Shown in pieces: positions 1-64,000 of a DNA stretch of 64,000 bases. Within the stretch, counting starts at the first letter, position 1. Each line of letters starts with the position of its first letter. The notes beneath the pieces were generated by a model, which was not told where the DNA came from, did not search any database, and was given only the letters and a program-made list of their open reading frames with translations. A program made the position numbers and the translations under genes. The stretch comes from an uncultured Verrucomicrobia subdivision 3 bacterium (GTDB lineage Bacteria > Verrucomicrobiota > Verrucomicrobiia > Limisphaerales > UBA11358). The stretch spans positions 2,070 through 66,069 of the forward strand of contig CAIWFB010000194.1 in NCBI GenBank assembly GCA_903911825.1, in the 5' to 3' direction.

Positions 1-584
1 CCCAACCACGGCATGATCCAGTGACCGTGTTCGCCCAAACCATTCGCCCCGCGCAGGTGATCGAAGATGAGATCACCAATCGCATAACCAAGATTCATAA
101 GCGCGTAGTAGAGCGCGAACGCCACGGAGCGTTGCGCCGCGTTGGAATATTTTTTGCACGCCGCCGTCATCACCGGAATCATCATCGCGATACCCGCCGC
201 TTGTAGATACAGCCCGCACGGCAACACGATCCAACGCTCCACTGAAAACGTCATCACCGTGCGCGACACGAGGCAGAGAATGAAGCCGATGAGAAAGGTG
301 CGACGAATCCCGAGCGCATCCGTCAGCGAACCGATCATCACCGTGATGAGCGTCATGATGGCTGACCACAACGCGATGGTGGCGCCGGCGGATTTGTCGC
401 CGAAACCGAGATCATGCGAAAGCCACAGCGTCAGCACGCCCGCCGCGCCGAGTTTGTAGGCGAGATTTTCGAGAATATAAGCGCCGTAAACCACCCACAG
501 CTCGCGCGGCGTGTGGCGCATGACGGCAAACTTGTTCAGGAAATTTTGGAAACGTGACCGTGACGGCGTGGTTTCTGAATTCAT
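1..584 (-). CDS. MFS-type transporter, N-terminal part (gene runs off the left edge of the window)
   Basis: My own minus-strand translation from the ATG at 584..582 stays open to position 1 (MNSETTPSRSRFQNFLNKFAVMRHTPRELWVVYGAYILENLAYKLGAAGVLTLWL...). It shows successive hydrophobic helices with short charged loops. It is missing from the ORF track because no stop lies inside the window. Confidence 0.55.
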   Translation of the reverse strand, partial: MNSETTPSRSRFQNFLNKFAVMRHTPRELWVVYGAYILENLAYKLGAAGVLTLWLSHDLGFGDKSAGATIALWSAIMTLITVMIGSLTDALGIRRTFLIGFILCLVSRTVMTFSVERWIVLPCGLYLQAAGIAMMIPVMTAACKKYSNAAQRSVAFALYYALMNLGYAIGDLIFDHLRGANGLGEHGHWIMPWL

Positions 585-597
585 CTGATTAATGGGT

Positions 598-3096
598 TCA
601 CTCTGCACCTTGTGCCGGTGAGAATAAATCCATCTGCGGGGCGGGCGCGAGGCTTTTTAATTTTTCGCGGTCTTGCGTGCGCCGCGGCTGGCGCACATTG
701 CCTTCGGGCGTGAGTTCGGATTCTTCCAAGTTGCGGAGAATTTCTTTCGCACGTTCCAGCACGGGCTTCGGAACGCCAGCAAGCCGCGCGACTTGAATGC
801 CGTAGCTCTTGTCCGTGCCGCCTTCCACGATCTTGCGAAGAAAGACAATCTGGTCATGCCATTCGCGCACGGCAACGTTGAAATTTTTGATGCGCGGCAG
901 ACGCGCGGCGAGTTCGGTCAATTCGTGATAATGCGTGGCGAACAACGTTTTCGCGCCGGCCTGATTGTGCAGGTATTCCACGATGCTCCACGCGAGCGAA
1001 AGGCCATCGAACGTGCTCGTGCCGCGGCCGATTTCGTCCAATACGATAAGGCTGCGCGGCGTGGCATTGTTCAGGATGTTCGCAGTCTCGGTCATCTCGA
1101 CCATGAACGTGGATTGGCCGCGCGACAGGTCGTCGCTCGCGCCGATGCGCGTGAAGATGCGGTCCACCAGATCAATCCGTGCCTCGGCAGCGGGAACAAA
1201 ACTGCCGGTATGCGCGAGCAGCGTGAGCAGCGCCACCTGCCGGATGTAAGTAGATTTACCCGCCATGTTCGGCCCAGTGATCAAGGCGATTTGAAGCTCC
1301 TTCGTAAACGTCACATCGTTCGGAACGAAGCGTTCTTCAACCAACTGTTGCTCCAACACCGGATGACGTCCGTCGCGGATTTGCAAAACACCTTCGTCGG
1401 CAACTTGCGGACAGACGTAATTGTGCAGCCGCGCGGTTTCCGCGAACGAACCCAACACATCCAACTGTGCCAGAGCGGAAGCGCTTTGCTGGATGCGGCT
1501 CATCTGCGCGAGCACTTCTTCGCGCACGCGCTGGAAGATTTCGTATTCCAACTTCACGCTACGCTCTTCTGCGCCGAGGATTTTGCCCTCCATGTCCTTC
1601 AACTCGGGCGTGATGAAGCGCTCGCCATTCGCGACGGTCTGCTTGCGATGATAATGCGGCGGCACCTTGTCGAGATTCGACTTGGTGACTTCGATGTAAT
1701 AACCGAAAACGGAATTGAACCGCACTTTCAGCGACGTGATGCCGGTGCGCTCGATTTCATCGGCCTGCAATTTGGCGATCCAATCTTTGCCGCCACGCTG
1801 GGCGTCGCGTAGTTCGTCGAGCGCCGGTTCAAAGCCGTCACGAATCATACCGCCTTCTTTGATGGGCAATGGCGGTTCATCTACGATGGCGCGGGAAATC
1901 AATTCAACCAAGTCAGGGGATTCGGCGACTTGGTCGTTTAAATCAGCAATCAACGCTGTGCCCGCTGAATTGACCGTGGCTAACGTCTGCTTCAAAGCTG
2001 GAATCTGTTCCAACGCGGTTCGCAGCGCGACGAGGTCGCGCGCGTTGCCACTGCCGGAACTCAACCGGCCGATCGTGCGTTCCAAATCGCGAACATTCGC
2101 GAGTTGTTGGCGAAAACTGTCGAGGCCAAACGTGTTTTCCAGAAACGTTTGCACCGCTTCCTGCCGACGGCGAATCGGTTCGACGCCCGCGAGCGGTTGC
2201 GAAAGCCATTGGCGCAACAAACGCGCGCCCATTGGCGTGGCGGTGCGGTTCAGCGCGCCGTAGAGCGACGAGTTGCGCGGGGCATCGTGATGCTGCGGTT
2301 CGAGAATCTCCAGATGTCGCAGCGTGGTGTAATCTAGCGTGAGAAAATCGCTGCGCCGATAAAACGTGATGCGCGTGAGATGCTTCACGTCGCGGCGCAA
2401 ACTTTGCGTGAGGTAATGCAACACACCGCCCGCTGCGCCGATGGCGGCGGTCTTGTCTTTGAGTCCAAAGCCATCGAGCGTGGCGACTTTGAATTGTTCT
2501 TTCACCGTGTAGAACGCGGTTTCCGGCGCGAACGTCCAATCGTCGTAGCCGCTCAAAATTCGAAACGCGCCGCGCAGCAACTCTCGCAACTGCGTGGCCT
2601 CGGTGGGGAAAATGATTTCCGCAGGACGCAAGCGCTCCAGTTCCGCGAGCAGCGTGGCTTCGTTTTCCAGTTCCGTCGTGAGAAAATCTCCCGTGGTCAA
2701 ATCCACGAGCGCGAGGCCGAAGATCTTTCCGCTGGGATAAACGGCCGCGAGAAAATTATTCCGCTCGGCGACCAACATGCGTTCATCAAAGTGCGTGCCG
2801 GGCGAGAGGATTTGCGTGACCTCGCGGTTCACGAGTTTACCGGGCTTGGCTTCCTCGGTCTGTTCGCAGATGGCAACTTTTCGTCCGGCTTTGAGCACGC
2901 GCGCGATGTAATTATTCGCCGCGTGAAACGGCAGTCCGCACATCGGAATCCCGTTGCGCGCGGTGAGCGAGAGATTCAGCAGTTGCGCGCCGTCTTTGGC
3001 GTCCTCGAAGAACATCTCGTAAAAATCGCCGAGACGGAACAGCAAGAGCGCATCCTTCGGCAGTTCGCCTTTGATACGGCGATACTGCGCCATCAT
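598..3096 (-). CDS. mutS: DNA mismatch repair protein MutS
   Basis: The ORF 598..3234 carries the N-terminal MutS signature TPMMAQY...GDFYEMFFEDA, Walker A GPNMAGKST and a C-terminal helix-turn-helix region. I set the start at the ATG-ATG of TPMMAQY (3096); a GTG at 3123 is an alternative. The first 46 codons of the track ORF look like read-through into the divergent amtB upstream region. Confidence 0.95.
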   Translation of the reverse strand: MMAQYRRIKGELPKDALLLFRLGDFYEMFFEDAKDGAQLLNLSLTARNGIPMCGLPFHAANNYIARVLKAGRKVAICEQTEEAKPGKLVNREVTQILSPGTHFDERMLVAERNNFLAAVYPSGKIFGLALVDLTTGDFLTTELENEATLLAELERLRPAEIIFPTEATQLRELLRGAFRILSGYDDWTFAPETAFYTVKEQFKVATLDGFGLKDKTAAIGAAGGVLHYLTQSLRRDVKHLTRITFYRRSDFLTLDYTTLRHLEILEPQHHDAPRNSSLYGALNRTATPMGARLLRQWLSQPLAGVEPIRRRQEAVQTFLENTFGLDSFRQQLANVRDLERTIGRLSSGSGNARDLVALRTALEQIPALKQTLATVNSAGTALIADLNDQVAESPDLVELISRAIVDEPPLPIKEGGMIRDGFEPALDELRDAQRGGKDWIAKLQADEIERTGITSLKVRFNSVFGYYIEVTKSNLDKVPPHYHRKQTVANGERFITPELKDMEGKILGAEERSVKLEYEIFQRVREEVLAQMSRIQQSASALAQLDVLGSFAETARLHNYVCPQVADEGVLQIRDGRHPVLEQQLVEERFVPNDVTFTKELQIALITGPNMAGKSTYIRQVALLTLLAHTGSFVPAAEARIDLVDRIFTRIGASDDLSRGQSTFMVEMTETANILNNATPRSLIVLDEIGRGTSTFDGLSLAWSIVEYLHNQAGAKTLFATHYHELTELAARLPRIKNFNVAVREWHDQIVFLRKIVEGGTDKSYGIQVARLAGVPKPVLERAKEILRNLEESELTPEGNVRQPRRTQDREKLKSLAPAPQMDLFSPAQGAE

Positions 3097-3219
3097 GGGA
3101 GTGAGTTGCGCTTCAGCGGACACGGCGAGCAGGCTAAACGTGAACGACGGCAAAATCGAACAACTTTTCAGCAACCGCGTCGTTGACACCAAAAGACAGA
3201 TTTGTTGAACTTCGCGCCC

Positions 3220-4602
3220 ATGAACCCGTTTCATTTCATCAGAAGCAGAACCTTGTTGTGCTCATGTCTCGGCGGACTGGCTTTTTTGGCCACCAGCACC
3301 CTTTCGGCAGCCGAAGCCGCCACTCCAGCCTTGACCGTCAACACCGGCGATAACGCCTGGCTCCTCGCCAGCACCGCCCTCGTGCTAATGATGACCGCCC
3401 CGGGCCTGATTCTGTTTTACGGCGGTTTAGTGCGAAACAAAAACGTGCTCTCCACGATGATGCACAGTTTGATTTTGATGGCGCTGATTTCGGCGCTGTG
3501 GATGGTGTTCGGCTACAGCATGGCGTTCGCGGAGGGCAATGCCTTCTTCGGCAACCCGCTGACGTATCTCTTTTTGAAGGGCGTTGGCGCTGCACCCAAC
3601 GGCGACTATGCGGCGACGATTCCACACCAGACGTTCATGTTGTTTCAATTGATGTTCGCCATCATCACGCCGGCGCTCATCAGCGGGGCCGTGGCTGAAC
3701 GCGTGCGCTTCAGCGCGTATGTGATGTTCATGCTGCTGTGGGTGACGCTGATCTATTTTCCCTTGTGTCACATGGTTTGGGGCAAAGGCGGATATTTTAA
3801 CTGGGCGCTCGGTGGCGCGATTCCCGTGCTGGATTTTGCCGGCGGAACGGTGGTGCATATCAGTTCCGGCGTTTCGGCGCTGGTCTTTGCCATCGTGCTG
3901 GGCAAACGCGACGGTTTTCCACGTGAACCGATGGTGCCGCACAACGTGGTGCTGTCGCTCGTCGGCACCGGCCTGCTGTGGGTCGGTTGGTTTGGCTTCA
4001 ATGCGGGTAGCGCCTTGAATGCCGGCGGTCTCGCCACGAGCGCTTTTGCGGCTACGCATTTTTCTGCCGCCGCTGGTGCCTTGAGCTGGACCGCAACGGA
4101 ATGGCTGTTGAAAGGTCGTCCGAGCGTTTTAGGTTCTGCCTCCGGGATGGTCGCAGGTTTGGCCACCATCACTCCGGCCTCGGGTTTTGTGACAATTCCC
4201 GCCGCTTTCACCATCGGTTTGGCGGGCGGCATAGTTTGTTACTTCGCGGTGACCAAATTGAAAGGCGCCTTCAATTACGACGATTCACTCGACGTTTTCG
4301 GCGTGCATTGCGTGGGCAGCGTGACGGGCATGTTGCTGCTGGGCTTCTTCGCCAGCGCAGAAGTGAATCCGCTCATCGCCACGACATTCATGAAAAATGG
4401 CGCGGTGGTTTCGCTCGTCGGCAGTTCGGCGCAATTTCTCAACCAGCTCATCGGCGTGGCGTTCACGGCGGCACTGGCGGGCATCGGCACCTTCATCCTC
4501 CTGAAAGTGGTAGATAAACTGATCGGTCTGCGGGTGGACCAAGAATCCGAAAGTATCGGACTAGACCTTTCCCAACACGGCGAGAGTGCGTATAATGAAT
4601 AA
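3220..4602 (+). CDS. amtB: Ammonium transporter (Amt/MEP family)
   Basis: It has a signal peptide followed by about 11 TM helices. Amt signatures are present (DFAGGTVVHISSG, GWFGFNAGS, VHCVGSVTG). I set the start at the ATG at 3220; the track ORF begins at a TTG at 3202. Confidence 0.93.
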   Translation: MNPFHFIRSRTLLCSCLGGLAFLATSTLSAAEAATPALTVNTGDNAWLLASTALVLMMTAPGLILFYGGLVRNKNVLSTMMHSLILMALISALWMVFGYSMAFAEGNAFFGNPLTYLFLKGVGAAPNGDYAATIPHQTFMLFQLMFAIITPALISGAVAERVRFSAYVMFMLLWVTLIYFPLCHMVWGKGGYFNWALGGAIPVLDFAGGTVVHISSGVSALVFAIVLGKRDGFPREPMVPHNVVLSLVGTGLLWVGWFGFNAGSALNAGGLATSAFAATHFSAAAGALSWTATEWLLKGRPSVLGSASGMVAGLATITPASGFVTIPAAFTIGLAGGIVCYFAVTKLKGAFNYDDSLDVFGVHCVGSVTGMLLLGFFASAEVNPLIATTFMKNGAVVSLVGSSAQFLNQLIGVAFTAALAGIGTFILLKVVDKLIGLRVDQESESIGLDLSQHGESAYNE

Positions 4603-4947
<345 letters not shown>

Positions 4948-4972
4948 CAATTTAACCGCTAATCAAAATTGC

Positions 4973-5011
4973 AAAAAGAGCGCGGGCTAGACTGCCCGTG
5001 CTCTTTTTTTC
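4973..5011. terminator. Bidirectional intrinsic terminator between convergent glnK and the M48 peptidase gene
   Basis: The hairpin is AGAGCGCGGGC (4977-4987) paired with GCCCGTGCTCT (4994-5004). An A-run lies upstream and a T-run (5004-5010) downstream. Confidence 0.6.
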
Positions 5012-5032
5012 TTGTCAGCGAAGATTTGCGAT

Positions 5033-5833
5033 TCAGTTCTGTTTAACCTGCGCCTTCGCCTCCGGCAGCCAGCTTTGCAATTGTTTGATACGCGTCTCAT
5101 CCGTCGGATGCGTGCGTAAAAATGCCGGCGTAGCGCCGCCGCCGTTCTGTTGGTTGTAAGCTGCGAAGCGCTGCCAAAATTGCACCGCCGCTTCCGGGTT
5201 GTAACCCGCTCGCGCCATGTAAATCAGTCCGATGTGATCGGCCTCGGATTCTTGCGCGCGGCTGTGCGGCAGTTCGCGACCCACTTGCGTGGTCAGACCA
5301 TAAGCCGCATTGGCCAGCACCTGCACGCGCGGATCGGAATTGGCCAGACCGGTGCCCAGCGCCTGCCCGCCCAACTGGATCAACATCCCTTCGCTCATCC
5401 GTTCGGCCCCGTGCCGCGCAATCGCGTGCGCCACTTCGTGACCGATGACTGTGGCGAGGCCAGCTTCATCTTTCGTGATCGGCAAAATGCCCGTGTAAAC
5501 CCCCACCTTGCCGCCGGGCAGACAGAAGGCATTCGCCTCCTTGCTCGCGAACACCACAAATTCCCATTGCGCGTTCGGCATATCCGGTCCGGCGATGGCC
5601 GCGATCCGTTTGCCCACTTTTTGCACCAACGCATTCGCCGCCGCATCGTTGCTGATGGGCGTGCCCTTCTTCATTTCGTTGAAACTGGATAAGCCCAGCG
5701 ACATCTCTTGGTCCGGCGAAACCAGCGCGGTGAATTGCGAACGTCCCGTGATGGGCACCGTGCTGCAACCGCTGGCCGCTAACATCAAGGCACCGAACAC
5801 GCTGGCGAAAAGAATGGGTTTTAAGCATTTCAT
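5033..5833 (-). CDS. M48-family zinc metallopeptidase lipoprotein
   Basis: It has a lipobox (LAASGCS), the HEXXH motif HEVAHAIARH and a downstream ESEAD motif. At 266 aa it fits YcaL/LoiP-like M48 enzymes. Confidence 0.85.
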   Translation of the reverse strand: MKCLKPILFASVFGALMLAASGCSTVPITGRSQFTALVSPDQEMSLGLSSFNEMKKGTPISNDAAANALVQKVGKRIAAIAGPDMPNAQWEFVVFASKEANAFCLPGGKVGVYTGILPITKDEAGLATVIGHEVAHAIARHGAERMSEGMLIQLGGQALGTGLANSDPRVQVLANAAYGLTTQVGRELPHSRAQESEADHIGLIYMARAGYNPEAAVQFWQRFAAYNQQNGGGATPAFLRTHPTDETRIKQLQSWLPEAKAQVKQN

Positions 5834-5875
5834 GACGGCAAAGAAGCAGAACGGGCGGCGTTTTCCAATCCGAAA

Positions 5876-6754
5876 TCATTCCGTCGCCAGCCGCGCGATT
5901 TCAGCAGCATACCCGGTGCGATAATCCGGGAACTGGAATTGATATTTTAGTTCGGCGCGCAGTTTGGCGTTGCTCACCTGTTTATTCGTCACGCCGCGAC
6001 GACGCCACGCCTCCACATCGGCCACCACGCTCAGCGGCAGTGGACGTTGAAGTTCGCCTGCGAGCCATTGATAAAACTCCAACTGACTCGGCGACTCGTT
6101 GTCCGCAGCGTTATAAATCTCTCCGGGCCGCGCGTTTTGGAGCGCAGCGATGATGACCCCGATCAAGTCATCCCGATGAATCATGTTCAACCAGCGTGCG
6201 CCGGTGCCCTCGATCCGCGCTTCACCGCGCAGAAACGCTTTGAAAGAATAGCCGCGCCCGGGTCCGTAGATTCCTGCCACGCGCAGAATCGCGGCGGGAA
6301 ATTGTTGCGCCGCCGCCGCAAGCAGCAGCTGTTCGGTTTCTACCAGCACTTGGGAAGTCGCTGCCGCCGGTTCCGTGGGGGAATTTTCGGTGACCACCGA
6401 GCCATCATTCTGCGCATAAACGCTGGTGCTGCTCGTGTAGATAAATTTTTTGATCGGCGAACCGGCCAGCCAAGCGATCAGGTGCCGATTACCTTCCAGA
6501 TAAATCTTCCGGTAATCCGCCGCATCGCCGCCGCCGGACGCGGTGCAGTTCACCACCCAATCAAAATCTCGCGGCAGTTGCGTGAGCGATTCCGGCTGCG
6601 TGACATCCGCGAGCAAGGGCTGGATGCCCGCCGACCTCATCTCATCCGCCGCCAACGCACTACGCCGCAGGCCAAAAACTGTATGACCCTGGCGAACCAA
6701 TTCTTTGCCCAGCGGAAAACCGACGTAGCCGCAGCCGACGATCAAGACGCGCAT
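5876..6754 (-). CDS. NAD(P)-dependent SDR-family epimerase/dehydratase-like oxidoreductase
   Basis: The N-terminus carries a Rossmann motif (MRVLIVGCGYVG). The length is 292 aa, and an extended-SDR-like YxxxK region is present. Confidence 0.8.
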   Translation of the reverse strand: MRVLIVGCGYVGFPLGKELVRQGHTVFGLRRSALAADEMRSAGIQPLLADVTQPESLTQLPRDFDWVVNCTASGGGDAADYRKIYLEGNRHLIAWLAGSPIKKFIYTSSTSVYAQNDGSVVTENSPTEPAAATSQVLVETEQLLLAAAAQQFPAAILRVAGIYGPGRGYSFKAFLRGEARIEGTGARWLNMIHRDDLIGVIIAALQNARPGEIYNAADNESPSQLEFYQWLAGELQRPLPLSVVADVEAWRRRGVTNKQVSNAKLRAELKYQFQFPDYRTGYAAEIARLATE

Positions 6755-6758
6755 AAAA

Positions 6759-7064
6759 TCAGGTGGCGAACAAGGCGTGGAGATTCATCGCCCCATGTTT
6801 GACCCGCAGCAAGACCAGTTCTTTTTCGCGGGCGGTATAAAAAATCAAGTAGCGGGGAAAATCTTTGACTGCATAGGTGCGGATGCCGTCGGGCTGCAAA
6901 TCGCGGCGCACTCGCCCGAGCTGCGGATTTTTCTGAAGCAGGGCGAGCGTTCGGTAAATGGAGTTTTCCCAGCGCGTGGCAATTTCCTTGTTGGCTTCGC
7001 GGGCCAGATATTCCACGCCCTCGGCAAAATCCGTCTCGAAGACGGAACTGAACAGGAGCTTCAT
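6759..7064 (-). CDS. Type II toxin, ParE/RelE family
   Basis: The 101-aa product has the typical ParE-like C-terminus (IFYTAREKELVLLRVKHGAMN). It overlaps the upstream small gene by 4 nt. Confidence 0.72.
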   Translation of the reverse strand: MKLLFSSVFETDFAEGVEYLAREANKEIATRWENSIYRTLALLQKNPQLGRVRRDLQPDGIRTYAVKDFPRYLIFYTAREKELVLLRVKHGAMNLHALFAT

Positions 7065-7318
7065 CCGCGCACCTTGGCCTTGGCTTTCGCGGCTAGGTCG
7101 CGCAGGCGATCCAGACTGCCCGGGCGAAATTCACTCGCCAGCGCCTCATCAATCCACTTCTGCTGGGTCTTGGAAACTAGCGCATCTTCCAGATCAAAAC
7201 TCATTTCGATACGCGCCATCGCTTCCTGATTCACACTCCGGAAATTGCGTCCAGCCGAAGCTGCCAGCCGCATTTTAAGTTCTTTGGGGATGCCTTTGAC
7301 CTGTAAGTCTGCGCTCAT
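7061..7318 (-). CDS. Ribbon-helix-helix antitoxin (Arc/FitA-like) partner of the ParE toxin
   Basis: The 85-aa product has an N-terminal RHH pattern (LQVKGIPKELKMRLAASAGRNFRSVNQEAMARI). The ATGA overlap with the toxin gene supports the pairing. Confidence 0.6.
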   Translation of the reverse strand: MSADLQVKGIPKELKMRLAASAGRNFRSVNQEAMARIEMSFDLEDALVSKTQQKWIDEALASEFRPGSLDRLRDLAAKAKAKVRG

Positions 7319-7348
7319 AAAAAAACCATAACACCACCATTTTGGGTG

Positions 7349-8281
7349 TCAATCCATCACCGCCGCGAAGCGCAGGCCGCGCGTGCTGACGCGCAATTCT
7401 TTGAAGCTGAATTCCTGCATCACCGCTTCAAAAATCAGCACGCCCGTGAGGATGACATCCGCCCGTTGCTTGGGCAGACCGGGGATTTCTTTGCGTGCCG
7501 CGAGCGGCAGGCTCCAAAGCCGTTCGCGGTGGGCGGAGACTTGTTCCAGCGTCAGCACGGCGCGTTCGATTTTATCGCGGTCGAAGCGATCTAGCTTTTT
7601 TTCCACGCGCGCGAGAATACTCGTCGTGCCGCCAGTGCCGATGAGTTGGATCTCGCCGCGCTCGTTATTCAAAGCCGGCTCCAGTTGTGGGTGCACTTCG
7701 TGATTCAGAAAAGCGCGTAACCAATCGCGGCATTTGGTGAATTCCGCTTTGGTCGGCGGGTCGCTGTGCGGAAATTTTTCCATCAAACGCACCGTGCCGA
7801 GCGGAAAGCTGTGGGCAAAGTGTTTCTTGGTGCCCTGGCCCACGATGAATTCCGTGCTCCCGCCGCCGACATCCAGCAGCAGCAGCGGATGCGTGGCAAG
7901 TTCGGTGTCCGTGGCGACGCCTTGGAAAGCCCATTCAGCTTCGCGGGCGCCAGAAATAATTTCCGTTTTCAGGCCGCAAGCGCGTTCGATAGCGTCGGTC
8001 AAGTCGCGGGGATTTTTGGCATCGCGCGCGGCGCTGGTGGCGATGACGCGGATGGATTCAGCTGACCGCTCTCGGGCGATTTCAGAAAACTCCCAGACGG
8101 CCGCCGCTGTGTGCGCGATACTTTCAGGCTGTAGCTGATGCGTTTCGTAGAAACCTTTGCCAAGACGAGTCTGCTTGGATTCTTCGTGGATGGGCGTCAC
8201 CTCGCGACCGCGCACATCCGCCACCAACAATTTGATTGAGTTGGTGCCGACATCAATCACGGCGCGACGAACAAGTTCCAT
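7349..8281 (-). CDS. Ppx/GppA-family phosphatase (exopolyphosphatase / pppGpp phosphohydrolase)
   Basis: ASKHA-fold motifs are present (AVIDVGTNSIKLLVA, LLDVGGGSTEF, GTGGT). The length is 310 aa. Confidence 0.85.
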   Translation of the reverse strand: MELVRRAVIDVGTNSIKLLVADVRGREVTPIHEESKQTRLGKGFYETHQLQPESIAHTAAAVWEFSEIARERSAESIRVIATSAARDAKNPRDLTDAIERACGLKTEIISGAREAEWAFQGVATDTELATHPLLLLDVGGGSTEFIVGQGTKKHFAHSFPLGTVRLMEKFPHSDPPTKAEFTKCRDWLRAFLNHEVHPQLEPALNNERGEIQLIGTGGTTSILARVEKKLDRFDRDKIERAVLTLEQVSAHRERLWSLPLAARKEIPGLPKQRADVILTGVLIFEAVMQEFSFKELRVSTRGLRFAAVMD

Positions 8282-8321
8282 GCGCGCTCACTTTAAATTT
8301 TTTCCGGCCCGAAACCAAAGG

Positions 8322-10463
8322 CTAATTTGTGACATTTACCGGCGCGACCTCAACGTGCGCGGCGCTGCTGGCGGTGCGGGTCAAATTGCGCGCTTCGAGA
8401 TGCACGAGGGCATTGATATCGAGAATCAAACCCACGCGACCATCTCCGAGAATCGCGGCCCCGGCGAGCAGATGGTTTTTGTAAACCATCATGTCGTTCA
8501 AATTTTTGATGACGACTTCCTGTTTATGCAGCAGGCCGTCCACGAGCAGGCAGCGCAAATCGTTACCCGCTTGCACGACCACCACGATTCCTTCCGACGC
8601 ATCCGTTTTGGTACGCGTGCCGGCGCTGAACAGTTCGTTCAGGCGCAGCAAGGGAATGATGCGGCCACGGACATTCACGACTTCCGCGCGGTTTTGCACG
8701 CGGGAAACCATGCCCGGCTGCGGGCGGAACGATTCGCGCACCGAGAGCGTCGGGAGGATGTAGCGTTCTTCGCCCACCTTGACGATGAAGCCGTCAATGA
8801 TGGCTAGCGTGAGCGGCAAACTGATTTTGAATAGCGTGCCCTTGCCAGTCTGCGACGAGATTTCCACGCGCCCACGGAGCCGTTCAATGTTTCGGCGCAC
8901 CACGTCGAGACCGACGCCGCGTCCGGAAAGATCGGTAATTTTTTCCGCTGTGGAAAAACCAGCGGCGAAGATGAAGTGAAAGATTTCTTCGTCCGAAAGT
9001 TTCGCGTCCGCTGCGACCAAGCCGCGCTCCACAGCTTTCTGAAAAATTTTATCTTTGTTCAATCCCGCGCCATCGTCTTCGATTTCCACCACAATGGTTC
9101 CGCCTTGATGATAGGCGCGCAAAGCCAGTGTGCCAGTGGGCGACTTGCCGGCGGCGACCCGCTTTTCGCTCGTCTCGATACCGTGATCCATGGAGTTACG
9201 GATCATGTGGAGCAAGGGATCGTTCAATTCTTCCACGACGCCGCGATCGAGTTCCGTGTCTTCGCCGGTCGTGATGAATTGCACTTTTTTGGAATGCTTC
9301 GCCCCGATGTCGCGCACGACGCGGGACATCTTTTGGAACACGCCGCGAATGGGCACCATGCGCAGCGACATGCTGACGCGCTGCAATTCTTTCGTGATAC
9401 GCCCGAGCTGCGCGATGTTGCGCACGACCTGCGGGTTCACATTGGAAAGTTCGTTCAGATTCTGGCCGACGAGCGATTGGGCGATGACCATTTCGCCGAC
9501 GAGATCGAGCAGGCCATCGAGCTTGCCGGTATCCACTTTGACGACGGAAGCGTGTTGTTTATCTGCGGCCGGGGCGTGTTCACCAGCCTCGACGGCAGCG
9601 GGCGTTGGGCCGGAAGTTTTGGCGGCGGCGACGGGTGCGGCATGCGCTTTGCCATCAATGATGTCCTGCGCCTCCATCTTCAAGTCGGCGGTCGAAATGA
9701 CAATCGCCTTCACGGGCCGCTTGCCGGTCAATTGACCTTCAATCTCATCAATGAACTGCTTGAGCACATCGCGGCCGCGCAAAATGGTTTCGATGACCGG
9801 CGCATCAATCACGATTTTGCCCTGCCGCGCCTGATCCAACAACGATTCGAGCACGTGCGCGAGGCGGTTGATGGGCAGCAAATTCAAAAATCCGGCGCCG
9901 CCTTTGAAGGTATGGAACGCGCGGAAAATCGTGTTCAACATCTCGGAATCGTCCGGCTGATTTTCCAAGACGAGGACGCCTTGTTCGATGTTGTCGAGGT
10001 GCTCGCGAGATTCGGTGATGAATTCCTGCAGCAACTCCGCGTCATCCGCCAAATTCAAGTTTAGTGGTGGATCATCCGTGTGGACAGTCGGGCTGTTCGG
10101 TTCGACGGGGGCCGCAGGCACGGGGGCCGTCGCCACAACCACGATGGGCTCATTCGCTACGGGCGGGGCAAGCTCGGGCATGGGCGGCGCTGCGCTGGCC
10201 AGCGCGCGGACTTGCACCAGCAAAACCTGCAACCAAGCGATGTCATCAAGGGAGAAATTCGCTCCGGATTCAACGATTTTCACCATGCGCTCCCAGGCAT
10301 CCGCACAGAAAGCCGTCAGCTTGGGAATATCTTTGGCCTCATCGCGGAGGTTGCCGATCAAATCCAGAATAGGAAATTGACCTTGGGTGTCTCCGGCCTT
10401 GGCGGTGGAGACTTCCACTGCCAATTGACCGGCCAATTTGATTATCCGACTCGCATCGCTCAT
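8322..10463 (-). CDS. cheA: Chemotaxis-type histidine kinase CheA
   Basis: Present are an Hpt motif (FRAFHTFKGGAGF), a dimerisation region, a HATPase domain (EDDGAGL, GRGVGLDVV) and a C-terminal CheW-like domain. An extra roughly 150-aa N-terminal region precedes Hpt. I set the start at the ATG at 10463; the track ORF starts at a TTG at 10493. Confidence 0.9.
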   Translation of the reverse strand: MSDASRIIKLAGQLAVEVSTAKAGDTQGQFPILDLIGNLRDEAKDIPKLTAFCADAWERMVKIVESGANFSLDDIAWLQVLLVQVRALASAAPPMPELAPPVANEPIVVVATAPVPAAPVEPNSPTVHTDDPPLNLNLADDAELLQEFITESREHLDNIEQGVLVLENQPDDSEMLNTIFRAFHTFKGGAGFLNLLPINRLAHVLESLLDQARQGKIVIDAPVIETILRGRDVLKQFIDEIEGQLTGKRPVKAIVISTADLKMEAQDIIDGKAHAAPVAAAKTSGPTPAAVEAGEHAPAADKQHASVVKVDTGKLDGLLDLVGEMVIAQSLVGQNLNELSNVNPQVVRNIAQLGRITKELQRVSMSLRMVPIRGVFQKMSRVVRDIGAKHSKKVQFITTGEDTELDRGVVEELNDPLLHMIRNSMDHGIETSEKRVAAGKSPTGTLALRAYHQGGTIVVEIEDDGAGLNKDKIFQKAVERGLVAADAKLSDEEIFHFIFAAGFSTAEKITDLSGRGVGLDVVRRNIERLRGRVEISSQTGKGTLFKISLPLTLAIIDGFIVKVGEERYILPTLSVRESFRPQPGMVSRVQNRAEVVNVRGRIIPLLRLNELFSAGTRTKTDASEGIVVVVQAGNDLRCLLVDGLLHKQEVVIKNLNDMMVYKNHLLAGAAILGDGRVGLILDINALVHLEARNLTRTASSAAHVEVAPVNVTN

Positions 10464-10539
10464 GTTCAGGGTTGTCGGACTCGGGTCCAACAAGGTTTCA
10501 TCGGCTAACCCTGAAAACGACTGAAGGAAAAACTCTGCC

Positions 10540-11934
10540 TCACGCCGCGCCCAGCAGATAATCTTCCAGCCGCGTGTGGCGAATGACGTTGCGCACGGCC
10601 GCCGTGGGATTCTTGAACTGCAGATTCAGGTCGCGGCGCTTGAGATTCTTTTTGAAGCGCAACATCAGGCCGATGCCTGTGCTGTCCACGAACGTCACGC
10701 GCGATAGCTCGATCACTACCGTCATGCCCGCCGTGGCCTGCGTCAGCTCGGATTCCGTGTAGGCGCCGAGTTCCACCGCGTTGAGCGCCGTGACTTCGCC
10801 GGACCAGCGGATGGATAATTCCTTCTCCTGCACCCCGCTCGTCACCACCGGCGCGCGGGCGGCGCTTTCCATGAGAATACGCGCCCCTTGCACGCTGGCT
10901 TGCACCGTGAAAAATTCCTCCAGCTTCATCAGCTTCAAGGCGGCCTCCACGGCGGGCTTGGGCGAAACGAGGAAAAATTGATAGCCCAACTCCCGCGCGC
11001 GGCGACGTAGCTTGATGAGAATGCCCACGCCCGTGCTATCCACGAACGTCGTCGCCGATAGATCAAACATCACGTGGCCGCTCTCCACCGCGCGCAACCA
11101 TTCCGCCTGATACGTGCTCGCTTCCGCTGCGCCTAATTGCTCCGGCGCGCGAATGACCAGATTGCCGAATGGATCGGGAATCACTTCTGCTTTCGCCGCC
11201 GCCGCCGCTTTTAATTTCTTTTTGCCGCGCAATTGCCAGCGTTGGCGCACCACGGCGGCGTTGAATTTCCACGAATCGCTCCACGAAACTTCCTTGGCCT
11301 TGCCCACCGTGCCCGTGAGAAAATCAAACGTCATGCCCGCGCCCAGCGTGAAGGGCACGCCCGACTCGCGGTAATTCATGTTGATCCACTTCTCCTGTTT
11401 GGGACAACCGAAGGCCACGAGCAAAATATCCGGCTTGGCCTCGCGCAACCGGCGCAGGATGTCGCCGTGATCCATCTCCAGCAACGGCGCTTCCGGTGGC
11501 GAATAGACGCCTACGAGATTCAATTGGGGATGCCGCGAACGGATCTTTTCTCCGACGGCCGCGTCCGTGTCCGCGCCGCCGAGCAGAAAGACGCGCCAGC
11601 CGTTCTTCTCCGCCAGCGCGAGCAATTGCGGGATCAGGTTCGCCGCCGTCACGCAGCCGGGCAGCGGATTGCCGAGCATCCGCGAGGCGCGGACGACGGG
11701 CGTTTCTTCGGCCAGAATCAGATGCGCATCGAACAGGATGCGGCGGAGCTCCACGTCTTCCAGCGCGGCGGAGAGGAAATTCACGCCCACCGTGGTGGCG
11801 TAATGCGGCTGGCGCGAGCCGATCATCTCGGCGGCCAACGCGAGGACATCCGCCAGCGTGACGTTATCAAACGGCACGCCGAGAATGGCGATCGGGCTGC
11901 GATCCAATTTATTTACGATGTTATTCGCCTGCAT
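10540..11934 (-). CDS. WecB/TagA/CpsF-family glycosyltransferase fused to two C-terminal STAS domains
   Basis: The N-terminal ~230 aa match the WecB/TagA/CpsF pattern (ILGVPFDNVTL..., FLLGG, VAFGCPKQEKWI). Two STAS domains follow, each with the phosphorylatable DSTG motif (TFVDSTGVGILIKL and TFVDSTGIGLMLRF). I set the start at the ATG at 11934; the track ORF starts at a TTG at 11973. Confidence 0.8.
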   Translation of the reverse strand: MQANNIVNKLDRSPIAILGVPFDNVTLADVLALAAEMIGSRQPHYATTVGVNFLSAALEDVELRRILFDAHLILAEETPVVRASRMLGNPLPGCVTAANLIPQLLALAEKNGWRVFLLGGADTDAAVGEKIRSRHPQLNLVGVYSPPEAPLLEMDHGDILRRLREAKPDILLVAFGCPKQEKWINMNYRESGVPFTLGAGMTFDFLTGTVGKAKEVSWSDSWKFNAAVVRQRWQLRGKKKLKAAAAAKAEVIPDPFGNLVIRAPEQLGAAEASTYQAEWLRAVESGHVMFDLSATTFVDSTGVGILIKLRRRARELGYQFFLVSPKPAVEAALKLMKLEEFFTVQASVQGARILMESAARAPVVTSGVQEKELSIRWSGEVTALNAVELGAYTESELTQATAGMTVVIELSRVTFVDSTGIGLMLRFKKNLKRRDLNLQFKNPTAAVRNVIRHTRLEDYLLGAA

Positions 11935-12000
11935 CACTGAATGAAAAGTAGCAGCGCCCGCCGTGAAGTCCAAGCTTGGAAACTAAGCCGATTTTGCCCA

Positions 12001-12080
12001 GTAGCAGCCGACGTGAGTCGGCTCGGAAATTTCTTGGTGCGCGACGAGGGATGAATGAGCGGACGCACGTCCGCTGCTAC
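12001..12080. repeat. Inverted pair of 24-nt REP-like hairpin units
   Basis: Unit 1 is GTAGCAGCCGACGTGAGTCGGCTC (12001-12024, + strand). The reverse complement of 12057-12080 reads GTAGCAGCGGACGTGCGTCCGCTC. Each unit is itself a hairpin. The pair sits just after the stop of the PEP-CTERM gene. Confidence 0.5.
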
Positions 12081-12084
12081 AGCC

Positions 12085-12741
12085 TTAGGCGGCTCCGCGA
12101 TTTTTCCAGCGCCAACCGCCGACCAGCAAGGCGCTCAAGCCCAGCAAACTCCAAACGCCCGGTTCGGGAACGGCGACGGTGGAGAATTGGATATTGTCGA
12201 GGATGCCACCGGTTTGAGCGGGAGTTCTAAAAAGTATTTCTCCCGTTTGGCCAGCGTAAGACGAAATATCGGCCCCATAAATCGTGTAGCTTCCAGTCGT
12301 GCCGATTACAGCAAACGACAGTGCCTGATTGTTGAATGTAATTTGCATTCCACCAATGCTTCCCAAAAAAATCAGGGACTGAGCCGAAAAGGGAATCAGA
12401 CCGGTCTGACCAATGGCGGCGCTATGTGCTCCGCCCACTGAGCCACCTTGTAGGAACATGAAATATTTTCCCTGAACTGGCGGGTAACTTACTGGGTTAT
12501 TCGTGCCATAAATATTAATAACGGGTCCGCCAAGACTATAACCATTGGAAACAATGTAGGTATCAGCAAATCCATCGTAGTAAGGAATCCAACCAGGAAT
12601 TGCATTCGTGGCGGATACGGTGCCGCCAAGCCGCCCAGCAGTAAATGTAGCACTCTCAAAATTCAGATTCACAAACCCCTGCGCCTGCACCATCACCACA
12701 CTCACTTGCAGCCAGATCAAAATGAATAGTTTAGTTTTCAT
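12085..12741 (-). CDS. PEP-CTERM sorting-domain secreted protein
   Basis: It has a signal peptide (MKTKLFILIWLQVSVVMVQAQG) and the C-terminal motif VPEPGVWSLLGLSALLVGGWRWKNR (PEP, then TM, then a basic tail). By eye it is more A+T-rich than its neighbours. Confidence 0.8.
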   Translation of the reverse strand: MKTKLFILIWLQVSVVMVQAQGFVNLNFESATFTAGRLGGTVSATNAIPGWIPYYDGFADTYIVSNGYSLGGPVINIYGTNNPVSYPPVQGKYFMFLQGGSVGGAHSAAIGQTGLIPFSAQSLIFLGSIGGMQITFNNQALSFAVIGTTGSYTIYGADISSYAGQTGEILFRTPAQTGGILDNIQFSTVAVPEPGVWSLLGLSALLVGGWRWKNRGAA

Positions 12742-12784
12742 ACGTCAGTTCATTTTCCCCGCAGTTCACGGGATAGCTTAACCT

Positions 12785-13174
12785 TTAACTTTGCTCCGAG
12801 CCCAGCAATTTCTGCACTTCGCCCAGCAGTTGATTCGGACTGAATGGCTTGGCCAGAAAGAGCGCGGCGCCGGAAGCTTCGGCTTCCACTTTGGTCAGCG
12901 CGTGGCCTTTGGCGGTGAGCACCACCACGGGAATGGCGCGCGTGGCGGGATTTTCCTTCAACTGCCGCAGTGCGCCCAAGCCGTCCAGCCCCGGCATCAT
13001 CACATCCAGCACGATGAGCTGCGGCAATTGCGCGCTGGCGGCGGCGAGCGCTTCGCGGCCATCGCGGCAACTGATGACTTGGTAGCCGCCTTTTTTGAAG
13101 GTCATCTCCAGCAGCCGCAACATGTAGATCTCGTCGTCGGCCAACAGCACTTTTTTCGGTTCGGTCGGGTTCAT
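12785..13174 (-). CDS. Single-domain response regulator (CheY-like receiver)
   Basis: The 129-aa product has the receiver residues: LLADDE, the phospho-acceptor Asp in LIVLDVMMPGLDG, VVVLTAKG and LAKPF. It overlaps the upstream gene by ATGA. Confidence 0.9.
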   Translation of the reverse strand: MNPTEPKKVLLADDEIYMLRLLEMTFKKGGYQVISCRDGREALAAASAQLPQLIVLDVMMPGLDGLGALRQLKENPATRAIPVVVLTAKGHALTKVEAEASGAALFLAKPFSPNQLLGEVQKLLGSEQS

Positions 13175-14949
13175 GTCAGGTTTCGGATGAAAAGGAACGT
13201 CTGGTCATCGGCCAACGGCGCCTCGCCGCGAAACGCCGCCAGTCGGGCGAGCAACGCTTGCTTGCCGGTGATGGCGTCGCGCGTTTGCGCGGCGGCTTCG
13301 GCGAACAGGCGGGTCAATTTATTTTCCGCGAGCATTTCACCGGTGGCATTGCGGAGTTCGCTCAAGCCATCGGTGTAAAGCAACGCCGCCGCGCCCGCCG
13401 CGAGCGCGGTGACCGTCTGCGGATACGTCGTGTCGGGTTCGATGCCGAGCGGAAAACCCGCGCTGCCGGGCGCGACGGCATCGGCTTCGCCCGCGCGCCA
13501 CACGAGCAATGGACAATGCCCGGCGCTGGCGGAGATGAGTTCGGCGCGGGCGGGATTCACATAAACCACTTTGGCGGTGATGAACATGTCCACGCGCGAC
13601 AGGTCGGGGAAGAGAATGCGATTGGCAGCGGCGAGCAATTCGCCCGGCGCGGAAAATAATTGGGGCATCGAACGAACGGTGCTGCGCAGCACGGCGGCGA
13701 AGAGCGCGGCGGGCACGCCTTTGCCCATGACATCGGCGATGACCAACAACACCGCGCCGTCGCTCGCAGGAATGGCATCGTAAAAATCACCCCCGACCTG
13801 ACGGGCACTTTCGCACGACGCGGCCAGCGCGAACGGCGGGCACGCGGGCAAATGCGCGGGGAGCAGCGAGCGTTGGATGTCGGCCGCAATCTGCAATTCC
13901 CGCTGCGTGACCTGCGTGCGCGTGCGGTCGTCGAGCAGGCGGGCATTGACGATCTGGATCGCGAAGAAATCGATGAACGAGTGGAGCAAGTTCACTTGCG
14001 CCGCCGTGAAAGGACGTTCCGCCGCGCGTCGCCCGAGTGTGGCGGTGCCGACGAGCTGATCCGCCACAAAAAACGCGTGGCAAACGCCATGGCCCAAGGG
14101 CATCAACGCACGGAGCGGGTCGCCTTCCGGCAGCGGTTCTTCGGGCCCGAACCAGATATCCTGGTGATTCCGCGCGGCACCAACTTCAGCAGCAGCGGAA
14201 TTTTTCCCCAACGCCACGGGCGGCAACTTGGCTCCGGTTTCCGGCGCGGAAAAAACCGTTTCCAATTGCGAGCCATCAGCGGAAACCAGGCGCAACACAG
14301 CGGCATCGGCTTCGGCGATCTGCATGAGATCGCGCAAGAGGCGCGGGGCGAATTCGCCCAAATCCGTCTGCACACCGAGCTCGGCACTGTAACGGAACAT
14401 GGCCACGAGACTTTCGTAGCTGGACGCCAGCTCGGCAGTCATCTCGGTCAGCGCGGTTTCGGCGTCGGCGAGTTTCTGCTGCAACTGGCTGACGTCGGGA
14501 AATAATTCATGGCCGCCCGCAGGCCGAGCGCGGCGCAGCACCAAAACATTTTCGGCCAAGCCGCGCAGATAGAAAATTTTATCCGTCAACGATTCCATCA
14601 AGTAGAGGCCGCGACCGTGCTCGGCGTCTTCTTCCGGCAACTTGATTTCCGTGGGCCACTCGAAGCCGGCAGTGTGATCGGTCACGCGCACTTCGATGTC
14701 GCGGGCACCACAGGAAACTTCGATGGCTACAGGAGATTTCCGCGCCTCGGGGCTGGCGTATTTGACGGCGTTGTTGGCCGCCTCGACGAGCGCGAGTTCC
14801 CACGCGCCCAGCTCGGCTTCGTTCAAACCGCGTTCCGCCAGCCAGCGGCCGACCTGCTGCGTGGCCCCGCGCACGGCGATAAATTCGCACGGAATTTCCA
14901 GGCGCAACACGATCCGATGGTCGGCATTGGGGCTGTTGGCGGCACTCAT
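13171..14949 (-). CDS. Fusion protein: RsbW-like HATPase (anti-sigma serine kinase type) + GAF + PP2C/SpoIIE phosphatase
   Basis: The N-terminus reads ELALVEAANNAVKYA...VTDHTAGF...GRGLYLM (HATPase_c_2 type). The centre is GAF-like. The C-terminus has PP2C motifs (GGDFYD, VIADVMGKGVPAA, TDGLSE, DDQTFL). I set the start at the ATG at 14949, which makes an ATGA overlap with the upstream kinase stop; the longer track ORF has an Arg-rich, implausible leader. Confidence 0.85.
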   Translation of the reverse strand: MSAANSPNADHRIVLRLEIPCEFIAVRGATQQVGRWLAERGLNEAELGAWELALVEAANNAVKYASPEARKSPVAIEVSCGARDIEVRVTDHTAGFEWPTEIKLPEEDAEHGRGLYLMESLTDKIFYLRGLAENVLVLRRARPAGGHELFPDVSQLQQKLADAETALTEMTAELASSYESLVAMFRYSAELGVQTDLGEFAPRLLRDLMQIAEADAAVLRLVSADGSQLETVFSAPETGAKLPPVALGKNSAAAEVGAARNHQDIWFGPEEPLPEGDPLRALMPLGHGVCHAFFVADQLVGTATLGRRAAERPFTAAQVNLLHSFIDFFAIQIVNARLLDDRTRTQVTQRELQIAADIQRSLLPAHLPACPPFALAASCESARQVGGDFYDAIPASDGAVLLVIADVMGKGVPAALFAAVLRSTVRSMPQLFSAPGELLAAANRILFPDLSRVDMFITAKVVYVNPARAELISASAGHCPLLVWRAGEADAVAPGSAGFPLGIEPDTTYPQTVTALAAGAAALLYTDGLSELRNATGEMLAENKLTRLFAEAAAQTRDAITGKQALLARLAAFRGEAPLADDQTFLFIRNLT

Positions 14950-17900
14950 AAGCGCGTTTGTTGACGAAGCCAGTGCTGAAGTTTTTCCGCCGCGCCCGGG
15001 GTTTGCGCGGAAATTTTTTCCAGTTCTCGAATCACTCGTTGGGCGTCGCGGCCTTCGGACGCATCTTCGACGGCGAGGAATAATTCGCCTAGCGCATTCA
15101 GGCCGAACAAGCGCGCCAAGCCTTTGAGCGAATGCGCGGCGCGCTGCAATTCGGGCCATTGTTCATCAACATGCAAGCGGTTGAGTTCGGACAGTCGCTC
15201 GGGTAATTCCGCCAGAAAATCACTGGCCATTTCCACAACGGATTGGCGATCCAGTTCGGTGCACAGTTGTTCGAGTCGCGTGGGATTGAAGTCCTCGTGC
15301 GAACCATCATCGGCGGGCACGGCGGCGAGGAGCGCCTGGTAAAGTTGCTGCGCGGTGAACGGCTTGGCGAGGTAATCGTCCATGCCCGCCGCGAGGCAAC
15401 GCTCGCGTTCGCCGACAAGCGCGTTGGCGGTGAGGGCGATGATGCGGACGTGGCGCTGGGGATTTTTCTCGGCTTCGATTTTGCGAATGGCGGCGGTGGC
15501 TTCGAGGCCGTCGAGCTCGGGCATGTTGCAATCCATGAGCACGGCATCAAATTCGCCGAGAATGAAACGATCCACGACTTCGCGACCGTTCACGGTCCAA
15601 TCCGCTTTGGCGCCGAAGGACGCGAGCATCAATTGGCCGAGCTTGCGGTTGAAAGGATGATCTTCCGCCGCGAGAATTTTTAGTCCGGAAATGGGCGTTT
15701 GCACCGCGCCGCTGGGGTCGCGGCGGCGGAGCTCGGTTTCCGTGACGGGCGTCGCGGGGCGGATGGCTTCAACTTTCTCGCGGAGCACGAGGCTGACGAG
15801 CGCGTTGAAAAACGGTTCTTCTTTGGCTGGCTTGAGCAAGACGCTGGCAAAACTGGCGATCTCTTTTTCATCCGCTCCGACACTGGCGGTGGGGCTGGAG
15901 AGCAAAATGAATTGCACCTGTTCGCGGCTCGCCACGATCAGATCGCGCAACTCGGCGCCGCCGGTGATGAGCATTTCATCGTCCAGCAACACCACGGGAA
16001 TCGGCGCGGTGCGCGAGCCGTGTTGGAGTTCGCGAAACAGTTCCGGCACGGTGGTGGTGGCCCGATTTTCCACGCCCCAACCGCGCAGTTGTTCGCCGAG
16101 GGATTCACGCAGATTCGCACTGGTGGCAGCGATCAAAACGCGCAAAAAAACCAGGCCGGGAAAATTGTGAGGTAACGGCGCGGTCGCAGCGGGGGCCAAC
16201 GGTAATTCAAACCAGAAGGTGGAACCCGCGCCGCTGGTGCTGGTCACGCCGATCTTGCCGCCCATCAATTCCACGATTTTACGGGAAATGGCGAGGCCGA
16301 GGCCGGTGCCGCCAAATTTCCGCGACGACGAGGTGTCGGCCTGCGTGAACGGCTGAAATAATTTTTTGATCTGTTCGGCCGTCAAGCCGATGCCGGTGTC
16401 GGTGACTTCAAAGCGCAAATTAATCTTGCCCGGCAAGGCGAGCAGTGATTCCACGCGCACGGTGACTTCGCCGTGCTCGGTGAATTTCACGCCGTTGCCG
16501 ACGAGGTTGAGCAGCACTTGTCGCAAGCGCGCGGCGTCGCCGACCACGCGAGCGGGCACGGTGCGTTGGACGATAGCGGTGAGGCCAAGCGATTTTCCAG
16601 GCTCGCGCGAAACGGAATTTTCCAGCACGCTATCAATGACGGCGCGCAGGGAAAACTCCTCCTGCGCGATATTCATTTTCCCCGCTTCAATTTTGGAAAA
16701 ATCGAGGACGTCGTTGATGACAAGGAGCAGAGAATTGGCGCTCTCGGCGGCGGCGCTGGCGAATTCGCGCTGGCGCGGGTCGAGACGCGTCTGGGTGAGC
16801 AGCTCAATCATGCCGAGAATGCCGGTGAGCGGCGTGCGAATCTCGTGGCTCATGTTCGCGAGAAATTCGCTCTTGGCGGCGTTCGCCCGATTAGCCTGCT
16901 CGGCGGCGGCGCTGGATTCATTCGCGGCGAACTGCAACTGGCGATTCACCTGTTCGAGCGCGGCCTTGGCTTCCTGCAAAGCGAGTTCCGCTTTTTTGCG
17001 CGGCGTGATGTTCTGGATGACGGCTTGAAATTCAGCGACTTTATCCGCGCTGGAATCGAGGCGACGCAAATTATATTGCTGCCATTCAATGTGGCCATCG
17101 GCAGCTTCGGCACGCCGATCGAAATTCAGCACCGGCTTTTCCTCGGGCAACTGGATGATGTGTTCCTGAAGCGTCCGCGCTTCGTTTTTGACGAGGTCGT
17201 GGTAGAAATTGGTGCCGAGTAATTCCGCCTCCAACTTGCCGTGGAACCGACAGAATGCCGGATTTACAAAGGTGATTTGGCCGTCGGGCCGAAAGCGGCA
17301 GATCAAATCTTCCTGGTCCGCGACGACCGCGCGCAGCCGTTTTTCGTTTTGCACCAGGTCCCGCTGAGCGCGGCGGCGCTCCGCAGCGGCGGCGGCGAGG
17401 AGGAGATTGGAAATCGCCAAAATGCCGATGTAGCTACCGACGAGCCGCAGGCTGTTGGCTTCATTGCCCGTCACGAACGGCCCGCTGCCCTGTTTCAGTG
17501 AATAGATCGCCAGCGTGGCGACGACTACCGTGCTCGTCGCCGCACCGCGCGGGCCAAAACGCAGCGCGCTCCACACTAGAAAGGGATAAGGCAGATAAGC
17601 CAGCGGATATTGTTGCGGCCCATAAACAAACCAGGTGTCGAACGCCAACAAGGTGCCGCCCACCAAGCCCGCCGCGCAGACCAAGGCTTCGAGACTACGA
17701 ACTAAATTCAAGCGCACCGAGGACGGCGCAGCCCACGTAATGAGGACCGGCGTGATCACCAGCGATGCCAAAGCGTTCGGCACCCACCAGGCTAACGTCA
17801 CCGGAAAAATGGCATCCCACGGAATTTTGCCGGCATACGCCAAGCCCACCGCCGTGAAACAGGCATTGACCGTGGTGCCGAGCACGCTCGCCAGCAGGAT

Positions 17901-18269
17901 GTAGCCCACCGCATCGCGCGTTTGCTCCATCGCATTATCGAAATTCACGAAGCGCTTCAGCAGATACGCACAGATGATCGCGCCAAAGGTGTTACCCAGC
18001 ACCAGGCCCAGCGTGGACAGACCCAGCGGGGCGCCACTCATGAAAGAAACTAAAACCACGCCCAGCGCGATCCCCGGCCAGTAGCCGTAGCCAAAAATGA
18101 GAATCGCTGCGAGCGCCACACCGGCGGCGGGCATCACTAATTGAGTGCTCCCAGCCAGAAAGGCGGCCTCCCGACCGAGCAACCCGCCCATAAAATAAAG
18201 CGCCATCAGCATCACCACGCGCGTAGCGGTGGTCAGGTGCGATTTTTGGGGGCGGTTCACGACGCCCAT
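14946..18269 (-). CDS. Hybrid sensor histidine kinase (MASE1 membrane domain-PAS-HisKA-HATPase-degenerate REC-REC-Hpt)
   Basis: The 1107-aa product has a multi-TM MASE1-like N-terminus, a PAS domain (FVNPAFCRFHG), an H-box (FLANMSHEIRTPL), G-boxes (DTGIGL, GGTGLGLAIS), a receiver (AVLMDCNMPELDG...LAKPF) and an Hpt (AAHSLKGLARLFG). Confidence 0.9.
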   Translation of the reverse strand: MGVVNRPQKSHLTTATRVVMLMALYFMGGLLGREAAFLAGSTQLVMPAAGVALAAILIFGYGYWPGIALGVVLVSFMSGAPLGLSTLGLVLGNTFGAIICAYLLKRFVNFDNAMEQTRDAVGYILLASVLGTTVNACFTAVGLAYAGKIPWDAIFPVTLAWWVPNALASLVITPVLITWAAPSSVRLNLVRSLEALVCAAGLVGGTLLAFDTWFVYGPQQYPLAYLPYPFLVWSALRFGPRGAATSTVVVATLAIYSLKQGSGPFVTGNEANSLRLVGSYIGILAISNLLLAAAAAERRRAQRDLVQNEKRLRAVVADQEDLICRFRPDGQITFVNPAFCRFHGKLEAELLGTNFYHDLVKNEARTLQEHIIQLPEEKPVLNFDRRAEAADGHIEWQQYNLRRLDSSADKVAEFQAVIQNITPRKKAELALQEAKAALEQVNRQLQFAANESSAAAEQANRANAAKSEFLANMSHEIRTPLTGILGMIELLTQTRLDPRQREFASAAAESANSLLLVINDVLDFSKIEAGKMNIAQEEFSLRAVIDSVLENSVSREPGKSLGLTAIVQRTVPARVVGDAARLRQVLLNLVGNGVKFTEHGEVTVRVESLLALPGKINLRFEVTDTGIGLTAEQIKKLFQPFTQADTSSSRKFGGTGLGLAISRKIVELMGGKIGVTSTSGAGSTFWFELPLAPAATAPLPHNFPGLVFLRVLIAATSANLRESLGEQLRGWGVENRATTTVPELFRELQHGSRTAPIPVVLLDDEMLITGGAELRDLIVASREQVQFILLSSPTASVGADEKEIASFASVLLKPAKEEPFFNALVSLVLREKVEAIRPATPVTETELRRRDPSGAVQTPISGLKILAAEDHPFNRKLGQLMLASFGAKADWTVNGREVVDRFILGEFDAVLMDCNMPELDGLEATAAIRKIEAEKNPQRHVRIIALTANALVGERERCLAAGMDDYLAKPFTAQQLYQALLAAVPADDGSHEDFNPTRLEQLCTELDRQSVVEMASDFLAELPERLSELNRLHVDEQWPELQRAAHSLKGLARLFGLNALGELFLAVEDASEGRDAQRVIRELEKISAQTPGAAEKLQHWLRQQTRL

Positions 18270-18425
18270 TTTTTAGCACGCTTCATTCAGCGAGCCTAGC
18301 GGGAAGTTGTCATTCATCTACCGCGGAAAATTTACTGAAGACGGAAAAATTATTTACCTGCGCGGCGGCAACTGGCATTGTCTCCGCGAGGATTCGGATC
18401 GCGGACTGCCAAAATTATTTTTGCC

Positions 18426-21400
18426 ATGCACACTCAATTGCCAGCTCACTTGATCGCCCACATCAACGTCAAACTCGCTCTCATCGGCTGTTCGCCGGTG
18501 CCGCTTGAAGGCGATAAAGAATTCGTCGAAATCGCCGCCGCCATGGCCGCGCAATCGCGGGAAAAAGATCGTTTGCTCGGAAATTACCTCTGCCCGGCCG
18601 ACCAGCGCATCCAGACGTTTCTTCACGATTATCTCGATGATATCCCTACGCCGAAGTTGCCCACGCGCACCTTCACGCTCGATCGCCCCGGCCTCGCCCG
18701 CGTGCTGTCGCTGCCGGTGGATCGCAATGATTTTGCGTCCGACATCATCAATTCTTACCGTGTCAAACAAGGCGTTTTGCACAATCCGAAAAGCGATCGT
18801 CGCACAACGGCGGGAATTTTTCACGTCTGCGAAGGCGGCCTACCCATTCCCGACGACAAACTCGGCGTGCCAAAAGCGACGTTCGCCAAAATCCTGCAAC
18901 TCGCGCTGACGCCCCCGGCGGAATTATTAAAATTACCGTTCACCTCCACGCAGCCGAAACCGGCGGAATGTTTCGTCTCGCTGCTGCTGCGCCCGCTCGT
19001 ATGCCCGGAAGTTCCCGGTTTCACGTCTAAAAAATCCATGGAGGTGCGCTTTTTCGTGCCGGGCAACTTGGTCAGCAACCTGGATTTCGTCGAAGCTATT
19101 TTCGAAAACGGCGGCGATCCGATTTTGCCGGAGAACGATTCCGCGTTGGACACGGAACATTGGAGCGGCCACACCGGCTGCGTGATTCTTGCGCCGCACC
19201 TCATCCGCGCCACCAAGAAATCCGTCGGCCTGCCACACTTCGATCAAGCTACGGAACGTCAGCGCCGTGATGGCATGTGCTGGAAGACCGAAGACGAACT
19301 TTACAACAAGGGAAATGCTTTCAAGCTCACTTGCCGCGACGAAGCGGGCGTCATCCTCACCATCATCGCGGACAACTATTTTGGTTACTGCAAAAAAGAA
19401 GTGAAGACGCAGTTGAGCTACGCGGCGAATCTGTTTGGCATTGCCGAGGAAGAACACGCGGGCGGCGCGCTCGTTTATCGCAGTTACGATTTGGGCGAAG
19501 AATTCAGCGGTGAAGATCACGTCCGCAACACCGGCCACACGTTTGATGAGATGGCGAAATTATTCGCAGGTGTCATGGAAGTGAAACCCGAAGGCTACGC
19601 GATTGATAAAAAATTTCCCGAGATCATCTACGTGCCGCACGACGCGCACTTCGACTTACACACGCAGAAAGTTTCGTGGACGAACACCACCGGCGATCAC
19701 AGCATCAAGCTTTCGCCCGGGAAAAATTACGTGCGCCCCTCTGGCTACCAAGTGCGCATGGAAAAACCGCCCGGCTACGGTCGCCAGTGGCGTTTGGTCG
19801 CGACGGTTGCGGAAGGCACCTTCTGCCACAAGCCCTGCACAGTTTCCGGCGGCGGCAAATCGGAAATTTCCAAACCCATCACCGACGCAATTTTGACCGG
19901 GTCCATTTACGTCGCCGACGTGAAGAATGATTTCGACCGCGTGGAAGAACTCATCAATCGCGATTACTCCAACCGTTTCGCCGAAGCGTCGCGCAAAGAT
20001 CATCGCAGCGTGCTCTCGCCGGAACGTTCGCTGGGTTCCGTCATCAAACTACTCACGCCGGACGAGCATGATTACACGCCCGCCTACAACACCTGGATCG
20101 CCGGCGTGCCGCAACACGTCAAAGAACTTGTCTTCGTCGTGAAACGTTATTTTAAACCGGAATGGGGCGCGAACTGGCGCGATCATTTCAGCGTGGACAT
20201 AATCAACGGCACGCCCGGCAACGAACTCAAATGCGACAATCGCAAGCTGGTCACGACCTATTTGCGCGTAGGTTTCGCGGCGGATGGCGCGTGGCGCACG
20301 TTCGGTTTGCGTAAAGATTTTCACCCCGCCGTGAAGGTGCAGATGGAAGACGACATCACGGCCTCGACCGTCGTGCCCGCTAGCCGTTTGGAAAATTTAC
20401 CTGAGGGCACGGACAAAAATCTCTCGCTCAAATTCGTTCAGAATACGGAACAACGTTTGTTCCAACGGCCCGACGACGCGATTCATCGCGGCTACGACAA
20501 GCAGGCGGAATTGGATTTCGTGCAGCCTGAAAATTTCTTTTCCAACTATCAACCGCTCACGCCCAAAGACGCTCAGGAATTGGTCGAAGACGCGCTGGGT
20601 TTTCATCAATTCACTGCGCCCATGCAGAAGTTCATTCAGGAAGTCGCCACGACGGGCGAGCCGGATTATTTTGTCTGCACCGCCAATCCGCGTATCGTGG
20701 ACGGTAAGCCCACAAAAAATCCGCGCTACCTCCAGAAACGTCCTGACCTCGTGCGCGCGGGCGAAACGTATCTCGCCGAAATCTCCACCCGCCTGCGCCG
20801 TCGCGTGCCGCCGGGTCTGCCGCTGCATACGCCGGTGACGGCCGTATTGCCGGGACGCCGCAATAATCCGCCCGAAGCTGGCATCCGCGCGCTCGCGTGC
20901 TACAACCCGGTTCACTACATGGAATTGCCGGAGCTGTTCATGGAAGTCATTTGCAGCATGACGGGCAAATCGCCTTCCACCACCGGCGCCGGTTCCGAAG
21001 GCGCGCTGACGAAAGGACCGTTCAATGCGCTGCCCCCGATCATTGACCTGAACAACGCCCTCGTGTCGTTCATCCTCACGGGTCACAACGCGTTCGTCAC
21101 CGCCGCCGGATACGTCGGGCCCAACTTGCGCGTGGATCACGATGTCAGTTTGATTGTGCCGGAAATCTGGTGCCGCCTGACCACCGAGGAGCGCGATCCC
21201 AAATTTCTCATCGCCAATCGGTTTCTGGAAAAATGCCAGGACTTCGAGCACGGCGGGAAGAAAGTGCTCGCGAGCCGCCTCGGCTGGCGCATCAATGCGC
21301 GCTTCGTGCACGCGTTCTTTGGTCGCGTCTTCAATCATCCGCACGCCGTGTTCACCGAAGCGATGCTCAAGCCGGAGTTGCAGGGCAAAGACATCTTCGT

Positions 21401-21839
21401 GGACGGCATGGACAACATTCTCGCCACTCAAAAACGCGTGGCCAAAATGTATTTCGACGATGGTAGCATTGCGCAAGCGAGTCCGCCGCTGAAGGCGCTC
21501 CTGCACATCATGCTGCACGATGAATTTGAGGGTAAAGGTTTGGAACACGCCGATGTGCGAAAACTCTTCACGCGCGAAAACCTGCTGGCCAGCGATTGGT
21601 ATGCAGCGCGTTTGGTCGCGAAACAAAAGGTGGATCGTAAGCTCTGGAAGCGGCACGTCGAATATCTGGCGAACTTCTTGAAGCGCCCGAATTACGCCGA
21701 CATGGCAGAGCGCTTGAACATTGGCGAACGCCTGACGAACGCCCGCAAAACACTCGCCGCCGTGGAAGCGCCGGAATATCTCCAGCAACTCATCGGCACG
21801 ATTGGAGCGGAGCCGGTGGAGAATTATTTGGTGAAGTAA
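18426..21839 (+). CDS. Large (1137 aa) conserved soluble protein of uncertain function; tentative candidate PPi-dependent PEP carboxykinase-like enzyme
   Basis: It is a single uninterrupted ORF with ordinary, non-repetitive composition and no TM segments or signal peptide. I set the start at the ATG at 18426. The function guess rests only on the unusual ~130 kDa size class and the overall enzyme-like character, not on motifs I can verify. Confidence 0.6.
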   Translation: MHTQLPAHLIAHINVKLALIGCSPVPLEGDKEFVEIAAAMAAQSREKDRLLGNYLCPADQRIQTFLHDYLDDIPTPKLPTRTFTLDRPGLARVLSLPVDRNDFASDIINSYRVKQGVLHNPKSDRRTTAGIFHVCEGGLPIPDDKLGVPKATFAKILQLALTPPAELLKLPFTSTQPKPAECFVSLLLRPLVCPEVPGFTSKKSMEVRFFVPGNLVSNLDFVEAIFENGGDPILPENDSALDTEHWSGHTGCVILAPHLIRATKKSVGLPHFDQATERQRRDGMCWKTEDELYNKGNAFKLTCRDEAGVILTIIADNYFGYCKKEVKTQLSYAANLFGIAEEEHAGGALVYRSYDLGEEFSGEDHVRNTGHTFDEMAKLFAGVMEVKPEGYAIDKKFPEIIYVPHDAHFDLHTQKVSWTNTTGDHSIKLSPGKNYVRPSGYQVRMEKPPGYGRQWRLVATVAEGTFCHKPCTVSGGGKSEISKPITDAILTGSIYVADVKNDFDRVEELINRDYSNRFAEASRKDHRSVLSPERSLGSVIKLLTPDEHDYTPAYNTWIAGVPQHVKELVFVVKRYFKPEWGANWRDHFSVDIINGTPGNELKCDNRKLVTTYLRVGFAADGAWRTFGLRKDFHPAVKVQMEDDITASTVVPASRLENLPEGTDKNLSLKFVQNTEQRLFQRPDDAIHRGYDKQAELDFVQPENFFSNYQPLTPKDAQELVEDALGFHQFTAPMQKFIQEVATTGEPDYFVCTANPRIVDGKPTKNPRYLQKRPDLVRAGETYLAEISTRLRRRVPPGLPLHTPVTAVLPGRRNNPPEAGIRALACYNPVHYMELPELFMEVICSMTGKSPSTTGAGSEGALTKGPFNALPPIIDLNNALVSFILTGHNAFVTAAGYVGPNLRVDHDVSLIVPEIWCRLTTEERDPKFLIANRFLEKCQDFEHGGKKVLASRLGWRINARFVHAFFGRVFNHPHAVFTEAMLKPELQGKDIFVDGMDNILATQKRVAKMYFDDGSIAQASPPLKALLHIMLHDEFEGKGLEHADVRKLFTRENLLASDWYAARLVAKQKVDRKLWKRHVEYLANFLKRPNYADMAERLNIGERLTNARKTLAAVEAPEYLQQLIGTIGAEPVENYLVK

Positions 21840-21910
21840 AATTTGCGGCTGGCTCCTGACTGATGGTGGGTTAGTTCGGCTGGCGAACTAACCCGTCGCC
21901 GAGCGCAGCG

Positions 21911-22177
21911 TCAAGCGACGGAAACTTGCGGGCGCGGAAACCGTCCGCACACCGCATCATCCACCCAAATATCTTCGTCCAATTCTTCCCAGCGTAAGGC
22001 CAAGCCGTTCAGCCGAAGTTTGGCTTTTTGCAGAAGATTTTCCGGAGCTTTTGCCAGCAGCGGAAATTTGGCAGCGGGAAAACTGACGAACCGTCCGTCG
22101 GCCAGTTCAAGACAGACGCGCCGAGCTTCCACCCAGCAACGCAAGGCAATCGTTTCAGTTTTTGGCTCAATGACCAT
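21911..22177 (-). CDS. DUF2442-family small protein
   Basis: The sequence ...ALRCWVEARRVCLELADGRFVSFPAAKFPLLAKAPENLLQKAKLRLNGLALRWEELDEDIWVDD matches the DUF2442 pattern. I set the start at the ATG at 22177. It overlaps the upstream DUF4160 gene by 11 nt. Confidence 0.7.
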   Translation of the reverse strand: MVIEPKTETIALRCWVEARRVCLELADGRFVSFPAAKFPLLAKAPENLLQKAKLRLNGLALRWEELDEDIWVDDAVCGRFPRPQVSVA

Positions 22178-22403
22178 GCGTTTGAATATAGGCTGCCAGA
22201 AGTTTTTGGCAATTGTCTTCAACTAACTCCGCAACACGATTTAATTCGGCCGGGGCAAAACCGTGATTGGACGCGAGCGAAACTGGCTGCAACCAAAATT
22301 TGGCTTCGCAATCGTCACGTTCAACGTGGATGTGCGGAGGCTCGTTCCCTTCACGACTGTAAAAGTGAAAGCGATACGGCCCGATACGCATCACAGTTGG
22401 CAT
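22167..22403 (-). CDS. DUF4160-family small protein
   Basis: The 78-aa product reads MPTVMRIGPYRFHFYSREGNEPPHIHVERDDCEAKFWL, the characteristic DUF4160 N-terminus. It pairs with DUF2442, as is common for these families. Confidence 0.8.
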   Translation of the reverse strand: MPTVMRIGPYRFHFYSREGNEPPHIHVERDDCEAKFWLQPVSLASNHGFAPAELNRVAELVEDNCQKLLAAYIQTHGH

Positions 22404-22412
22404 AAAGGAATC

Positions 22413-23546
22413 TCAATTCACCAACCGATACCAATTATCCCTCTGGTGCGGCTCGTAGCCGAGGTCTTTGATGAGCCGGTGCATGTCCGGCACCGTCATG
22501 CGGAACGTCGTGCCCGCCTGCGAAACGACGTTTTCCTCGATCATGATGCTGCCCAGATCATTCGCGCCGAACTTGAGCGCAACTTGACCGATCTCTAAGC
22601 CCTGCGTGACCCACGAACTTTGGATATTCTCGAAGTTGTCGAGATAGATACGGGCCAAAGCCTGCGTGCGCAGATATTCATGCGCTCCCACCGTAGGCGC
22701 GCGGAGCTTGGTGTGTTCCGCTTGGAAAGTCCAACCGATGAACGCCGTGAAATGTGCGGGCTGCACGCCTTGGCCGTTGTATTCCGCCACGCGCTTCAAC
22801 GACTGGTCTTGCTGCACGCGTAAGCGATTGAGATGTTCGATACGGTCAGCGAGCGTTTCCACGTGGCCGAACATCATCGTGGCGCTGGAATAAAGTCCCT
22901 GCGCATGGGCGATGTCCATGACGGACAACCAGTCATCGCTCATCGCTTTCAACGGTGCCACGCGTTTGCGCACGGCATCCACGAGAATTTCTCCGCCGCC
23001 ACCGGGAATCGAGCCTAGTCCGGCATTCTTGAAATCAGCGATGATTTTCTCCAACGGCTCATTGAACACGTCGCGGAAATGAATGAATTCGCTCGGGCTG
23101 AAGCCATGGATGTTGATCTGCGGCCACTTATTTTTGATGTGCGACAGCAGGTCCAGATACCACTCCTTGGTGAGCTTGGGATGATGACCACCCTGCATGA
23201 GGATCTGCGTGCCGCCGAGCGCGAGCGTTTCGGCAATCTTCTGATCCATCTCGTCTTTGGTGATAACGTAGGAATCCAGATCCTTTTCCGTGCGATAAAA
23301 CGCGCAGAACTTGCAATAGACATTGCAGACGTTGGTGTAATTGACGTTGCGATCCACGTTGAACGAAACGATTTCGTTGCCGCGACCGCCGTAAGCCTTG
23401 GCCTTGGCAAGTTGGCGGCGACGGTCCGCCAACGCGCCGAGTTCTTCCAGCGGCAGCGTGAACAGCCGTTTGGCATCGGCGGCGTCAATGCGCTTGCCGT
23501 CCCAAACTTTTTGCAACAATTCGTCGAGTGATGCGTCGTAAATCAC
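22413..23546 (-). CDS. Radical-SAM enzyme of the futalosine menaquinone pathway (MqnE/MqnC family)
   Basis: It has the CxxxCxxC cluster in NYTNVCNVYCKFCAFYR, then GGTQILMQGGHHP, HGFSPSE and ENVVSQAG. The 377-aa length fits the family. I cannot separate MqnE from MqnC by eye. Confidence 0.85.
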   Translation of the reverse strand: MIYDASLDELLQKVWDGKRIDAADAKRLFTLPLEELGALADRRRQLAKAKAYGGRGNEIVSFNVDRNVNYTNVCNVYCKFCAFYRTEKDLDSYVITKDEMDQKIAETLALGGTQILMQGGHHPKLTKEWYLDLLSHIKNKWPQINIHGFSPSEFIHFRDVFNEPLEKIIADFKNAGLGSIPGGGGEILVDAVRKRVAPLKAMSDDWLSVMDIAHAQGLYSSATMMFGHVETLADRIEHLNRLRVQQDQSLKRVAEYNGQGVQPAHFTAFIGWTFQAEHTKLRAPTVGAHEYLRTQALARIYLDNFENIQSSWVTQGLEIGQVALKFGANDLGSIMIEENVVSQAGTTFRMTVPDMHRLIKDLGYEPHQRDNWYRLVN

Positions 23547-23605
23547 GGACGCAAGCTAGCAGAGGTGGCGCTGTGAATCAAACTACAGATGGAGCGGCGG
23601 CTTGG

Positions 23606-24187
23606 TCAAAATGTCCAAGCATCGCTTCTGTATGTGTTTGAGCTTCCGTGTAACAACGCCTGATTCTGGTGAAGATAGTCCCAAGCATCATCACTAATAT
23701 TATGGGCAAAAGCCATGTGGCCACCTCTTACGTTTGCGGACCGATAAATGATACCATCTGCTGCAAGCCCATTGACGACACCATCGTCAATGCGCAACAC
23801 ATTAGAGCGTGACTGCTTTGCAATATAGAACCTCAAAATTTGCTTTTCGTTTTCGGTAAGACGGTGCAATCGCTCCATTCTGCGTTGCGCAATCTTGCTC
23901 ACGATAGACTTGTGTCGTATCCAGCCAACAACCGAAATGCTTCGATCCACTGCGAAAAGGACGCTCGTAAATACGAAGATGAAAAATAAGTATGGGCGAT
24001 AGTGCTGGGCAAGCTCACTACATCCGAAATTCTTTAGCCAACTTTCAGGGCTGAAAATAAAAAAGGCAGCGACAATGCCAAGCGCTACAAGATAACGCGG
24101 CGCAAGTTTCAAAATATCCAGCAGCATTTTTACGAACTCTGTGCCCATAGTGCAAAACCGCCTAAAATTTAGGTAGGCCAAAAGCAT
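23606..24187 (-). CDS. SieB-like (superinfection exclusion B family) membrane protein, tentative
   Basis: The size is about 175-193 aa. The N-terminus (MLLDILKLAPRYLVALGIVAAFFIFSPESWLKNFG) plus a second TM, and the C-terminal LTENEKQILRFYI...DDGVVNGLAADGIIYR, resemble the SieB family layout. By eye the region is clearly more A+T-rich than its flanks. Alternative starts are at 24148 and 24127. Confidence 0.5.
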   Translation of the reverse strand: MLLAYLNFRRFCTMGTEFVKMLLDILKLAPRYLVALGIVAAFFIFSPESWLKNFGCSELAQHYRPYLFFIFVFTSVLFAVDRSISVVGWIRHKSIVSKIAQRRMERLHRLTENEKQILRFYIAKQSRSNVLRIDDGVVNGLAADGIIYRSANVRGGHMAFAHNISDDAWDYLHQNQALLHGSSNTYRSDAWTF

Positions 24188-24255
24188 GCGGCCTGCTTTG
24201 TTTCACCCAGCGACTCTAGGTTGGACGAAAATTTCTGTCCACCTTCTTTTCATTT

Positions 24256-24807
24256 TCACCGCGTGCGCTGAAATTGCTCCGGTGGCAATTGCGCCAGCGC
24301 TTCACTCGCGGCGCGGACGATTTCCAATTTACCCAACGCCTGCGCGGCGCGGGCGCGATGCAGTTGAGCTTCTACCATCTGCGGATTCAGCGACAAGGCG
24401 CGTTCCGCACAGTCGAGCGCTTGCGCGTGGCGACCGAGTTGACCGTTCATGCTCGCCAGATTGGCCCAGCCCAGTTGATTCTGCGGCTCCAATTGCAGCG
24501 CCTGCGCCAGACACTTCGCGGCCTCGGCGGGTTGTTGCAATGCGTCGAACAAAAGACCAGCGAGATTATTCCACGTCTTGAAATCTTTGGCGTCCAACTT
24601 CAGCGCCCGGCGATAACTCGTCTCCGCTTCCACGAACCGACCCATCGCCGCCAGCGCCACGCCAGCGTAGAACCACGCCTTCGCGTCGGCGGCATTTTCC
24701 GTCTGCCACTGTTGCGCGAATATCAGCACTTCGGGCCAAAGACCTTGTTCGCACAGCGCGCGGGCGTGGGCGATGCGGTCATTGGCCACGTTTGAAGAAC
24801 GACTCAT
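24256..24807 (-). CDS. Tetratricopeptide-repeat protein
   Basis: The 183-aa product has four to five TPR-like 34-aa repeats (WFYAGVALAAMGRFVEAETSYRRALKLD...). Confidence 0.8.
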   Translation of the reverse strand: MSRSSNVANDRIAHARALCEQGLWPEVLIFAQQWQTENAADAKAWFYAGVALAAMGRFVEAETSYRRALKLDAKDFKTWNNLAGLLFDALQQPAEAAKCLAQALQLEPQNQLGWANLASMNGQLGRHAQALDCAERALSLNPQMVEAQLHRARAAQALGKLEIVRAASEALAQLPPEQFQRTR

Positions 24808-24849
24808 GTGGGCGAAAATTTAGCAAGGTTGGGCGCGGAACGAAAAGTT

Positions 24850-26079
24850 TTAGTCCTTCGCTTTCGGCATCATGAACGACGCGGCAGCGGCAGGCAGAAA
24901 GAGAAAACCCGCGTAGAATAGCGCGGCGCGGTGGTCGCCCACTTTCGAGAAAAGCCCAAAGAACACCGTGCCAAAAGCCGCCGCGATGCGGCCGATGTTG
25001 TAGCAAAACCCCGCGCCCGTTGTGCGCAGCAGCGTGGGAAACAGCGGTGGCAGATACATCGTGAACAATCCAAACACGCCCTGACAGAAACCGATCAACG
25101 GAAACCAGCAGAGCAACGCTGCGTGATCGCGCGCCGAGAAATACGCGCCAAACATCATCAGGAAATACGCGAGAAACGTCCACGCAATCGTGGCACGATA
25201 GCCGAAGTAACGCGCGAGACAGCCGGAGAAAAAGTTGCCGAGAATGGACGAGCCGATGACCAGATACATCGCGGTGCTCGCGAGTTTATTTTTCTGCTCC
25301 GGCGTCATCAACAACACGTCCGGCAAGTTCCGGAGATGTTGCTGATGCCAGAACATGAAGGCCCAGTGCGCCGTCAGCGACACGCCGCAAACCAGCATCA
25401 CCCACAGCGTGATGCGCCGTGTTTCACCACGAAACAATTCGCCGATGCCCGGCTGTTTGAAATCAGCCGAGGCGCGTGCCGCGTGCCATTCCTCCGGTTC
25501 CGGCACGGCGCGGCGAATCCAGAACACCAACAGCGCCGGAATCACGCCCACGAGAAAAAGATACTTCGGCGGCGCGCTGGCAAGGAGGAGATTCGCCAAG
25601 ACGGCGAGGAGGATGCCCACGTTCACCCCGCATTGCAGCACGGCGGCAATCCACGGCCGCCACGTCTTCGGCCACGTTTCGGAGAGCAACGAGGCGCCCA
25701 CCGCCCATTCGCCGCCGATGCCGAGCGCCGCGAGAAATCGGAAGATCATCAATTGCCACCACGTTTCCGCGAAGAACGATAAACCGGTGAACATCGCATA
25801 GGTCAGCACCGTGAAACTCAACGTGCGCGAACGCCCGAAGCGATCGCCGATGAAACCAAAGAAGCCGCCGCCCAACGCCCAGCCCAGCAGGAACGCAGCT
25901 TGAATGATGGAAGCGTATTGCCCGACCGCCGGGTCGCTCGTGCTGCTCGCCGCGATGAGTTGCATCACGAACGGCGCCGCGACGAGCGTGTAGAGGTGCA
26001 TGTCCAGCCCGTCAAACATCCAGCCGAGCCAGGCGGCGATGCCGGATTTCCATTGGCGCGGAGTGAGCTGGGATTTCAT
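24850..26079 (-). CDS. MFS transporter
   Basis: The 409-aa product has about 12 TM helices and the MFS loop motif GDRFGRSRTL. Confidence 0.85.
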   Translation of the reverse strand: MKSQLTPRQWKSGIAAWLGWMFDGLDMHLYTLVAAPFVMQLIAASSTSDPAVGQYASIIQAAFLLGWALGGGFFGFIGDRFGRSRTLSFTVLTYAMFTGLSFFAETWWQLMIFRFLAALGIGGEWAVGASLLSETWPKTWRPWIAAVLQCGVNVGILLAVLANLLLASAPPKYLFLVGVIPALLVFWIRRAVPEPEEWHAARASADFKQPGIGELFRGETRRITLWVMLVCGVSLTAHWAFMFWHQQHLRNLPDVLLMTPEQKNKLASTAMYLVIGSSILGNFFSGCLARYFGYRATIAWTFLAYFLMMFGAYFSARDHAALLCWFPLIGFCQGVFGLFTMYLPPLFPTLLRTTGAGFCYNIGRIAAAFGTVFFGLFSKVGDHRAALFYAGFLFLPAAAASFMMPKAKD

Positions 26080-26119
26080 CGCCGCGTTTTATAGCGGGCG
26101 GCGGAAAGAATGAACAGAA

Positions 26120-26332
26120 TTATTGGTAATGCGGCGGCTTGGTGTTGTTCGCCTTGATGCGTTCCATCTCGATCGTTTCCATGGCGGTGGACTGGCGCAT
26201 AACTTCTTTTTTCAGGCGCTCCAGCAATTTTCCTTGTTCGATGATGACGCCGTTCAATTGCTCGACGTGATGTTCCAGATGCGCCGCGTTGGATTCGACG
26301 GCGGCGAGCCGGGCGGAAATTTCTTCGTTCAT
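26120..26332 (-). CDS. slyX: SlyX-family coiled-coil protein
   Basis: The 70-aa product reads ...RLAAVESNAAHLEHHVEQLNGVIIEQGKLLERLKKEV..., matching SlyX. Confidence 0.72.
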   Translation of the reverse strand: MNEEISARLAAVESNAAHLEHHVEQLNGVIIEQGKLLERLKKEVMRQSTAMETIEMERIKANNTKPPHYQ

Positions 26333-26335
26333 AAC

Positions 26336-28561
26336 TTATTTTTCAGGTGCGGGCAGAGGAGCTCCGGAGAGTTTATCCAATTGTTTACGAATGGATTCGG
26401 CCTGCGGTTGCAAGCGCAATGCCGCTTCGAGATACGCCACCGCCTGTGTGTGGGCCAGATTTTTTTCGAGAGACGAATCTTGGAGCACGCAATTCGCGAG
26501 CCCGACGAGGGCAGCGGGATTATTCGGCTGCAGACAAAGCGCAAGTCGGAGATGGCGCGCCACGCCAGCGGCATCGCCATTTTTGGCGTAATTCTTCGCC
26601 CAATTTTGCTGCAAATCACTGGTCACTTCGGCAGCGGATAATTTCCGCGCCGACCACACGCCCACGAAAGCACTCAGGCTAACAATCACGGCCAATAGTA
26701 AAAACACCTGATCAGCCGCCGGTGAATATTTTCGCCAGAGCCAGCCGCTCAGCGCTAGACCGACGAACAAATCGAGGCCGACAATCAATAAGTTGACGCC
26801 CTGATTGATCAAGCCGCGCGCCCACGCGCCCAGCCGTCCGAGTTCCTTGATTTCACCAACCGCGAGCCACGCGGTCGGACTATGGTCCGAAACTGCGACG
26901 TGAAAGGATTCCGCAGGCGCATCGAGAACGAGGGTTTGCCAGCGACCAAATTCTGAAGGGCGCACGGCGGTAGTATGTCCGGACGCGGTGACGAGTTGAA
27001 TTTTTAAATCGGGCGTTTCGTCGCTGAATAAAACCGGCAGCATGATTTTGGGAAAGGTTGGCGCGATGTTTTGACTGGAAAATTCTCCCGTGGCGGCGGC
27101 ACGGTTGGTCGCAAAGCTACCCCACGTTTGGGTGAATTCGGGCAGAGGTTTTTCCAGCGCAAATCCGTCGGCAATAAAGACAGAATCGGCGCGGACATTT
27201 TCCAACTTAACCGGCGCGTGCGCAGCAGGCGGCATGGCGGACTGTAATTTAGGCTGACGCAAAATTTCAACCAACCAACCGGGGTTCCAGTAGGGCACGG
27301 CCAAGGCAGCTTTGCCGAGCAGGTGGGCGGCGTCATCGGTGGCCAGAAAGGCGCGGACGTTTTCTTCTTCCAACAAGCTCCACATCCGGTTGGCTTGGAG
27401 ATAATTTTCGTCGGTCTTGACGCCGATGGTGCCCCACGAAATTTGCCACAGGCCGCCCATCAAAATAGCGACCCAACCAATAATAAAACATTTCAGCAAC
27501 GGTTGCGACAGACGGCGAAAATCCATTTTCTCAGGCAAAATAAAGAGGCTGGCGATACTCGCCAATAGCACCACACTCAACGTATCGCCATAGCGACTGC
27601 TAACGCCAAGGTGCGTGCGCGCATAGGCGAGCCCGGCGGATTGCAATAATCCCCAGAAAGCGAAAGTTAAAATAAATTCGGCCGCACGCGGGTCTTGAAA
27701 ATCGTCACGAAAATATTTGATCAGCGTGAGTAGAAGCGGCAAACAAACCAACACTAGCATCGCGGGATATTCCTGAAACGGCCACGCGAGGTTACCGGCC
27801 AGAGCCGTCACAAAATCAGCAATGGAATGAGCGCGAAAAGGTTTGTCCTGCTCGGCAGTGACATTCAGCAAAAGGCCAACGCCAAAAATAATCAGGCAAC
27901 AAACCAACGTGACAATTTCGGAGCGGGCCAACTTCCGGTGCTTGAGCAGTCGCAGAATCAGCAGGCCGATGACCGCCAAGGCGGCCAGCATTCCCGAACC
28001 CATCGCAAACAACGAAAAAATAGCCGCAATCAAACCGACAATCCACCGCCGACTCCCGGAAACGGCGAAACTTAACCCCACGATCGCGACCAAGGCAAAA
28101 GCGTTCAGGAAATACATCTGTGATTGAAAACCGTGCAGCGTATTTTCAGCCGCGAAGGGAAAGGCGAAAAAGGGCGCGAGGAGGAGACAGATGAGTGGCG
28201 CGTTTTTTCGGCCCAGAAAAATCCAGAGCGCGTAAGCCAGCCCGCAAGCGTAGCTGGCGTGGAGCGCGGCATTAACGACCATCTGAAGGAGCGGATCCCA
28301 TTGGCCATTCAGCCACAGTTCGGCTAAGTCCAAAATGCGCGTGAAGAAAATCCGGTGTTCGTTGTGCGGCTCAAACAACGCCCCCCAAGTCAATTTACCT
28401 TCGAGCCATGGCTGAATGAGGCGGCGGGCTTCGTCCCATTGATCCCAATATGGCAATCCGCTGGCGTAAATCTGGATCAGCCACAGCTTCGCGCCGAAGA
28501 CGGTGAGGAAGAGCGCGCTTAACCAAGCCATCAGCCGCCAGCGTGAAGAGTTCCAATTCAT
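26336..28561 (-). CDS. Large polytopic membrane protein with C-terminal TPR region (function unknown; possibly glycosyltransferase-like)
   Basis: It has more than 12 predicted TM helices and a conserved-looking N-terminal loop (YWDQWDEARRL...PHNEHRIFFTR). A periplasmic segment follows, then one more TM and a TPR-like C-terminus. I set the start at the ATG at 28561; the track ORF extends to 28654. Confidence 0.65.
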   Translation of the reverse strand: MNWNSSRWRLMAWLSALFLTVFGAKLWLIQIYASGLPYWDQWDEARRLIQPWLEGKLTWGALFEPHNEHRIFFTRILDLAELWLNGQWDPLLQMVVNAALHASYACGLAYALWIFLGRKNAPLICLLLAPFFAFPFAAENTLHGFQSQMYFLNAFALVAIVGLSFAVSGSRRWIVGLIAAIFSLFAMGSGMLAALAVIGLLILRLLKHRKLARSEIVTLVCCLIIFGVGLLLNVTAEQDKPFRAHSIADFVTALAGNLAWPFQEYPAMLVLVCLPLLLTLIKYFRDDFQDPRAAEFILTFAFWGLLQSAGLAYARTHLGVSSRYGDTLSVVLLASIASLFILPEKMDFRRLSQPLLKCFIIGWVAILMGGLWQISWGTIGVKTDENYLQANRMWSLLEEENVRAFLATDDAAHLLGKAALAVPYWNPGWLVEILRQPKLQSAMPPAAHAPVKLENVRADSVFIADGFALEKPLPEFTQTWGSFATNRAAATGEFSSQNIAPTFPKIMLPVLFSDETPDLKIQLVTASGHTTAVRPSEFGRWQTLVLDAPAESFHVAVSDHSPTAWLAVGEIKELGRLGAWARGLINQGVNLLIVGLDLFVGLALSGWLWRKYSPAADQVFLLLAVIVSLSAFVGVWSARKLSAAEVTSDLQQNWAKNYAKNGDAAGVARHLRLALCLQPNNPAALVGLANCVLQDSSLEKNLAHTQAVAYLEAALRLQPQAESIRKQLDKLSGAPLPAPEK

Positions 28562-28676
28562 TTTTCCAAGCGGTGAGGCTATGGCGAATTTGCCCACGCG
28601 CAAGCTGGAATTAGCGCGGGCGATTTTGTCCACGGCACGGCGAGCACTTCTCACCGGCCGTCAGACGGTCCCAAAA

Positions 28677-29003
28677 TTATTTTTTCAACGTGCGCAGGTA
28701 AGCAACGGTAGCCTTGATGTCCTCATCGCTCATCTTTTCGCCAAAGGGACGCATCTTGGTTTTGCCATCTTCCGATAGACCTTCTTTCACGGATTTAAAC
28801 GCCTTGGCATCGTCACAGGCGTCCTGAACCTTGGCGTCGCTATAATCTTTGACGCCGACTTTTTGCCCCATCTTGGTTTCGCCCCTGCCATCTTTACCAT
28901 GGCAATTAGCACAGTGTTCACTCCAGAGCGCATTACCGTCAGCGGCTCCGGCGAATGTGATGCCGCAACCGAGTGCCAGAATCATTAGTATATTTTTTTT
29001 CAT
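28677..29003 (-). CDS. Small class-I c-type cytochrome
   Basis: It has a signal peptide, the heme motif CANCHG and a distal Met region (KMRPFGEKM). The length is 108 aa. Confidence 0.85.
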   Translation of the reverse strand: MKKNILMILALGCGITFAGAADGNALWSEHCANCHGKDGRGETKMGQKVGVKDYSDAKVQDACDDAKAFKSVKEGLSEDGKTKMRPFGEKMSDEDIKATVAYLRTLKK

Positions 29004-29154
29004 GCGCTTAATTTATTAGCAATCGGATTTTTGTGCCTCGATTTTTTTGGTGTTTGTTGGGCGTTTTTGGTTGCGGAAAACAGAAATAATTTGCGCAGCG
29101 AATGGCAATTTTTGCTTAAGCACCGGGTAGTTTTGGTCGTTAGTCACGGCGGAG

Positions 29155-30114
29155 GTGTCATCCGTTTTGGTCGCCACGCTTCCCATCATGGTTGGACGTA
29201 AAATTGTTGCCGAATCATTTCTCGCCGCGCACCCCGCTAAACGCTGGGTGCATGACCGCACTGTCGAATTATTGACCTCGGAAACGGTGGTGCCCGCATT
29301 TTCTGCCGTGGTGACCAAGCTCACGACGATGACACGCGATGAATCCATAGACTTGGACGACTTCGCCGATTTAGTGGCACTGGATCAAGGACTTTCGACA
29401 CGTTGTCTGCGGGCGGCCAATGCGCCCAGCCGCGGCGGTCAAGCCATCAGCAATATCCAAGAAGCGCTCTTCCTCATCGGCCTGAAAGAAATGCGGCGCA
29501 TCGCCTTGACGGTCGGCGTCATGGATAATTTCAATCATCTCCGCATCAAAATTAATTGGCGGAAATTCTGGCTACACAGCGTTTTGGTCGCACGCTTGAC
29601 GGATAAATTAGCGGGCGCCTTCCGCGAGGTGAATGGGATGGAATATCTGGCCGGGCTGATGCACGACATCGGCAAATTGATTTTGGAACACTACTTTCCC
29701 CGTGAGTTTGAGGCCATCGTTCTGCGCTCGATGGAACGGCGCTGTGGTCACGCCACCGCTGAATTTGATTTGTTGGGCCTCGATCACGCCTGTATCGGGG
29801 CGGCGCTGTGTCAGACGCTGCATGTCCACCCGCACATTGTGCATGCCGTGCAATTTCACCACCAACCCATTCACCCCGCGCACACCGGCAATCCCGAAGG
29901 CGATGGCGGCTTTCTTTCCGCCTGCATCAGCGTCGCTGACTTTTTGGCGAACCTGCGCGAAATCAACATCGGCGGCCAAAAAGAACTCGCCTATAAACTG
30001 GAGGACTTACCGGAATGGAATTACCTCACTGAATTTTTTGATTGTCGCGGCCTCGCTCTAGACTTGGACGAAGAAATTGAACTCGCCGAGCAAGAAATCA
30101 GCTCCATTACCTAA
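29155..30114 (+). CDS. HDOD-domain signalling protein
   Basis: The HDOD pattern is present (LDDFADLVALDQGLSTRCLRAANAP..., LAGLMHDIGKLIL, H..GLDHACIGAAL). The track start is a GTG at 29155; an ATG at 29188 is an alternative. Confidence 0.8.
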   Translation: MSSVLVATLPIMVGRKIVAESFLAAHPAKRWVHDRTVELLTSETVVPAFSAVVTKLTTMTRDESIDLDDFADLVALDQGLSTRCLRAANAPSRGGQAISNIQEALFLIGLKEMRRIALTVGVMDNFNHLRIKINWRKFWLHSVLVARLTDKLAGAFREVNGMEYLAGLMHDIGKLILEHYFPREFEAIVLRSMERRCGHATAEFDLLGLDHACIGAALCQTLHVHPHIVHAVQFHHQPIHPAHTGNPEGDGGFLSACISVADFLANLREINIGGQKELAYKLEDLPEWNYLTEFFDCRGLALDLDEEIELAEQEISSIT

Positions 30115-30178
30115 AACATCGCGTTGAACGGATTGACAACGTGCGTCGGTCATGGCTTACTGTGCGGCCTTAACGGTT

Positions 30179-30264
30179 GGTAGGTTATCCAAGTGGCTAA
30201 AGGGTGCAGACTGTAAATCTGTCGGCTAACGCCTTCAATGGTTCGAATCCATTACCTACCACCA
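30179..30264 (+). tRNA. tRNA-Tyr (anticodon GTA), long variable arm, CCA encoded
   Basis: It folds by hand as acceptor GGTAGGT/ACCTACC, anticodon stem CAGAC/GTCTG-like (CAGAC TGTAAAT CTGTC), a 13-nt variable arm and T-arm AATGG TTCGAAT CCATT. It is nearly colinear with E. coli tRNA-Tyr. Confidence 0.9.
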
Positions 30265-30286
30265 CCTTTATTTCTGCGGAGCTAGT

Positions 30287-32233
30287 TTATTCCTCTTCGC
30301 GACCCGCACCACAGCTCGTAGCCGAAGTTTCAGTCTGGGTTTTTGCCAAACCACCGCGCTTCAGCCACACGATCAAAATACTGATGTCCGCCGGCGACAC
30401 TCCCGAAATGCGCGCCGCCTGCCCCACCGTTGCCGGGCGAATTTTAATCAATTTCTGCCGCGCCTCGTGCCGCAAACTCGGCACGGTCGAAAAATCAAAG
30501 CTTTCAGGAATGCCTTTATCCTCCAGCCCCTTGAACTTTTCTACTTCCATCTCCTGACGATCAATATAGCCAGCGTATTTAATCGCAATCTCCACCTGTT
30601 GAACCACTTCTTCCGAAAGCGCCGCGTTTTTATCGCCTAAATTGTGGTAGGCAATTTCTGGTCGCGCGAGCATTTTTGCCAACGAGCCATCTTTGGTATA
30701 CGTTGACCTTAAACGGCTTATCTCGTTTTCAATCGCCAACTCTTTAGTCTTGAACTTTAGATAGTTATGCTTCGGCAACAGGCCGATTTCATGTCCAATC
30801 TCCGACAGACGTAGGTCGGCATTATCCTGACGCAGTAAAAGACGATATTCCGCCCGCGATGTGAACATCCGATAAGGCTCGTTTGTGCCTTTCGTGATGA
30901 GATCATCAATTAAAACTCCGATATAAGCTTGATTGCGACCCAACACAATCGCGTCCCGCTTTTGCACGCGGCGAGCGGCATTGATACCCGCCATCAAACC
31001 TTGTGCCCCCGCCTCTTCGTAACCTGAAGTGCCGTTAATCTGCCCGGCGAGAAACAGATTTTGACAAACCTTGGTTTCAAGCGACGGATGCAATTGGCTC
31101 GGGAAAGCAAAATCATATTCCACCGCGTAAGCTGGCCGCATAATTTCTGCCTGCTCGCAGCCGATGATGGAGCGCACCAGATCAATCTGCACCTCAAACG
31201 GCAAGCTCGTGGAAAAGCCGTTCACATAATACTCATCTGTTTCGATACCTTCCGGCTCTAGAAAAATTTGATGGCGGTCTTTCTCCGCAAATTTGACGAT
31301 TTTATCCTCAATTGAAGGGCAGTAACGCGGTCCGACCCCCTCAATCACGCCAGAATACATCGGCGATTTATGCAGATTCGCTCGAATAATCTCAGCCGTC
31401 TTCTCGGTTGTATAAGTAACATGACACGCCATCTGTCCGTTAATCCGGTCTAAAACAGAGTTCGGCGGATACTTTCCGCCTGAATAGCCCTGCTTTGGTG
31501 TTTTGACGTCCAAATGTTCCATGTGGAACAAATCATCCTTCCAAAAAGTGAAATACGGAACCGGATCGTCACCATACTGGGCTTCGAGGCTAGAAAAATT
31601 AATAGTCTTTCGTAGGAGGCGGGGCGGGGTTCCGGTCTTAAGCCGTCCCAATTCGAGCCCAAGCTCTTTGAGTGAGCCAGAAAGGTTCATTGCCGCCGCA
31701 TCACCTGCGCGTCCGCCAGTTTGCTGATTGGAGCCGATGTGCATTAACCCCCGAAGAAATGTTCCGGTGGTGATAACAATGGTTGTGGCGAGATATTGAA
31801 CTTCCAGCGTGGTCTCAATCCCGAATGCGATGCCGTCCTTGTGCAAAATTTTACTCGACTGCCCCTGCTTGATGTCCAGATTGGCGTGCGATTCGCAAAC
31901 CCATTTCATCCGAAATTGATAGGCCTTTTTATCGCACTGTGCGCGCGGCGCCCAAACTGCCGGACCTTTTTTGGTGTTCAGCATCCGAAATTGAATCCCG
32001 GACATATCGGTGCATTTACCCATTTCACCACCTAAAGCATCGATTTCGCGTGCTAAATGACCTTTTGCCAAGCCGCCAATTGCCGGATTGCATGACATTT
32101 GGCCGATGGAATCCGCATTAATCGTCAGCAGCAAGGTCTGGCAACCCATTCGCGCCGCCGCCAAAGCCGCCTCGACGCCTGCGTGGCCGGCGCCAACCAC
32201 GATGACGTCATATTGTTTGGGATAAACGAACAT
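30287..32233 (-). CDS. mnmG: tRNA uridine 5-carboxymethylaminomethyl modification enzyme MnmG (GidA)
   Basis: The N-terminal FAD motif is YDVIVVGAGHAGVEAA. MnmG blocks are conserved throughout (MSCNPAIGG, GPRYCPSIEDK, GQINGTSGYEEA). Confidence 0.95.
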   Translation of the reverse strand: MFVYPKQYDVIVVGAGHAGVEAALAAARMGCQTLLLTINADSIGQMSCNPAIGGLAKGHLAREIDALGGEMGKCTDMSGIQFRMLNTKKGPAVWAPRAQCDKKAYQFRMKWVCESHANLDIKQGQSSKILHKDGIAFGIETTLEVQYLATTIVITTGTFLRGLMHIGSNQQTGGRAGDAAAMNLSGSLKELGLELGRLKTGTPPRLLRKTINFSSLEAQYGDDPVPYFTFWKDDLFHMEHLDVKTPKQGYSGGKYPPNSVLDRINGQMACHVTYTTEKTAEIIRANLHKSPMYSGVIEGVGPRYCPSIEDKIVKFAEKDRHQIFLEPEGIETDEYYVNGFSTSLPFEVQIDLVRSIIGCEQAEIMRPAYAVEYDFAFPSQLHPSLETKVCQNLFLAGQINGTSGYEEAGAQGLMAGINAARRVQKRDAIVLGRNQAYIGVLIDDLITKGTNEPYRMFTSRAEYRLLLRQDNADLRLSEIGHEIGLLPKHNYLKFKTKELAIENEISRLRSTYTKDGSLAKMLARPEIAYHNLGDKNAALSEEVVQQVEIAIKYAGYIDRQEMEVEKFKGLEDKGIPESFDFSTVPSLRHEARQKLIKIRPATVGQAARISGVSPADISILIVWLKRGGLAKTQTETSATSCGAGREEE

Positions 32234-32237
32234 GAAA

Positions 32238-33833
32238 TTAAGCCCCGCCGTAAGTCGCCAGCAAGGGTGATACGCCCGCCACTTTTTTAACCTGATGCTG
32301 CGAATTGGCAGCCAGATGTTCGGAAATTTTGAAGATTAGCTCTAAATCCTGCTGGGCTTTCATTTCGCGGGCAATTTCTGCCAAGGAAAACTGTTTCTTC
32401 GGCTGGCTACTGAACAAAGAAAGAATAGCCAATTGCGTAGCGATCACATTGCCCGCCGCCTTTTTGCCGGCCTCCACGCCGGGTTGATGATAGGCGTTGA
32501 TGTTAATCAGATTCGCATACAATCCAACCGCACGCTCGAAAAGCGCAATCAGCAAGCCAACGCTGAAAGCGGAAACTTCATTGACCGTGATGGTGATCGA
32601 TTCGCGGCCACTTTCGGCCAGTGCTTGACGGGTGCCAAGATAGAACCCGTGTAAAAAATCACCCGAAGTGACTTTAGGCTCCACAAACAGACTGGTCAAC
32701 TTTTCGTCTTTCAAGACTTCCACGAAGGTCGCAAAGTAATCATTCAAACCGTCTCTAAGTTGTTGAATATATGAATGTTGGTCTGTTGCGCCCTTGTTTC
32801 CAAGAACGGTAATTCCTTGGTGAACGACATTTTTATTCAGATCCAATTCTTTACCCAGCGACTCCATGATGAGTTGTTGTAGATATTTTGAGAACAGTTC
32901 CAAGCGGTCTTTATAGGGCAAAACCACCATGTTTTTAAGACCCTTACCGTTACCGGCTGCAAACCAAGCTAGTGCAAGCTGCGCTGCGGGGTTGGTTTTG
33001 ACAGATTTAGTGCGAGTTGCCTGATCGCAAGCAGCGGCTCCAGCGAGTAGGCCGTCCAAATCAAAACCTTGCAGTGCGGCAGGCAACAAGCCGACGGCAG
33101 ATAGTTCGCTGGTGCGGCCGCCGACCCAATCCCACATCGGAAAATGTTCAATCCATTTTCCGGCGCTGGCATATTTAGAGAGATCGCTGCCCGCCATGGT
33201 CACCGCCACGGCGTGTGCGCCAAAAGATAAGCCCGCTTTATCGTAGGCGGTTTGCGCGACCAACATGCCGTTCCGCGTTTCTTTGGTTCCGCCTGATTTT
33301 GAAATCACAATCGTTAACGTGCGGCCCAAATCAGCTCCAATCATCTCTAAAACGCGATTCATGCCGTCCGGATCGGTGTTATCAAAGAAAAAGGGCTTTA
33401 ATTTATCCGTGGACGGCGAACTCAACGCATTAGCGACAAATTGCGGGCCGAGGGCGGATCCGCCAATGCCGATGAGTAAGAAGTTTTTGTAAACGCCACC
33501 TGAACCACGTAAATCACCGCTATGAATTTTGGCGGCGAAGGCTTTAATTTTGGCGAGCGCATCTTGAATTTCGCGGGCAATTTCAGCCGTCGGAGCCAGC
33601 GCCGCCTGGCGCAGCCAATAATGCCCCACCATCCGATTTTCATCCGGATTTGCAATGGCGCCTTTTTCGAGCGCGTCCATATCGGCGAACGCCTTTTGGA
33701 TTTTGGACTCCATGCCAGCGAAAAAGGCCTCGTCCACATTCATCCGGCTCAAGTCCACGGCGATTCCGAGCTCAGGAAATTCCGTGTAAAATTTTTGAAA
33801 GCGCTCCCAGCTCTGCGATTTGGTGAAGTTCAT
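32238..33833 (-). CDS. pgi: Glucose-6-phosphate isomerase
   Basis: The 531-aa product has PGI signatures ([46 protein letters not shown]). Confidence 0.93.
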
Positions 33834-33929
33834 AAATGTCAGGGTGCGATTGAATGATTTTGCCGGAAGCGCGGCAAGAAAAATTCCCGACGGAAGAACT
33901 GTGGGCGAACGGAAGCGAACGAGGAAAAT

Positions 33930-35651
33930 TTATTTGACCGGCAACAAGATCCGCATCGTCGTGCCCCGGCCCATGCGCGAAAGAATTTTGATCTGGCCGT
34001 GATGCGTTTCGATAATCCGCCCGACAATCGCAAGTCCGAGACCGGAACCTTTCGCCTTGGTCGTTGCGAGCACGGCTTTGAACGCGCGCTTCTGTTGTTC
34101 TGGCGTCATGCCGCCGCCGGTGTCTTTGAACTCCACCGCCACATGCGTCGGTTTTTCACCAACACAAATCACGCGGGAACGAACCGTCAGCGTGCCGCCG
34201 CCCGCCATCGCTTCAGTCGCGTTGAGAATGAGATTGAGAAAGGCCTGTTCCAATTGCGGCGCATCACCCAGCACCAACGGTAAATCCTCCGCCAGATCGC
34301 GGACAAGTTTGATGCTTTGATTTGACAGCTTATGTCGCACCAGTAAACCAAGTTCGTCGACCAACTCATTCAAACTCACCGGCGCAAGATTCGGTTCCGT
34401 CGTGCGCGCAAAATCCAAAATCTGCTCCACGATTTTATTCAGGTGCTCAATTTTGGATTCGATGATCTGCGAATCTTTCGCGCGCGGATCGTTGGCGGCA
34501 AATTTCAAATCCAGCGAGTGATATAACAGTTTCATCACCGTGAGCGGATTGCGAATTTCGTGGGCCACTTCTGCCGCGAGCAAACCGAGCGCGGAAAGTT
34601 TTTCGTTTTGCCGCAATTGTTCTTCCACGTCCACAATCCGTTCGTAGAGCCGGGCCTTCTCAATGGCAATCGCGGAAAGCTCGGCGAGCGCGGATAGAAT
34701 TTTTATTTCCTCGTTAGAAAAATTGTAAGGCCGCGCCGTATAAACATTCAACGTGCCGATCGCTTGCCCGCAAAAAATCAGCGGCACACTCAGAAGCGAT
34801 ACTAAGTTTTCGCTGCGCGCAAGTTCTACATTCTGATAACGCGAGTCCGATTGAACGTTGGCGACTTGTAGCGCTTTCTTGCGCCGCAGCACCACGCCGA
34901 GCAAGCTTTCGCCCAATGATAGACGCGGTTTTTTGATGTAGGCATCGCCCGCGCCAAAACTTGCACGCAAGTCCAGCCACTCGCGTGAATCGTCCAGCAG
35001 CATCAACGAACACATCCGCGCGCGCATCAGTTCGCACGCCTCTTTAGTGATGGCGCGCAACGCTTCATCCAAATTCAAAGTGGAATTGATCGTGCGACTC
35101 ACGCTCGACAACGACTCGAACAACATCACTTTCAACCGCAGTTGTTCGTAGAGCCAGGTATTATGAATCACCTTCGCCGCGAGCAGCGCCAGTTCTTCCA
35201 GCAATTCTAAATCATCCTTGGAAAAGGCATTCGTGCGCTCGGAATCGACGTTGATGACGCCACGCACTTCGCCTTGCACTTCGAGCGGCACGGCGAGCTC
35301 GGAGCGCACCACATGGCGCACGCTGACGTAGCGTTTGTCGAGCAACACATCGCCGACGAGCGCCGGCTTGCCGGTTTGCGCCACCCAACCCGTGATGCCT
35401 TCGCCCACGCGCAATTTCAATTTTCGCGCCGTGGAGGAGAGATTGTGCGCCGCGTGGATCTCCAAAAAGTTGGTCGTGGGATTGATGAGCACCAGCGAGC
35501 CGGACGACGCGCGCATCACGCGCACCGCTTCGCTCACGATGAGGTGCAGCGCCTCCTGCGAATCCAAAGTGGAGTGAATGACTTTGCTGACTTGATACAG
35601 CAAACTCAAACGCTCCGGCGTCAGATTGGATTTGGAAATTTCCTCGCTCAC
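33930..35651 (-). CDS. Cytoplasmic sensor histidine kinase with two GAF domains
   Basis: Two GAF-like blocks are followed by an H-box (LAAEVAHEIRNPLT) and a HATPase domain (DTGGGM, GSGLGLAIV). Confidence 0.88.
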   Translation of the reverse strand: MSEEISKSNLTPERLSLLYQVSKVIHSTLDSQEALHLIVSEAVRVMRASSGSLVLINPTTNFLEIHAAHNLSSTARKLKLRVGEGITGWVAQTGKPALVGDVLLDKRYVSVRHVVRSELAVPLEVQGEVRGVINVDSERTNAFSKDDLELLEELALLAAKVIHNTWLYEQLRLKVMLFESLSSVSRTINSTLNLDEALRAITKEACELMRARMCSLMLLDDSREWLDLRASFGAGDAYIKKPRLSLGESLLGVVLRRKKALQVANVQSDSRYQNVELARSENLVSLLSVPLIFCGQAIGTLNVYTARPYNFSNEEIKILSALAELSAIAIEKARLYERIVDVEEQLRQNEKLSALGLLAAEVAHEIRNPLTVMKLLYHSLDLKFAANDPRAKDSQIIESKIEHLNKIVEQILDFARTTEPNLAPVSLNELVDELGLLVRHKLSNQSIKLVRDLAEDLPLVLGDAPQLEQAFLNLILNATEAMAGGGTLTVRSRVICVGEKPTHVAVEFKDTGGGMTPEQQKRAFKAVLATTKAKGSGLGLAIVGRIIETHHGQIKILSRMGRGTTMRILLPVK

Positions 35652-35671
35652 TTGGTTCTGAAACTAACGAC

Positions 35672-36802
35672 TCACCTCACTCGTGCCGTCAAGACTACTC
35701 CAGCCACCGCAAAAATCAAATTCGGCAACCACGCCGCCAGCCAGCCCGGCAGATGTCCGCCCATACCGAACGCCAGACTCACCGATTGCAAAACGAAAAA
35801 GCCGAAGCAGATGAAAATGCTGCCCGCCACGCCGAAAAATAAATTCCGCCGCCCCGATTGCGCGCCGAATGGAATCGCCATGAGCACCACGATAAAGCAC
35901 GTCCACGGCGCGGCGAGCCGGGCGTGAAATTTCGTGAGCAGGCGCGCGCCTTTCTGGCCCTTCAGATCTGGATTCTCTTTGAGATACGGCCACAGTTCAG
36001 ACAACGGAATATCCGCGTTGCGCGAGGCGAGCAAACCGTCCGTCTCGCTAAATTTTATTTCCAACAAAATCTGCGACGGCGTTTCGACGAACTCCGGCAT
36101 CGCGATTTCGTTCGTGGAAAATTGCGGCGTCAGCCGACCGCTTTTGCCGGTCTGCGCGAAGAATTGCACCTTGGAAAAGGTCCACGCGCCATTCGTCCAC
36201 ACCCCGCGCTCCGCCAGCAGCCCGCGCCAGGAACCGTCCGGCAACGTCCACGTGGCATTCGGGTTGATCATCGTGGTCGTTTTTGCATCGTATTGATTCA
36301 TCACCCACAGCCGGTTCACGCGCGCGAGCAAAAAGCGCACATCGGTGAACACGGTTTTATTTTTGCTGTGCTTGGCAGGCTCGGGATTTTGAACGTAACG
36401 ATTCAAAATCTCCGCCGCCGACCGCGTGCCCCACGGCACCGCGAATTCGTTCAACACGAAATAAACTCCCGTCGCCAACAGCCCCACCACGAAATACGGC
36501 GCGCACAACCGCCACAAGCTGATGCCCGCCGCGCGCAGCGCCGTGAGCTCGTTACTTTTGGCGTGTTGCGTCAGCGCGTAGAGCAGGGCCAGCAGCAGCG
36601 CGATGGGCAACACCATCACAAAAAATTCCGGCGCTTTGGCGGAGGCATATTCCACCGTGTCGCCAAAATGCAATTTAGCATCGCGCAGATGTTCCAGCTC
36701 GGTGAAAAAGAAGAAGGACAACCAGAACACGAAAAAAGCGCCGAGGCAGAAAGCCAGCGGCGTGATTAATTCGCGGAACAAGTATCGGTCGTGCAACCGC
36801 AT
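35672..36802 (-). CDS. LptF/LptG-family LPS export permease
   Basis: The N-terminus MRLHDRYLFRELITPLAFCL is typical of YjgP/YjgQ. It has 6 TM helices with a large periplasmic loop. The length is 376 aa. Confidence 0.85.
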   Translation of the reverse strand: MRLHDRYLFRELITPLAFCLGAFFVFWLSFFFFTELEHLRDAKLHFGDTVEYASAKAPEFFVMVLPIALLLALLYALTQHAKSNELTALRAAGISLWRLCAPYFVVGLLATGVYFVLNEFAVPWGTRSAAEILNRYVQNPEPAKHSKNKTVFTDVRFLLARVNRLWVMNQYDAKTTTMINPNATWTLPDGSWRGLLAERGVWTNGAWTFSKVQFFAQTGKSGRLTPQFSTNEIAMPEFVETPSQILLEIKFSETDGLLASRNADIPLSELWPYLKENPDLKGQKGARLLTKFHARLAAPWTCFIVVLMAIPFGAQSGRRNLFFGVAGSIFICFGFFVLQSVSLAFGMGGHLPGWLAAWLPNLIFAVAGVVLTARVR

Positions 36803-36970
36803 TCGCGCAGGTTAAACGGCGCACGGGCGTTCTGCCAATGGAATTGATGCGCCGAACCAAAGCCGGATGACGCCGCCGAGCTGCGCCCGCAGATCGCATT
36901 AACTCATTTGGCTGCCACGGGAACAACCAGCACTGGCGCACGACGCCCACGCAACATCCAACGACAACTG

Positions 36971-37180
36971 CGAAACATCTAACGGTAGATGCGAATTATC
37001 GCTCTACCGATACGAAACATATCGCGGCGCATTCGAACAATCATAATAACCATGCAAAACATATCGCGATGCCAGCGAAAGATACTGTTCTGACTGCGAA
37101 GCATAAGACTTCCGATTTGTAAGATTAAGTTACAGACGCGAAACATTAGCCGAACGATTCGAAACATCCGCCGACATACG
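36971..37180. repeat. Tandem array of ten 21-bp units with a conserved 8-nt head CGAAACAT
   Basis: Unit starts are 36971, 36992, 37013, 37034, 37055, 37076, 37097, 37118, 37139 and 37160, an exact 21-nt register. The heads read cgaaacat, cgaattat, cgaaacat, cgaacaat, caaaacat, cgaaagat, cgaagcat, tgtaagat, cgaaacat, cgaaacat. The tails are variable. Confidence 0.85.
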
Positions 37181-37219
37181 CAGTTGACACCTTTTTCGCC
37201 TCTGCCTACGCTTTTGGGC

Positions 37220-37537
37220 ATGGAAACAGTCGAAAAACCCGCAGAACCCGCCAATTTAACCCCCCGACCAGACTTGGAAGCTCTGCTGGCGGCCATTGGC
37301 CACCCGGTGCGGTGGCGGATGTTGCAGGCGCTGGCCAGTGGCGAAGTGCGGACGATTGCCGAACTGGCGACCGCCGGCGGCTGCGCTTACCAAAGCGGCG
37401 TGAAACACATGGTCACCCTGCGCGAGGCGGGCTTGGTGGTGCAGGGCCGCGGCTGGCTTTACCAGATTCCCGCACACTACCTGCCCAACCCCAGCCAGCC
37501 GGTGGTGGATTATGGGCATTGCCTGCTGAGATTTTGA
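37220..37537 (+). CDS. ArsR/SmtB-family winged-helix transcriptional regulator
   Basis: The sequence LLAAIGHPVRWRMLQALASGEVRTIAELATAGGCAYQSGVKHMVTLREAGLVV matches the ArsR HTH core. I set the start at the ATG at 37220; the track ORF starts at 37184, inside the promoter-like region. Confidence 0.8.
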   Translation: METVEKPAEPANLTPRPDLEALLAAIGHPVRWRMLQALASGEVRTIAELATAGGCAYQSGVKHMVTLREAGLVVQGRGWLYQIPAHYLPNPSQPVVDYGHCLLRF

Positions 37538-37560
37538 TGCGGCGGAGTGAAGATTTTTTG

Positions 37561-37812
37561 GCCACAGATGTTCACGGATGAAACACAGATCCAAAACCGC
37601 GAACCACGCCAAATACGCGAACGGGTTTTAACGCCAAGGCACCAAGTTCGGACACGAATTTCACGAATTGGCACCCATTCAAATACGCTGAAGGCGTAAA
37701 GGCAATTAGCCCAGGGTTGGGGCATCAGGATTCTGTTGGTGGCGCGGATGGCAAAAATTTCACCTTGTCGGAGCGGTTTTCCCTTCGCGGCCTTCGCGCG
37801 AAACCCCGTTCG
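37561..37812. repeat. Dispersed intergenic repeat, copy A (GCCACAGATG module, AACCGCGAA..AAATACGCGAAC module, CCTTCGCGGCCTTCGCGCGAAA module)
   Basis: Segments 37561-37590, 37593-37630 and 37782-37803 recur elsewhere in the window with about 75-100 percent identity (41941-41978; 42986-43007; the reverse complement of 43026-43054). Confidence 0.55.
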
Positions 37813-37864
37813 TCCCGTTTGCACAGTTGAACTTACCCCGCACATCCGCTACTTTCTCGGCTCT

Positions 37865-39238
37865 ATGACGTTGACTGAAAAACTTCTCGCCCGCGCGTCT
37901 GGCAAGGCCAGCGTGCAGGCCGGCGATAATATCTGGGTAAGCGCGGACGTGCTCATGACGCACGATGTCTGCGGGCCGGGCACCATCGGCGTGTTCAAAC
38001 GCGAATTCGGCAAGACCGCGAAGGTCTGGGACAAAAAGAAAATCGTCATCATCCCCGACCATTACATTTTCACCGCTGACTCGAAGTCGAATCGCAATGT
38101 GGACATTCTCCGCGAGTTCGCTGGCGAGCAGGATTTGCCCTATTTCTACGACGTGATTGATGACCCGAAAGGTCATTGGGTCTATGACGCCGTGAAGGGC
38201 AACATGAAGCGCCAATACGGTGCGCGTTACGCGGGCGTTTGCCACGCGGCGCTCCCGGCCAAAGGCCACACGCGCCCCGGCGAAGTTCTTTTCGGCACGG
38301 ATTCGCATACTTGTATGGCGGGTGCGTTCAATCAATTCGCCACCGGCATCGGCAACACGGACGCCGGTTTCGTCATGGGCACGGGCAAATTGCTCATCAA
38401 GGTTCCCGAGACGATGCATTTCCGCCTCGAAGGCAAATTGCAGCCCGGCGTGATGGCGAAAGACATCATCCTCCATTGCATCGGCGAAATCGGTTTCGAC
38501 GGCGCAACGTATCGCGCGATGCAGTTCGACGGCCCCGGCGTTGCGACCTTGAGCATGGACGACCGCATGACGATCGCCAACATGGCCATCGAAGCGGGCG
38601 GCAAGAACGCGATTTTCGAATTCGATTCCCGCACGGCGGAATATGTGGATGCGCGTGTGAAATTGAACGGCACCAAGTCCGCCTACACGCCCGTCGAGCG
38701 TGATGCGGATGAGAAATTCGTTTACGAACACGTCGTGGATTTGAGCAAGCTCGAGCCCACCGTCGCCTGCCATCCTGATCCGGGCCAACGCAAGAAAGCC
38801 AAGGACATGGACCAGAAACTCGACCGCGCTTACGTCGGTTCCTGCACCGGCGGCAAGACGAGCGACTTCGTGGAATTCGCCCACATCTTGCGCGGCAAAA
38901 AAGTGGTCATTGATACCTTCGGCGTGCCCGCGACGCCCGACATCGTCCGCGATTTGCAGACGACGTATTGGGGCAACGAAACGATCTGGGACGTGATGGT
39001 GAACGCTGGCGTGCAGATGACGGAAAACGCCGGTTGCGCCGCGTGCCTCGGTGGTCCGGTGGACACCTTCGGCCGTATCAACAAGTCTGGCATCAACTGC
39101 ATCAGCGCGACGAACCGCAATTTCCCCGGTCGCATGGGCGACAAGGAATCGAAAGTATTCCTCGCGTCTCCGGCGACGGTGGCGGCGAGTGCCTTGACCG
39201 GTAAAGTCACCGACCCGCGCGAATATTTGGGGAACTAA
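37865..39238 (+). CDS. Aconitase-family dehydratase large subunit (LeuC / homoaconitase-like)
   Basis: Family blocks are present: VLMTHDV, GTDSHTCMAGAFNQFATGIG, and the Fe-S cysteine region GSCTGGK...CAACLGG...NRNFPGRMG. I set the start at the ATG at 37865 (MTLTEKLL...). No small-subunit gene is adjacent. Confidence 0.85.
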   Translation: MTLTEKLLARASGKASVQAGDNIWVSADVLMTHDVCGPGTIGVFKREFGKTAKVWDKKKIVIIPDHYIFTADSKSNRNVDILREFAGEQDLPYFYDVIDDPKGHWVYDAVKGNMKRQYGARYAGVCHAALPAKGHTRPGEVLFGTDSHTCMAGAFNQFATGIGNTDAGFVMGTGKLLIKVPETMHFRLEGKLQPGVMAKDIILHCIGEIGFDGATYRAMQFDGPGVATLSMDDRMTIANMAIEAGGKNAIFEFDSRTAEYVDARVKLNGTKSAYTPVERDADEKFVYEHVVDLSKLEPTVACHPDPGQRKKAKDMDQKLDRAYVGSCTGGKTSDFVEFAHILRGKKVVIDTFGVPATPDIVRDLQTTYWGNETIWDVMVNAGVQMTENAGCAACLGGPVDTFGRINKSGINCISATNRNFPGRMGDKESKVFLASPATVAASALTGKVTDPREYLGN

Positions 39239-39261
39239 AACTCCCATCACGTTCTAAAACA

Positions 39262-39306
39262 ATTTCACCGCTTGAGCGTTCGTCGCCCAAGCGGTGAATT
39301 CTTTTG
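39262..39306. terminator. Bidirectional intrinsic terminator between convergent genes
   Basis: The hairpin is TTCACCGCTTG (39264-39274) paired with CAAGCGGTGAA (39288-39298), followed by TTCTTTTG. An A-rich stretch lies upstream. Confidence 0.6.
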
Positions 39307-39322
39307 AGAGATTGCCGAAAGT

Positions 39323-40627
39323 TTATTTCGTCGCGTTCGCTGCCGGCAGATAAACCGTAAAAGTCGTGCCTTCGCCTGCCTTGGTGTGCACGTGCAGCGC
39401 GCCATGACCTTCTTTGATGAGTCGTTGAACGATATTCAACCCCAAGCCGGTGCCTTGACGCGGGCCTTTGGTGGTGAAATAAGGATCAAAAATTTTCGGC
39501 AACACTTCGGCGGGAATGCCGGGGCCGGTATCGCGCACCCAGAGTTTCACGAGCGGCGCAGTGTTGTTCATGCTTTCGACATTGAGCAGCCGATCGTTCG
39601 GGCCGTCTTTGAATTCCGCCAGATTCAGCGGCGTTTGCAACACTTCGCCGCCGACTTCCACGCGATGTGGCTGCGGTGCACATTGAAACCCATTCACGCA
39701 CAGATTCAGTAAAATCTGAATGAGGTCGGTGCCGTTGACCTTCACGCTCATTTCGCCATCGGCTTCAGCGAGCGGATAAAGGCGAAATTCATTTTCCTGC
39801 AAGCTCGGGTGCACGCGCACGAGCTGTTCCAAATCGTGGAGCAATTGCTTGAGATTCGCCCGCACAGAATCATCGCTTTGTTGGCGCAAGAAACCAAGGT
39901 AACGCCGGGAAATCTCGATGCAATTTCCGACTTGCCGCTCAATGATGCGCAGCCGTTCCTTGATGAATTCCAGATCTTCCGTCTCCAACTGCGCGTTCCG
40001 ACCTAGCCGCTTGTTCAACAGTTGCACGAAACCGGAGATCACCGTGAGCGGGCCGTTGATGTCGTGAATGATGCTGGCGTAAATATCGCCGCGTGTTTTG
40101 GCGATCTGTTCCTCGACTTTTTGATTTTGCAGTTCGCTCAACAGCTCGCGGACTTTTTCGGCACTGGTATGGATTTCGCCTTCCAACATCCGGCGCTGCA
40201 TCGCCTGATTCACCGCACCGCGAATGGTCGCGAGGTCGAAAGGCTTATTGATGTAATCGCACGCACGCAGTTTCAGCGCCTGCCGAATCGTGTCCGTGGT
40301 CTCAAACGCCGTGATCATGATGGCCTCGATATCTGGCCGCACGAACCGCAAGCGTTCCAACACTTCAATGCCCGACATGCCGGCCATGCGGATATCGAGA
40401 ATGGCCACATCAATCTCGTGCTTCTGCGCTAACTCAACGGCGGTAGGGCCGTCCTCGGCCATCAGCAAATCGTAAGTATCTTTGAAAATCACGCGCAACG
40501 ACATGCGCGGGCCCTCTTCGTCGTCCACCACCAGCAACGTGCCGCGCCGCTTGGGCGTTGGCGTCGCCGCAATCAATTCAGAGATAGCGGTGTTGACTTG
40601 GGCGATCGGATCAACAGATTCGGACAT
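39323..40627 (-). CDS. Response-regulator receiver fused to a histidine kinase (REC-HisKA-HATPase)
   Basis: The N-terminal receiver reads LLVVDDEE...VAILDIRMAGMSG...INKPF. An H-box-like motif (SIIHDINGPLT) and a C-terminal HATPase (DTGPGI, GTGLGLNIV) follow. Confidence 0.88.
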   Translation of the reverse strand: MSESVDPIAQVNTAISELIAATPTPKRRGTLLVVDDEEGPRMSLRVIFKDTYDLLMAEDGPTAVELAQKHEIDVAILDIRMAGMSGIEVLERLRFVRPDIEAIMITAFETTDTIRQALKLRACDYINKPFDLATIRGAVNQAMQRRMLEGEIHTSAEKVRELLSELQNQKVEEQIAKTRGDIYASIIHDINGPLTVISGFVQLLNKRLGRNAQLETEDLEFIKERLRIIERQVGNCIEISRRYLGFLRQQSDDSVRANLKQLLHDLEQLVRVHPSLQENEFRLYPLAEADGEMSVKVNGTDLIQILLNLCVNGFQCAPQPHRVEVGGEVLQTPLNLAEFKDGPNDRLLNVESMNNTAPLVKLWVRDTGPGIPAEVLPKIFDPYFTTKGPRQGTGLGLNIVQRLIKEGHGALHVHTKAGEGTTFTVYLPAANATK

Positions 40628-40660
40628 GGCGAATTGACACTAGCGCAAAAAGCAACTGCC

Positions 40661-41920
40661 TCAAGCAGAAACCGCCAAGCGCAGCCAATCCAGCGCTTGC
40701 TGCGCCGTCACTTGTTTAAAAGTCTCGCGATCCCACGTATTTTGCATCCGCCGCACTTCCACACCCAACGCCGAAGCAAGCGCGATAAATACCGTGCCCA
40801 CCGGTTTATCCGGTGTGCCACCACTTGGTCCCGCGATGCCCGTCACCGCAATGGCGAAATCAGAACCAAACTTGGCGCGTGCGCCCAATGCCATTTCCCG
40901 CGCCACCGGTTCACTCACCGCCCCGTGCGCAGCCAGGGTTTCTGGTTTCACACCGAGAAATTTTTTTTTCGCTGAATCTGCATAAGTGACCACGCTGCCG
41001 AGAAAAATTCCCGACGCGCCCGGCACATTCGTCAAACGATGTGCAATGTTTCCACCCGTGCAAGATTCCGCCAACGCGATCGTCTTTTTCTTCTCAACGA
41101 ACAACCGCACAACAATCTGCTCAATCTCGTCGTCGTCATAACCAAAGACATTTGCGCCAAAAACTTTTTGCGTGATCGCCTCGCCCGCTTGAACCACTGA
41201 CACGGCTTCCGCGCCGCTGGCGGTAAGGCGCACATCCACTGCACCGGGACGCGCGCAGTAACCAATCTCCATGCCTCGCTGCACGAGCGGCTGCAATTCA
41301 TCCGCTACCATCTCTTGCACCCGCGATTCACCGATGCCCGTCGTGCGCAACGTGCGGCACACGAAAATCTCATCCGCAAACTCACGCTTCACCAACGGCG
41401 CGATGGACACATCAAACATCGGACGCAACTCGCGCGGCGGCCCCGGCAACATCACCAACCAAGATGGCGTTTTGTCGGCCCGAAACAAATTCGGTTCAAC
41501 GCGGATCGCCAATCCCGGAGCGGTTCCGGTGGGATTTAGAAAAACCAACGCGCCTTCGGGAACCATCGTTTCCACATCAGTTTTTTGCGGGCGTGGACGC
41601 CCGCGCTTGGCAAAGAAGTTTTCAATATGCGCCAGCACGTCCAGATTTTTGATGAGTTTTTTGCCCAGCATTTCCGCGATCAACTCGCGCGTTATGTCGT
41701 CCGACGTCGGCCCCAGACCGCCAGTGGTGATGACCAAATCCGCGCGGCTCAATGCCTCGCGCACAGCGGTTTGGATCTCACTGCCCGTATCCGCGATGGC
41801 GACCTGCCGCGTCACCACGTGCCCCAGATCCGCGAGCCGCCGGCATAGCCATTGTTGGTGGGTGTTCAGCACCCGCCCCAACATCAGCTCACTGCCCGTA
41901 TTGACGATTTCGACATTCAT
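40661..41920 (-). CDS. cinA: CinA-family protein (MoCF-binding domain + nicotinamide-nucleotide amidase PncC domain)
   Basis: The N-terminus reads MNVEIVNTGSELMLGRVLNTHQ...TTGGLGPTSDD. The C-terminal CinA domain reads ALAESCTGG...GVTGIAGP. Confidence 0.9.
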   Translation of the reverse strand: MNVEIVNTGSELMLGRVLNTHQQWLCRRLADLGHVVTRQVAIADTGSEIQTAVREALSRADLVITTGGLGPTSDDITRELIAEMLGKKLIKNLDVLAHIENFFAKRGRPRPQKTDVETMVPEGALVFLNPTGTAPGLAIRVEPNLFRADKTPSWLVMLPGPPRELRPMFDVSIAPLVKREFADEIFVCRTLRTTGIGESRVQEMVADELQPLVQRGMEIGYCARPGAVDVRLTASGAEAVSVVQAGEAITQKVFGANVFGYDDDEIEQIVVRLFVEKKKTIALAESCTGGNIAHRLTNVPGASGIFLGSVVTYADSAKKKFLGVKPETLAAHGAVSEPVAREMALGARAKFGSDFAIAVTGIAGPSGGTPDKPVGTVFIALASALGVEVRRMQNTWDRETFKQVTAQQALDWLRLAVSA

Positions 41921-41940
41921 AAAATTGAGAACCAGAAAAG

Positions 41941-42020
41941 TTAACCGCGAAACACACGAAATACGCGAACAAGTTTTCTCAGCCTTTTCGTTCGGGTATT
42001 TTGCGTAGTTCGCGGTTCAA
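41941..42020. repeat. Dispersed intergenic repeat, copy B, arranged as an imperfect inverted repeat
   Basis: The left arm TTAACCGCGAAACACACGAAATACGCGAACAAG (41941-) matches copy A 37593-37630 at about 31 of 36 positions. The right arm TTCGGGTATTTTGCGTAGTTCGCGGTT is its imperfect reverse complement. Confidence 0.55.
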
Positions 42021-42023
42021 AAA

Positions 42024-42884
42024 TTATTTTTTCGGTGCTTTTGGCTTTGGCTTGCGCGCGTCGGCGATAAAGCTTCCCAGCAGATAACTCCGCTCTGTAT
42101 CCGGTGTGCAGAGATAAATTTTCCCCGGCAAATGATTGTTTGCCAGCGCGCCGAATTCCAAACGCAGCGCATAACCGGCTTCGTAATTTTCTTTTTGCAC
42201 CACGCCATCCGCATCTTTCCAGCGCAACGAAACTTTTGCGGCCTTCTCCGCGTTGGTGCTGACGTTGATGGTCTGGCCCGCCAACGCTTCCGGTTGTGCG
42301 CCGCTGAAATTAACGAACACCGCAAACTCCACCGGCCCGCGCGTGCCGGCCCGCAACATCAGCGAACCATTCTGCAACGTGCAACGTTCCGCGATAAAAT
42401 CCTGACCATGAATGCGCCCCGCCACCGGTGTTTCCGGCAAAGCATTCGTGCCCAGCGTGAGTGACCAATTCGCGTCGTTCGCAGCGGGGGCGACCACCAC
42501 CGGCTTGGCAGCAACGGTGAAATTCGTTTTGGCCATCGCGGCATTATTAGTGGAAACCAAAGCCGCCTTGCGCGCCGGATGAATGATTGTCACCCAATAA
42601 ATCGCACCAGCCGCCAGCACCATGCCGCCGATGATCAACCCTACGACGAGTGCGCCGGAAACTTTTTTCACCGGCGCGGCATCGGGCTGATCGTAGCCGC
42701 GCACATTGATCTTCTTTTCCGAAACTTTGGTGCCGGTGAGAATGAATTTGGAATCGGCCGAGGGCGCTTGCGGCGCGGTGATTTTCTGAAAGCAAGTGGG
42801 GCAATCCATGACCGTGCCCGCCTGCGAAACGTCGCATTTCATGTGCTGACCGCACACCGGACAGGCAAATTTGAACTCGCTCAT
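42024..42884 (-). CDS. Zinc-ribbon-anchored single-pass membrane protein of unknown function
   Basis: The N-terminus has CPVCGQH...(16 aa)...CPTC. One TM follows (LVVGLIIGGMVLAAGAIYWV), then a roughly 180-aa extracytoplasmic domain and a Lys-rich tail. Confidence 0.65.
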   Translation of the reverse strand: MSEFKFACPVCGQHMKCDVSQAGTVMDCPTCFQKITAPQAPSADSKFILTGTKVSEKKINVRGYDQPDAAPVKKVSGALVVGLIIGGMVLAAGAIYWVTIIHPARKAALVSTNNAAMAKTNFTVAAKPVVVAPAANDANWSLTLGTNALPETPVAGRIHGQDFIAERCTLQNGSLMLRAGTRGPVEFAVFVNFSGAQPEALAGQTINVSTNAEKAAKVSLRWKDADGVVQKENYEAGYALRLEFGALANNHLPGKIYLCTPDTERSYLLGSFIADARKPKPKAPKK

Positions 42885-42950
42885 GGCGGCGGAAACATTT
42901 CACACAACCAGCTTTTCGGCAATCCGCTTTTTACTGGGTCGCACGAAGAA

Positions 42951-43055
42951 CGCGAAGGTGGCGAAGAATAACTTTTCCTTCGCAGCCTTCGCGGCCTTCG
43001 CGCGAAATCGTTTTCAACCGAAAATTCTGTGTGCATCGGCGGCCATCTGTGGCTT
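42951..43055. repeat. Dispersed intergenic repeat, copy C
   Basis: It contains GCGAAG/CCTTCGC iterations. The exact 22-mer CCTTCGCGGCCTTCGCGCGAAA (42986-43007) is shared with 37782-37803. An inverted GCCACAGATG module lies at 43026-43054. Confidence 0.55.
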
Positions 43056-43071
43056 TAATGATGCAAATTTT

Positions 43072-44472
43072 ATGAGTAAAAAATCTCCCGTTTCCCGCAG
43101 TGGCCGTTTCGCTGGTGGCCCCGCTGCCGATGTCGCCGCGTTTTCTGAATCCATCTCTTTCGACTGGCGCTTGTGGAAACACGATATCCAAGGCTCCATC
43201 GCTCACGCGACGATGCTCGCGAAGATCGGCGTGCTCACGCGTGCGGAATTGAGCGCCATCACCAAAGGCCTCAACCAGATCGCCAAAGAAATTGCCGCCG
43301 GAAAATTTGTCTGGAAAGCGGAACTCGAAGACGTCCACATGAACATCGAGTCCGAACTGACCAAGCGCGTTCCGGCGGGTGCAAAGCTGCACACCGCCCG
43401 TTCGCGCAACGATCAAGTCGCGCTCGATGTTCGCCTCTGGTTACGCGATGAGATCACCGCGTTGCTCAAAGAAATCGCCGATCTCCAACGCGCGCTCGTT
43501 TCGTTCGGTGAACAGAATGCCGATGTCATCATTCCCGGCTACACGCACATGCAACGCGCGCAGCCCGTTTATTTCGCGCATCACTTGCTCGCTTACGTCG
43601 AGATGCTGGAACGCGATTGCGAACGGCTCTGGGATTGCCATTCACGCGTGAACGTCTGCCCGCTCGGCAGCGGCGCGATCGCGGGCAGCACCTTGCCGCT
43701 CAAGCGTGAACTCGTTGCCAAGCTGCTCGGTTTTGTGAACGCCAGCGGTCAGGTGCAAGTCACGCAGAATTCCATGGATGGCGTGAGCGACCGCGATTTC
43801 ATGATCGAATTCGCCGCGGCCGCTGCGTTGCTGGCGGTGCATTTCTCACGGCTCTCGGAAGACATCATTCTCTGGGCGGGTGCGGAATTTAATTTCATCA
43901 AGATCGCCGACTCCTACACCACCGGCTCGTCGCTCATGCCGCAGAAGAAAAATCCCGACATCGCCGAACTCGCGCGCGGCAAGACCGGCCGCGTGGTGGG
44001 CAACCTCATGGCGCTGCTCACGCTACTGAAAGGGTTGCCGATGACTTACAACCGTGATCTGCAGGAAGACAAGGAGCGTCTATTCGACACCGTGGACACT
44101 GTGCGCGCCACCACGCGTTTGCTCGAGGCGATGCTGCGCCACACCAAGGTGAACAAGGCCGCGTGCGCCGCCGCCGCCGGTGATCCCGCGTTGCTGGCGA
44201 CCGACCTCGCAGATTATCTCGTGCGCAAAGGCATGGCCTTCCGCCCCGCGCATCACGTCGTGGGCGCCGTAGTAGCGCTGGCGGAAAAAGCGGGCAAACC
44301 GCTGAACCAGCTCTCGCTCGCGGAACTGCAAAGCGTGGATAAAACCTTTGGCCGCGACGCGCTGGGCGTGTTCGATCTGAAAAAAGCGATGGCCAGCCGC
44401 AACATCACCGGCGCCCCGGGAACGAAGGAAGTCGCGAAGCAACTGGCGCGCTGGCGGGAACAGCTTTCGTAA
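43072..44472 (+). CDS. argH: Argininosuccinate lyase
   Basis: Family blocks are present: RLWKHDIQGSIAHATML, SRNDQVALD, GYTHMQRAQP and the fumarate-lyase signature GSSLMPQKKNPD. I set the start at the ATG at 43072; the longer track ORF reads through the upstream repeat. Confidence 0.95.
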   Translation: MSKKSPVSRSGRFAGGPAADVAAFSESISFDWRLWKHDIQGSIAHATMLAKIGVLTRAELSAITKGLNQIAKEIAAGKFVWKAELEDVHMNIESELTKRVPAGAKLHTARSRNDQVALDVRLWLRDEITALLKEIADLQRALVSFGEQNADVIIPGYTHMQRAQPVYFAHHLLAYVEMLERDCERLWDCHSRVNVCPLGSGAIAGSTLPLKRELVAKLLGFVNASGQVQVTQNSMDGVSDRDFMIEFAAAAALLAVHFSRLSEDIILWAGAEFNFIKIADSYTTGSSLMPQKKNPDIAELARGKTGRVVGNLMALLTLLKGLPMTYNRDLQEDKERLFDTVDTVRATTRLLEAMLRHTKVNKAACAAAAGDPALLATDLADYLVRKGMAFRPAHHVVGAVVALAEKAGKPLNQLSLAELQSVDKTFGRDALGVFDLKKAMASRNITGAPGTKEVAKQLARWREQLS

Positions 44473-44488
44473 GAATGTCTTGATAAAT

Positions 44489-45085
44489 ATGAATAAGATC
44501 GAAACAAATCAAATCATCGAATCAGATCAACCTCTGATTGGTTTAATGGGGCAATTTGGCAGTGGCCTTGAGGCTTTAAAATTTTACGCGGGGAAAATGA
44601 CGCATCGATTTCGTCCAGATGCAGTCGGCACACAATGTTGCTGTTGTGAAAGAAAATCCGTGTCGCGGGTGCAGATGTTTTGTTGGCGTGCTTTAGTTAA
44701 TCCCCGATTTGCATTTACTCGCACAGATGCACTGATGCTGTTGGCTGGACGCGTTGGGATGACTCTTCAGCATACGGTTGTGGATTTTGCAACTATCCAT
44801 GGTTTTTGTGAATCGTGTGCGTCAAATGTAAAACGCAATCGCCTTATTTCCGTTGTTGTAAAATCCATTTCCTTTTTTTTGCTATTGGTCTGTATGCTCT
44901 TCTTCGTTATCGCTGGTGGCGCCGCTATCATGTTTTGGTCTGATCCAAAAGGTAGACATGAATGTCTTATTGGTTTTTCTATAGGCGCAATTGGTTTGAT
45001 TGCTTCCGTATTTGGACATATTTGGGAGCGCAATCTTCGCATTCCGATATTTGCCAGAGCAATCGGTCGCAAACCGTTTTTTTAG
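44489..45085 (+). CDS. Hypothetical Cys-rich membrane protein
   Basis: The ORF is A+T-rich by eye. It has Cys clusters (GTQCCCCERKS and HGFCESCASNVKRN) followed by two TM helices. I recognise no family. I set the start at the ATG at 44489; the track start is a TTG at 44480. Confidence 0.45.
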   Translation: MNKIETNQIIESDQPLIGLMGQFGSGLEALKFYAGKMTHRFRPDAVGTQCCCCERKSVSRVQMFCWRALVNPRFAFTRTDALMLLAGRVGMTLQHTVVDFATIHGFCESCASNVKRNRLISVVVKSISFFLLLVCMLFFVIAGGAAIMFWSDPKGRHECLIGFSIGAIGLIASVFGHIWERNLRIPIFARAIGRKPFF

Positions 45086-45173
45086 CAAAGGTCACGGAAT
45101 GCAGTGCTGGAGACGCAAATTGAATTCTGAAAATTCTGTTAATTCTGTCTAAAAACGCCCGTTTTAATTTGCA

Positions 45174-46226
45174 ATGAAAGCCGCCGCCAAAACCAGAAAG
45201 CCCCAGCCCGTCCGGCGCGCAGCGGCGCCAGCCAAGGGCAAGGCGGTGGCGTTTGCGGAAATCGTCGGTTTGATCCAATCCGCCCGGACGCGCGCGTTTC
45301 AGGCGGTCAACACGGAGTTGATCGGCCTCTACTGGCGCGTGGGCGAATATATCAGCCGCAAGATCGGTTCGGATGGCTGGGGCAAGGCCACGATTATTTC
45401 GCTGGCTGAATACATTCAACAGAACCACCCCGAAATGCGGGGATTCTCCTCGCAAAACCTTTGGCGGATGCGCCAATTTTACGACGCTTACCGCCTAGAC
45501 CCAAAACTCTCACCACTGGTGAGAGTTTTACCTTGGTCGCACAATCTGCTGATTTTATCGCAATGCAAGCGGGCGGAAGAACGGGAGTTTTACCTGCGCC
45601 TGGCGGCTGACAAAAGCTGGAGTAAACGCGAGCTGGAACGGCAGTTGGATGGCGCTTTGTTTGAGCGCACACTTCTTTCCAAGCCAAAAGTGTCAGCACT
45701 GCTGACACAATTACACCCCGAAGCGGAAACCATCTTCAAAGACACCTATCTGCTGGATTTTCTGGAGTTGCCCATCGATCACTCGGAACGTGATTTGCAG
45801 CGGGCGTTGGTGAAAAATTTGAAACAGTTTCTCATCGAGCTGGGGCCGGATTTTTGTTTCGCGGGCGAGGAGCTGCGGTTGCAGGTGGGTGGACAGGATT
45901 TTTATCTCGATCTGTTGTTTTATCATCGCAGTCTGCAATGTCTGGTGGCGTTTGAGTTGAAGATCACGAAGTTCGAGCCGGAGCATCTGGGCAAGCTGAC
46001 GTTCTATCTGGAAGCGCTCGATCGCGATGTGAAGAAGCCGCACGAGCGTCCGTCCATCGGCGTGTTGCTGTGCGCGAGCAAGGACAAGGAAGTGGTGGAA
46101 TACGCTTTGAGCCGGGCACTATCGCCGGCGTTGATCGCGGAATATCAGACGCGGTTGCCCGATCGGAAATTACTGCAACGCAAGCTCCACGAATTTTATC
46201 AATTGGCCATGCCAAAAACAAAATGA
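45174..46226 (+). CDS. YhcG/DUF1016-family PDDEXK nuclease-domain protein
   Basis: The N-terminal helical domain is characteristic (VNTELIGLYWRVGEYI..., FSSQNLWRMRQFY, LPWSHNLLIL, EREFYLRLA...WSKRELERQ). The C-terminal PD-(D/E)xK core reads DLLFYHRSLQCLVAFELK. Confidence 0.85.
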   Translation: MKAAAKTRKPQPVRRAAAPAKGKAVAFAEIVGLIQSARTRAFQAVNTELIGLYWRVGEYISRKIGSDGWGKATIISLAEYIQQNHPEMRGFSSQNLWRMRQFYDAYRLDPKLSPLVRVLPWSHNLLILSQCKRAEEREFYLRLAADKSWSKRELERQLDGALFERTLLSKPKVSALLTQLHPEAETIFKDTYLLDFLELPIDHSERDLQRALVKNLKQFLIELGPDFCFAGEELRLQVGGQDFYLDLLFYHRSLQCLVAFELKITKFEPEHLGKLTFYLEALDRDVKKPHERPSIGVLLCASKDKEVVEYALSRALSPALIAEYQTRLPDRKLLQRKLHEFYQLAMPKTK

Positions 46227-47275
46227 CTGCCGCCCTCCAGGAATTGCTAAAGCAAACGTCGCGTTCGTTTTACCTGACGCTGCGGGTGCTGCCGGGAGCG
46301 GTGCGTCCGCAGATCGGGCTGGCGTATCTGCTGGCGCGCACGACGGACACAATCGCCGATACAGAGTTGCTGCCCGTGGCGCAACGGCTGGAGGCTTTGC
46401 AGAAATTGCGGGAACGGATTCTGGGACTGAATTCCACACCGCTGGCATTTCGCGAACTGGCGTTGCAGCAAGGTTCGCCCGCGGAACGGGTGTTGTTGGA
46501 AAAAGTAGAGGACAGCTTGGCGCTGTTGAAAACCCTTTCGGCGGCGGATTTGAAATGGGTGCGCGAGGTGTTGAACACCATCACGGGCGGACAGGAATTG
46601 GATCTGCGGCGGTTCGGCAGCTTGGGCACGCCGGAAAATCGGCCGACAAGTCATGCGCAAAAGATCATCGCGCTGCAAACGGCGGCGGAACTGGATGATT
46701 ACACTTACCGCGTGGCGGGTTGCGTGGGTGAGTTTTGGACGAAAATCTGCCGGGCTCACCTGTTTCCCAACGCGCGGCTGGATGAGCATCAGTTCATCAT
46801 GGACGGCATCCGTTTCGGCAAAGGGCTGCAATTGGTTAATATTCTGCGCGATTTGCCGACGGATCTGAAAAATGGGCGCTGTTACCTGCCAACGCAACGG
46901 CTGGAGGAGGCGAAATTGCTTCCGGAAACCCTACTTTCGCCCGCGAATGAAGGGCGATTCCTGCCGTTTTACCACGATTACTTGGATCAGGCAGAATCGC
47001 ACCTGCGCGCAGGCTGGGCTTACACGAATACGCTGCCGTTCGGGCAATTTCGCGTGCGGCTGGCGTGCGCGTGGCCGGTGCTCATCGGGGCACGAACAGT
47101 CGCCAAGTTGCGCGCGGCCAACGTGGCGGACCTGCAGGCGCGGGTGAAGGTTTCTAGAAGCGAAGTGAAGGGGATTTTGCTGTGGTCGTTGCTGGTGTGC
47201 GCGGTGCCGTTCCTGTGGCGGCGGCAATTCCCTGAAGCCGCAAAAGCTATTGCTTCCGATCGGGAATTGGCGTAG
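46223..47275 (+). CDS. Squalene/phytoene synthase family protein (squalene-synthase-like)
   Basis: Present are SRSFYLTLRVLP, a first Asp-rich box (ARTTDTIAD), YRVAGCVGEFW, a second box (NILRDLPTDLKNGRCYLP) and a C-terminal hydrophobic helix. I set the start at the ATG at 46223, which overlaps the upstream stop (ATGA). Confidence 0.85.
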   Translation: MTAALQELLKQTSRSFYLTLRVLPGAVRPQIGLAYLLARTTDTIADTELLPVAQRLEALQKLRERILGLNSTPLAFRELALQQGSPAERVLLEKVEDSLALLKTLSAADLKWVREVLNTITGGQELDLRRFGSLGTPENRPTSHAQKIIALQTAAELDDYTYRVAGCVGEFWTKICRAHLFPNARLDEHQFIMDGIRFGKGLQLVNILRDLPTDLKNGRCYLPTQRLEEAKLLPETLLSPANEGRFLPFYHDYLDQAESHLRAGWAYTNTLPFGQFRVRLACAWPVLIGARTVAKLRAANVADLQARVKVSRSEVKGILLWSLLVCAVPFLWRRQFPEAAKAIASDRELA

Positions 47276-47284
47276 AAAAGCGCC

Positions 47285-48145
47285 ATGCAGACTCCCAAAC
47301 TTTCCCTTGTGATTTGCGCACTGGCGTTGGTTTCCACGCTGGCCGTTCACGCCGCCGACAATGCCGCTCAAGCCGCCGCGCGCGCTGCGTTGGCCGCTAA
47401 ATTATTTGAAATCGGCTCGCAAACGCCGACGAATCCGCCCGCCGCCGAGGCCAAAACGGTCGCCCCGAAAGTGGTTGCACCCGTCGTCGTCGCTCCTGCT
47501 GTGGCGGCTGAACCTGTTTTAATGCCGGTGAGCGGGGAAGCCAAGGCCAAAGCTAAAGCGAAGGCGAAAGCGGATAAAATTGCCGCCGAAACCAAAGCCA
47601 AGGCGGACGCCGAACAAGCTGCCGCCGATAAGAAGGCCAAAAAAGAAGCCGCTAAACTCGCTGCGGCCCAGAAAACCGCCGAGGAAGCCGCTGCAAAAGC
47701 TAGCGCTAAAACCGTGGCTCCAGTTTCAGTTAAAATTGAGCCGAGCCCGGTGGTCAAAGCCCAGCCTGCGCCGAAATTAATGACGGCAGCAAATGGCGAC
47801 AATCCCGCCCAAGCCGCCGCTCGCGCTGCGTTGGCGCAGAAATTATTTGAGACGTCGCAGACTAAATCCGGCTGGGAAGCACCGAGCCAAAAGCCCGCCG
47901 TTAAAGAAACCAAGCCGATGGTTAAAGCGGAAAAACCAAAAACCGTCGCGCCCGTCAAAACGGAAAAACCGAAATCAAATTTTGCCACTCCGGAGCCGAG
48001 CTTAAAGCCGGTCGAAGCTCCCGCCTCGCCCTTGCCCGCTTCCAAACAGCAGAAGTTGCAAGAGCTGCTCGCGAAATACAAAGCCGACCAAATCACGCCG
48101 GCGGAATATTTCAGCCAGCGCACCGCGATTCTCAACGAACCGTAA
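47285..48145 (+). CDS. Secreted Ala/Lys/Pro-rich low-complexity protein with SHOCT-like C-terminus
   Basis: It has a signal peptide and a duplicated motif (N(A/P)AQAAARAALA.KLFE). An AKAKAKAKAD stretch is present. The C-terminus reads LLAKYKADQITPAEYFSQRTAIL. Confidence 0.6.
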   Translation: MQTPKLSLVICALALVSTLAVHAADNAAQAAARAALAAKLFEIGSQTPTNPPAAEAKTVAPKVVAPVVVAPAVAAEPVLMPVSGEAKAKAKAKAKADKIAAETKAKADAEQAAADKKAKKEAAKLAAAQKTAEEAAAKASAKTVAPVSVKIEPSPVVKAQPAPKLMTAANGDNPAQAAARAALAQKLFETSQTKSGWEAPSQKPAVKETKPMVKAEKPKTVAPVKTEKPKSNFATPEPSLKPVEAPASPLPASKQQKLQELLAKYKADQITPAEYFSQRTAILNEP

Positions 48146-48171
48146 ACTGCGAGGTTCAAGATTTTTTCTCC

Positions 48172-48203
48172 ACCCGCTGGATTTTTCCAGCGGGTTTTTC
48201 TTT
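48172..48203 (+). terminator. Intrinsic terminator
   Basis: The hairpin is ACCCGCTGG (48172-48180) paired with CCAGCGGGT (48187-48195), followed by TTTTCTTT. Confidence 0.6.
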
Positions 48204-48239
48204 GCGCCCGATTGGCAGAACCCTAAACTGCTACCCGAT

Positions 48240-49538
48240 ATGCACGATTTTCGTTACGTCGGTAATCAATTATTTTGTGAAGGTGTGTCCGTGGATTCGC
48301 TCGCGCGGAAGTTCGGCACACCGCTTTACGTCTATTCCCAACACACGCTGGAGGATCATTTCAAGAAGCTCGATACGGCGCTCGCCTCGCTGGATCACCA
48401 TATCTGCTTTGCGATGAAGGCGAACTCAAATCTCTCCGTGATGCGCGTGCTGGCGAACTGCGGCAGCGGCTTCGACGTGGTGAGCGCGGGCGAATTGCAA
48501 CGCGTCATCGCCGCCGGGGGCGATCCGAAGAAATGTGTGTTCGCGGGCGTGGCGAAGTCGGAAGCGGAAATTGAATTCGCGCTGCGCAAAGGGATTTATT
48601 CCTTCAACTGCGAAAGTGAACCAGAAATCGTCCGCATCAATAAAGTCGCTGCCCGCTTGAAGAAAATCGCGCCCATCGCGGTGCGCGTGAACCCGAATGT
48701 CGCGGCCAAGACGCACGCGAAAATCACCACGGGCACTTACGAAAATAAATTCGGCATCGCGTTCGAGGAGGTCGAAGCGATCTATGCCCGCGCTAACAAA
48801 TTGAAGAATATCCAACTGCGCGGCGTGCAGATGCACATCGGCTCGCAAATCACGGAAACCACGCCGTTCGAGCTATCAGTCAAGAAGGTGTTACCGCTCG
48901 TGCAGCAGTTGAAGGCGAAATACGCGCTGGAATTTTTCAGCATCGGCGGCGGCTTGGGCATCGTTTACGAACCTGCGCTGGCGAGCGGCGCGACGAGCTG
49001 GTGGAATTCGCCCGCCGCCAAAGGCATCATGACGCCCGCGACGTATGCAGCGAAATTATTACCCCTGCTGCAGCCGCTGGGCTTGAAGATTCTCATGGAG
49101 CCGGGCCGCTTCATCGTGGGCAATGCGGGTGCTCTGGTGACAAAAGTGGAATACGTCAAACGCACTGGCAAAAAGAACTTCGTTATCGTGGACGCGGCGA
49201 TGAATGACTTAATCCGCCCGGCGTTTTACGACGCGTATCATGAAATTGTTCCGCTCAAGAAAAAAGGTGGCGCGCCGATTTCATCTGACGTCGTCGGCGG
49301 CGTTTGTGAGTCCGGCGATTACTTTTGCAAAGACCGGCCGCTCGCAAAATTGGGTGAAGGCGACACCCTTGCGCTCTTAAGCGCGGGCGCTTACGGTTTC
49401 GTCATGGCCTCGACCTACAATACGCGCCCCTTGGCGGCCGAAGTGTTGGTAAGCGGTAAAAATGCAGGCGTCGTGCGCGAACGCCAGAAAGTTGTGGAAA
49501 TCTGGAAGGGCGAAAAAGTGGCGGCTTGGTTGAAATAA
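48240..49538 (+). CDS. lysA: Diaminopimelate decarboxylase
   Basis: PLP-enzyme blocks are present: the Lys in FAMKANSN, GGGLGI, CESGD and the overall LysA pattern. The length is 432 aa. Confidence 0.95.
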   Translation: MHDFRYVGNQLFCEGVSVDSLARKFGTPLYVYSQHTLEDHFKKLDTALASLDHHICFAMKANSNLSVMRVLANCGSGFDVVSAGELQRVIAAGGDPKKCVFAGVAKSEAEIEFALRKGIYSFNCESEPEIVRINKVAARLKKIAPIAVRVNPNVAAKTHAKITTGTYENKFGIAFEEVEAIYARANKLKNIQLRGVQMHIGSQITETTPFELSVKKVLPLVQQLKAKYALEFFSIGGGLGIVYEPALASGATSWWNSPAAKGIMTPATYAAKLLPLLQPLGLKILMEPGRFIVGNAGALVTKVEYVKRTGKKNFVIVDAAMNDLIRPAFYDAYHEIVPLKKKGGAPISSDVVGGVCESGDYFCKDRPLAKLGEGDTLALLSAGAYGFVMASTYNTRPLAAEVLVSGKNAGVVRERQKVVEIWKGEKVAAWLK

Positions 49539-49542
49539 ATTT

Positions 49543-50730
49543 GTGAGCAAAGAATACTCCATTGCGGCCTATTGGTCGGACGGCATGGACGAAGACGGCC
49601 TCGCCGATTGGGCGCGACGTTTGCGTGCCCGCCTGCCCGCACCGGAAGTGTCGCTGGGGCTGGTGTTCCTGTCGCCGAATTTTTTCCCGCACGCGGAGCA
49701 GGTGCTGGAAATTTTACGCGTGCATGCGAAAATTCCGTTGCTCGCCGGTTGCTCCGGCAATGGCCTCGTGGCGAACTCGGAAGAAATTGAAAGCGCCGGC
49801 GGGTTGGTGCTGGCGCTCTACGCCTTGCCGGGCGCAAAATTGAAAGGCGTGCGTTTCTCGCAAGACGATGTTGCCGCTGCGGAAGGCAAAGAATATTGGG
49901 CCAGCGTCACTGGCTTGGCTGCGGAAAAAACCAACGGTTGGCTAGCGTTTGTGGATCCATTTCATATCGACGCGGAAAATTGGCTGCGTTCGTGGAACGA
50001 AACGTATCCGGCCCAGCCGCTGTTCGGCGGACTGGCCAGCGGTAATTATCCTGAACCGTTCACGCAAGTGTATCTCGATGGTCAGGTTTTTGAAGACGGC
50101 GGCGTGGCTATCGCCATCGGCGGTGACGTGGCGCTCGCGGGCGTGGTTTCGCAAGGCTGCACGCCCATAGGCGAGGCGTGGACGCTGACGCGAGTGGAAA
50201 ATAATCTGATCCGCAACATCGGTAATCGCCCGGCTTACACAGTCTTGTCGGAAACGGTGCAAAAACTTTCTCCCGAAGATCAGCGCAAGGCGCAGGGGAA
50301 TTTACACATCGGTCTCGTAGTGAACGAATATCTCGAAGATTTTCATCGCGGCGATTTTCTGGTGCGCAACCTGCTCGGCGGCGATCCAAATTCGGGCGTG
50401 CTGGCAGTCGGCGCTTTGCCGCGCATGGGTCAGACAGTGCAATTCCAACGGCGCGACGCCGCGACGGCTTCGGAAGATTTCAATGAACTCCTCGCGCTGG
50501 AGAAAAAAAATCTCGGGGATGCCGAAATTTTCGGTGGCTGCCTGTTCTGCTGTAATGGCCGTGGCAAAAATCTGTTCGGCCGCCCCAGTCATGATTCGGA
50601 AATGATCCAAACCCATTTTGGCCCCACGGGCGTCGCTGGTTTCTTTTGCAACGGCGAAATCGGCCCCGTCGGCGACAAAAATTTCCTCCACGGTTTCACC
50701 GCTTCGGTTGCCTTGTTTGTTAAAAAGTAA
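49543..50730 (+). CDS. FIST-domain signal-transduction protein
   Basis: It shows the FIST_N/FIST_C layout and the C-terminal GFFCNGEIGP motif. It starts at a GTG. Confidence 0.82.
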   Translation: MSKEYSIAAYWSDGMDEDGLADWARRLRARLPAPEVSLGLVFLSPNFFPHAEQVLEILRVHAKIPLLAGCSGNGLVANSEEIESAGGLVLALYALPGAKLKGVRFSQDDVAAAEGKEYWASVTGLAAEKTNGWLAFVDPFHIDAENWLRSWNETYPAQPLFGGLASGNYPEPFTQVYLDGQVFEDGGVAIAIGGDVALAGVVSQGCTPIGEAWTLTRVENNLIRNIGNRPAYTVLSETVQKLSPEDQRKAQGNLHIGLVVNEYLEDFHRGDFLVRNLLGGDPNSGVLAVGALPRMGQTVQFQRRDAATASEDFNELLALEKKNLGDAEIFGGCLFCCNGRGKNLFGRPSHDSEMIQTHFGPTGVAGFFCNGEIGPVGDKNFLHGFTASVALFVKK

Positions 50731-50781
50731 GCAATTCGCGGTTGCTTTTACCCGCCAAGCCGCCATCCTCACTGAAAATTT

Positions 50782-51702
50782 GTGCCAGAAGAAAAATCTA
50801 ATTTAAGCCAGTCGGCCGCACCGTTGCGCCCCGCTAATCGCCGTCGTGGTCGTCGTGGTGGTCGTGGTCGCGGACGTGGTCCGCGTCCCGCTGCGGATAA
50901 AAACGCCGCGCCCGAAACCGAAGAAAATTCCAGCGCTCCTGAACCTACGGAAGAAAACCATACTCCCGAGGAAAACGGCGAAGCCGAAACCGACACCTCG
51001 GGGGGGTTTCGCGAACCGCACGCGGAAGAACCCGCTGATTTTGCGTCGCACGACACTGATGGACACGCGCCCGAAGGTGAACCCCACGCGGAAGCCTTGC
51101 CAGAGCGAGAAGCGCCGATTCGCCCGGAACAACGCGAACGTCGCCAGCCTGACCGGCAGCAAGAGCGCCGTCAGGATCGCCCCGACCAGCGCCAAGAACG
51201 CCAAGAGCGTCCCCCCCAGCCGGAGCGCCAAGCGCCGAAGCCGTGGGTGAAGCCCGCTGATTTTCGCCCTGCGGAAACTTCCGCCATCGCGCAGGCTGTG
51301 GAGCACGCTACGGAAATCGCCATTTCGCTGAAGAACATGATTGATCAACTCGACGAAGTGCTCGAACTCGTCGAAGTGGCCGAGCGTCAAAAAGTGGTGG
51401 ACGAACGCGAACTGGAAGAGTTGCGCCGCGCTTTGCGTCGCATCCAACCGGCACGCCGTGACCAACCACCGCAACGCGATCAGCAACAACCGCCGCCGCG
51501 CGAACAACGGGATCAGCGTGATAATCGCGAGCCACGCGAACCGCGCCGTGACCGCGAAGATTTCCGCCAGAATCGCGAGCAGCAGCAACGGCAGAATCCG
51601 CCTCCTGCTCCAGTCGCTGAAGCCGCTCCCGCGCCTGCGGTGACGGAAGCTCCGGCACCCGAAGCGCCCGCGCCGGAAACTCCGCCCGCACCGCAAGGCT
51701 GA
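50782..51702 (+). CDS. Highly charged, predicted disordered protein with an N-terminal RGG box and a central helical segment
   Basis: It begins at a GTG with RRRGRRGGRGRGRGPR, then Glu/Pro-rich and (E/Q)R-repeat tracts flanking AIAQAVEHATEIAISLKNMIDQLDEVLELVEVAERQ. I chose the + strand because the flanking genes run the same way. A full-length antisense ORF also exists. Confidence 0.5.
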   Translation: MPEEKSNLSQSAAPLRPANRRRGRRGGRGRGRGPRPAADKNAAPETEENSSAPEPTEENHTPEENGEAETDTSGGFREPHAEEPADFASHDTDGHAPEGEPHAEALPEREAPIRPEQRERRQPDRQQERRQDRPDQRQERQERPPQPERQAPKPWVKPADFRPAETSAIAQAVEHATEIAISLKNMIDQLDEVLELVEVAERQKVVDERELEELRRALRRIQPARRDQPPQRDQQQPPPREQRDQRDNREPREPRRDREDFRQNREQQQRQNPPPAPVAEAAPAPAVTEAPAPEAPAPETPPAPQG

Positions 51703-51713
51703 CTCGCTGCGCC

Positions 51714-52127
51714 ATGACGCTCGCGCAGAAACAGAGCGATCTCACCCAGCAACTGGCCGCGTTAAAAAACAGCCAAGACCGCTTGGCTCATCTGGTCGAA
51801 CAGGCCAAAAAAAATTCCGCATTTCCGTCAACGCAACGCGTTGACGGAAATTTGCTGCCCGGCTGCCTCGCCAAATTGTGGTTTGTGCCCGAATTCTGCA
51901 ACGGAAAGTGTTTCTTCCACTGTGACTCCGATTCTTTGGTGGTGAAAGCCATCGCCGCTTTGCTCTGCGATTTTTATAGTGGCCAGGCCCCGGCAGAAAT
52001 CCTCACGCACAATCCCGAATTCCTAGCCCCGCTAGGCATCACGCAACACCTCACGCCGAATCGCCGGAATGCCTTGGGCAAAATTTGGGAACGTATCCGC
52101 GCGTTCGCCGAAGCCAACGCGAAATGA
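51714..52127 (+). CDS. sufE: SufE-family sulfur acceptor protein
   Basis: The active-site region LPGCLAKLWF and the C-terminal GITQHLTPNRRNAL motif are present. The length is 137 aa. Confidence 0.85.
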   Translation: MTLAQKQSDLTQQLAALKNSQDRLAHLVEQAKKNSAFPSTQRVDGNLLPGCLAKLWFVPEFCNGKCFFHCDSDSLVVKAIAALLCDFYSGQAPAEILTHNPEFLAPLGITQHLTPNRRNALGKIWERIRAFAEANAK

Positions 52128-52921
52128 AATTCTTTGACGCGCACAACCATTTACAGGCCGACCGTTTTTCCGGTCGGCAAAGTGAATTGCTCGCCGTGTG
52201 TCAAAAATCCGGCGTGACTCGCATGATCGTGAATGGCACGCGCGAAAGTGATTGGCCGCAAGTGCTCGCTCTGGCAAAGACTCATCCGCTGGTGCTACCC
52301 AGCTTTGGCTATCACCCGTGGTATTTGGAAGAGCGCTCGCCAGATTGGCAGCGCAACTTGGAAACCTTTCTGGACGCCGTGCCGAGTGCGATTGGCGAAA
52401 TCGGGCTGGATCGCTGGAAGCCTGAGTTGCCTTACGCCGGTCAGGAGGAAGCTTTTCTCGCGCAACTACGCATCGCGACGGAGCGCAATCTGCCGGTTAG
52501 CCTCCACTGTCTGAAAACGTGGGGACGGCTACTGGAACTGCTGCAAACCAACGCCCGTCCAGTGCGTGGTTTTCTGCTGCACAGTTATGGCGGGCCGACG
52601 GAAATGATTCCGGCACTGGCGAAGCTCGGCGCGTATTTCAGTTTTCCCGGTTACTTTTTGCAGGAGCGAAAACTGGCGCAGCGCGAAACTTTTCGACGCA
52701 TTCCGGCGGAACGATTATTGATTGAAACCGACGCGCCCGATCAACTGCTCCCCGACGAGAGAAATCTCTTTCCACTCGCCGCTGCCGACGGCAAATCATT
52801 GAATCATCCGGGGAACATCGGCGCGGTTTATCTGGGCTTGGCGGAATTTCTCGGTGAATCGCCGGAAGCATTGGTGGCACGGGTGGAAGCAAATTTTATG
52901 CGCCTCTTCGCCGGTTTGTGA
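52124..52921 (+). CDS. TatD-family metal-dependent hydrolase
   Basis: It has MKFFDAHNHL (the metal-binding HxH), HCLK, LHSYGG and ETDAPD. I set the start at the ATG at 52124, overlapping the sufE stop (ATGA). Confidence 0.88.
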   Translation: MKFFDAHNHLQADRFSGRQSELLAVCQKSGVTRMIVNGTRESDWPQVLALAKTHPLVLPSFGYHPWYLEERSPDWQRNLETFLDAVPSAIGEIGLDRWKPELPYAGQEEAFLAQLRIATERNLPVSLHCLKTWGRLLELLQTNARPVRGFLLHSYGGPTEMIPALAKLGAYFSFPGYFLQERKLAQRETFRRIPAERLLIETDAPDQLLPDERNLFPLAAADGKSLNHPGNIGAVYLGLAEFLGESPEALVARVEANFMRLFAGL

Positions 52922-52930
52922 AGCGAAGCG

Positions 52931-53722
52931 TTACCGCATCAGCGCCAAAATCAGCACGGCCAACGCGATGCGATAGAAACCAAACACATTGAACGTGTGT
53001 GTCTGGACGTAGCGCAACAGCCATTTCACGGCCACGAAGGAAACCGCCGCCGCCACTACCGTGGTCAGCATGAGCATGCCCCAATCTTCTTTCGGCGCGA
53101 GTGGAATGGGATGGTGTAAGGTCTTAAATATTTTCCAACCGCCGGCGGCAAGCATGGTGGGAATGCCGACGAGAAAGGAAAATTCTGTCGCCGCTGGACG
53201 ACTCAAGCCAAGCAGCAGCGCGAAAACAATCGTTGCGCCGGAGCGCGAGGTGCCAGGGCAGGTGCCGGCGAGCAATTGGCCGAAGGCGACGGCGAATACA
53301 ACCGCCCAAGTGATTTCATTACTCAACTTTTTACCGCGCAGGAAAAATTCCACGGCGAGAAACGCCAACCCGCCAACCAAGAGGGCGATAGCGATGGGCA
53401 CCGAACTGTCGGGTAGTTTAAAGCCTTTTTTATCGAGCACAAAACCCACGGCCCCGGTGATAAAAAAAGCGACAAAGATTTTTAACAGATACGACTGCGT
53501 TTCTTTGTCGCGCCATTCGAAGACAAATTTGTAAAGGCGTTCGGGAAAGAGCGGCAGCACGGCGATGACCGCGCCGCATTGGATGACGATGTTGAACAGA
53601 TCGCTCTTCTCGACCTTTAGCAGGTGTTCCGCCAGCAGCAGGTGTCCGGTGGAAGAGACGGGGATGAATTCAGTGATGCCCTCGACCACGCCGAGGATGA
53701 GATTAATGAGCCAGTCAGCCAT
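52931..53722 (-). CDS. uppP: Undecaprenyl-diphosphate phosphatase
   Basis: BacA/UppP motifs are present (GVVEGITEFIPVSSTGHL and PGTSRSGATI). It has 8 TM helices and is 263 aa long. Confidence 0.93.
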   Translation of the reverse strand: MADWLINLILGVVEGITEFIPVSSTGHLLLAEHLLKVEKSDLFNIVIQCGAVIAVLPLFPERLYKFVFEWRDKETQSYLLKIFVAFFITGAVGFVLDKKGFKLPDSSVPIAIALLVGGLAFLAVEFFLRGKKLSNEITWAVVFAVAFGQLLAGTCPGTSRSGATIVFALLLGLSRPAATEFSFLVGIPTMLAAGGWKIFKTLHHPIPLAPKEDWGMLMLTTVVAAAVSFVAVKWLLRYVQTHTFNVFGFYRIALAVLILALMR

Positions 53723-53763
53723 GAACTATTTGGACGTGAAATTCCGTGTGCGAGCAAGCCGAA

Positions 53764-54153
53764 TTATTTTTTGCCCCAGAACGTTTTTGATTCTTCCCCG
53801 CGCTGCTTCACTTTGAGCTGGCCGAGAATGGCGTGCCACCCGATGTAAATCTTGTGCCATTGGGCTTCGAGGCCGCGCAGGGCGCCTTCACTCATCTCGC
53901 TGAGGTAGCGCAACGAGGGCGAATTGCCGATGAGCGTATGGATTTCGTCGCGCGTGGGCGATTGCACTTCGACGCTGGCAAAAATTAATTCCAGCTCCTG
54001 CACGATGATGCTTTTGATCTCGAGAAAATGGTTGTCATCCGCAGGGCCAAATTTTTTGGCGCGGGCGATGGTGATAAAGTGGTTGAACTGTTTCCAGCAT
54101 TCGATATGGGTCTCGATCTGGGTGACCAGTTGGTTGATTTCCTTGGAGGTCAT
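53764..54153 (-). CDS. Hypothetical helical protein (129 aa), last gene of the REC-PATAN operon
   Basis: Only the C-terminal 129 codons of track ORF 53764..55002 look protein-like (MTSKEINQLVTQIETHIECWKQFNHF...). The ATG at 54153 overlaps the upstream stop (ATGA). Confidence 0.55.
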   Translation of the reverse strand: MTSKEINQLVTQIETHIECWKQFNHFITIARAKKFGPADDNHFLEIKSIIVQELELIFASVEVQSPTRDEIHTLIGNSPSLRYLSEMSEGALRGLEAQWHKIYIGWHAILGQLKVKQRGEESKTFWGKK

Positions 54154-54470
54154 GAGCGTGAGGGGGTTGGCGTTGGCATCAACGCGGTTTGCGGAAAAAC
54201 GAAAATGATGGCACCACCGCGCAACTCGCGGGCGGTGAGGTGAACGCTGCCATAATGCAGGCTGACTTCGGCGAGCGGCATCTGCGCGGCGCGGGCTTCG
54301 CGGAAAATTTCCAGCACATCGCGGCCGACGTCGCGCAGCAATTTCTTTGGGTAGGCGGACGACACGGTCGAGGTGACGACCTGGCCATCGCGATCCACCG
54401 TGATGGTGCCGGTGGGCAATTGCTGCACGGCGGCATTGCCGCCCCCGAATAATTTTTTTAAGAATCCCAT
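54150..54470 (-). CDS. Hypothetical small protein (106 aa)
   Basis: It reads MGFLKKLFGGG...TGTITVDRDGQVVTSTV...LTARELRGGAIIFVFP. It overlaps the upstream gene by 13 nt and the downstream gene by 4 nt. Confidence 0.55.
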   Translation of the reverse strand: MGFLKKLFGGGNAAVQQLPTGTITVDRDGQVVTSTVSSAYPKKLLRDVGRDVLEIFREARAAQMPLAEVSLHYGSVHLTARELRGGAIIFVFPQTALMPTPTPSRS

Positions 54471-55531
54471 GACGCAACAAGTTTACGGCTTTTTTCTGCA
54501 AGCTGTTCGGTGGCCTCGGGGGGCCAGCCCACGAGGAATACGCGGTCGCCGCGCTGCAACATGATGACCTGGCGTTCCATATTTTGTCCGGCAACGTGGG
54601 CGAGCGGTCCGGCCCCGATCCGCTCACCGAGACGACGAGCGATTTTGGCGGTGGAACGCGCCCATTTGGCCATGGCGGCGGCGTTTTGCGTGCCGAGCAC
54701 CTCGGGTTCGCCATGACCTTCCGGCGGAATGGCGATGACAAACTCGGCGCCTTCGCGCGTGAGTTGCGAAAGTTTCCACATCGTTTTACGATGACTATTG
54801 GTCTCGGCCGTCTCGGGCGTTTCGAGCGCGGGATTTTCCGCTTCATCCATCGTCTGCGCCGATTCGAGCAAGAGCGCATTGACCGGTTTATGAATGGTGC
54901 GTTCGCGCTGCGGTTCCGGTGGCAGATTTTCAAACGTGCCGGTCTTCCAAGCGAGCAGCCGTTGAAAAGCCATTTCACCGCGTGCGCCGTCGAGTTCGGC
55001 ATCGATCAATTCCCCATCCTGCAACCATAGTTTCGCCACGAGCGGCCCACGCGTGATGCGCAGCACTGTGGACGTGCGCGAGAGACATTCCATCTGGATG
55101 ATGTCCATCAGGCTCTTGCTTTGGATGCCGCGAAAGCCGACTTCATTTTCGCGCCCGAGCAACGATTCCAAGCATTCGTTGAACTGCTTGGCGCTCCGCT
55201 GCATTTCAGTTTTGAGCCAGAATAAATCCACGCCTAACGCGTAGGCACGCGAACGAAAATCTTCATCTTCCAACCCGCTCAACACCACGGTGCGGACATC
55301 GGGAAATTGGCGGCGCACGATGGCGAGCATCTGTAAGCCGTCAATGCGCGGCATTTTCAGATCACAGATGAGCAGGCGCACGGGTTCGGTTTCCAGCAAA
55401 GCCAGCGCCCGTTTAGCGGTATTAGCGGTGAGGATTTCCGGGTGACTTGGTAAATCCGCAAATAGGTCGCGACACAGCGCGAGCCAATCGGCGTCATCAT
55501 CCAGCAACAAGATTTTATGGCGTTTATCCAT
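54458..55531 (-). CDS. Response regulator with PATAN/DUF4388 domain and a Roadblock/LC7-like C-terminal domain
   Basis: The REC domain reads ILLLDDD...LLICDLKMPRIDG...VVLSG. The DUF4388 pattern reads GFRGIQSKSLMDIIQMECLSRTSTVLRITRGPLVAKLWLQDGELIDAEL.GARGEMAFQRLLAWKTGTFE. The C-terminus (FVIAIPPEGHGEPEVLG...QVIMLQRGDRVFLVGW) is Roadblock-like, which is a tentative call. Confidence 0.78.
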   Translation of the reverse strand: MDKRHKILLLDDDADWLALCRDLFADLPSHPEILTANTAKRALALLETEPVRLLICDLKMPRIDGLQMLAIVRRQFPDVRTVVLSGLEDEDFRSRAYALGVDLFWLKTEMQRSAKQFNECLESLLGRENEVGFRGIQSKSLMDIIQMECLSRTSTVLRITRGPLVAKLWLQDGELIDAELDGARGEMAFQRLLAWKTGTFENLPPEPQRERTIHKPVNALLLESAQTMDEAENPALETPETAETNSHRKTMWKLSQLTREGAEFVIAIPPEGHGEPEVLGTQNAAAMAKWARSTAKIARRLGERIGAGPLAHVAGQNMERQVIMLQRGDRVFLVGWPPEATEQLAEKSRKLVASWDS

Positions 55532-55790
55532 TTCTGATTTTTCTAACCGCTAACCGCGGCGGTTGGCAAACACAAGCGCGAAAACTACGAACTTCACATA
55601 GCAATCCGCGTTCCCTGCTGGAATCAGCGATTTTACGCGTAAATGGGACATTTCCCAAAGCCACGAGTCCTACCGTGGGACAAGCCCTTAACCTTTTGTG
55701 CGGCGAACCGAAGTCTAAGGTCGTGGCGCGGATTCTGCTGAATAACGCCAGAACGGTCAGGCGGACGGTTCAAACCAAACAAAAAATGTC

Positions 55791-57530
55791 ATGGCTATCT
55801 CGGTGAAATCTAAATTTGCAGGTCTGCTGCGCGGCTTGTTGCGGCAGATGGACAGCCCGGAAACTCCCCGGCCAGTTACTGCCGCCGTGCCGCCAGCCCA
55901 CTCGGCTGCCAGCCCCGTTGCGCCCACTGTTTCCACCGCCAAAACTACTCCCGCGACCACCGCTGCCACCGCGCTGGCGGAAAACGAAATTGATATTCCG
56001 CTCGCTTCCGTCGTCAACGGTTTGCCGATGGAACTGCGCGCCAAGTTAATGTCTGCCCCCAGTCCGAACGCCACGATTCGCCTGACCGCTGATACCGTCA
56101 TCAGCCAACTCGGTTTCGGGGCCGTGAAAATTTCGTTTGGCGAATTGCGCCAACTGGCTCCTGGATTATTTGCCAATTCCGGAGGTGAACACGATAACCG
56201 CCCGGTTAGCCTGCCGTTGCAAGAAATTCTTTCTCGCGTGAATCCGGCCTTGCTCAACCGCCGCCAAGTCAAAAAAGTGGAAGTGGCCGACGAGATTGCC
56301 GGACCGTTCGGGGAACGTGGTCGCGGCGTCGCTTTTACCACCAACCCGTTGAAGGCGCCAATTGCCCCAGCCAACTTGACCCCACATCTGCCGCCGCCAG
56401 TAACCGCACCCGAACCCTCGGTCCCCATCACTTTTAAGTCTCGCGAAATCACGCCTGCACCAGCAACGCCAGCGCGCGCCCTCACCCCAACCCCCAATGG
56501 CAATGGGCATACCGACCTTTTCCCCCTGCCGCCCGGCTTGAAATTAACGCCGCCCACCAATGGTCAGGGCAGTCATCACGGAAGCAACTCGGTTCCCAAT
56601 TCGCCACTCACTCCCTACGGCCTGAAAATCACGGCGACCCCCGCGTTCGCGGCCACCCCGATCGTCCCGGAAGCGCCAGCAGCACCGACCATCTTTACGA
56701 CGCTCGCCGATCTTTCCGAAAATTGGCCCGCCGAATTACGGAACGAAATCATGCGTTCCCCGCTCGCTAATGTCAGCGTGCCCTTGCCCGGCGACATCAT
56801 CGAACCCGGCTTAAAGCGCGGCCGCGTGGCGATGTCCTGGAAACAATTACGCACGCTGGCGCAGCCGAGTTCGGCGCCCTCGCCCAACGATCATCTGGAA
56901 TTGGAACTGCCGTTGAAAATCATCGCGCCGATGTTCCTCGCCGCGAAGAAAAACGTTTCGCGTCCCCAAGCGAAAGTCGCCGTGACGTCAGACATTCCAG
57001 ATTTATTTTTCGGTTTCCCGCAACCCACGGCACCCGCACCAGCGGCCGTTGTGCCGCCGCTGCCGAAATCGCAGGACACCAATTTTTATGTCTGGGGCGA
57101 AAAAGGCGAAGCCCCGCAATTGGATGAAGCCGGTTTGCGCCGAGGCGAAAATCCGCAGACGGATTTCTTGAGTCGTCAAGCGCACCCCAAAGAAGTCGTC
57201 GCCCGCGCCGCCGCTTTGCCAGGCGTGGCCGGAGCCGTGGTAGCGCTGCCGGATGGCTTGCGCGTGGCCAGCCAGGTGCCGACCGAATTGAATGCCGACA
57301 CACTCGCGGCTTTTCTCCCGCAGATTTTTGAACGCGTGAACCAAAGCACCCGCGAGTTGCGCATGGGCACTTTGAACAATGTCTGCTTCACCGTCGGCAA
57401 CGTCCCATGGAAAATTTTCCGCGTGAACTCCGTTTACTTTGCCGCGTTTGGCCGAGCCGGAGAAGGTTTACCGACCGCCCAACTCGCGCAACTCGCTATC
57501 GAACTCGATCGTAAAAAATCTCAACTCTAA
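55791..57530 (+). CDS. Proline-rich protein with a duplicated N-terminal module and a C-terminal Roadblock/LC7 domain
   Basis: The 579-aa product has internal repeats at aa 67-155 and 301-386 separated by Pro-rich linkers. The C-terminus (aa ~466-572: VVARAAALPGVAGAVVALPDGLRVAS...VCFTVGNVPWKIFRVNSVYFAAFG) fits Roadblock/LC7. Confidence 0.7.
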   Translation: MAISVKSKFAGLLRGLLRQMDSPETPRPVTAAVPPAHSAASPVAPTVSTAKTTPATTAATALAENEIDIPLASVVNGLPMELRAKLMSAPSPNATIRLTADTVISQLGFGAVKISFGELRQLAPGLFANSGGEHDNRPVSLPLQEILSRVNPALLNRRQVKKVEVADEIAGPFGERGRGVAFTTNPLKAPIAPANLTPHLPPPVTAPEPSVPITFKSREITPAPATPARALTPTPNGNGHTDLFPLPPGLKLTPPTNGQGSHHGSNSVPNSPLTPYGLKITATPAFAATPIVPEAPAAPTIFTTLADLSENWPAELRNEIMRSPLANVSVPLPGDIIEPGLKRGRVAMSWKQLRTLAQPSSAPSPNDHLELELPLKIIAPMFLAAKKNVSRPQAKVAVTSDIPDLFFGFPQPTAPAPAAVVPPLPKSQDTNFYVWGEKGEAPQLDEAGLRRGENPQTDFLSRQAHPKEVVARAAALPGVAGAVVALPDGLRVASQVPTELNADTLAAFLPQIFERVNQSTRELRMGTLNNVCFTVGNVPWKIFRVNSVYFAAFGRAGEGLPTAQLAQLAIELDRKKSQL

Positions 57531-57536
57531 AAAATT

Positions 57537-58151
57537 ATGGCCATCATCAATCAAGCCACCAAAGAACTGCAGGTCAAAATCGTTTATTACGGCCCGGCGA
57601 TGGGCGGTAAGACCACCAACCTGGTGCAGGTGCACGACCACGTGCAAACCGCCGCCGGCAACAAAGGCAAGCTCGTGTCGCTCGCCACGAGTTCCGACCG
57701 CACGTTGTTCTTCGATTTTCTGCCCATCGAAGCGATGACGATCAAAGGTTTCAAAACCAAGTTCCAACTTTACACCGTGCCCGGTCAGGTGATCTATAAC
57801 ACCACGCGCCAATTGGTTTTGCGCGGCGTCGACGGCATCGTGTTCGTAGCCGATTCGCAATACGAAAAAATGCCGGAGAACGTGGAAAGTTTTCAGAACC
57901 TCGTGGACAACTTGAACACGTTGAAGTTGAACCTCGCGGAAATTCCTTACGTTCTCCAATACAACAAGCGCGATTTGCCGAATGCCGCGCCGACGGAATA
58001 CATGGATTTTCTCCTGAACAACCGCGACGTGCAGGTGCCGTCGTTCGGTGGCACAGCGCACAAATGCGAAGGCGTGTTCGAAAGTTTGAACATGATCACG
58101 CGGATGTTGCTCCAGAAATTTATCAACCAAAGCGTTCCACAATACGCTTGA
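57537..58151 (+). CDS. mglA: Ras-like small GTPase MglA
   Basis: It is colinear with Myxococcus and Thermus MglA: KIVYYGPAMGGKTTNL, SDRTLFFDFLP, KFQLYTVPGQVIYN, GVDGIVFVADSQ, YVLQYNKRDLPNA and GVFESL. Confidence 0.92.
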   Translation: MAIINQATKELQVKIVYYGPAMGGKTTNLVQVHDHVQTAAGNKGKLVSLATSSDRTLFFDFLPIEAMTIKGFKTKFQLYTVPGQVIYNTTRQLVLRGVDGIVFVADSQYEKMPENVESFQNLVDNLNTLKLNLAEIPYVLQYNKRDLPNAAPTEYMDFLLNNRDVQVPSFGGTAHKCEGVFESLNMITRMLLQKFINQSVPQYA

Positions 58152-58154
58152 GCC

Positions 58155-58634
58155 ATGCCCACACTGCCCCAATTGATCGAAGACGACATGCTGCGCTTGG
58201 ACGCCGCGCTGGCGGAGTTCGTCGCGCTGGCCGACGCTACGGCGGCGTTGGTGATTGATAAAGGCGGATTCCTTCTCGCGCAGCGCGGCGATGACAGTTT
58301 GCTCGACTTCACCACCATCGGCGCGCTGGCTTCCGGTGCGTTCATGGCCAATCAAACCATCGCGGGTCTGGTGCATGAAAAGAATTTCAACAGCATTTAT
58401 CAGCAAGGCGAAAAGGTCAGCATGCTCGTCTGTGATGTGGATGAACATTGCCTGCTGGTCGCGATTTTCCCGTCGCAATTCGGCGTAGGCGTGGTGCGTT
58501 ATTTTGCTAACCAAGCCATCAGCCGCGTCGCCGCCCAAATGGTAGTGGCGGGCGAACGGGCGCCCGGACGTGGCTTGGATTTGTCCGTCTTGAACATGGC
58601 GAATCCGCAAGAGCTTTTTCGGAAGAAAATTTAA
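58155..58634 (+). CDS. mglB: MglB (Roadblock/LC7-family GAP of MglA)
   Basis: The 159-aa product lies 3 nt after mglA. The pattern ALVIDKGGFLLAQRG...TTIGALASGAFMANQTIAGLV...SMLVCDVDEHCLLVAIF...GVGVVRY is colinear with M. xanthus MglB. Confidence 0.85.
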   Translation: MPTLPQLIEDDMLRLDAALAEFVALADATAALVIDKGGFLLAQRGDDSLLDFTTIGALASGAFMANQTIAGLVHEKNFNSIYQQGEKVSMLVCDVDEHCLLVAIFPSQFGVGVVRYFANQAISRVAAQMVVAGERAPGRGLDLSVLNMANPQELFRKKI

Positions 58635-58643
58635 CGGAGGTTT

Positions 58644-59912
58644 ATGGATACCGCACAACAAACCAATGACCTGAACCGCGTCTTGACTGCGCTACTGCAA
58701 AGCGCTGGGGGCATTTCTGATTTGCTTTTTGTGCCGGGCAAACCGCCCCAAACCGAAGTCTATGGAGCACTGGAAACGCCGGATATCGGTGAACCGGTGC
58801 TGACGGGACTGCGCATCGAAGGTTTCGCCAGGGTCATCATGAAAGGCAACGTCAAGTTGCAACAAGATTTGACAGAGCGCGGATCATGCGATTGCAGCTA
58901 TACGTTGGGTGAGGCGAACCGTTTTCGCGTGAACATCTATCGTCAAAACGGAAGTTTCGCGATGGTCCTACGCCGGTTATCCACTTCGGTGCCCTCGCTC
59001 CAATCGCTCGGTCTGGCACCGATTTTTGCGGATCTCATCAAAGAGAAAAACGGCCTCGTGTTCGTGACCGGCGGTTCGGGCAATGGCAAAACCACCACGT
59101 TGGCGGCGCTGTTGAACGAAATCAATCAGACGAGTAAAGTTCATGTAGTGACGTTGGAAGACCCGATTGAATTTCTGCACCCGCAATTGAACTCCACGTT
59201 CAGCCAACGCGAACTGGGGCGGGATTTTTTTAATTTCCCCGACGGTTTGCGCGCCGCTTTACGGCAAGCGCCGAAAGTGATTTTTGTTGGTGAAATCCGC
59301 GATCGTGAGACGTTGGAGATTGCGCTCACAGCGGGCGAAACGGGGCATCTGGTTTTTAGCACACTGCACACGATCAGCGCGGGCCAGACGATCAACCGCA
59401 TTCTCGGGATGTTCAATAAGGACGAGGAGCAACTGGTGCGCGAGCGCTTGGCGGCTTCGCTACGCTACATCATCGGCCAGCGTTTGGTGCCGAAGCTGGA
59501 TGGCGGCCGACAATTGATCACAGAATTGATGGGCAGCAGCCTGCGCACGCGCGAAGCGATTGAGTTGGGGGAAAACGAAAATCGCCGCTTGCATGATATT
59601 ATTGAAGCCGGATCAAATGCCGGATGGCACAGCTTTGAGCAATCTTTGCTGAAAGCTTACGAAGAAAAATTGATTTCGGAGGAAACCGCCCAACTCTACT
59701 GCATCAATAAACCCAAGATGCGCCAACGTTTGGATTCGGCCAATAGCCGCCAACAACGTCCAGCCAAATCTACTCAAACAGCGCAAATGATCGTGGTGCC
59801 TGCCGCCGCAAAGCCGGTCCTACCACCCATTCTGCCGCAACCAGAGCCGGCCGAGATTACGAAACCTTCCGGGCCCATGTCCATGGTCTCTTCGATGATG
59901 GGCTTGCTGTAG
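58644..59912 (+). CDS. PilT/PilU-family type IV pilus retraction-type ATPase with a Pro-rich C-terminal extension
   Basis: It has Walker A (VTGGSGNGKTTT), an Asp box (TLEDPIEF), Walker B (VIFVGEIRD) and a His box (TGHLVFSTLHT). A tail of about 60 aa follows (PAAAKPVLPPILPQPEPAEI). Confidence 0.88.
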   Translation: MDTAQQTNDLNRVLTALLQSAGGISDLLFVPGKPPQTEVYGALETPDIGEPVLTGLRIEGFARVIMKGNVKLQQDLTERGSCDCSYTLGEANRFRVNIYRQNGSFAMVLRRLSTSVPSLQSLGLAPIFADLIKEKNGLVFVTGGSGNGKTTTLAALLNEINQTSKVHVVTLEDPIEFLHPQLNSTFSQRELGRDFFNFPDGLRAALRQAPKVIFVGEIRDRETLEIALTAGETGHLVFSTLHTISAGQTINRILGMFNKDEEQLVRERLAASLRYIIGQRLVPKLDGGRQLITELMGSSLRTREAIELGENENRRLHDIIEAGSNAGWHSFEQSLLKAYEEKLISEETAQLYCINKPKMRQRLDSANSRQQRPAKSTQTAQMIVVPAAAKPVLPPILPQPEPAEITKPSGPMSMVSSMMGLL

Positions 59913-59991
59913 TGATCCTGAATTAAACTACTTTTTTCTGGTTTGCGCTACGCGCGGGATTTAGGCTGGCGCAAATTTAACTCTTTCAATT

Positions 59992-60501
59992 ATGGACATC
60001 ATTTTCAACTGTCCGAACTGTGATCAGGAACTGGCCGTGGATCAAGCTGGTGCTGGCTCACAAATCGAGTGCCCCAATTGCAGCGAAAACCTCACCATTC
60101 CCGCCAGCTCCACAGGTAAGGTGACGACAGGCTCGTTGCCACCGGTGCCACCACCGCCGGTCGCCACCAGCCCGATTGCGACCCCGGCGGCGGCCAAGGT
60201 GGAGCTGCATCTCAAAGTTCCCGTGCGCGATAAACCGAGTGCGCCACTGATTGATAAACCTAGGCCGCCGCTCGAAGTCGTGCAAAAGGGTGCCGGGAAA
60301 AAACTGCGGAGCCATACTATCCGGCACGCCAGTTGCGTTGAATCTGGCCATGATAAGTTCGACGAAAAAGTCTCTGAATTTTTACAACAGGTGGGCGAGG
60401 GTAGCATCATCAGCATCCACACCATCAACTACGAACACTTCGATGTGGGGATTCAAAAAATTGTGACTGACTACGGTTTGATCATTATTTTTCGGGGTTG
60501 A
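59992..60501 (+). CDS. Zinc-ribbon protein with Pro-rich linker and small C-terminal domain (unknown function)
   Basis: The N-terminus has CPNCDQE...(14 aa)...CPNC, then a PPVPPPP linker. The C-terminus reads DKFDEKVSEFLQQVGEGSIISIHTINYEHFDVG...GLIIIFRG. Confidence 0.6.
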   Translation: MDIIFNCPNCDQELAVDQAGAGSQIECPNCSENLTIPASSTGKVTTGSLPPVPPPPVATSPIATPAAAKVELHLKVPVRDKPSAPLIDKPRPPLEVVQKGAGKKLRSHTIRHASCVESGHDKFDEKVSEFLQQVGEGSIISIHTINYEHFDVGIQKIVTDYGLIIIFRG

Positions 60502-60542
60502 ATGGCTTTGACTTGGCCAAAACTGGCAGCTAACGTGCGCGC

Positions 60543-61544
60543 ATGAAGCTTCGGTTGGAATTCTGGTTTTTGTTGGCCATTGTTTTGGTCATGTTGCCCG
60601 CCCGTTCACCCGCGCCCTTGGTCTTTGTGCCGGGCGAGGGCTGGTATTACGAATCTTACGGAGAAAATGCCAACTGGGTTCGTCCGCGCGCTAAGGATCA
60701 GTTGGCGGTGGCAGACGAGGCCTTTACCAACAAGAACTACCGGGTCACGATCCATGCGGCGCATCGCGTTTTACGCGTTTGGCCGTTGTCCGATTATGCC
60801 CCGCGCGCCTCTTATCTGATCGGTCGCTGCTTGGAAGTGAAACACAAGGACGAAGCGGCTTTTAGTGCCTATCAAAAAATCATCGCGAAGTATCCCAAAA
60901 GCGGTGAATACAACGAAGTTCTGTGGCGGCAATATGAAATCGCCAACCGCTTCCTTGGAGGCGAGTGGTTCCGACTTTGGAACACCATTCCGATCTACCC
61001 ATCTATGGATGAAACGGCGAAACTCTACGACAAAATCGTCGCCAGTGGACCCTACAGCGAAGTGGCTCCCCACGCTCAGATGAATATCGGGGTCGCCCGC
61101 GAAAAACAGAAAAATTTTGCGGCGGCGGTTAAAGCCTACGAAACGGCAGCGGATCGCTACCATAATGATTCCGCTATTGCCTCCGAAGCCATGTTCCGCG
61201 CCGGACTCGCTTGGGAAAAACAAGCCGACTCGGCCGAATATGACCAAGGTGCCGCGGCTCAAGCTATTGCCGCCTACACGGATTTCAGCACTGTTTTTCC
61301 CGATGACCAACGCGTCGCGCAAGCCCAGAAATCCATCGTCAAACTCAAAGCCGAACAGGTGCGCGGCAGCTTTCAAATCGCCCAATATTATGAAAAGCGC
61401 CAAAAATGGGCCGGCGCGGTCGTCTACTACAACGATGTTTTGCAGCTAGATGCCAACTCGCCTTTAGCAGCTCAGGCCCGTCAACGCTTGGATATCTTGA
61501 AGCCACGCCTGACGGCGGCGAGCCCCACCACCGCCGGTAAATAA
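60543..61544 (+). CDS. BamD/YfiO-like TPR outer-membrane assembly protein (tentative)
   Basis: It has a signal sequence and TPR-like repeats with BamD-like spacing (YRVTIHAAHRVLRVWPLSDYAPRASYLIGRC..., AYQKIIAKYPKSGEY..., IAQYYEKRQKWAGAVVYYNDVL). No lipobox Cys is evident. Confidence 0.5.
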   Translation: MKLRLEFWFLLAIVLVMLPARSPAPLVFVPGEGWYYESYGENANWVRPRAKDQLAVADEAFTNKNYRVTIHAAHRVLRVWPLSDYAPRASYLIGRCLEVKHKDEAAFSAYQKIIAKYPKSGEYNEVLWRQYEIANRFLGGEWFRLWNTIPIYPSMDETAKLYDKIVASGPYSEVAPHAQMNIGVAREKQKNFAAAVKAYETAADRYHNDSAIASEAMFRAGLAWEKQADSAEYDQGAAAQAIAAYTDFSTVFPDDQRVAQAQKSIVKLKAEQVRGSFQIAQYYEKRQKWAGAVVYYNDVLQLDANSPLAAQARQRLDILKPRLTAASPTTAGK

Positions 61545-61549
61545 AAATC

Positions 61550-62059
61550 ATGCGCGCATTGAAACTATTTCTCTGCCTCGCCACCGCCGCCCTCACCGGT
61601 TGTGCTAGTTATCATCTCGGGTCAACCGGCGGAGTCGTCGCCGGAGATAAAAGCGTGGAGATTTTACCGTTTAATAATCAAACTCTTCAGCCGCGGCTCG
61701 GTGATGCCCTCACCCAAGCCATTCGCCAACGCGTGCAAGCGGATGGCACCATGCGTTTAGCAACGCGCGACCCCGGCGATGTGGTCGTCAGCGGCACGAT
61801 AAAATTTTATGGCCGCGAAGGCTTGAACTTTTTTAGCCGCGACGTCGCCACACCGGAAAATTTCCGCGTCGGCCTCACTAGCCACGTCGTCGTGCGGGAA
61901 CGCTCGTCCGGAAAATTGCTACTGGAAAAAGATGTGAAAGCCCACACGCTCGTTCATGTCAGCGATGATTTGGCCAGCGCCGAACGCCAAGCGCTCCCCT
62001 TATTAGCTGAAGATTTTGCCCGCGACCTTGTCGAACTGCTCACTGAAGGCGGCTGGTAA
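61550..62059 (+). CDS. LptE-like outer-membrane lipoprotein (tentative)
   Basis: It has a lipobox (LTGCAS). The size (169 aa) fits, as does the pattern SVEILPFNNQT..PRLGDALTQAIRQRV...VSGTI. It lies next to the BamD-like gene. Confidence 0.5.
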   Translation: MRALKLFLCLATAALTGCASYHLGSTGGVVAGDKSVEILPFNNQTLQPRLGDALTQAIRQRVQADGTMRLATRDPGDVVVSGTIKFYGREGLNFFSRDVATPENFRVGLTSHVVVRERSSGKLLLEKDVKAHTLVHVSDDLASAERQALPLLAEDFARDLVELLTEGGW

Positions 62060-62115
62060 AAAATTTGAATTTTTGGACGCTTGCGGCGTCCAAATAAAAA
62101 CCAACAACTAAAACT

Positions 62116-62529
62116 ATGAAAAAACAAATCGCATTATTCGCCCTCGTCGCTGCGGCTTTGATTGCCGCACCCGCCACCATCCGCGCCGAAGATAAACCGG
62201 TCAAGAAGGCTGAAACCACCGAAGCCGCCACGCCCAAGCCAAAAAATTCCCGCCTGCCTTTCACTGGCAAAATTACCGCCGTGGATACCACCGCTAGCAC
62301 CGTGAAGGTCGGCGAACGCGTATTCAACGTGACCTCCGAAACTAAGGTTTTGAAAGATGGTAAACCGGCTACTTTAGCGGAACTCACCGTGGGCGAACCC
62401 GTCCGTGGCTCTTACAAAAAAGATGAAGCTGGCAAACTGAATGCCTTGCTCGTTCACGCAGGCGCTAAGCCGGAAGCTGCCCCAAAAAAGAAGAAGGTAG
62501 AAAAAACCGAGACTCCCGCAGCCAAGTAA
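62116..62529 (+). CDS. Secreted small protein, Lys-rich, unknown function
   Basis: It has a signal peptide (AAPATIRAED), a beta-rich core (GKITAVDTTASTVKVGERVFNVTSETKVLKDGK) and a KKKK tail. Confidence 0.6.
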   Translation: MKKQIALFALVAAALIAAPATIRAEDKPVKKAETTEAATPKPKNSRLPFTGKITAVDTTASTVKVGERVFNVTSETKVLKDGKPATLAELTVGEPVRGSYKKDEAGKLNALLVHAGAKPEAAPKKKKVEKTETPAAK

Positions 62530-62547
62530 TCCATATTGATTTTCACG

Positions 62548-62578
62548 AACGGCGGACGGCAACGTCCGCCGTTTTTTA
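62548..62578. terminator. Intrinsic terminator shared by convergent genes
   Basis: The hairpin is ACGGCGGACG (62549-62558) paired with CGTCCGCCGT (62563-62572), then a T-run (62572-62577). It overlaps the stop codon of the convergent kinase gene. Confidence 0.65.
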
Positions 62579-63610
62579 TTTCTTCCGCCACCAACTCGTC
62601 ATGCGCTTGGGCTGGTTCGGCTCCTCGGCCGTTTGAGATTGTTGATACAGCAGCAGACTGCGGGCAGCTTCTAACGCCATGATGAATTCGTCATAGCTTA
62701 GAAAACGATCCGCCGGATTTTTTTCCAAGGCCCGGGCAATGGCATCACTGGTCGCCTGTGTAATTTCTGGATTCACCTGATTCGGCGGTGTAAGCGCCGT
62801 GTAAACATGCGCCTGCACGACTTCATCCGGCGTGGGCGCTTCAAACGGCACATGGCCTGTGATGGCGTGATACAACGTGGCTCCGAGGCTATACATGTCG
62901 GACAGAAAAGTTTCCGGCTCGCGCTTAATCTTTTCCGGCGCGACGTAATACGGCGTGCCACGCACGAATTCTCCTCCTTCTTGCTCCGCATCGGTTTTGC
63001 GAGCGATTCCGAAATCCACCAGCTTCGGTTCGTGATCGGAATTGAATAAAATATTGTCCGGCTTGATGTCGCAGTGCAGTAGATCGTGCTTGAGCGCCAT
63101 ATTCAAGGCCGAGGCGATTTTGATGCCCACATCCAGCACTTGGAGCTCCGGCAACAAGCGGAGCTTTTCAATCCGCGTGTCGAGGCTGCCTTGATCTGCC
63201 AATTCCATGACGAGGTAGCTTTCGCCTTCCCATTCATCGAACGTGTAGATGTGAATGATGTTGGTGTGATTCAGTTGGGCGCAGGAACGGGCTTCGCGCA
63301 GAAAATTTTCGCGGGCATTGGGTTCGGCGAGGATTTCCTTTTTAATCATCTTAACCGCCACGAAGCGACCCAGCATGGTGTCCCACGCGCGGTAAACCGT
63401 GGCCATGCCGCCGGAGCCGACTTTGGCGCGCAGCTCAAACTGCCGCAGCAGCATCGGCATCATGATGGCGTGGCCGCACTTTTTGCAGGGCTCGGACGCC
63501 AGCGGGGCGAGGTCGCCGGGAATAAAAGTCTTCGCGTCACAACCCGGACACGTCACCATTTTTAAGGGTCGGTTTACTTCGCTCATTGGTAACTTCAATT
63601 TACCACTCAC
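62576..63610 (-). CDS. Ser/Thr protein kinase (Hanks type) with an N-terminal zinc ribbon
   Basis: The N-terminus has CPGC...(17 aa)...CKKC. The kinase subdomains follow: GSGGMATVY, VAVKM, HCDIKPDNIL, DFGIA and YYVAPE. Confidence 0.9.
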   Translation of the reverse strand: MSGKLKLPMSEVNRPLKMVTCPGCDAKTFIPGDLAPLASEPCKKCGHAIMMPMLLRQFELRAKVGSGGMATVYRAWDTMLGRFVAVKMIKKEILAEPNARENFLREARSCAQLNHTNIIHIYTFDEWEGESYLVMELADQGSLDTRIEKLRLLPELQVLDVGIKIASALNMALKHDLLHCDIKPDNILFNSDHEPKLVDFGIARKTDAEQEGGEFVRGTPYYVAPEKIKREPETFLSDMYSLGATLYHAITGHVPFEAPTPDEVVQAHVYTALTPPNQVNPEITQATSDAIARALEKNPADRFLSYDEFIMALEAARSLLLYQQSQTAEEPNQPKRMTSWWRKK

Positions 63611-63672
63611 CCAGCGTTTTCAAGGAAAATCTTTACTTTCATTGGAAAATTGTGTTTCCTTCCCACGCAGAA

Positions 63673-63783
63673 ATGAAAAACACGTTCGCAAAATCAACAA
63701 TGACGCACGCGTCGGTTAATGGCTGGATGGCCATTTGCCAACGCTATTCCCGTCCATTGGGCGTCGTGGGAGTGAAATTCTAA
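63673..63783 (+). CDS. Possible 36-aa small ORF (or the body of a small RNA) followed by a terminator
   Basis: An ATG at 63673 opens MKNTFAKSTMTHASVNGWMAICQRYSRPLGVVGVKF. A strong hairpin terminator begins 20 nt after its stop. There is no homology evidence. Confidence 0.2.
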   Translation: MKNTFAKSTMTHASVNGWMAICQRYSRPLGVVGVKF

Positions 63784-63802
63784 AACTTAGATTTTTAACT
63801 TA

Positions 63803-63840
63803 AAACCCGCGATTGCCAAAGCAGTCGCGGGTTTTTTGTT
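63803..63840 (+). terminator. Intrinsic terminator
   Basis: The hairpin is AACCCGCGA (63804-63812) paired with TCGCGGGTT (63825-63833), with inner TGC/GCA pairing. It is followed by TTTTTGTTTT and preceded by AAAA. Confidence 0.6.
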
Positions 63841-63876
63841 TTAACCACCAACCAAGAAAGCAAATCAGTAAGTTAT

Positions 63877-64000
63877 ATGAAGAAGACCAACACACTCCGG
63901 ACGTTATTTAGTCCGGAAACGCGGTTTGAGCTGCGGCCCACGGCAGCAGTGCCGTTCCGCGCCAACCTAGAAACCGAGTTCGAGCAACTCAAGACACGCC
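63877..64000 (+). CDS. Hypothetical protein, N-terminal fragment (continues beyond the right edge)
   Basis: An ATG at 63877 is open to the end of the window (MKKTNTLRTLFSPETRFELRPTAAVPFRANLETEFEQLKTR). I recognise no family. Confidence 0.4.
   Translation, partial: MKKTNTLRTLFSPETRFELRPTAAVPFRANLETEFEQLKTR

Follow-up and report, generated by a model that had tools for sequence, protein, structure and literature searches.

The (-) strand gene at 10540..11934 joins a glycosyltransferase-like domain to two STAS domains, and the question raised by this locus was whether its product is an active polysaccharide enzyme controlled through phosphorylation of serines in its own STAS domains, as the first-pass annotation of this DNA had proposed, or a protein of another kind. 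The window referred to below is the whole stretch of DNA that was analysed (64 kb).

Gene structure and domain architecture

The open reading frame (10540..11973, (-) strand) opens at a TTG; the ATG at 11934 gives a protein of 464 aa, the length of database cluster P0001 and of the gene calls on five further contigs from this species. The N-termini of homologues likewise begin "MQ...", and the ATG at 11934 was therefore taken as the correct start, which upholds the coordinates first assigned to the gene. Its features are:

10540..11934, (-) strand: GT26-like / STAS / STAS gene, 464 aa, database cluster P0001
11305..11892, (-) strand: GT26 (WecG/TagA/CpsF)-like core, aa 15-210, TagA fold kept, active site degenerate
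11284..11310, (-) strand: scar of a deleted C-terminal appendage, aa 209-217, TVGKAKEVS
11230..11283, (-) strand: long, W/R/K-rich linker helix from the GT26-like domain to STAS domain 1, aa 218-235
10879..11148, (-) strand: STAS domain 1, aa 263-352
11035-11037, (-) strand: S300, putative phospho-acceptor, in FVDSTGVG (aa 297-304, nt 11023-11046)
10549..10842, (-) strand: STAS domain 2, aa 365-462
10681-10683, (-) strand: S418, putative phospho-acceptor, in FVDSTGIG (aa 415-422, nt 10669-10692)

Pfam positions were counted on the 477-aa ORF (TTG start). Glyco_tran_WecG (PF03808) matched aa 83-226 of this ORF (E = 2e-33, 116 bits against a cut-off of 27.4) over profile positions 1-142 of 168, and NCBIfam wecG_tagA_cpsF (TIGR00696) scored 71.3 against a cut-off of 69. 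The early end of the WecG match, at 142/168, is unmentioned in the first-pass annotation. In an AlphaFold2 model of the protein (pLDDT 90.1, pTM 0.81) the N-terminal domain matched the TagA core (5wb4, 7mpk) with Foldseek target TM-scores of 0.89-0.91, and the linker formed a helix at residues 218-235; this W/R/K-rich helix is a conserved feature of the intact as well as the degenerate clade described below.

In the C-terminal half, Pfam STAS (PF01740) matched two stretches (E = 4e-28) and NCBIfam ant_ant_sig (TIGR00377) scored 82.4 against a cut-off of 53.45. Foldseek target TM-scores of the STAS domains against RsbV, SpoIIAA and TM1442 were mostly 0.7-0.83, with RsbV and TM1442 at 0.82-0.83; the two domains are 33% identical to each other. 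Both S300 and S418 align with SpoIIAA Ser58 (F-M-D-S*-S-G; chains 1th8_B and 1h4y_A) and with TM1442, and the D-S-T-G motif of both domains is identical to that of RsbV. Across the 120 closest clusters D-S-x-G is invariant in STAS domain 1 and the threonine nearly so. The earlier assignment of a WecB/TagA/CpsF domain followed by two STAS domains, each with a canonical serine, was thus confirmed by Pfam, NCBIfam and fold comparison.

Family and conservation

The GT26-STAS-STAS family is represented in Verrucomicrobiota by at least 580 genomic loci. Clades and residues were compared in 81 sequences, of which 61 carry every scored catalytic residue (all eight scored core residues plus the appendage; hereafter intact) and 18 are degenerate. 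The degenerate sequences, the window protein among them, form a monophyletic clade nested among intact forms. This clade is old and species-rich, accounting for 116 of the 120 clusters closest to the window protein. Identity of the GT core is 0.71 within the degenerate clade vs 0.87 in the sister intact clade; the corresponding degenerate-clade values are about 0.74 for the STAS domains and 0.53 for the linker. The N-terminal domain of the degenerate clade is clearly under purifying selection.

Loss of active-site residues

Catalytic positions were referred to TagA of T. italicus, whose aligned chain ends at residue 222, so that R224 was unscored. In TagA, D65 of the P-D-G motif is the catalytic base, N39 serves the donor sugar and R83 the acceptor diphosphate; E210, W211, R214, R221 and R224 of the C-terminal appendage are required for catalysis, and the appendage arginines clamp the diphosphate (PMC6493773, PMC8784642). 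TagA is crippled by D65A, by deletion of the appendage and by the R214, R221 and R224 mutants (PMC6493773, PMC8784642). The positions replaced in the window protein are:

11785-11787, (-) strand: G50, at the position of TagA N39
11704-11709, (-) strand: E76-E77, at the position of TagA D65-G66; the window motif is A-E-E
11653-11655, (-) strand: C94, at the position of TagA R83
11491-11493, (-) strand: E148, at the position of the aromatic residue of the uracil-stacking loop in TagA

Retained with respect to TagA are T48 (T37), Q180-E181 (Q167-E168) and D204 (D191). At the site of the scar, intact relatives have about 25 extra residues (RAPxWMQKSGTEWIFRxxQEPRRLxxRY) that hold the equivalents of TagA E210, W211, R214 and R221. 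The WecG profile match accordingly reaches 168/168 in the intact protein of locus L016 vs 142/168 in the window protein, and an AlphaFold2 model of intact P0076 has additional helices at 208-234 where the window model has none.

The position of D65-G66 is D-G in 100% of the 61 intact relatives, and its first residue is E, G, D or N in degenerate copies; those of N39 and R83 are N and R in 61/61 intact relatives and G50 and C94 in the window protein. Of the positions conserved at >=90% in the intact relatives, the degenerate clade has lost 26 and kept 91. The lost positions cluster on functional sites (N39, D65-G66, R83 and the appendage), and those kept include the fold core and the STAS sites. 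At the TagA dimer interface, A40, A72, G163, G187, D191 and V192 are among the residues kept and G66 and F87 among those lost. The lost positions vary inside the degenerate clade, with more than 30 signature variants among its 116 clusters. A neofunctionalised active site is unsupported, because the clade has only 13 new conserved residues of its own, most of them conservative or hydrophobic swaps.

As read from these alignments, the degenerate lineage no longer has the appendage residues or those for donor binding, acceptor binding and the catalytic base, and has kept the fold and both phospho-serine positions. The window copy is missing residues on which catalysis depends, and it probably represents a regulatory offshoot of a large Verrucomicrobial family of polysaccharide enzymes with the same pair of switches. 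These losses bear directly on the proposal that the protein is an active GT26 glycosyltransferase switched by phosphorylation of its own STAS domains. That proposal draws on significant GT26 homology, the TagA fold, the purifying selection on the domain and the fact that such a mechanism is proven in another sugar transferase, All4160; for the intact relatives it is very plausible. A changed or weak activity of the window protein is also possible, since E76 keeps a carboxylate at the D65 site and T37, Q167, E168 and D191 are retained. However, N39, R83 and the loop aromatic are gone, and the clade shows drift at the lost positions. The appendage that holds R214 and R221 is also missing, and in TagA its deletion, or mutation of a single arginine, is enough to inactivate the enzyme.

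Genomic context of related loci

The 61 intact copies (of 81) sit in Wzx/Wzy-type, PEP-CTERM-like exopolysaccharide clusters, and a GT4 gene lies immediately downstream in most of them (49/78 loci overall). No polysaccharide genes were found beside the degenerate copies in any of 18 degenerate loci. Neither a polysaccharide cluster nor an intact paralogue was found in the 64-kb window by tblastn with 22 neighbour families and an intact protein, or by Pfam search of the larger ORFs; if this genome has an intact copy, it is located beyond the window. The window protein is therefore unlikely to be an enzyme output: N39, D65, R83 and the appendage are lost, and the gene lies outside a polysaccharide cluster. 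Taking both sides together, we consider direct switching of an active window enzyme quite improbable.

Half of the degenerate loci (9/18, that of the window included) follow hybrid histidine kinase, RsbW-GAF-PP2C or receiver (REC) genes, and the other half do not adjoin them. Some intact loci also have RsbW-GAF-PP2C and REC genes attached. The gene next upstream of GT26-STAS encodes a receiver in L002, L003, L005, L006, L010, L014, L016 and L025, and the pairing with RsbW-GAF-PP2C is kept in L003, L005, L006, L014, L016 and L025; L010, at a contig edge, keeps the PP2C end and the REC gene. The gene order in L016 is STAS, RsbW-GAF-PP2C, REC, intact enzyme, GT4, ATPase, Wzc-Wza and Wza, an arrangement presumed to be ancestral. 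Stand-alone STAS genes adjoin the same module in L016 and L058, and a sigma-54 regulator is found in the polysaccharide locus in L019, L021 and L029. A degenerate and an intact copy occur together in a single MAG, PLHK01, where the former lies beside a hybrid kinase gene (L001) and the latter in a polysaccharide cluster (L019).

The first-pass claim of direct phospho-control of polysaccharide synthesis therefore divides. For the wider family, control of polysaccharide synthesis by serine phosphorylation at the enzyme, with no sigma factor, is well supported as a prediction from gene content, because 61/81 members are catalytically intact and lie in exopolysaccharide clusters, some with RsbW-GAF-PP2C and REC genes. 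For the window protein the claim probably does not hold, given the residues lost and the lack of a polysaccharide cluster.

Neighbouring genes in the window

The genes upstream of the GT26-STAS gene are:

14946..18269, (-) strand: hybrid histidine kinase (MASE1, PAS, HisKA, HATPase, REC, Hpt)
13171..14949, (-) strand: RsbW-like kinase (HATPase_c_2) / weak GAF / PP2C (SpoIIE) fusion, 592 aa
12785..13174, (-) strand: single-domain receiver (CheY-like), with the DD, D57, T and K motifs present
12085..12741, (-) strand: secreted protein, 218 aa, with a PEP-CTERM-like tail; both profile matches below curated cut-offs

The stop of the hybrid kinase gene overlaps the start of the following gene by 4 nt, and the start of the receiver gene overlaps the stop of the gene upstream of it by 4 nt; the three genes are translationally coupled through these overlaps, and the receiver is a separate protein. 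The fusion product matched HATPase_c_2 (E = 4e-21) and SpoIIE (E = 1.5e-41), and the kinase N-box and G2-box and the phosphatase metal motifs GGDFYD, DVMGKG, TDG and DDQT are all present. It is the candidate kinase and phosphatase for S300 and S418, and the suggestion that plausible partner-switch genes lay nearby was accordingly sustained. The hybrid kinase is a likely source of phosphoryl groups for the receiver; its orthologues adjoin degenerate copies in L001 and L002 and lie near the intact copy in L016.

The receiver and GT26-STAS genes are separated by 150 nt and one extra gene, that of the PEP-CTERM-like protein. This gene, unmentioned in the first-pass annotation, occupies that position in this species only and is absent from L001-L080, and on that ground it was rejected as a core component; its product is probably outside the core module. 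It is thematically related, in that the clusters of intact relatives best match XrtA/PEP-CTERM models (NCBIfam). The hybrid kinase, RsbW-GAF-PP2C and receiver genes upstream and a cheA gene downstream are on the same strand as the GT26-STAS gene, as the first-pass annotation had stated for the RsbW/PP2C cluster and cheA. The cheA gene was rejected as part of the system because none of the 80 related loci has a CheA homologue near its GT26-STAS gene, and the adjacency is confined to this species. A promoter and terminator scan of 10300-13300 gave counts at or below shuffle expectation.

Two further readings were weighed against this context. By the first, only the tandem STAS domains work, as an anti-anti-sigma-like antagonist or a stressosome-like unit, and what precedes them is an inert N-terminal remnant. 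The loss of catalytic residues, the standing of the STAS domains as the best-conserved functional sites and the stand-alone STAS genes beside the same module in L016 and L058 are all consistent with such decay. It is nonetheless very unlikely: the GT-like core is nearly as conserved as the STAS domains and far above the linker, and the clade is old and species-rich. Moreover, the cluster contains no anti-sigma gene, and no sigma-factor domain was found by profile among the cluster genes and the larger window ORFs scanned.

The second reading makes the GT26-like domain a sensor, which would bind, for example, a nucleotide sugar or lipid-linked intermediate, make the STAS serines more or less accessible and thereby inform the kinase/phosphatase of precursor supply. 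RsbR and YtvA have an N-terminal sensor domain followed by a C-terminal STAS domain, and the window protein shares this layout, lies in a signalling operon and keeps the fold with part of the pocket (T37, Q167-E168-K169-W170 and D191). The residues with which TagA holds its donor are lost, however (N39, the aromatic of the Tyr137 loop and the diphosphate-clamping arginines of the appendage), and no new conserved pocket residues have arisen, which makes a sensor role quite unlikely.

Proposed mechanism

Our preferred reading, to which we give an even chance, is that the window protein is a pseudo-glycosyltransferase under phospho-control, signalling through contacts with other proteins in a SypE/SypA-like circuit. 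It consists of a TagA-fold domain without the GT26 catalytic machinery, the conserved helix and two STAS domains of the SpoIIAA/RsbV type. It arose inside an apparently active Verrucomicrobiota GT26-STAS-STAS family, and its degenerate lineage occurs with signalling genes and not with polysaccharide genes. Phosphate would pass from the MASE1-PAS hybrid kinase to the small receiver by way of the Hpt domain, and the receiver would tip the RsbW-GAF-PP2C protein towards kinase or phosphatase activity, much as SypE is governed by its internal receiver. The RsbW-GAF-PP2C protein would in turn phosphorylate and dephosphorylate S300 and S418.

The remaining steps are more speculative. The phosphorylation state may select the binding partner. 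One option is that the window protein sequesters the kinase domain in the manner of a partner switch; another is that its TagA-type dimer face, permanently exposed because the appendage is absent, binds an intact GT26-STAS-STAS paralogue or other polysaccharide machinery. The output could then be control of exopolysaccharide assembly through protein contacts, not through catalysis by the protein itself. In a more specific form, which we hold to be unlikely, the dead paralogue would be a phospho-controlled regulatory subunit of its active sister. It would hold the kinase/phosphatase or bind the active enzyme at the TagA dimer face, and would thereby gate the committed step of PEP-CTERM-type exopolysaccharide assembly. 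If so, this would be a partner switch in which an enzyme takes the place of the sigma factor and its dead twin that of the antagonist, and by the logic of domain fusion free STAS regulators such as SypA may likewise act on glycosyltransferases. Should the window protein regulate either the active sister or the kinase, it would stand as a clear case, in bacteria, of a pseudoenzyme forming part of a serine-phosphorylation switch.

Comparison with known systems

With TagA/TarA and WecG (GT26, PF03808) the window protein shares the fold, the N-terminal GVPFD strand-turn and the PKQEKW loop. Its intact relatives resemble TagA further in keeping T37, N39, D65, R83, Q167, E168 and the appendage, whereas the window protein is without N39, D65, G66, R83 and the appendage (R214, R221), has about 230 extra C-terminal residues (the two STAS domains) and is encoded outside a glycopolymer cluster. 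RsbR, RsbS and YtvA-type proteins are similar in placing a phosphorylatable STAS domain after a non-STAS N-terminal domain, with an RsbW/RsbT-type kinase and a PP2C phosphatase acting on it. They differ in having only one STAS domain, globin or LOV sensors, stressosomes and a sigma-B output, while no sigma factor or RsbT-like stand-alone kinase was seen here. A literature search on GT26 plus STAS proteins or pseudo-glycosyltransferase regulators returned nothing specific.

The first-pass remark that no characterised example was known is out of date, since serine phosphorylation has already been shown to switch a polysaccharide enzyme that carries a fused STAS domain. In Anabaena sp. PCC 7120, which has All4160 (STAS + Bac_transf) with HenR and Alr3423, an RsbW-type kinase phosphorylates the conserved serine S74 of the All4160 STAS domain, and a SpoIIE-type phosphatase coupled to a receiver domain lifts the resulting block; no sigma factor takes part (Harada et al., Mol Microbiol 2026, PMC13555669). 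Its authors called the STAS + Bac_transf architecture essentially cyanobacterial (PMC13555669). All4160, which is related to XssP of Synechocystis, likewise fuses STAS to a sugar transferase of polysaccharide synthesis, and the concept, which is the one put forward in the first-pass annotation, agrees with what is seen in the intact relatives; a STAS domain joined to a competent sugar transferase in a polysaccharide pathway is found, by sequence, in those 61 relatives and not in the window protein. [quoted passage not shown] Direct partner-switch phospho-control of envelope polysaccharide enzymes has so far been shown once, in cyanobacteria. The present family would be a second, independent and much larger case, with GT26 plus two STAS domains in hundreds of Verrucomicrobiota species, inside exopolysaccharide clusters several of which have a SypE-like kinase/phosphatase module at the edge. 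Verrucomicrobiota are abundant in soil, peat and freshwater, and control of their exopolysaccharides is therefore of ecological weight. To this the window gene adds a paralogue in which the switches were kept and the chemistry lost.

In Vibrio fischeri, SypE combines an RsbW-like serine kinase and a PP2C phosphatase in one polypeptide that acts on the STAS serine of SypA; its receiver, fed by hybrid sensor kinases (RscS, SypF), flips it between kinase and phosphatase, and the output is polysaccharide and biofilm production, below the level of transcription (PMC10120452). At the level of gene content the window resembles this system in the kinase/phosphatase fusion and the hybrid kinase and receiver genes, and related loci (L019, L021, L029) resemble it in having a sigma-54 regulator in the polysaccharide locus. 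The centre of SypE is a receiver, whereas that of the window fusion is a weak GAF domain, the receiver being a separate gene. SypA is a free STAS protein of 105 aa, whereas the STAS domains of the window protein are covalently joined to a (pseudo)glycosyltransferase, a link that hints at the target of SypA-type STAS proteins.

Gene and domain architecture

An open reading frame with a TTG start was found on the minus strand; an internal ATG gives a product of 464 aa, and homologues share the same N-terminal "MQ". This product is identical to database cluster P0001 and to that of the gene as called on five further contigs from the species. The features of the locus and of the protein are as follows.

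14946-18269, minus strand: hybrid histidine kinase (MASE1, PAS, HisKA, HATPase, REC, Hpt)
13171-14949, minus strand: RsbW-GAF-PP2C protein
12785-13174, minus strand: receiver (REC)
12085-12741, minus strand: PEP-CTERM-like secreted protein, 218 aa, between the receiver and GT26-STAS genes
10540-11973, minus strand: open reading frame with TTG start
11934, minus strand: ATG start of the gene under study
8322-10463, minus strand: cheA (Hpt, dimerisation, HATPase and CheW domains), after the gene under study
aa 297-304 of the window protein: STAS motif FVDSTGVG
aa 415-422 of the window protein: STAS motif FVDSTGIG

The first-pass annotation had described a WecB/TagA/CpsF-type domain fused to two STAS domains, both retaining a phosphorylatable serine context, and this description was borne out. 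Pfam returned Glyco_tran_WecG (E 2e-33) and, in the C-terminal half, two STAS domains (E 4e-28), with concordant NCBIfam assignments. With 120 homologues as input, AlphaFold2 gave a confident model (pLDDT 90.1, pTM 0.81); its N-terminal domain matched the TagA core (target TM-score 0.89-0.91, rmsd ~2 Å), and both C-terminal domains matched RsbV, SpoIIAA and TM1442. In HMMER alignments, S300 and S418 fell on the phospho-serines of SpoIIAA (first serine of D-S-S-G, residue 58) and of TM1442. Identity between the two STAS domains is 33%, suggesting that they arose by an internal duplication long ago.

Window neighbourhood

The hybrid kinase, RsbW-GAF-PP2C and receiver genes overlap by 4 nt each. 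Within the RsbW-GAF-PP2C protein the GAF match is weak, below the Pfam gathering score; the kinase domain keeps the N-box Asn and G2 box, and the phosphatase domain the four Asp-containing metal motifs. The receiver likewise keeps its DD, D, T and K residues. The product of 12085-12741 carries a signal peptide, and its C-terminal tail is of the VPEP / hydrophobic / basic type; both profile matches are below curated cut-offs. The gene under study had been placed between the RsbW/PP2C cluster and cheA, co-oriented with both; all are indeed on the minus strand, but cheA adjacency is absent from the 80 related loci, cheA and the PEP-CTERM gene adjoining the GT26-STAS gene in the window species only. 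No CheW, MCP or CheB/R gene was found near cheA, and the sole CheY-like gene in its vicinity is the receiver. Neither an intact paralogue nor a polysaccharide gene was found within the whole 64-kb window.

The minus-strand genes after cheA encode Ppx/GppA, a ParE toxin pair, an epimerase and an M48 peptidase. The ParE-type toxin (101 aa) and the 85-aa putative antitoxin upstream of it (6759-7318, minus strand; 4-nt gene overlap) sit between the Ppx/GppA and NAD-dependent epimerase genes. An 1153-aa open reading frame (18378-21839, plus strand) had no match in the Pfam scan; the precomputed gene table, which has this gene from other contigs as a 1137-aa call, assigns it PF26300 (PPi-dependent PEPCK, lobe 2). 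Other signalling genes of the window, unconnected with the finding, are:

29155-30114: HDOD protein
33930-35651: GAF-GAF histidine kinase
39323-40627: REC-HisKA-HATPase kinase
49543-50730: FIST-domain protein

Degenerate glycosyltransferase site

The conserved pocket of TagA comprises Thr37, Asn39, Asp65, Arg83, Gln167 and Glu168, and the enzyme is crippled by D65A, by deletion of the C-terminal appendage, or by mutation of any of the appendage residues R214, R221 and R224 (PMC6493773, PMC8784642). In alignment to T. italicus TagA (7mpk, 5wb4), the window protein keeps T37 and Q167-E168, and replaces N39 by G, P-D65-G66 by A-E-E and R83 by C. The Pfam WecG match ends at profile position 142 of 168, and the appendage is absent: the window protein reads G-T-V-G-K-A-K-E-V-S where intact relatives read G-T-F-K-R-A-P-x-W-M-Q-K-S-G-T-E-W-I-F-R-M-L-Q-E-P-R-R-L-x-x-R-Y. 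The protein has the TagA fold without the TagA catalytic equipment, and is likely a pseudoenzyme.

Family size and phylogeny

A word-indexed search (E <= 1e-5) returned 1,230 relatives, of which the best 120 were all WecG + STAS proteins (63-91% identity, the window's own cluster aside). Exhaustive search of 50%-identity representatives gave 337 clusters at E <= 1e-30, and scanning a single genome for each species gave at least 580 loci of the GT26-STAS-STAS family. Nearly all of the 80 fetched loci belong to MAGs of Verrucomicrobiota (Limisphaerales, Pedosphaera, "subdivision 3", Phragmitibacter). Automatic annotation names relatives "WecB/TagA/CpsF family protein/anti-anti-sigma factor" or, misleadingly, after the TagA reaction.

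The window protein and the 80 loci were scored at eight TagA core positions (T37, N39, D65, G66, R83, G86, Q167, E168) and for the appendage; the aligned TagA chain stops at residue 222, so that R224 lay outside the scoring. Sixty-one were intact (8/8 positions and appendage) and 18, the window included, degenerate (2-3 of 8 positions, no appendage); one locus was too incomplete for scoring, its remaining part looking degenerate. The distant member L063 (9965-11434; SPRUCE 67 MAG) degenerated separately (signature ANDEPGEE, no appendage) and retains both STAS serines, so catalysis was lost more than once with these serines kept. Of 116 near-full-length representatives, 91 had a fully intact and 16 a fully degenerate site. 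The 120 closest clusters included 116 degenerate ones, with more than 30 residue combinations at the eight core positions, which indicates relaxed constraint.

Twenty-six positions conserved at >=90% in the intact set are lost in the degenerate clade (N39, D65, G66, R83, G86, the uracil-stacking-loop aromatic, where E or D replaces F, the R-A-P motif, E210, R214, R221 and neighbours). A further 91 such positions persist, among them those of the fold core, P-K-Q-E-K-W, D191 and the two D-S-T-G motifs, and only 13 new clade-specific residues, mostly conservative, were found. In a neighbour-joining tree the degenerate clade was monophyletic (18/18), with intact L009, L015, L016, L017, L019, L021 and L029 as its sister; the degenerate lineage derives from apparently active enzymes. 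Identity in the GT-like core is 71% within the degenerate clade versus 87% in the sister clade, that of the linker is 53%, and that of the STAS domains stays at ~74%. On these figures the domain has given up its chemistry and stayed useful.

The loci L008, L011, L018, L034, L044, L012, L059, L061 and L033 are labelled Bifidobacteriaceae, Sulfotelmatobacter, Haliangiales, Methylomirabilota, Cyanophyceae or the like. They share 40-68% identity with the window gene and have the gene content of Verrucomicrobiota loci, which suggests that these MAG contigs were mis-binned or mislabelled.

Genomic context of intact and degenerate copies

Neighbour genes of all 80 loci were clustered and common families annotated. 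Intact copies lie in a recurrent cluster, with a Wzx flippase, GT2 and GT4 glycosyltransferases and a Wzy-like polymerase on the opposite strand, followed by GT26-STAS-STAS, GT4, AAA ATPase, Wzc-Wza fusion and Wza. The GT4 gene is immediately 3' of the GT26-STAS-STAS gene in 49 of 78 loci, with a 4-nt stop/start overlap in L016, L019 and L029. The best NCBIfam matches of the ATPase, Wzc-Wza and Wza are XrtA/PEP-CTERM-system models, all below curated cut-offs, and the PEP-CTERM theme of the window thereby recurs.

None of these polysaccharide-cluster neighbours was found beside any of the 18 degenerate copies. Nine of these (window, L001, L002, L003, L005, L006, L010, L014, L025) follow MASE1 hybrid kinase, RsbW-GAF-PP2C and/or receiver genes; the window gene is accompanied by an operon that encodes a bifunctional kinase/phosphatase. 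MAG PLHK01 (bog_1402) carries both forms, degenerate L001 adjoining the hybrid kinase and intact L019 in a polysaccharide cluster.

Similar regulators also occur near intact copies. That of L016 has stand-alone STAS, RsbW-GAF-PP2C and REC genes directly upstream and GT4, ATPase, Wzc-Wza and Wza downstream. In L031, L036, L038 and L065, PP2C and then REC genes lie ~9 kb upstream, where the fetched region ends; in L029 that region includes only the REC of the pair. Polysaccharide genes intervene in L029, L036, L038 and L065. In L058 the corresponding position is taken by genes for an RsbW-like kinase and a STAS protein of the stand-alone type.

In L016 (segment 7157-11464) and L058 (segment 3815-5867), stand-alone STAS genes are at the 5' edge of the polysaccharide clusters that hold the intact GT26-STAS-STAS gene, so that in some lineages three STAS domains would compete for one kinase. 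In L058 a gene of the type I phosphodiesterase family comes after that for the stand-alone RsbW-like kinase. Several intact loci have, just 3' of Wza, a putative sigma-54-type response regulator, judged by sequence appearance and clustering, which resembles SypG of the syp locus and PrsR of PEP-CTERM systems:

L019, 17746-19086, minus strand: putative sigma-54-type response regulator
L029, 18732-20087, minus strand: putative sigma-54-type response regulator
L021: putative sigma-54-type response regulator

Proposed mechanism

The hybrid kinase may pass phosphate through its Hpt domain to the receiver, which would set the kinase/phosphatase balance of the RsbW-GAF-PP2C protein, by analogy with the internal receiver of SypE (PMC10120452). 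S300 and S418 would be the substrates of the latter protein, and phosphorylation of the window protein by the product of this neighbouring gene is reasonably likely. Phosphorylation state might then select the partner, conceivably the kinase domain, as in a classical partner switch, or else an assembly protein, the active paralogue being one candidate. Without its appendage, TagA is a soluble dimer; the appendage otherwise covers the dimer interface, and in a paralogue that has none this face would always be exposed. That the output is related to polysaccharide is a tentative proposal, a little short of an even chance, and for pseudoenzyme, phosphorylation and output combined we consider the chances even.

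Comparison with known systems

The finding is of interest for the size of an unstudied GT26-STAS-STAS family, for its clean split into enzymes and dead-enzyme paralogues, and for the link offered between STAS regulators and glycosyltransferases. The first-pass proposal that serine phosphorylation controls a polysaccharide enzyme directly, without a sigma factor, is well supported for the family and probably wrong for the window gene, whose site is degenerate. No mention of a GT26-STAS fusion or of a pseudo-glycosyltransferase of this kind was found in the papers searched. The circuit layout at the window locus is closest to that of Vibrio fischeri SypE/SypA, in which the STAS protein has no known target (PMC10120452). 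The first-pass annotation was aware of no characterised example, and has been overtaken in this by Anabaena All4160, an N-terminal STAS + Bac_transf protein that is inhibited by Alr3423 phosphorylation of Ser74 and reactivated by the REC-SpoIIE phosphatase HenR; its authors regard this architecture as cyanobacterial and describe a partner-switching-like module that has a polysaccharide enzyme as its direct target (PMC13555669).

Follow-up and report, generated by a model that had tools for sequence, protein, structure and literature searches.

A candidate sigma-independent, phosphorelay-driven partner switch with a split layout in a Limisphaerales bacterium

What does a partner switch act on when its Ser kinase and its phosphatase are joined in one polypeptide, are encoded beside a His-Asp phosphorelay, and have no sigma factor gene in the neighbourhood? 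This question is raised by a 64,000-nt stretch of DNA (the window), part of a 92-kb contig of an uncultured Verrucomicrobiota bacterium. Three minus-strand open reading frames, 14946-18269 (1107 aa), 13171-14949 (592 aa) and 12785-13174 (129 aa), encode a hybrid sensor histidine kinase, a kinase-GAF-PP2C fusion and a receiver. As the initial annotation had described, the genes are chained by ATGA overlaps at 14946-14949 and 13171-13174, which can be read directly as 'cttATGAgtg' between kinase and fusion (14949-14946) and as 'gacATGAacc' between fusion and receiver (13174-13171). A longer fusion reading frame starting at 15159 was rejected, since it falls within the sequence coding for the Hpt domain and the orthologues begin at the ATGA. 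Two independent metagenome assemblies contain the identical gene order with proteins that are 97% identical, and the layout is therefore neither a chance arrangement nor an assembly product. A promoter and terminator scan was not informative on the operon boundaries; terminator-like sites were as numerous as expected from shuffled sequence.

The hybrid kinase (14946..18269, minus strand, as are all features below) was resolved by Pfam and by the positions of its motifs. From the N-terminus it contains MASE1 (nt 17373-18215, 139 bits), PAS (16995-17339), HisKA with His475 (16680-16877), HATPase_c (16194-16541), a Response_reg receiver with Asp913 (15330-15677) and Hpt with His1046 (15024-15233). 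The HisKA, HATPase_c, Response_reg and Hpt domains all exceed the Pfam cut-offs, and all three phosphorelay residues could be located. The domain string originally proposed stands with the exception of its degenerate receiver, a weak pseudo-receiver (15804-16139, residues 711-822) with a sub-threshold match (E 0.0036, 17.9 bits).

The fusion (13171..14949) was annotated from Pfam, matches to PDB sequences and an AF2 model. An RsbW-type Ser kinase domain (HATPase_c_2, nt 14533-14877, 75.7 bits), a GAF domain (13951-14364) and a PP2C/SpoIIE phosphatase domain (13183-13764, 142.9 bits) share one chain, as had been claimed and as both Pfam and the conserved motifs confirm. Apart from the sub-threshold first receiver, every domain named for the module was recovered, the GAF domain weakly: its match is weak in the whole fusion and reaches 23.1 bits against a cut-off of 22.4 when the domain is searched in isolation. 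It was matched in 15 of 15 fusion orthologues. Searching PDB sequences with a profile of this region gave no match, and the GAF assignment was confirmed by Pfam on the isolated domain. The fusion as a whole matches the PDB sequences of Rv1364c (the best match, 3ke6), RssB and SiaA, and its catalytic motifs align to theirs. In the AF2 model (pLDDT 78.9) the PP2C fold resembles SiaA (target TM 0.78), and Foldseek with the whole model returned PP2C matches only.

The phosphatase motifs are invariant in 26 orthologues (64-84% identity): GGD-F-D at 386-391, ADVMGKG at 405-411, TDG at 526-528 and DD at 581-582. The first of these metal-binding motifs, GGDFYD, falls just upstream of the SpoIIE Pfam envelope. 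All of the metal-binding Asp residues on which the phosphatase assignment depended, D388, D391, D406, D527, D581 and D582, are present and invariant in the same set. The kinase residues give a less uniform picture. E56, N59, N60, D91, G95 and the GRGL at 112-115 are invariant, and the N-box (E56/N60), G1 (D91/G95) and G2 (GRGL) elements align to the kinase domain of Rv1364c, but the first Gly of the G1 box (DxGxG) is Thr93 in all 26 orthologues. The catalytic residues expected of an RsbW-type kinase are thus retained except at this one position, and with Thr93 fixed family-wide kinase activity is not assured. It is conceivable, though very unlikely, that the kinase domain is silent and serves only for STAS docking, so that the fusion is a receiver/GAF-regulated phosphatase and another kinase acts in its place. 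The substitution in 26/26 orthologues and two further PP2C proteins in the genome, both without a kinase, agree with such a role. However, the invariance of the remaining ATP-binding motifs points to selection for nucleotide binding, and the assembly has no clear HATPase_c_2 protein besides the fusion, leaving no other clear RsbW-type kinase to take over.

The third gene (12785..13174) encodes a CheY-like receiver of 129 aa, as the initial annotation had stated (Response_reg, 86.9 bits), with the key residues Asp13/14, Asp57, Thr87 and Lys109. Asp57 and a KPFSP motif are conserved in 67 orthologues. By its sequence the fusion gene is translationally coupled to this canonical receiver gene, and its proposed tie to a His-Asp phosphorelay agrees with its operonic arrangement with the hybrid kinase and the receiver.

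Related loci, in which genes were predicted with a codon-usage caller, indicate which parts of this arrangement are kept. The fusion family comprises >2,300 homologues and is carried by about a quarter of the sampled genomes in the order. Of 71 Limisphaerales/Pedosphaera loci, 63 have the receiver gene directly 3' of the fusion gene, and in 34/64 the two overlap by 4 nt. The kinase-fusion-receiver block, by comparison, was seen in four gene-called loci and in L004 (by tblastn) among about 75, all from the closest relatives. It can be seen that the conserved core is the fusion and receiver pair and not the three-gene block, so the claimed linkage stands for this pair, while kinase adjacency is confined to the closest relatives. 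Full-length MASE1 orthologues lie directly 5' of the fusion in L001, L004, L006, L009 and L020. In EPS-type loci, hybrid kinases with the HisKA-to-Hpt part in common are found 3-6.5 kb upstream; a hybrid kinase with Hpt is encoded upstream on the same strand in 12/49 loci. Inspection of 14 loci bearing a hybrid kinase found no receiver domains within 10 kb apart from the one internal to the kinase and the stand-alone receiver.

The relatives also point to the output. A gene for a stand-alone STAS protein of 100 aa lies immediately upstream of the fusion gene in 49/75 loci, often with a 4-nt overlap, and the DS motif is invariant in the 59 small STAS proteins of related loci. An apparent STAS domain at the N-terminus of long fusion reading frames (L031-L033 and L064) was rejected as Pro/Arg-rich out-of-frame read-through of upstream DNA. 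The gene context is of EPS type in 27/70 loci, and the EPS operon often has a hybrid kinase with Hpt at its head. The recurrent flanking genes encode GT4 glycosyltransferases, a Bac_transf priming transferase, a MatE/flippase-like protein and a phosphodiesterase. Because the module lies inside an EPS operon in relatives, its output there would be post-translational control of polysaccharide assembly, and surface polysaccharide production is most likely what the module controls. A transcriptional output is highly improbable by comparison: the HATPase_c_2 domain would then be a true anti-sigma factor of RsbW or HsbR type, with its sigma factor encoded elsewhere. This domain does belong to the anti-sigma kinase family and gives weak NCBIfam matches to RsbW and RsbA, RpoS is bound by HsbR (PMC6482189), and the genome holds 21 Sigma70_r2 matches. 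None of these matches, however, falls on the 92-kb contig, which bears out the statement that no sigma gene is present, and no sigma gene was found among the recurrent neighbours in 79 related loci, which are polysaccharide genes. The direct fusion of STAS to a glycosyltransferase-like protein also speaks against an anti-sigma role.

Within the 92-kb contig there are only two STAS domains, both in the product of 10540..11934, as had been said of the immediate neighbourhood. This protein (Pfam, NCBIfam) combines a WecG/TagA-like domain (nt 11230-11892) with STAS1 (10882-11181) and STAS2 (10555-10836), and the phospho-site Ser of the DS(T)G motif is invariant in both STAS domains (Ser300 and Ser418). 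It had been called a glycosyltransferase; the STAS pair is there, but the enzyme assignment did not hold. TagA catalysis relies on the base Asp65, on Arg83 and Asn39, and on an essential Arg-rich C-terminal appendage (TagA numbering, PMC6493773). When the WecG domain is aligned to the TagA structures 7mpk and 5wb4, these residues are changed (D65->E76, R83->C94, N39->G50), with AEETP in place of the PDGSG around D65, while Thr37 and the QE motif are retained. The appendage is deleted, in contrast to L018, L047 and L062 of the type-a family, where the DG, the Arg and the appendage are all preserved. Having lost the catalytic base motif, Arg83 and the appendage, the domain is probably an inactive glycosyltransferase.

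The WecG-STAS-STAS gene directly follows the receiver gene in 10/67 loci, including distant ones at 37-39% identity. Counts of genomes across the order gave 36 with fusion and WecG-STAS, 28 with the fusion alone, 22 with WecG-STAS alone and 164 with neither, a co-occurrence with OR 9.6 and p 7e-12 by a statistic that ignores phylogeny. Queries with the small STAS family against the module's own genome matched only the two STAS domains of the 10540-11934 product. As no small STAS gene was found in the assembly, the tandem STAS of the WecG-like protein is the likely substrate; judging from motifs and gene context, STAS domains are likely what the fusion acts on, and here the WecG-STAS-STAS protein is the most likely one. 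There is a slim chance that the real substrate is instead a 172-aa protein encoded on contig C278, with a stand-alone STAS domain, or a STAS protein whose gene is missing from the assembly, which is 91.5% complete. A DS motif is present in the C278 protein, and L004, L009 and L020, which share the kinase-fusion-receiver layout, lack both a STAS gene upstream and a WecG-STAS gene downstream. Against this, the neighbours of the C278 gene are housekeeping genes (holA-like, ftsH) and its product is unmatched by the small-STAS queries, whereas WecG-STAS is found behind the receiver in many loci and tends to occur together with the fusion.

Other EPS components are scarce in the same assembly: the families c3 (GT4), c6 (Bac_transf) and c13 (DHH/CBS) have distant matches only, located elsewhere, and c4, c5, c7, c9, c10 and c11 have none. 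In five genomes of the same genus, neither the fusion nor WecG-STAS was found, which indicates that the module is accessory. Mis-binning of the contig was considered as an explanation for these module-free genomes. It was rejected: the GC and tetranucleotide composition of the contig is typical, its MutS is closest to the same genus (78-86%), and the MutS-Amt-PII-Ppx synteny is kept in G533.

Two further genes adjoin the module. The first, 12085..12741, encodes a PEP-CTERM-type secreted protein (weak PEP-CTERM matches) and is wedged between the receiver gene and the STAS-carrying gene, also on the 97%-identical contigs. It forms a singleton cluster without homologues in any of 79 related loci and is specific to this lineage. 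The second, 8322..10493, encodes a CheA-like kinase (Pfam) with a 150-aa N-terminus without assignment, followed by Hpt, dimerisation, HATPase_c and CheW-like domains. It follows the STAS gene on the same strand after a gap of 46 nt and adjoins the module only in this lineage, including the two independent 97%-identical contigs. With its own Hpt it is a possible second phosphodonor for the receiver, which the initial annotation had not considered, and its membership of the module is uncertain. That the receiver is the CheY of this kinase, setting the switch instead of or alongside the MASE1 phosphorelay, is improbable. In its favour, the CheA-like kinase carries an Hpt (P1) domain, lacks a nearby receiver gene that would belong to it, and has the same position in both contigs. 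The 79 related loci, however, almost always have the receiver and yielded no CheA homologue, so CheA cannot be the conserved partner of the receiver, and the neighbour that recurs in other loci is a hybrid kinase with Hpt.

Taken together, the module is probably, though by no means certainly, a sigma-independent partner switch of SypE/SypA type in a split layout, driven by a phosphorelay and acting on STAS. In this model, which is built on domains, motifs and gene neighbourhoods, the MASE1 kinase would sense a membrane or envelope cue and pass phosphate from His475 through Asp913 and His1046 of the Hpt to Asp57 of the stand-alone receiver. The receiver would then toggle the fusion in trans between kinase and phosphatase mode, probably by way of the GAF domain and a helical-linker dimer preceding the PP2C domain, and the fusion would set the phosphorylation of the conserved Ser in STAS domains. 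In most relatives the substrate would be the 100-aa STAS protein encoded just upstream; in this lineage it would likely be the tandem STAS (Ser300, Ser418), with the WecG-like protein serving as a phospho-regulated adaptor and not as an enzyme. A bolder and unlikely version makes the dead WecG-like pseudoenzyme the true switched partner, which, according to how the fusion phosphorylates Ser300 and Ser418, would dock to active envelope-polysaccharide or PEP-CTERM export machinery or to the CheA-like kinase. If true, a pseudoenzyme adaptor would bring the MASE1 phosphorelay together with a kinase of chemosensory type in a single circuit without a sigma factor.

The understanding of partner switches that act on enzymes and not on sigma factors is only starting. 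All4160, the first direct case, is from 2026, and its authors regarded it as lineage-specific to cyanobacteria (PMC13555669); for SypA a target has yet to be identified (PMC4517449). The present findings suggest that an uncharacterised Verrucomicrobiota family follows All4160-like logic in a distinct architecture. Its recurrent STAS-WecG fusions may be "Rosetta stone" hints at glycan-assembly proteins as direct targets, and the module offers a compact and testable system for how a trans-acting receiver may flip a bifunctional kinase/phosphatase. Current views would not be overturned by it.

Among known systems, a comparison of domain order and gene context groups the module with SypE/SypA of Vibrio fischeri, Pseudomonas HptB-HsbR-HsbA and Anabaena HenR/All4160. 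SypE is a similar fusion with the same domain order, beginning with an RsbW-like Ser kinase and ending with a PP2C domain, which sets the phosphorylation of the small STAS protein SypA at Ser56 and works with the hybrid kinase SypF, without a sigma factor, from within the syp polysaccharide locus (PMC10120452, PMC4517449). The fusion departs from the kinase-receiver-PP2C chain of SypE: its centre is a GAF domain where SypE carries a receiver in cis, and the receiver is a separate coupled gene. SypA is a free STAS protein, whereas in the window the STAS pair is fused to a WecG-like protein; the STAS partner and polysaccharide locus of the SypE type are present in relatives, and the window keeps only the WecG-like STAS protein. 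The arrangement, kinase-GAF-PP2C with a receiver in trans, is best read as a "split SypE".

In the HptB-HsbR-HsbA system of Pseudomonas aeruginosa, hybrid kinases feed an Hpt and then a receiver that controls a PP2C and a kinase/anti-sigma domain, followed by a STAS protein (PMC6482189). HsbR likewise joins PP2C and kinase/anti-sigma on one phosphorelay-fed chain with a STAS target, but HsbR and Shewanella CrsR-CrsA have the order receiver-PP2C-kinase in a single chain, unlike the kinase-GAF-PP2C fusion with its receiver in trans. Moreover, the Hpt of the HptB system is a separate protein, and instead of a polysaccharide enzyme the system has sigma/anti-sigma factors and a diguanylate cyclase as its outputs. 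In Anabaena PCC 7120 (HenR/Alr3423/All4160), a partner-switching-like kinase and a receiver-PP2C phosphatase control a STAS domain fused to a polysaccharide glycosyltransferase (PMC13555669). There, kinase and phosphatase are separate proteins rather than one chain, and All4160 has one N-terminal STAS on a Bac_transf enzyme, compared to two C-terminal STAS domains on a seemingly inactive WecG/TagA-type domain. Rv1364c of Mycobacterium tuberculosis (3ke6) is a comparable fusion of PP2C and RsbW-like kinase on one polypeptide; it differs in its order PAS-PP2C-kinase-STAS, with the substrate domain fused and without receiver or phosphorelay. A phosphorelay-driven kinase and phosphatase on one chain is not new, being known from SypE (PMC10120452) and HsbR (PMC6482189); what is new here is the layout of a known sigma-free switch.

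The kinase (14946-18269), fusion (13171-14949), and receiver (12785-13174) genes are co-directional on the minus strand of the window and encode proteins of 1107, 592, and 129 aa, respectively. The initial annotation described them as chained by ATGA overlaps, and both 4-nt start/stop overlaps can be read at the junctions 'cttATGAgtg' and 'gacATGAacc'. According to Pfam, the kinase contains MASE1, PAS, HisKA, HATPase_c, Response_reg, and Hpt domains, the whole fusion protein contains HATPase_c_2 and SpoIIE, and the stand-alone receiver is a Response_reg protein. The domain string first proposed for the kinase is borne out except for its additional degenerate receiver. This label is plausible but weak, as residues 711-822, between HATPase_c and the receiver, give a sub-threshold receiver match (E 0.0036). 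Phosphorelay residues were located at His475, Asp913, and His1046 of the kinase and at Asp57, Thr87, and Lys109 of the stand-alone receiver. The GAF domain claimed for the fusion scores under the Pfam threshold in the whole protein; it was recovered when the domain was isolated (23.1 vs 22.4 bits at the cut-off) and in 15 of 15 orthologues. At this region, the AlphaFold model of the fusion (pLDDT 78.9) displays an alpha/beta domain flanked by two long helices. Linkers have an allosteric role in RsbU-type phosphatases, and by analogy the helical segment that joins GAF to PP2C may be the allosteric element.

More than 2,300 homologues of the fusion were found; the top 120, with 64-100% identity and lengths of about 592 aa, come from Verrucomicrobiae metagenome bins. 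Across 26 aligned orthologues, the N-box (E56, N59, N60), Asp91 and Gly95 of the G1 box, and the G2 motif GRGL (112-115) are invariant in the kinase domain, as are GGDFxD (386-391), ADVMGKG (405-411), TDG (526-528), and DD (581-582) in the PP2C domain. These motifs align with their equivalents in the solved proteins Rv1364c, RssB, and SiaA, and the PP2C fold of the model matches SiaA. The metal-binding Asp residues of the phosphatase are thus in place. The RsbW-type catalytic residues expected in the N-terminal domain are also present, with the sole departure of Thr93, which replaces the first glycine of the G1 box DxGxG and is fixed family-wide. Judged from these motifs, kinase competence is likely but not proven; Thr93 might instead make the kinase domain silent, which is considered unlikely. 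This domain could conceivably act as an anti-sigma factor, but the gene context gives no support for that reading. As the initial annotation stated for the vicinity, no sigma gene is present on the module contig.

A scan of species-representative genomes provided 79 loci with proteins 36-73% identical to the fusion, all within Verrucomicrobiota subdivision 3 (Limisphaerales or Pedosphaera); genes were called by a codon-usage model and their products were clustered. The receiver lies immediately downstream of the fusion in 63 of the 71 loci with enough DNA, with a 4-nt overlap in 34 of 64. One or two copies of a gene for a STAS protein of about 100 aa lie immediately upstream of the fusion in 49 of 75 loci, and the Asp-Ser motif of these proteins is invariant. 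A hybrid kinase directly upstream was observed in 4 gene-called loci, in L004 by tblastn, and in the window, while 12 of 49 loci have a hybrid kinase with the shared HisKA-to-Hpt part on the same strand 3-6.5 kb upstream. The expected conservation of linkage holds for the fusion-receiver pair, and for the three-gene block only in the closest relatives. Recurrent neighbours are GT4 glycosyltransferases, a uridine-kinase-like protein, a Bac_transf priming transferase, a phosphodiesterase, a MatE/flippase-like protein, and a longer protein with a weak Bac_transf C-terminus, indicating that the usual home of the fusion family is an exopolysaccharide operon. The kinase-fusion-receiver block derives from this operon by a contraction that is specific to its lineage.

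Several loci show other arrangements. Two tandem fusion paralogues, with a STAS gene before each, occur in L029 (~8000-11740), and in L075 a pair of 263-aa genes is flanked by mirror-image copies of STAS-fusion-receiver, a duplication that could be an artefact of assembly. Among the loci, L072-L076 and L079 are the most distant (36-37% identity); in these, fusion-receiver is followed not by EPS genes but by genes for an ABC-ATPase-like and a 392-aa membrane protein, both assigned from sequence alone. The output of the fusion-receiver module may differ between clades.

In the 14 hybrid-kinase loci that were examined (five with the kinase adjacent, nine with it 3-6.5 kb upstream), no receiver domains other than the kinase-internal and stand-alone ones occur within 10 kb, making the latter the obvious terminal acceptor. 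The window also contains an orphan CheA-like kinase (8322-10493, minus strand; Hpt, dimerisation, HATPase_c, CheW-like) whose N-terminal 150 aa or so match no Pfam family and whose surroundings lack MCP, CheW, and CheY genes. Having its own Hpt and no receiver, it may feed the stand-alone receiver; however, it adjoins the module only in the window's lineage and is missing from all 79 related loci, so it cannot be the conserved donor.

In the genome that contains the window (assembly 91.5% complete), the sole matches to small-STAS family queries are the two STAS domains that follow a WecG/TagA-like domain in the 464-aa product of 10540-11934 (minus strand). The remaining STAS matches are a SulP transporter, a glutaminase-STAS-cNMP protein, and a 172-aa STAS protein amid housekeeping genes. 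Another STAS substrate, either this 172-aa protein on contig C278 or the product of a gene missing from the assembly, is unlikely. The phosphorylatable serine is kept in both domains of the WecG-STAS protein (Ser300 and Ser418). Its gene directly follows the receiver in 10 of 67 loci, distant ones among them, and in other genomes lies 10-12 kb downstream within the same cluster. Of 250 genomes in the order, 64 carry the fusion and 58 carry WecG-STAS: 36 have both, 28 only the fusion, 22 only WecG-STAS, and 164 neither (odds ratio 9.6; Fisher p 7e-12, with no correction for phylogeny). The assembly encodes no clear HATPase_c_2 protein other than the fusion, which may be the cell's sole STAS kinase. 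Two further SpoIIE phosphatases are encoded, a receiver-PAS-SpoIIE protein (C314:22729-24432) and a protein of 445 aa with SpoIIE in its scanned C-terminal part (C249:5346-6680); no cognate RsbW-type kinase for them was found in the assembly. Another enzyme-linked STAS domain is fused to a glutaminase (C336:4110-5960), whose C-terminus appears cyclic-nucleotide-binding-like from the sequence alone.

Compared with the TagA structures 7mpk and 5wb4, the WecG-like domain of the window has AEETP in place of the catalytic-base motif PDGSG (D65 to E76), Cys94 in place of Arg83, and Gly50 in place of Asn39. The Arg-rich C-terminal appendage, essential in TagA (PMC6493773), is deleted, while Thr37 and the QE motif are retained. 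Owing to these changes, the copy is most likely a pseudoenzyme bearing two switch domains. The 'type a' family members in L018, L047, and L062 retain Asp-Gly, Arg, and the appendage.

Both the fusion and WecG-STAS are missing from five same-genus genomes. Even so, the contig belongs to this genus, as it resembles the rest of the assembly in composition, its MutS shares 78-86% identity with same-genus copies, and MutS-Amt-PII-Ppx synteny is retained in the same-genus genome G533, breaking right after Ppx. The module is therefore an island of accessory genes. The identical gene order PEPCK-like < kinase > fusion > receiver > 212-aa protein > WecG-STAS2 > CheA-like > Ppx occurs on two metagenome contigs that are independent of each other (97% protein identity). 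The PEPCK-like gene corresponds to 18378-21839 (plus strand), whose product of 1137-1153 aa gave no Pfam match in the scan; PF26300 (PEPCK_PPi_lobe_2) on a 97%-identical homologue suggests that it is probably a PPi-dependent PEP carboxykinase. Genes of this type are also divergent and upstream of the MASE1 kinase in L001, L004, L009, and L020. Unlike in relatives, where the receiver and WecG-STAS genes are adjacent, a PEP-CTERM-type gene (12085-12741, minus strand) is inserted between them in the window, and no homologue of it exists in the 79 loci. An RHH antitoxin and ParE toxin pair (6759-7318, minus strand), an epimerase, and an M48 peptidase separate P-II from Ppx, which are adjacent in G533. 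A small overlapping gene pair at 21911-22403 (minus strand) is annotated as DUF4160 and DUF2442 in near-identical contigs.

In the proposed mechanism, the Hpt of the MASE1 kinase would pass phosphate to the stand-alone receiver, which would toggle the fusion between kinase and phosphatase activity on Ser300 and Ser418, with polysaccharide or envelope as the probable output. That a phosphorelay-driven bifunctional kinase/phosphatase acting on a STAS protein controls polysaccharide output without a sigma factor is an established principle. New are the kinase-GAF-PP2C arrangement with its receiver in trans, the wide distribution of this architecture in Verrucomicrobiota, and the tandem-STAS WecG-like partner; literature searches found no paper on any of them. 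By analogy, 'split SypE' may describe the module. In SypE, which is part of a polysaccharide locus and controls Ser56 of SypA, a receiver lies between an N-terminal Ser kinase and a C-terminal PP2C (PMC10120452). In the fusion, GAF takes the place of the in-chain receiver, and the receiver is provided in trans from a translationally coupled gene. Additionally, the phosphorelay input is paralleled by the Pseudomonas route from a hybrid kinase through HptB to HsbR (PMC6482189), and the presence of STAS on a glycan-assembly protein by Anabaena All4160 (PMC13555669).

Follow-up and report, generated by a model that had tools for sequence, protein, structure and literature searches.

Eleven helically phased 21-bp units upstream of a divergent ArsR/SmtB-type winged-helix gene: a candidate cooperative binding platform in Verrucomicrobia subdivision 3

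Directly upstream of a gene for a divergent ArsR/SmtB-type winged-helix (wHTH) protein, an uncultured Verrucomicrobia subdivision 3 bacterium carries an array of eleven direct repeats in an exact 21-bp register. The array was found in a stretch of 64,000 nucleotides, here called the window, and its features are collected in Table 1. We lean towards the reading that it serves as a dedicated cooperative DNA-binding platform of the adjacent wHTH protein, which would in this way control its own leaderless promoter.

The original prediction described ten units, at 36971-37180; the exact 21-nt register was reproduced, whereas the count had to be raised, since an eleventh unit (unit 0) precedes them in phase. 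As had been claimed, the heads of units 1, 3, 9 and 10 match CGAAACAT perfectly (mismatches in units 1 to 10: 0, 2, 0, 2, 1, 1, 1, 3, 0 and 0), and head positions 4, 7 and 8 (A, A and T) are invariant over these ten units. The tails, which had been described as largely unrelated, are indeed divergent, although columns 13-14 (CG) and 19-21 (ATG/ATT) are informative. Beyond the eleven units, the in-phase segments on either flank have 4-8 head mismatches. Shifted against itself by 21, 42 and 63 nt, the 231-bp block shows a self-match of 0.514, 0.556 and 0.470, respectively, and the array has a slight 42-bp super-period. Dinucleotide-preserving shuffles gave an expectation of 0.266±0.031 for lag 21 (z≈8), and none of 5000 shuffles reached the observed self-match at any lag from 5 to 69. 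The non-random feature is the phasing; the word CGAAACAT shows no excess in the window, where 6 copies compare with 4.2 expected. Tandem Repeats Finder reported nothing for the array, its tails being too divergent. Since 21 bp corresponds to two helical turns, the eleven units lie on one face of the DNA, and both the helical phasing and the tie to the adjacent ArsR-type gene are upheld by our analysis.

Table 1. Coordinates of the array, its surroundings and related elements elsewhere in the same genome.
Feature	Contig	Position	Strand	Remarks
21-bp unit array, 11 phased units	window	36950..37180	+	231 bp; CGAAACAT-like head
Unit 0, in-phase extra unit, head CGCAACAT	window	36950-36970	+	1 mismatch to CGAAACAT
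Heptad-like ORF (MFR repeats) reading the array	window	36979..37296	-	spurious; no Pfam match
-35-like hexamer TTGACA	window	37184-37189	+	4 bases past last unit; 37181-37183 between
-10-like hexamer TACGCT	window	37207-37212	+	7 nt before ATG at 37220
105-aa divergent ArsR/SmtB-type winged-helix gene	window	37220..37537	+	stop codon included
Predicted recognition helix, residues 57-69, QSGVKHMVTLREA	window	37388..37426	+	helix in AlphaFold2 model
Conserved C-terminal tail PSQPVVDYGHCLLRF	window	37490..37534	+	in place of usual alpha5 dimerisation helix
Array upstream of Ala-rich protein	C7	5025-5393		
Array upstream of Ala-rich protein	C79	9908-10279		
Array upstream of Ala-rich protein	C47	17285-18079		
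Array upstream of Ala-rich protein	C150	4497-5210		
Array upstream of Ala-rich protein	C283	8057-8668		
Array upstream of Ala-rich protein	C321	28822-29529		
Array upstream of Ala-rich protein	C353	1173-1928		
Array upstream of Ala-rich protein	C126	2065-2838		
Array upstream of Ala-rich protein	C311	1838-2596		
Dispersed repeat copy	C2	~7150-7480		
Dispersed repeat copy	C61	~4600-4950		
Dispersed repeat copy	C75	1-250		
Dispersed repeat copy	C314	~2380-2700		
Dispersed repeat copy	C102	~10150-10460		

The array lies in a gap of 417 bp, the length originally given, after an LptF/LptG-family permease gene on the minus strand (35672-36802; PF03739, E=9e-65), and on its right side an aconitase-family gene comes after the gene for the 105-aa HTH_20 protein. 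G012 and G009, the closest relatives, have a different region upstream of lptF/G, so that the module does not occupy a conserved chromosomal site. In agreement with the original prediction, the array is non-coding and the minus-strand ORF is an artefact of its periodicity. A 62-aa part of this ORF is annotated in public assemblies (36979-37167, minus strand) and is very likely spurious. The coding reading was rejected on two grounds: the ORF has no Pfam match, and its MFR frame is broken in three of four orthologues (six stops in L025, five in L026 and three in L029). On the plus strand, the frame of the downstream gene meets a stop at 37091. An RNA element was also considered and rejected, since a search of Rfam with the array gave no relevant match at E≤1 and its single-strand folding was unremarkable (z=-1.66); being upstream of the promoter, the array would lie outside the mRNA of the downstream gene. 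The claim that it is not a CRISPR stood, and among defence-system models the sole match was the generic wHTH domain of Csa3.

Comparison with related sequences suggests that the array is maintained. An identical protein is present in four other metagenome assemblies, in which the 420 bp upstream differ by a single base (37159 T>G) and the array has the same number of units (11). Four orthologues with 71-74% protein identity (L025, L026, L028 and L029) lie in different gene neighbourhoods, one having a ROK-family gene upstream and another an NgoMIV-type restriction gene downstream. When the five sequences were anchored at the ATG, there were no gaps between -294 and +3, and the window and all four orthologues contain 11 units in one register, from -270 to -40, the equivalent of unit 0 being recognisable at -270 in L028 and L025. 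In this alignment, head columns 3, 4, 5, 7 and 8 are conserved at 0.78-0.85 compared to 0.45-0.57 for the tail centre, which yields a head consensus of yGAAAyAT with free tails; a matrix of the 55 units has an asymmetric core of ~15 bp, AynGAYnCGAAAnAT. The original prediction had made its claim depend on conservation of the motif in related genomes, and motif, unit number and register are all kept in the orthologues. Because conserved heads combined with free tails are not expected from drift or from homogenisation of whole units, the comparison argues that the array, and its heads especially, is under selection.

The promoter-like element between array and gene, TTGACA-N17-TACGCT followed by the ATG at 37220, was found as claimed, and conservation backs the promoter call. 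TTGAC stands exactly at -36 from the ATG in the window, in L025, L026, L028 and L029 and also in L002, and TACGCT at -13, again followed by 7 nt and the ATG, is identical in the four orthologues. Across the protein family described below, TTGhh occurs at -38 to -30 in 32 of 49 loci and TAnnnT at -15 to -7 in 29 of 49, the two together being present in 28 of 49 versus 0.2% at random positions. A generic sigma-70 scan did not call the promoter, because its -10 element, weak by E. coli standards, matches TATAAT at only three of six positions. The TACGCT-N7-ATG geometry implies a leaderless mRNA whose transcription would start at the ATG, a feature that the original prediction had not mentioned. 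The -35/-10 spacer (37190-37206) contains a TTTTGACC-like word that is conserved in the four orthologues (TTTTCGCC in the window and TTTTCCCC in L026), and this highly conserved word could be a candidate for a second, conventional operator.

The encoded protein is a divergent winged helix of the ArsR/SmtB type, whose C-terminal peptide, DYGHCLLR, is invariant. It matches PF12840 (HTH_20) at E=1.7e-6, with 28.3 bits above the 27-bit cut-off, and falls below the cut-off of the NCBIfam ArsR/SmtB subfamily model NF033788 (32 versus 55 bits); a phmmer search against PDB sequences recovered SmtB at E=0.007. The AlphaFold2 monomer model (pLDDT 74) has helices at residues 19-26, 29-38, 46-53 and 57-69 and a beta strand at 80-82, and thus contains the alpha1-alpha2-alpha3-alphaR-beta wing fold of the ArsR/SmtB family. 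YgaV, CadC, SmtB and NolR were the best Foldseek matches, with TM about 0.55-0.6 over about 67 residues; those listed are ArsR/SmtB-type repressors and other winged-helix domains, and TubR is not among them. After the wing, no alpha5 helix is predicted in the monomer model, in which residues 85-105 form a low-confidence coil, with pLDDT values under 50 at residues 99-105. At the end of the chain stands PGQPVVDYGHCLLRF, and the conserved PGQPVVDYGHCLLR peptide occupies the alpha5 region. Among 14 homologues, Q93, D97, G99, H100, C101, L103 and R104 are invariant and C55 nearly so, and the DYGHCLLR peptide is conserved across all of the specificity subgroups set out below. One possible role of its His-Cys tail is that of a site for sensing metals or redox state, which is typical of ArsR/SmtB proteins.

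The original prediction had proposed that the array be sought upstream of orthologous arsR-like genes in relatives, and there it was found. In a search of 40 relatives, a 21- or 42-bp array is present in 13 of the 14 homologues with E<1e-7; in L002, the closest of these, the heads resemble CGATAACAT. When one genome per species was scanned, 53 family loci were obtained, often several per genome and up to six modules, nearly all of them in metagenome-assembled genomes (MAGs) from soil and freshwater labelled Verrucomicrobia subdivision 3 / Limisphaerales, with a few under other labels such as Bifidobacteriaceae and Candidatus Aquilonibacter. Upstream self-match peaks at lag 21, 42 or 63 in 48 of 51 testable loci, the three exceptions being truncated matches. 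Median array length in the family is 246 bp, with an interquartile range of 213-275 (about 8-14 units), and the median position of the right end is -41 relative to the ATG. The genome of the window itself also encodes two paralogues (on C109 and C41), each of them immediately preceded by five units of 42 bp whose motifs are unrelated. A profile search extended the protein family to about 298 clusters (50% identity) at E≤1e-10, mostly full-length and about 105-115 aa long.

There is no conserved neighbour gene, in that no neighbour is common to more than 7 of about 50 loci; recurrent neighbours resemble, on reading their sequences, a metallo-beta-lactamase-fold protein or FtsK. Searches for plasmid and phage relatives of the protein returned generic ArsR matches or none. 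One and the same gene, whose product resembles a beta-CASP-like metallo-beta-lactamase-fold protein as judged by its HAHIDHAGNLP motif, lies upstream in seven loci (L050, L057, L059, L064, L069, L081 and L084) whose wHTH modules belong to different motif subgroups, which suggests that specificity at one chromosomal site changes or is replaced fast. At L016 / L099 (G022:C11, about 7500-7800), the wHTH gene copy is broken up among reading frames and probably represents a pseudogene; an AT-rich 21-bp array is still found upstream of it, and a leuC-like gene lies downstream, as in the window.

The array motif differs between subgroups of the protein. The recognition-helix region is nearly identical in five loci with CGAAACAT arrays (SYQSGVKH, or AYQSGVKH in the window) and differs in subgroups with other array motifs. 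Proteins with SPDMTSKHLA are accompanied by ACAATAAA..TAT.TAT arrays (7 loci), those with SYxSG[IV]KHLQVL by GCCGA...AAAAAGCA.TCCC arrays (8 loci), those with HYDNA.RHL by GATAA.TTt.AAC arrays (7 loci) and those with SYQSGVKHM.TL by CGAAACAT arrays; paralogues from the same genome fall in different motif subgroups. For proteins that are 65-80% identical outside the helix, the similarity of motifs amounts to 0.68 with helices ≥80% identical and to 0.36 with helices <60% identical. Over the whole set, however, the partial Spearman correlation of helix and motif is 0.12 versus 0.34 for the rest of the protein, and L101 breaks the rule, since it has YQSGVKH as in the window protein and yet a GCCGA-type motif. 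Because of this weak partial correlation and the L101 exception, the covariation of helix and motif is only suggestive and is to a large extent confounded with ancestry. Each of the three arrays in the window's genome is the sole phased cluster of its motif, the best and next array-motif scores being 103 versus ≤22, 170 versus ≤14 and 154 versus ≤17, and a regulon search of this genome found no second phased cluster for any of the three motifs.

Taken together, the conserved heads, the fixed unit number and register, and the family-wide linkage with subgroup motifs point to a reader that is sequence-specific and varies among subgroups, for which the adjacent wHTH protein is the parsimonious candidate. 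We infer from these comparisons that the protein binds the array and that it does so cooperatively. In the mechanism that we propose, each ~15-bp core would be occupied by a single protein unit, which is probably dimeric and makes one strongly specified contact, and with cores placed every two helical turns the eleven units would line up along one DNA face, where their cooperative binding would build a nucleoprotein filament of about 230 bp. As the final unit adjoins the -35 element of the promoter that serves the protein's gene, with its putative leaderless start, the filament would set the expression of that gene. The DYGHCLLR peptide may link neighbouring units or offer a common docking or sensing surface. 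The stability of the array, with one SNP across the four other samples, and the DNA-binding ArsR/SmtB fold of the protein are consistent with this proposal, whereas the asymmetry of the core, unlike a single 12-2-12 inverted-repeat operator overlapping the promoter, counts against it, and an operator of the conventional type might be situated in the -35/-10 spacer instead.

Canonical members of the ArsR/SmtB family (SmtB, CadC, CzrA, BigR and NolR) have one or two 12-2-12 inverted repeats overlapping the promoter and dimerise through alpha1/alpha5. The module resembles them in fold, in size and, putatively, in belonging with autoregulated small genes, and the conserved Cys and His could form a sensing site. 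It differs in the lack of a predicted alpha5, in its DYGHCLLR end, in an NCBIfam score of 32 bits, below the 55-bit cut-off, and in its array, which has 8-14 units across the family; in place of a 12-2-12 inverted repeat, the conserved cis-element in the window is the asymmetric ~15-bp core, directly repeated eleven times upstream of the -35 element.

Exact 21/42-bp arrays are also a genome-wide feature of the genus, mostly without such a regulator gene, which the original prediction did not mention. In the 3.9-Mb assembly, segments of ≥50% self-match define 38 loci at lag 21 and 42 loci at lag 42, and ≤9 loci at every other lag from 6 to 60. Of the 74 arrays that could be delimited, about 48 fall outside called genes, and every array has a motif of its own (for example C315:1184-1413, C7:5553-5784, C136:13322-13545, C336:17556-18080, C126:16546-16869 and C143:4769-5137); many of the units are short palindromes whose arms change together, such as CGGAyTGAATyCArTCCG. 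Within the window, there is no further 21/42-bp periodic locus besides the array studied. The relative G022, of the same genus, has the same exclusive enrichment of lags: in the first 400 kb of its contig C3, lag 21 gives 7 loci, lag 42 gives 8 and lag 63 gives 6, compared to ≤1 locus at all other lags (L030-L049). Only three arrays in the window's genome adjoin a wHTH gene or gene remnant, and neither was found beside about 45 other intergenic 21/42-bp arrays. Among 35 arrays with genes called on both sides, 9 lie between convergent genes, about the chance frequency, counts that are approximate as the orientation of flanking genes comes from crude ORF-based gene calls. Since some 45 arrays occur without the gene and about a quarter of those flanked by called genes lie between convergent genes, the 21-bp format does not need the wHTH protein.

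Two further sets of repeats were noted in the same genome. About eleven arrays lie directly upstream of genes whose products are helical and rich in Ala, with a C-terminal tail rich in Lys or Pro (Table 1); several of these proteins have a YGxDSxxL-like motif in common, they have no significant Pfam match except fn3 in the protein on C150, and they may represent a second array-linked gene family. In addition, a dispersed repeat of about 330 bp is present in five copies that are 80-92% identical (Table 1) and consists of CGAAAAAT...TTTCGGCG hairpin units at 21-bp spacing, with an open Arg-rich heptad frame of uncertain reality on the opposite strand. The CGAAAAAT arrays had been considered as a regulon of the window's protein and were rejected, since they are a separate hairpin repeat whose matrix score of ~18-22 equals the background, versus 103 for the array itself.

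Because the exact two-turn period is common to dozens of unrelated arrays, a structural role is the main rival to the proposed binding platform. The array would then be one among the genus-wide 21/42-bp arrays, a DNA element whose small bends, phased at two turns, add up to curved or readily wrapped DNA, independent of the wHTH protein and acting as an upstream promoter-activating or insulating element or as a general nucleoid-protein site, while the regulator would bind elsewhere, for instance in the promoter spacer. The genome-wide data fit such a role, in that only lags 21 and 42 (21, 42 and 63 in G022) are enriched, the period stays constant while motifs differ between arrays, and most arrays have no adjacent wHTH gene; within the array itself, a phased A-tract (AAA) inside the conserved head and the fixed register relative to the -35 element are also in keeping with it. 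Curvature, however, leaves unexplained the conservation of C8, G9, A14, T15 and the GAy of columns 4-6, the retention of subgroup-specific motifs across genomes, and the near-obligate linkage of arrays to one small gene family (48/51). The placement of 9 of 35 arrays between convergent genes, being at chance level, argues moreover against a general promoter role. On balance we regard the structural role as possible but rather unlikely.

More speculatively, the 21/42/63-bp arrays of subdivision 3 Verrucomicrobia may be a general class of addressable chromosomal elements, each with its own adaptor variant, of which the DYGHCLLR family would be the first recognisable reader; the C-terminal peptide would tether the 3-6 addresses of a genome to a shared host factor, making the system a chromosome-encoded, NTPase-less analogue of a plasmid centromere system and not an ordinary transcription factor. 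We put this forward as a long shot. Another alternative is that the array in the window is a chromosomal centromere-like or positioning site and the wHTH protein its NTPase-less adaptor, comparable to StbA/stbS or to TubR/tubC without TubZ. The array would be one chromosomal address, the C-terminal peptide would dock to a shared host factor, and autoregulation would be secondary. The layout matches that of plasmid centromeres that double as operators, with ~10 direct repeats upstream (PMC6009700; bioRxiv 10.1101/2022.04.29.490116). Each motif array is unique in its genome, several modules of different motif subgroups occur in one genome, and a variable DNA specificity is combined with an invariant C-terminal peptide, all of which would fit this reading. 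We nevertheless consider a centromere-like or positioning role doubtful: a conserved partner gene nearby was not found, nor were plasmid or phage relatives, the Foldseek matches listed are ArsR/SmtB-type and other winged helices and not TubR, and the His-Cys tail could just as well belong to a metal or redox sensor. A classical partition locus, which the original prediction had raised, is not borne out: a direct-repeat array upstream of the gene for a candidate binding protein is present, but an adjacent ParA, ParM or TubZ-type NTPase gene, or another conserved partner gene, is absent, the neighbours being of the lptF/G type and the aconitase family.

The module would belong to a known kind, in which small HTH proteins bind operators or centromeres made of repeat arrays, and it differs from each of the systems compared. 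In TubR-tubC of type III plasmid/prophage partition systems (pBtoxis and c-st), the direct repeats are always upstream of the protein's own gene, and the TubR nucleoprotein complex covers part of the promoter and autoregulates it (PMC6009700). A small winged-helix protein with direct repeats upstream of its own gene is likewise found here. The tubC units, however, are ≤12 bp and arranged in blocks, as opposed to 11 contiguous units of 21 bp; the TubZ GTPase is encoded downstream of tubR, whereas none is encoded at the array locus; TubR-tubC is carried by plasmids or prophages, whereas the locus studied lies on the chromosome, and a genome contains several paralogous modules; and the wHTH protein is nearest in sequence and fold to ArsR/SmtB metal sensors, not to TubR. 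StbA of plasmid R388 is both a repressor and a centromere-binding protein that binds cooperatively to stbS, ten direct repeats in its own promoter region, with no dedicated NTPase (bioRxiv 10.1101/2022.04.29.490116). The module has in common with it a single small HTH protein, the absence of a dedicated NTPase and repeats at the protein's own promoter, but stbDR consists of two sets of five 9-bp units that recur every 11 bp (one turn), compared to one block at 21 bp here; StbA also has further short arrays elsewhere that form a regulon, whereas no second array of the motif occurs in the genome, and StbA is plasmid-borne with a fold like homeodomain/PadR-type proteins, in contrast to the winged helix here. 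Plasmid systems with ribbon-helix-helix proteins also use repeat arrays, namely ParR-parC, with ten 11-bp iterons in R1 and 20-bp repeats in pSK41, and omega with its heptad arrays on pSM19035; ParR and omega bind cooperatively, form superhelical complexes and autorepress their genes. What the module has in common with them is a set of about 10 direct repeats, helically phased, at the promoter of the gene for the binding protein, whereas the ribbon-helix-helix fold, the actin-like or ParA partners and repeats that flank or overlap the core promoter set these plasmid systems apart.

Both remaining alternatives are disfavoured. Neutral expansion of a minisatellite by replication slippage, with the gene linkage merely historical, is very improbable. 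Many other arrays in the genome do look young and fairly homogeneous, for example the six perfect units at C114:1-126. A minisatellite would, however, be expected to vary in unit number between close strains, its units drifting or homogenising in their entirety, whereas in the array studied 11 units are kept and heads are conserved while tails are free across orthologues of 71-74% identity, unit number and register are fixed and there is no copy-number variation among the four samples; the gene linkage in 48/51 loci is equally against it, and slippage does not account for the lack of enrichment at periods of 20, 22 and 24 bp. Iteron-Rep origins (pPS10, R6K and RK2) have 17-22 bp direct repeats with roughly 22-bp phasing beside a winged-helix gene, and their Rep proteins have two winged-helix domains and act beside DnaA boxes and AT-rich unwinding regions. 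Although 21-22 bp direct repeats at two-turn spacing beside a winged-helix gene resemble such origins, the suggestion that the units are iterons of a chromosomal or integrated-plasmid origin has next to no probability, as the dnaA and GC-skew checks originally proposed placed dnaA on contig C27 rather than on the array's contig and gave no skew switch near 37 kb, no Rep-like gene lies nearby, the 105-aa protein has a single winged-helix domain instead of two, DnaA boxes and an AT-rich unwinding region are not seen, the modules number three in this genome and up to six in others, plasmid relatives were not found and the flanking genes are housekeeping genes.

In full-text literature searches, we found no description of the gene-array module or of the genome-wide 21/42-bp arrays. 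If the regulator does coat its private array, the family would constitute a set of natural protein-DNA pairs with distinct motifs, in which a common scaffold (11 sites, two-turn spacing and a leaderless promoter) carries a diversified specificity. Such pairs would provide a compact system for studying the co-evolution of DNA recognition together with cooperative filament formation, and possibly a source of non-cross-reacting parts. The module also offers a first handle on why these genomes hold dozens of intergenic arrays of exactly 21 or 42 bp.
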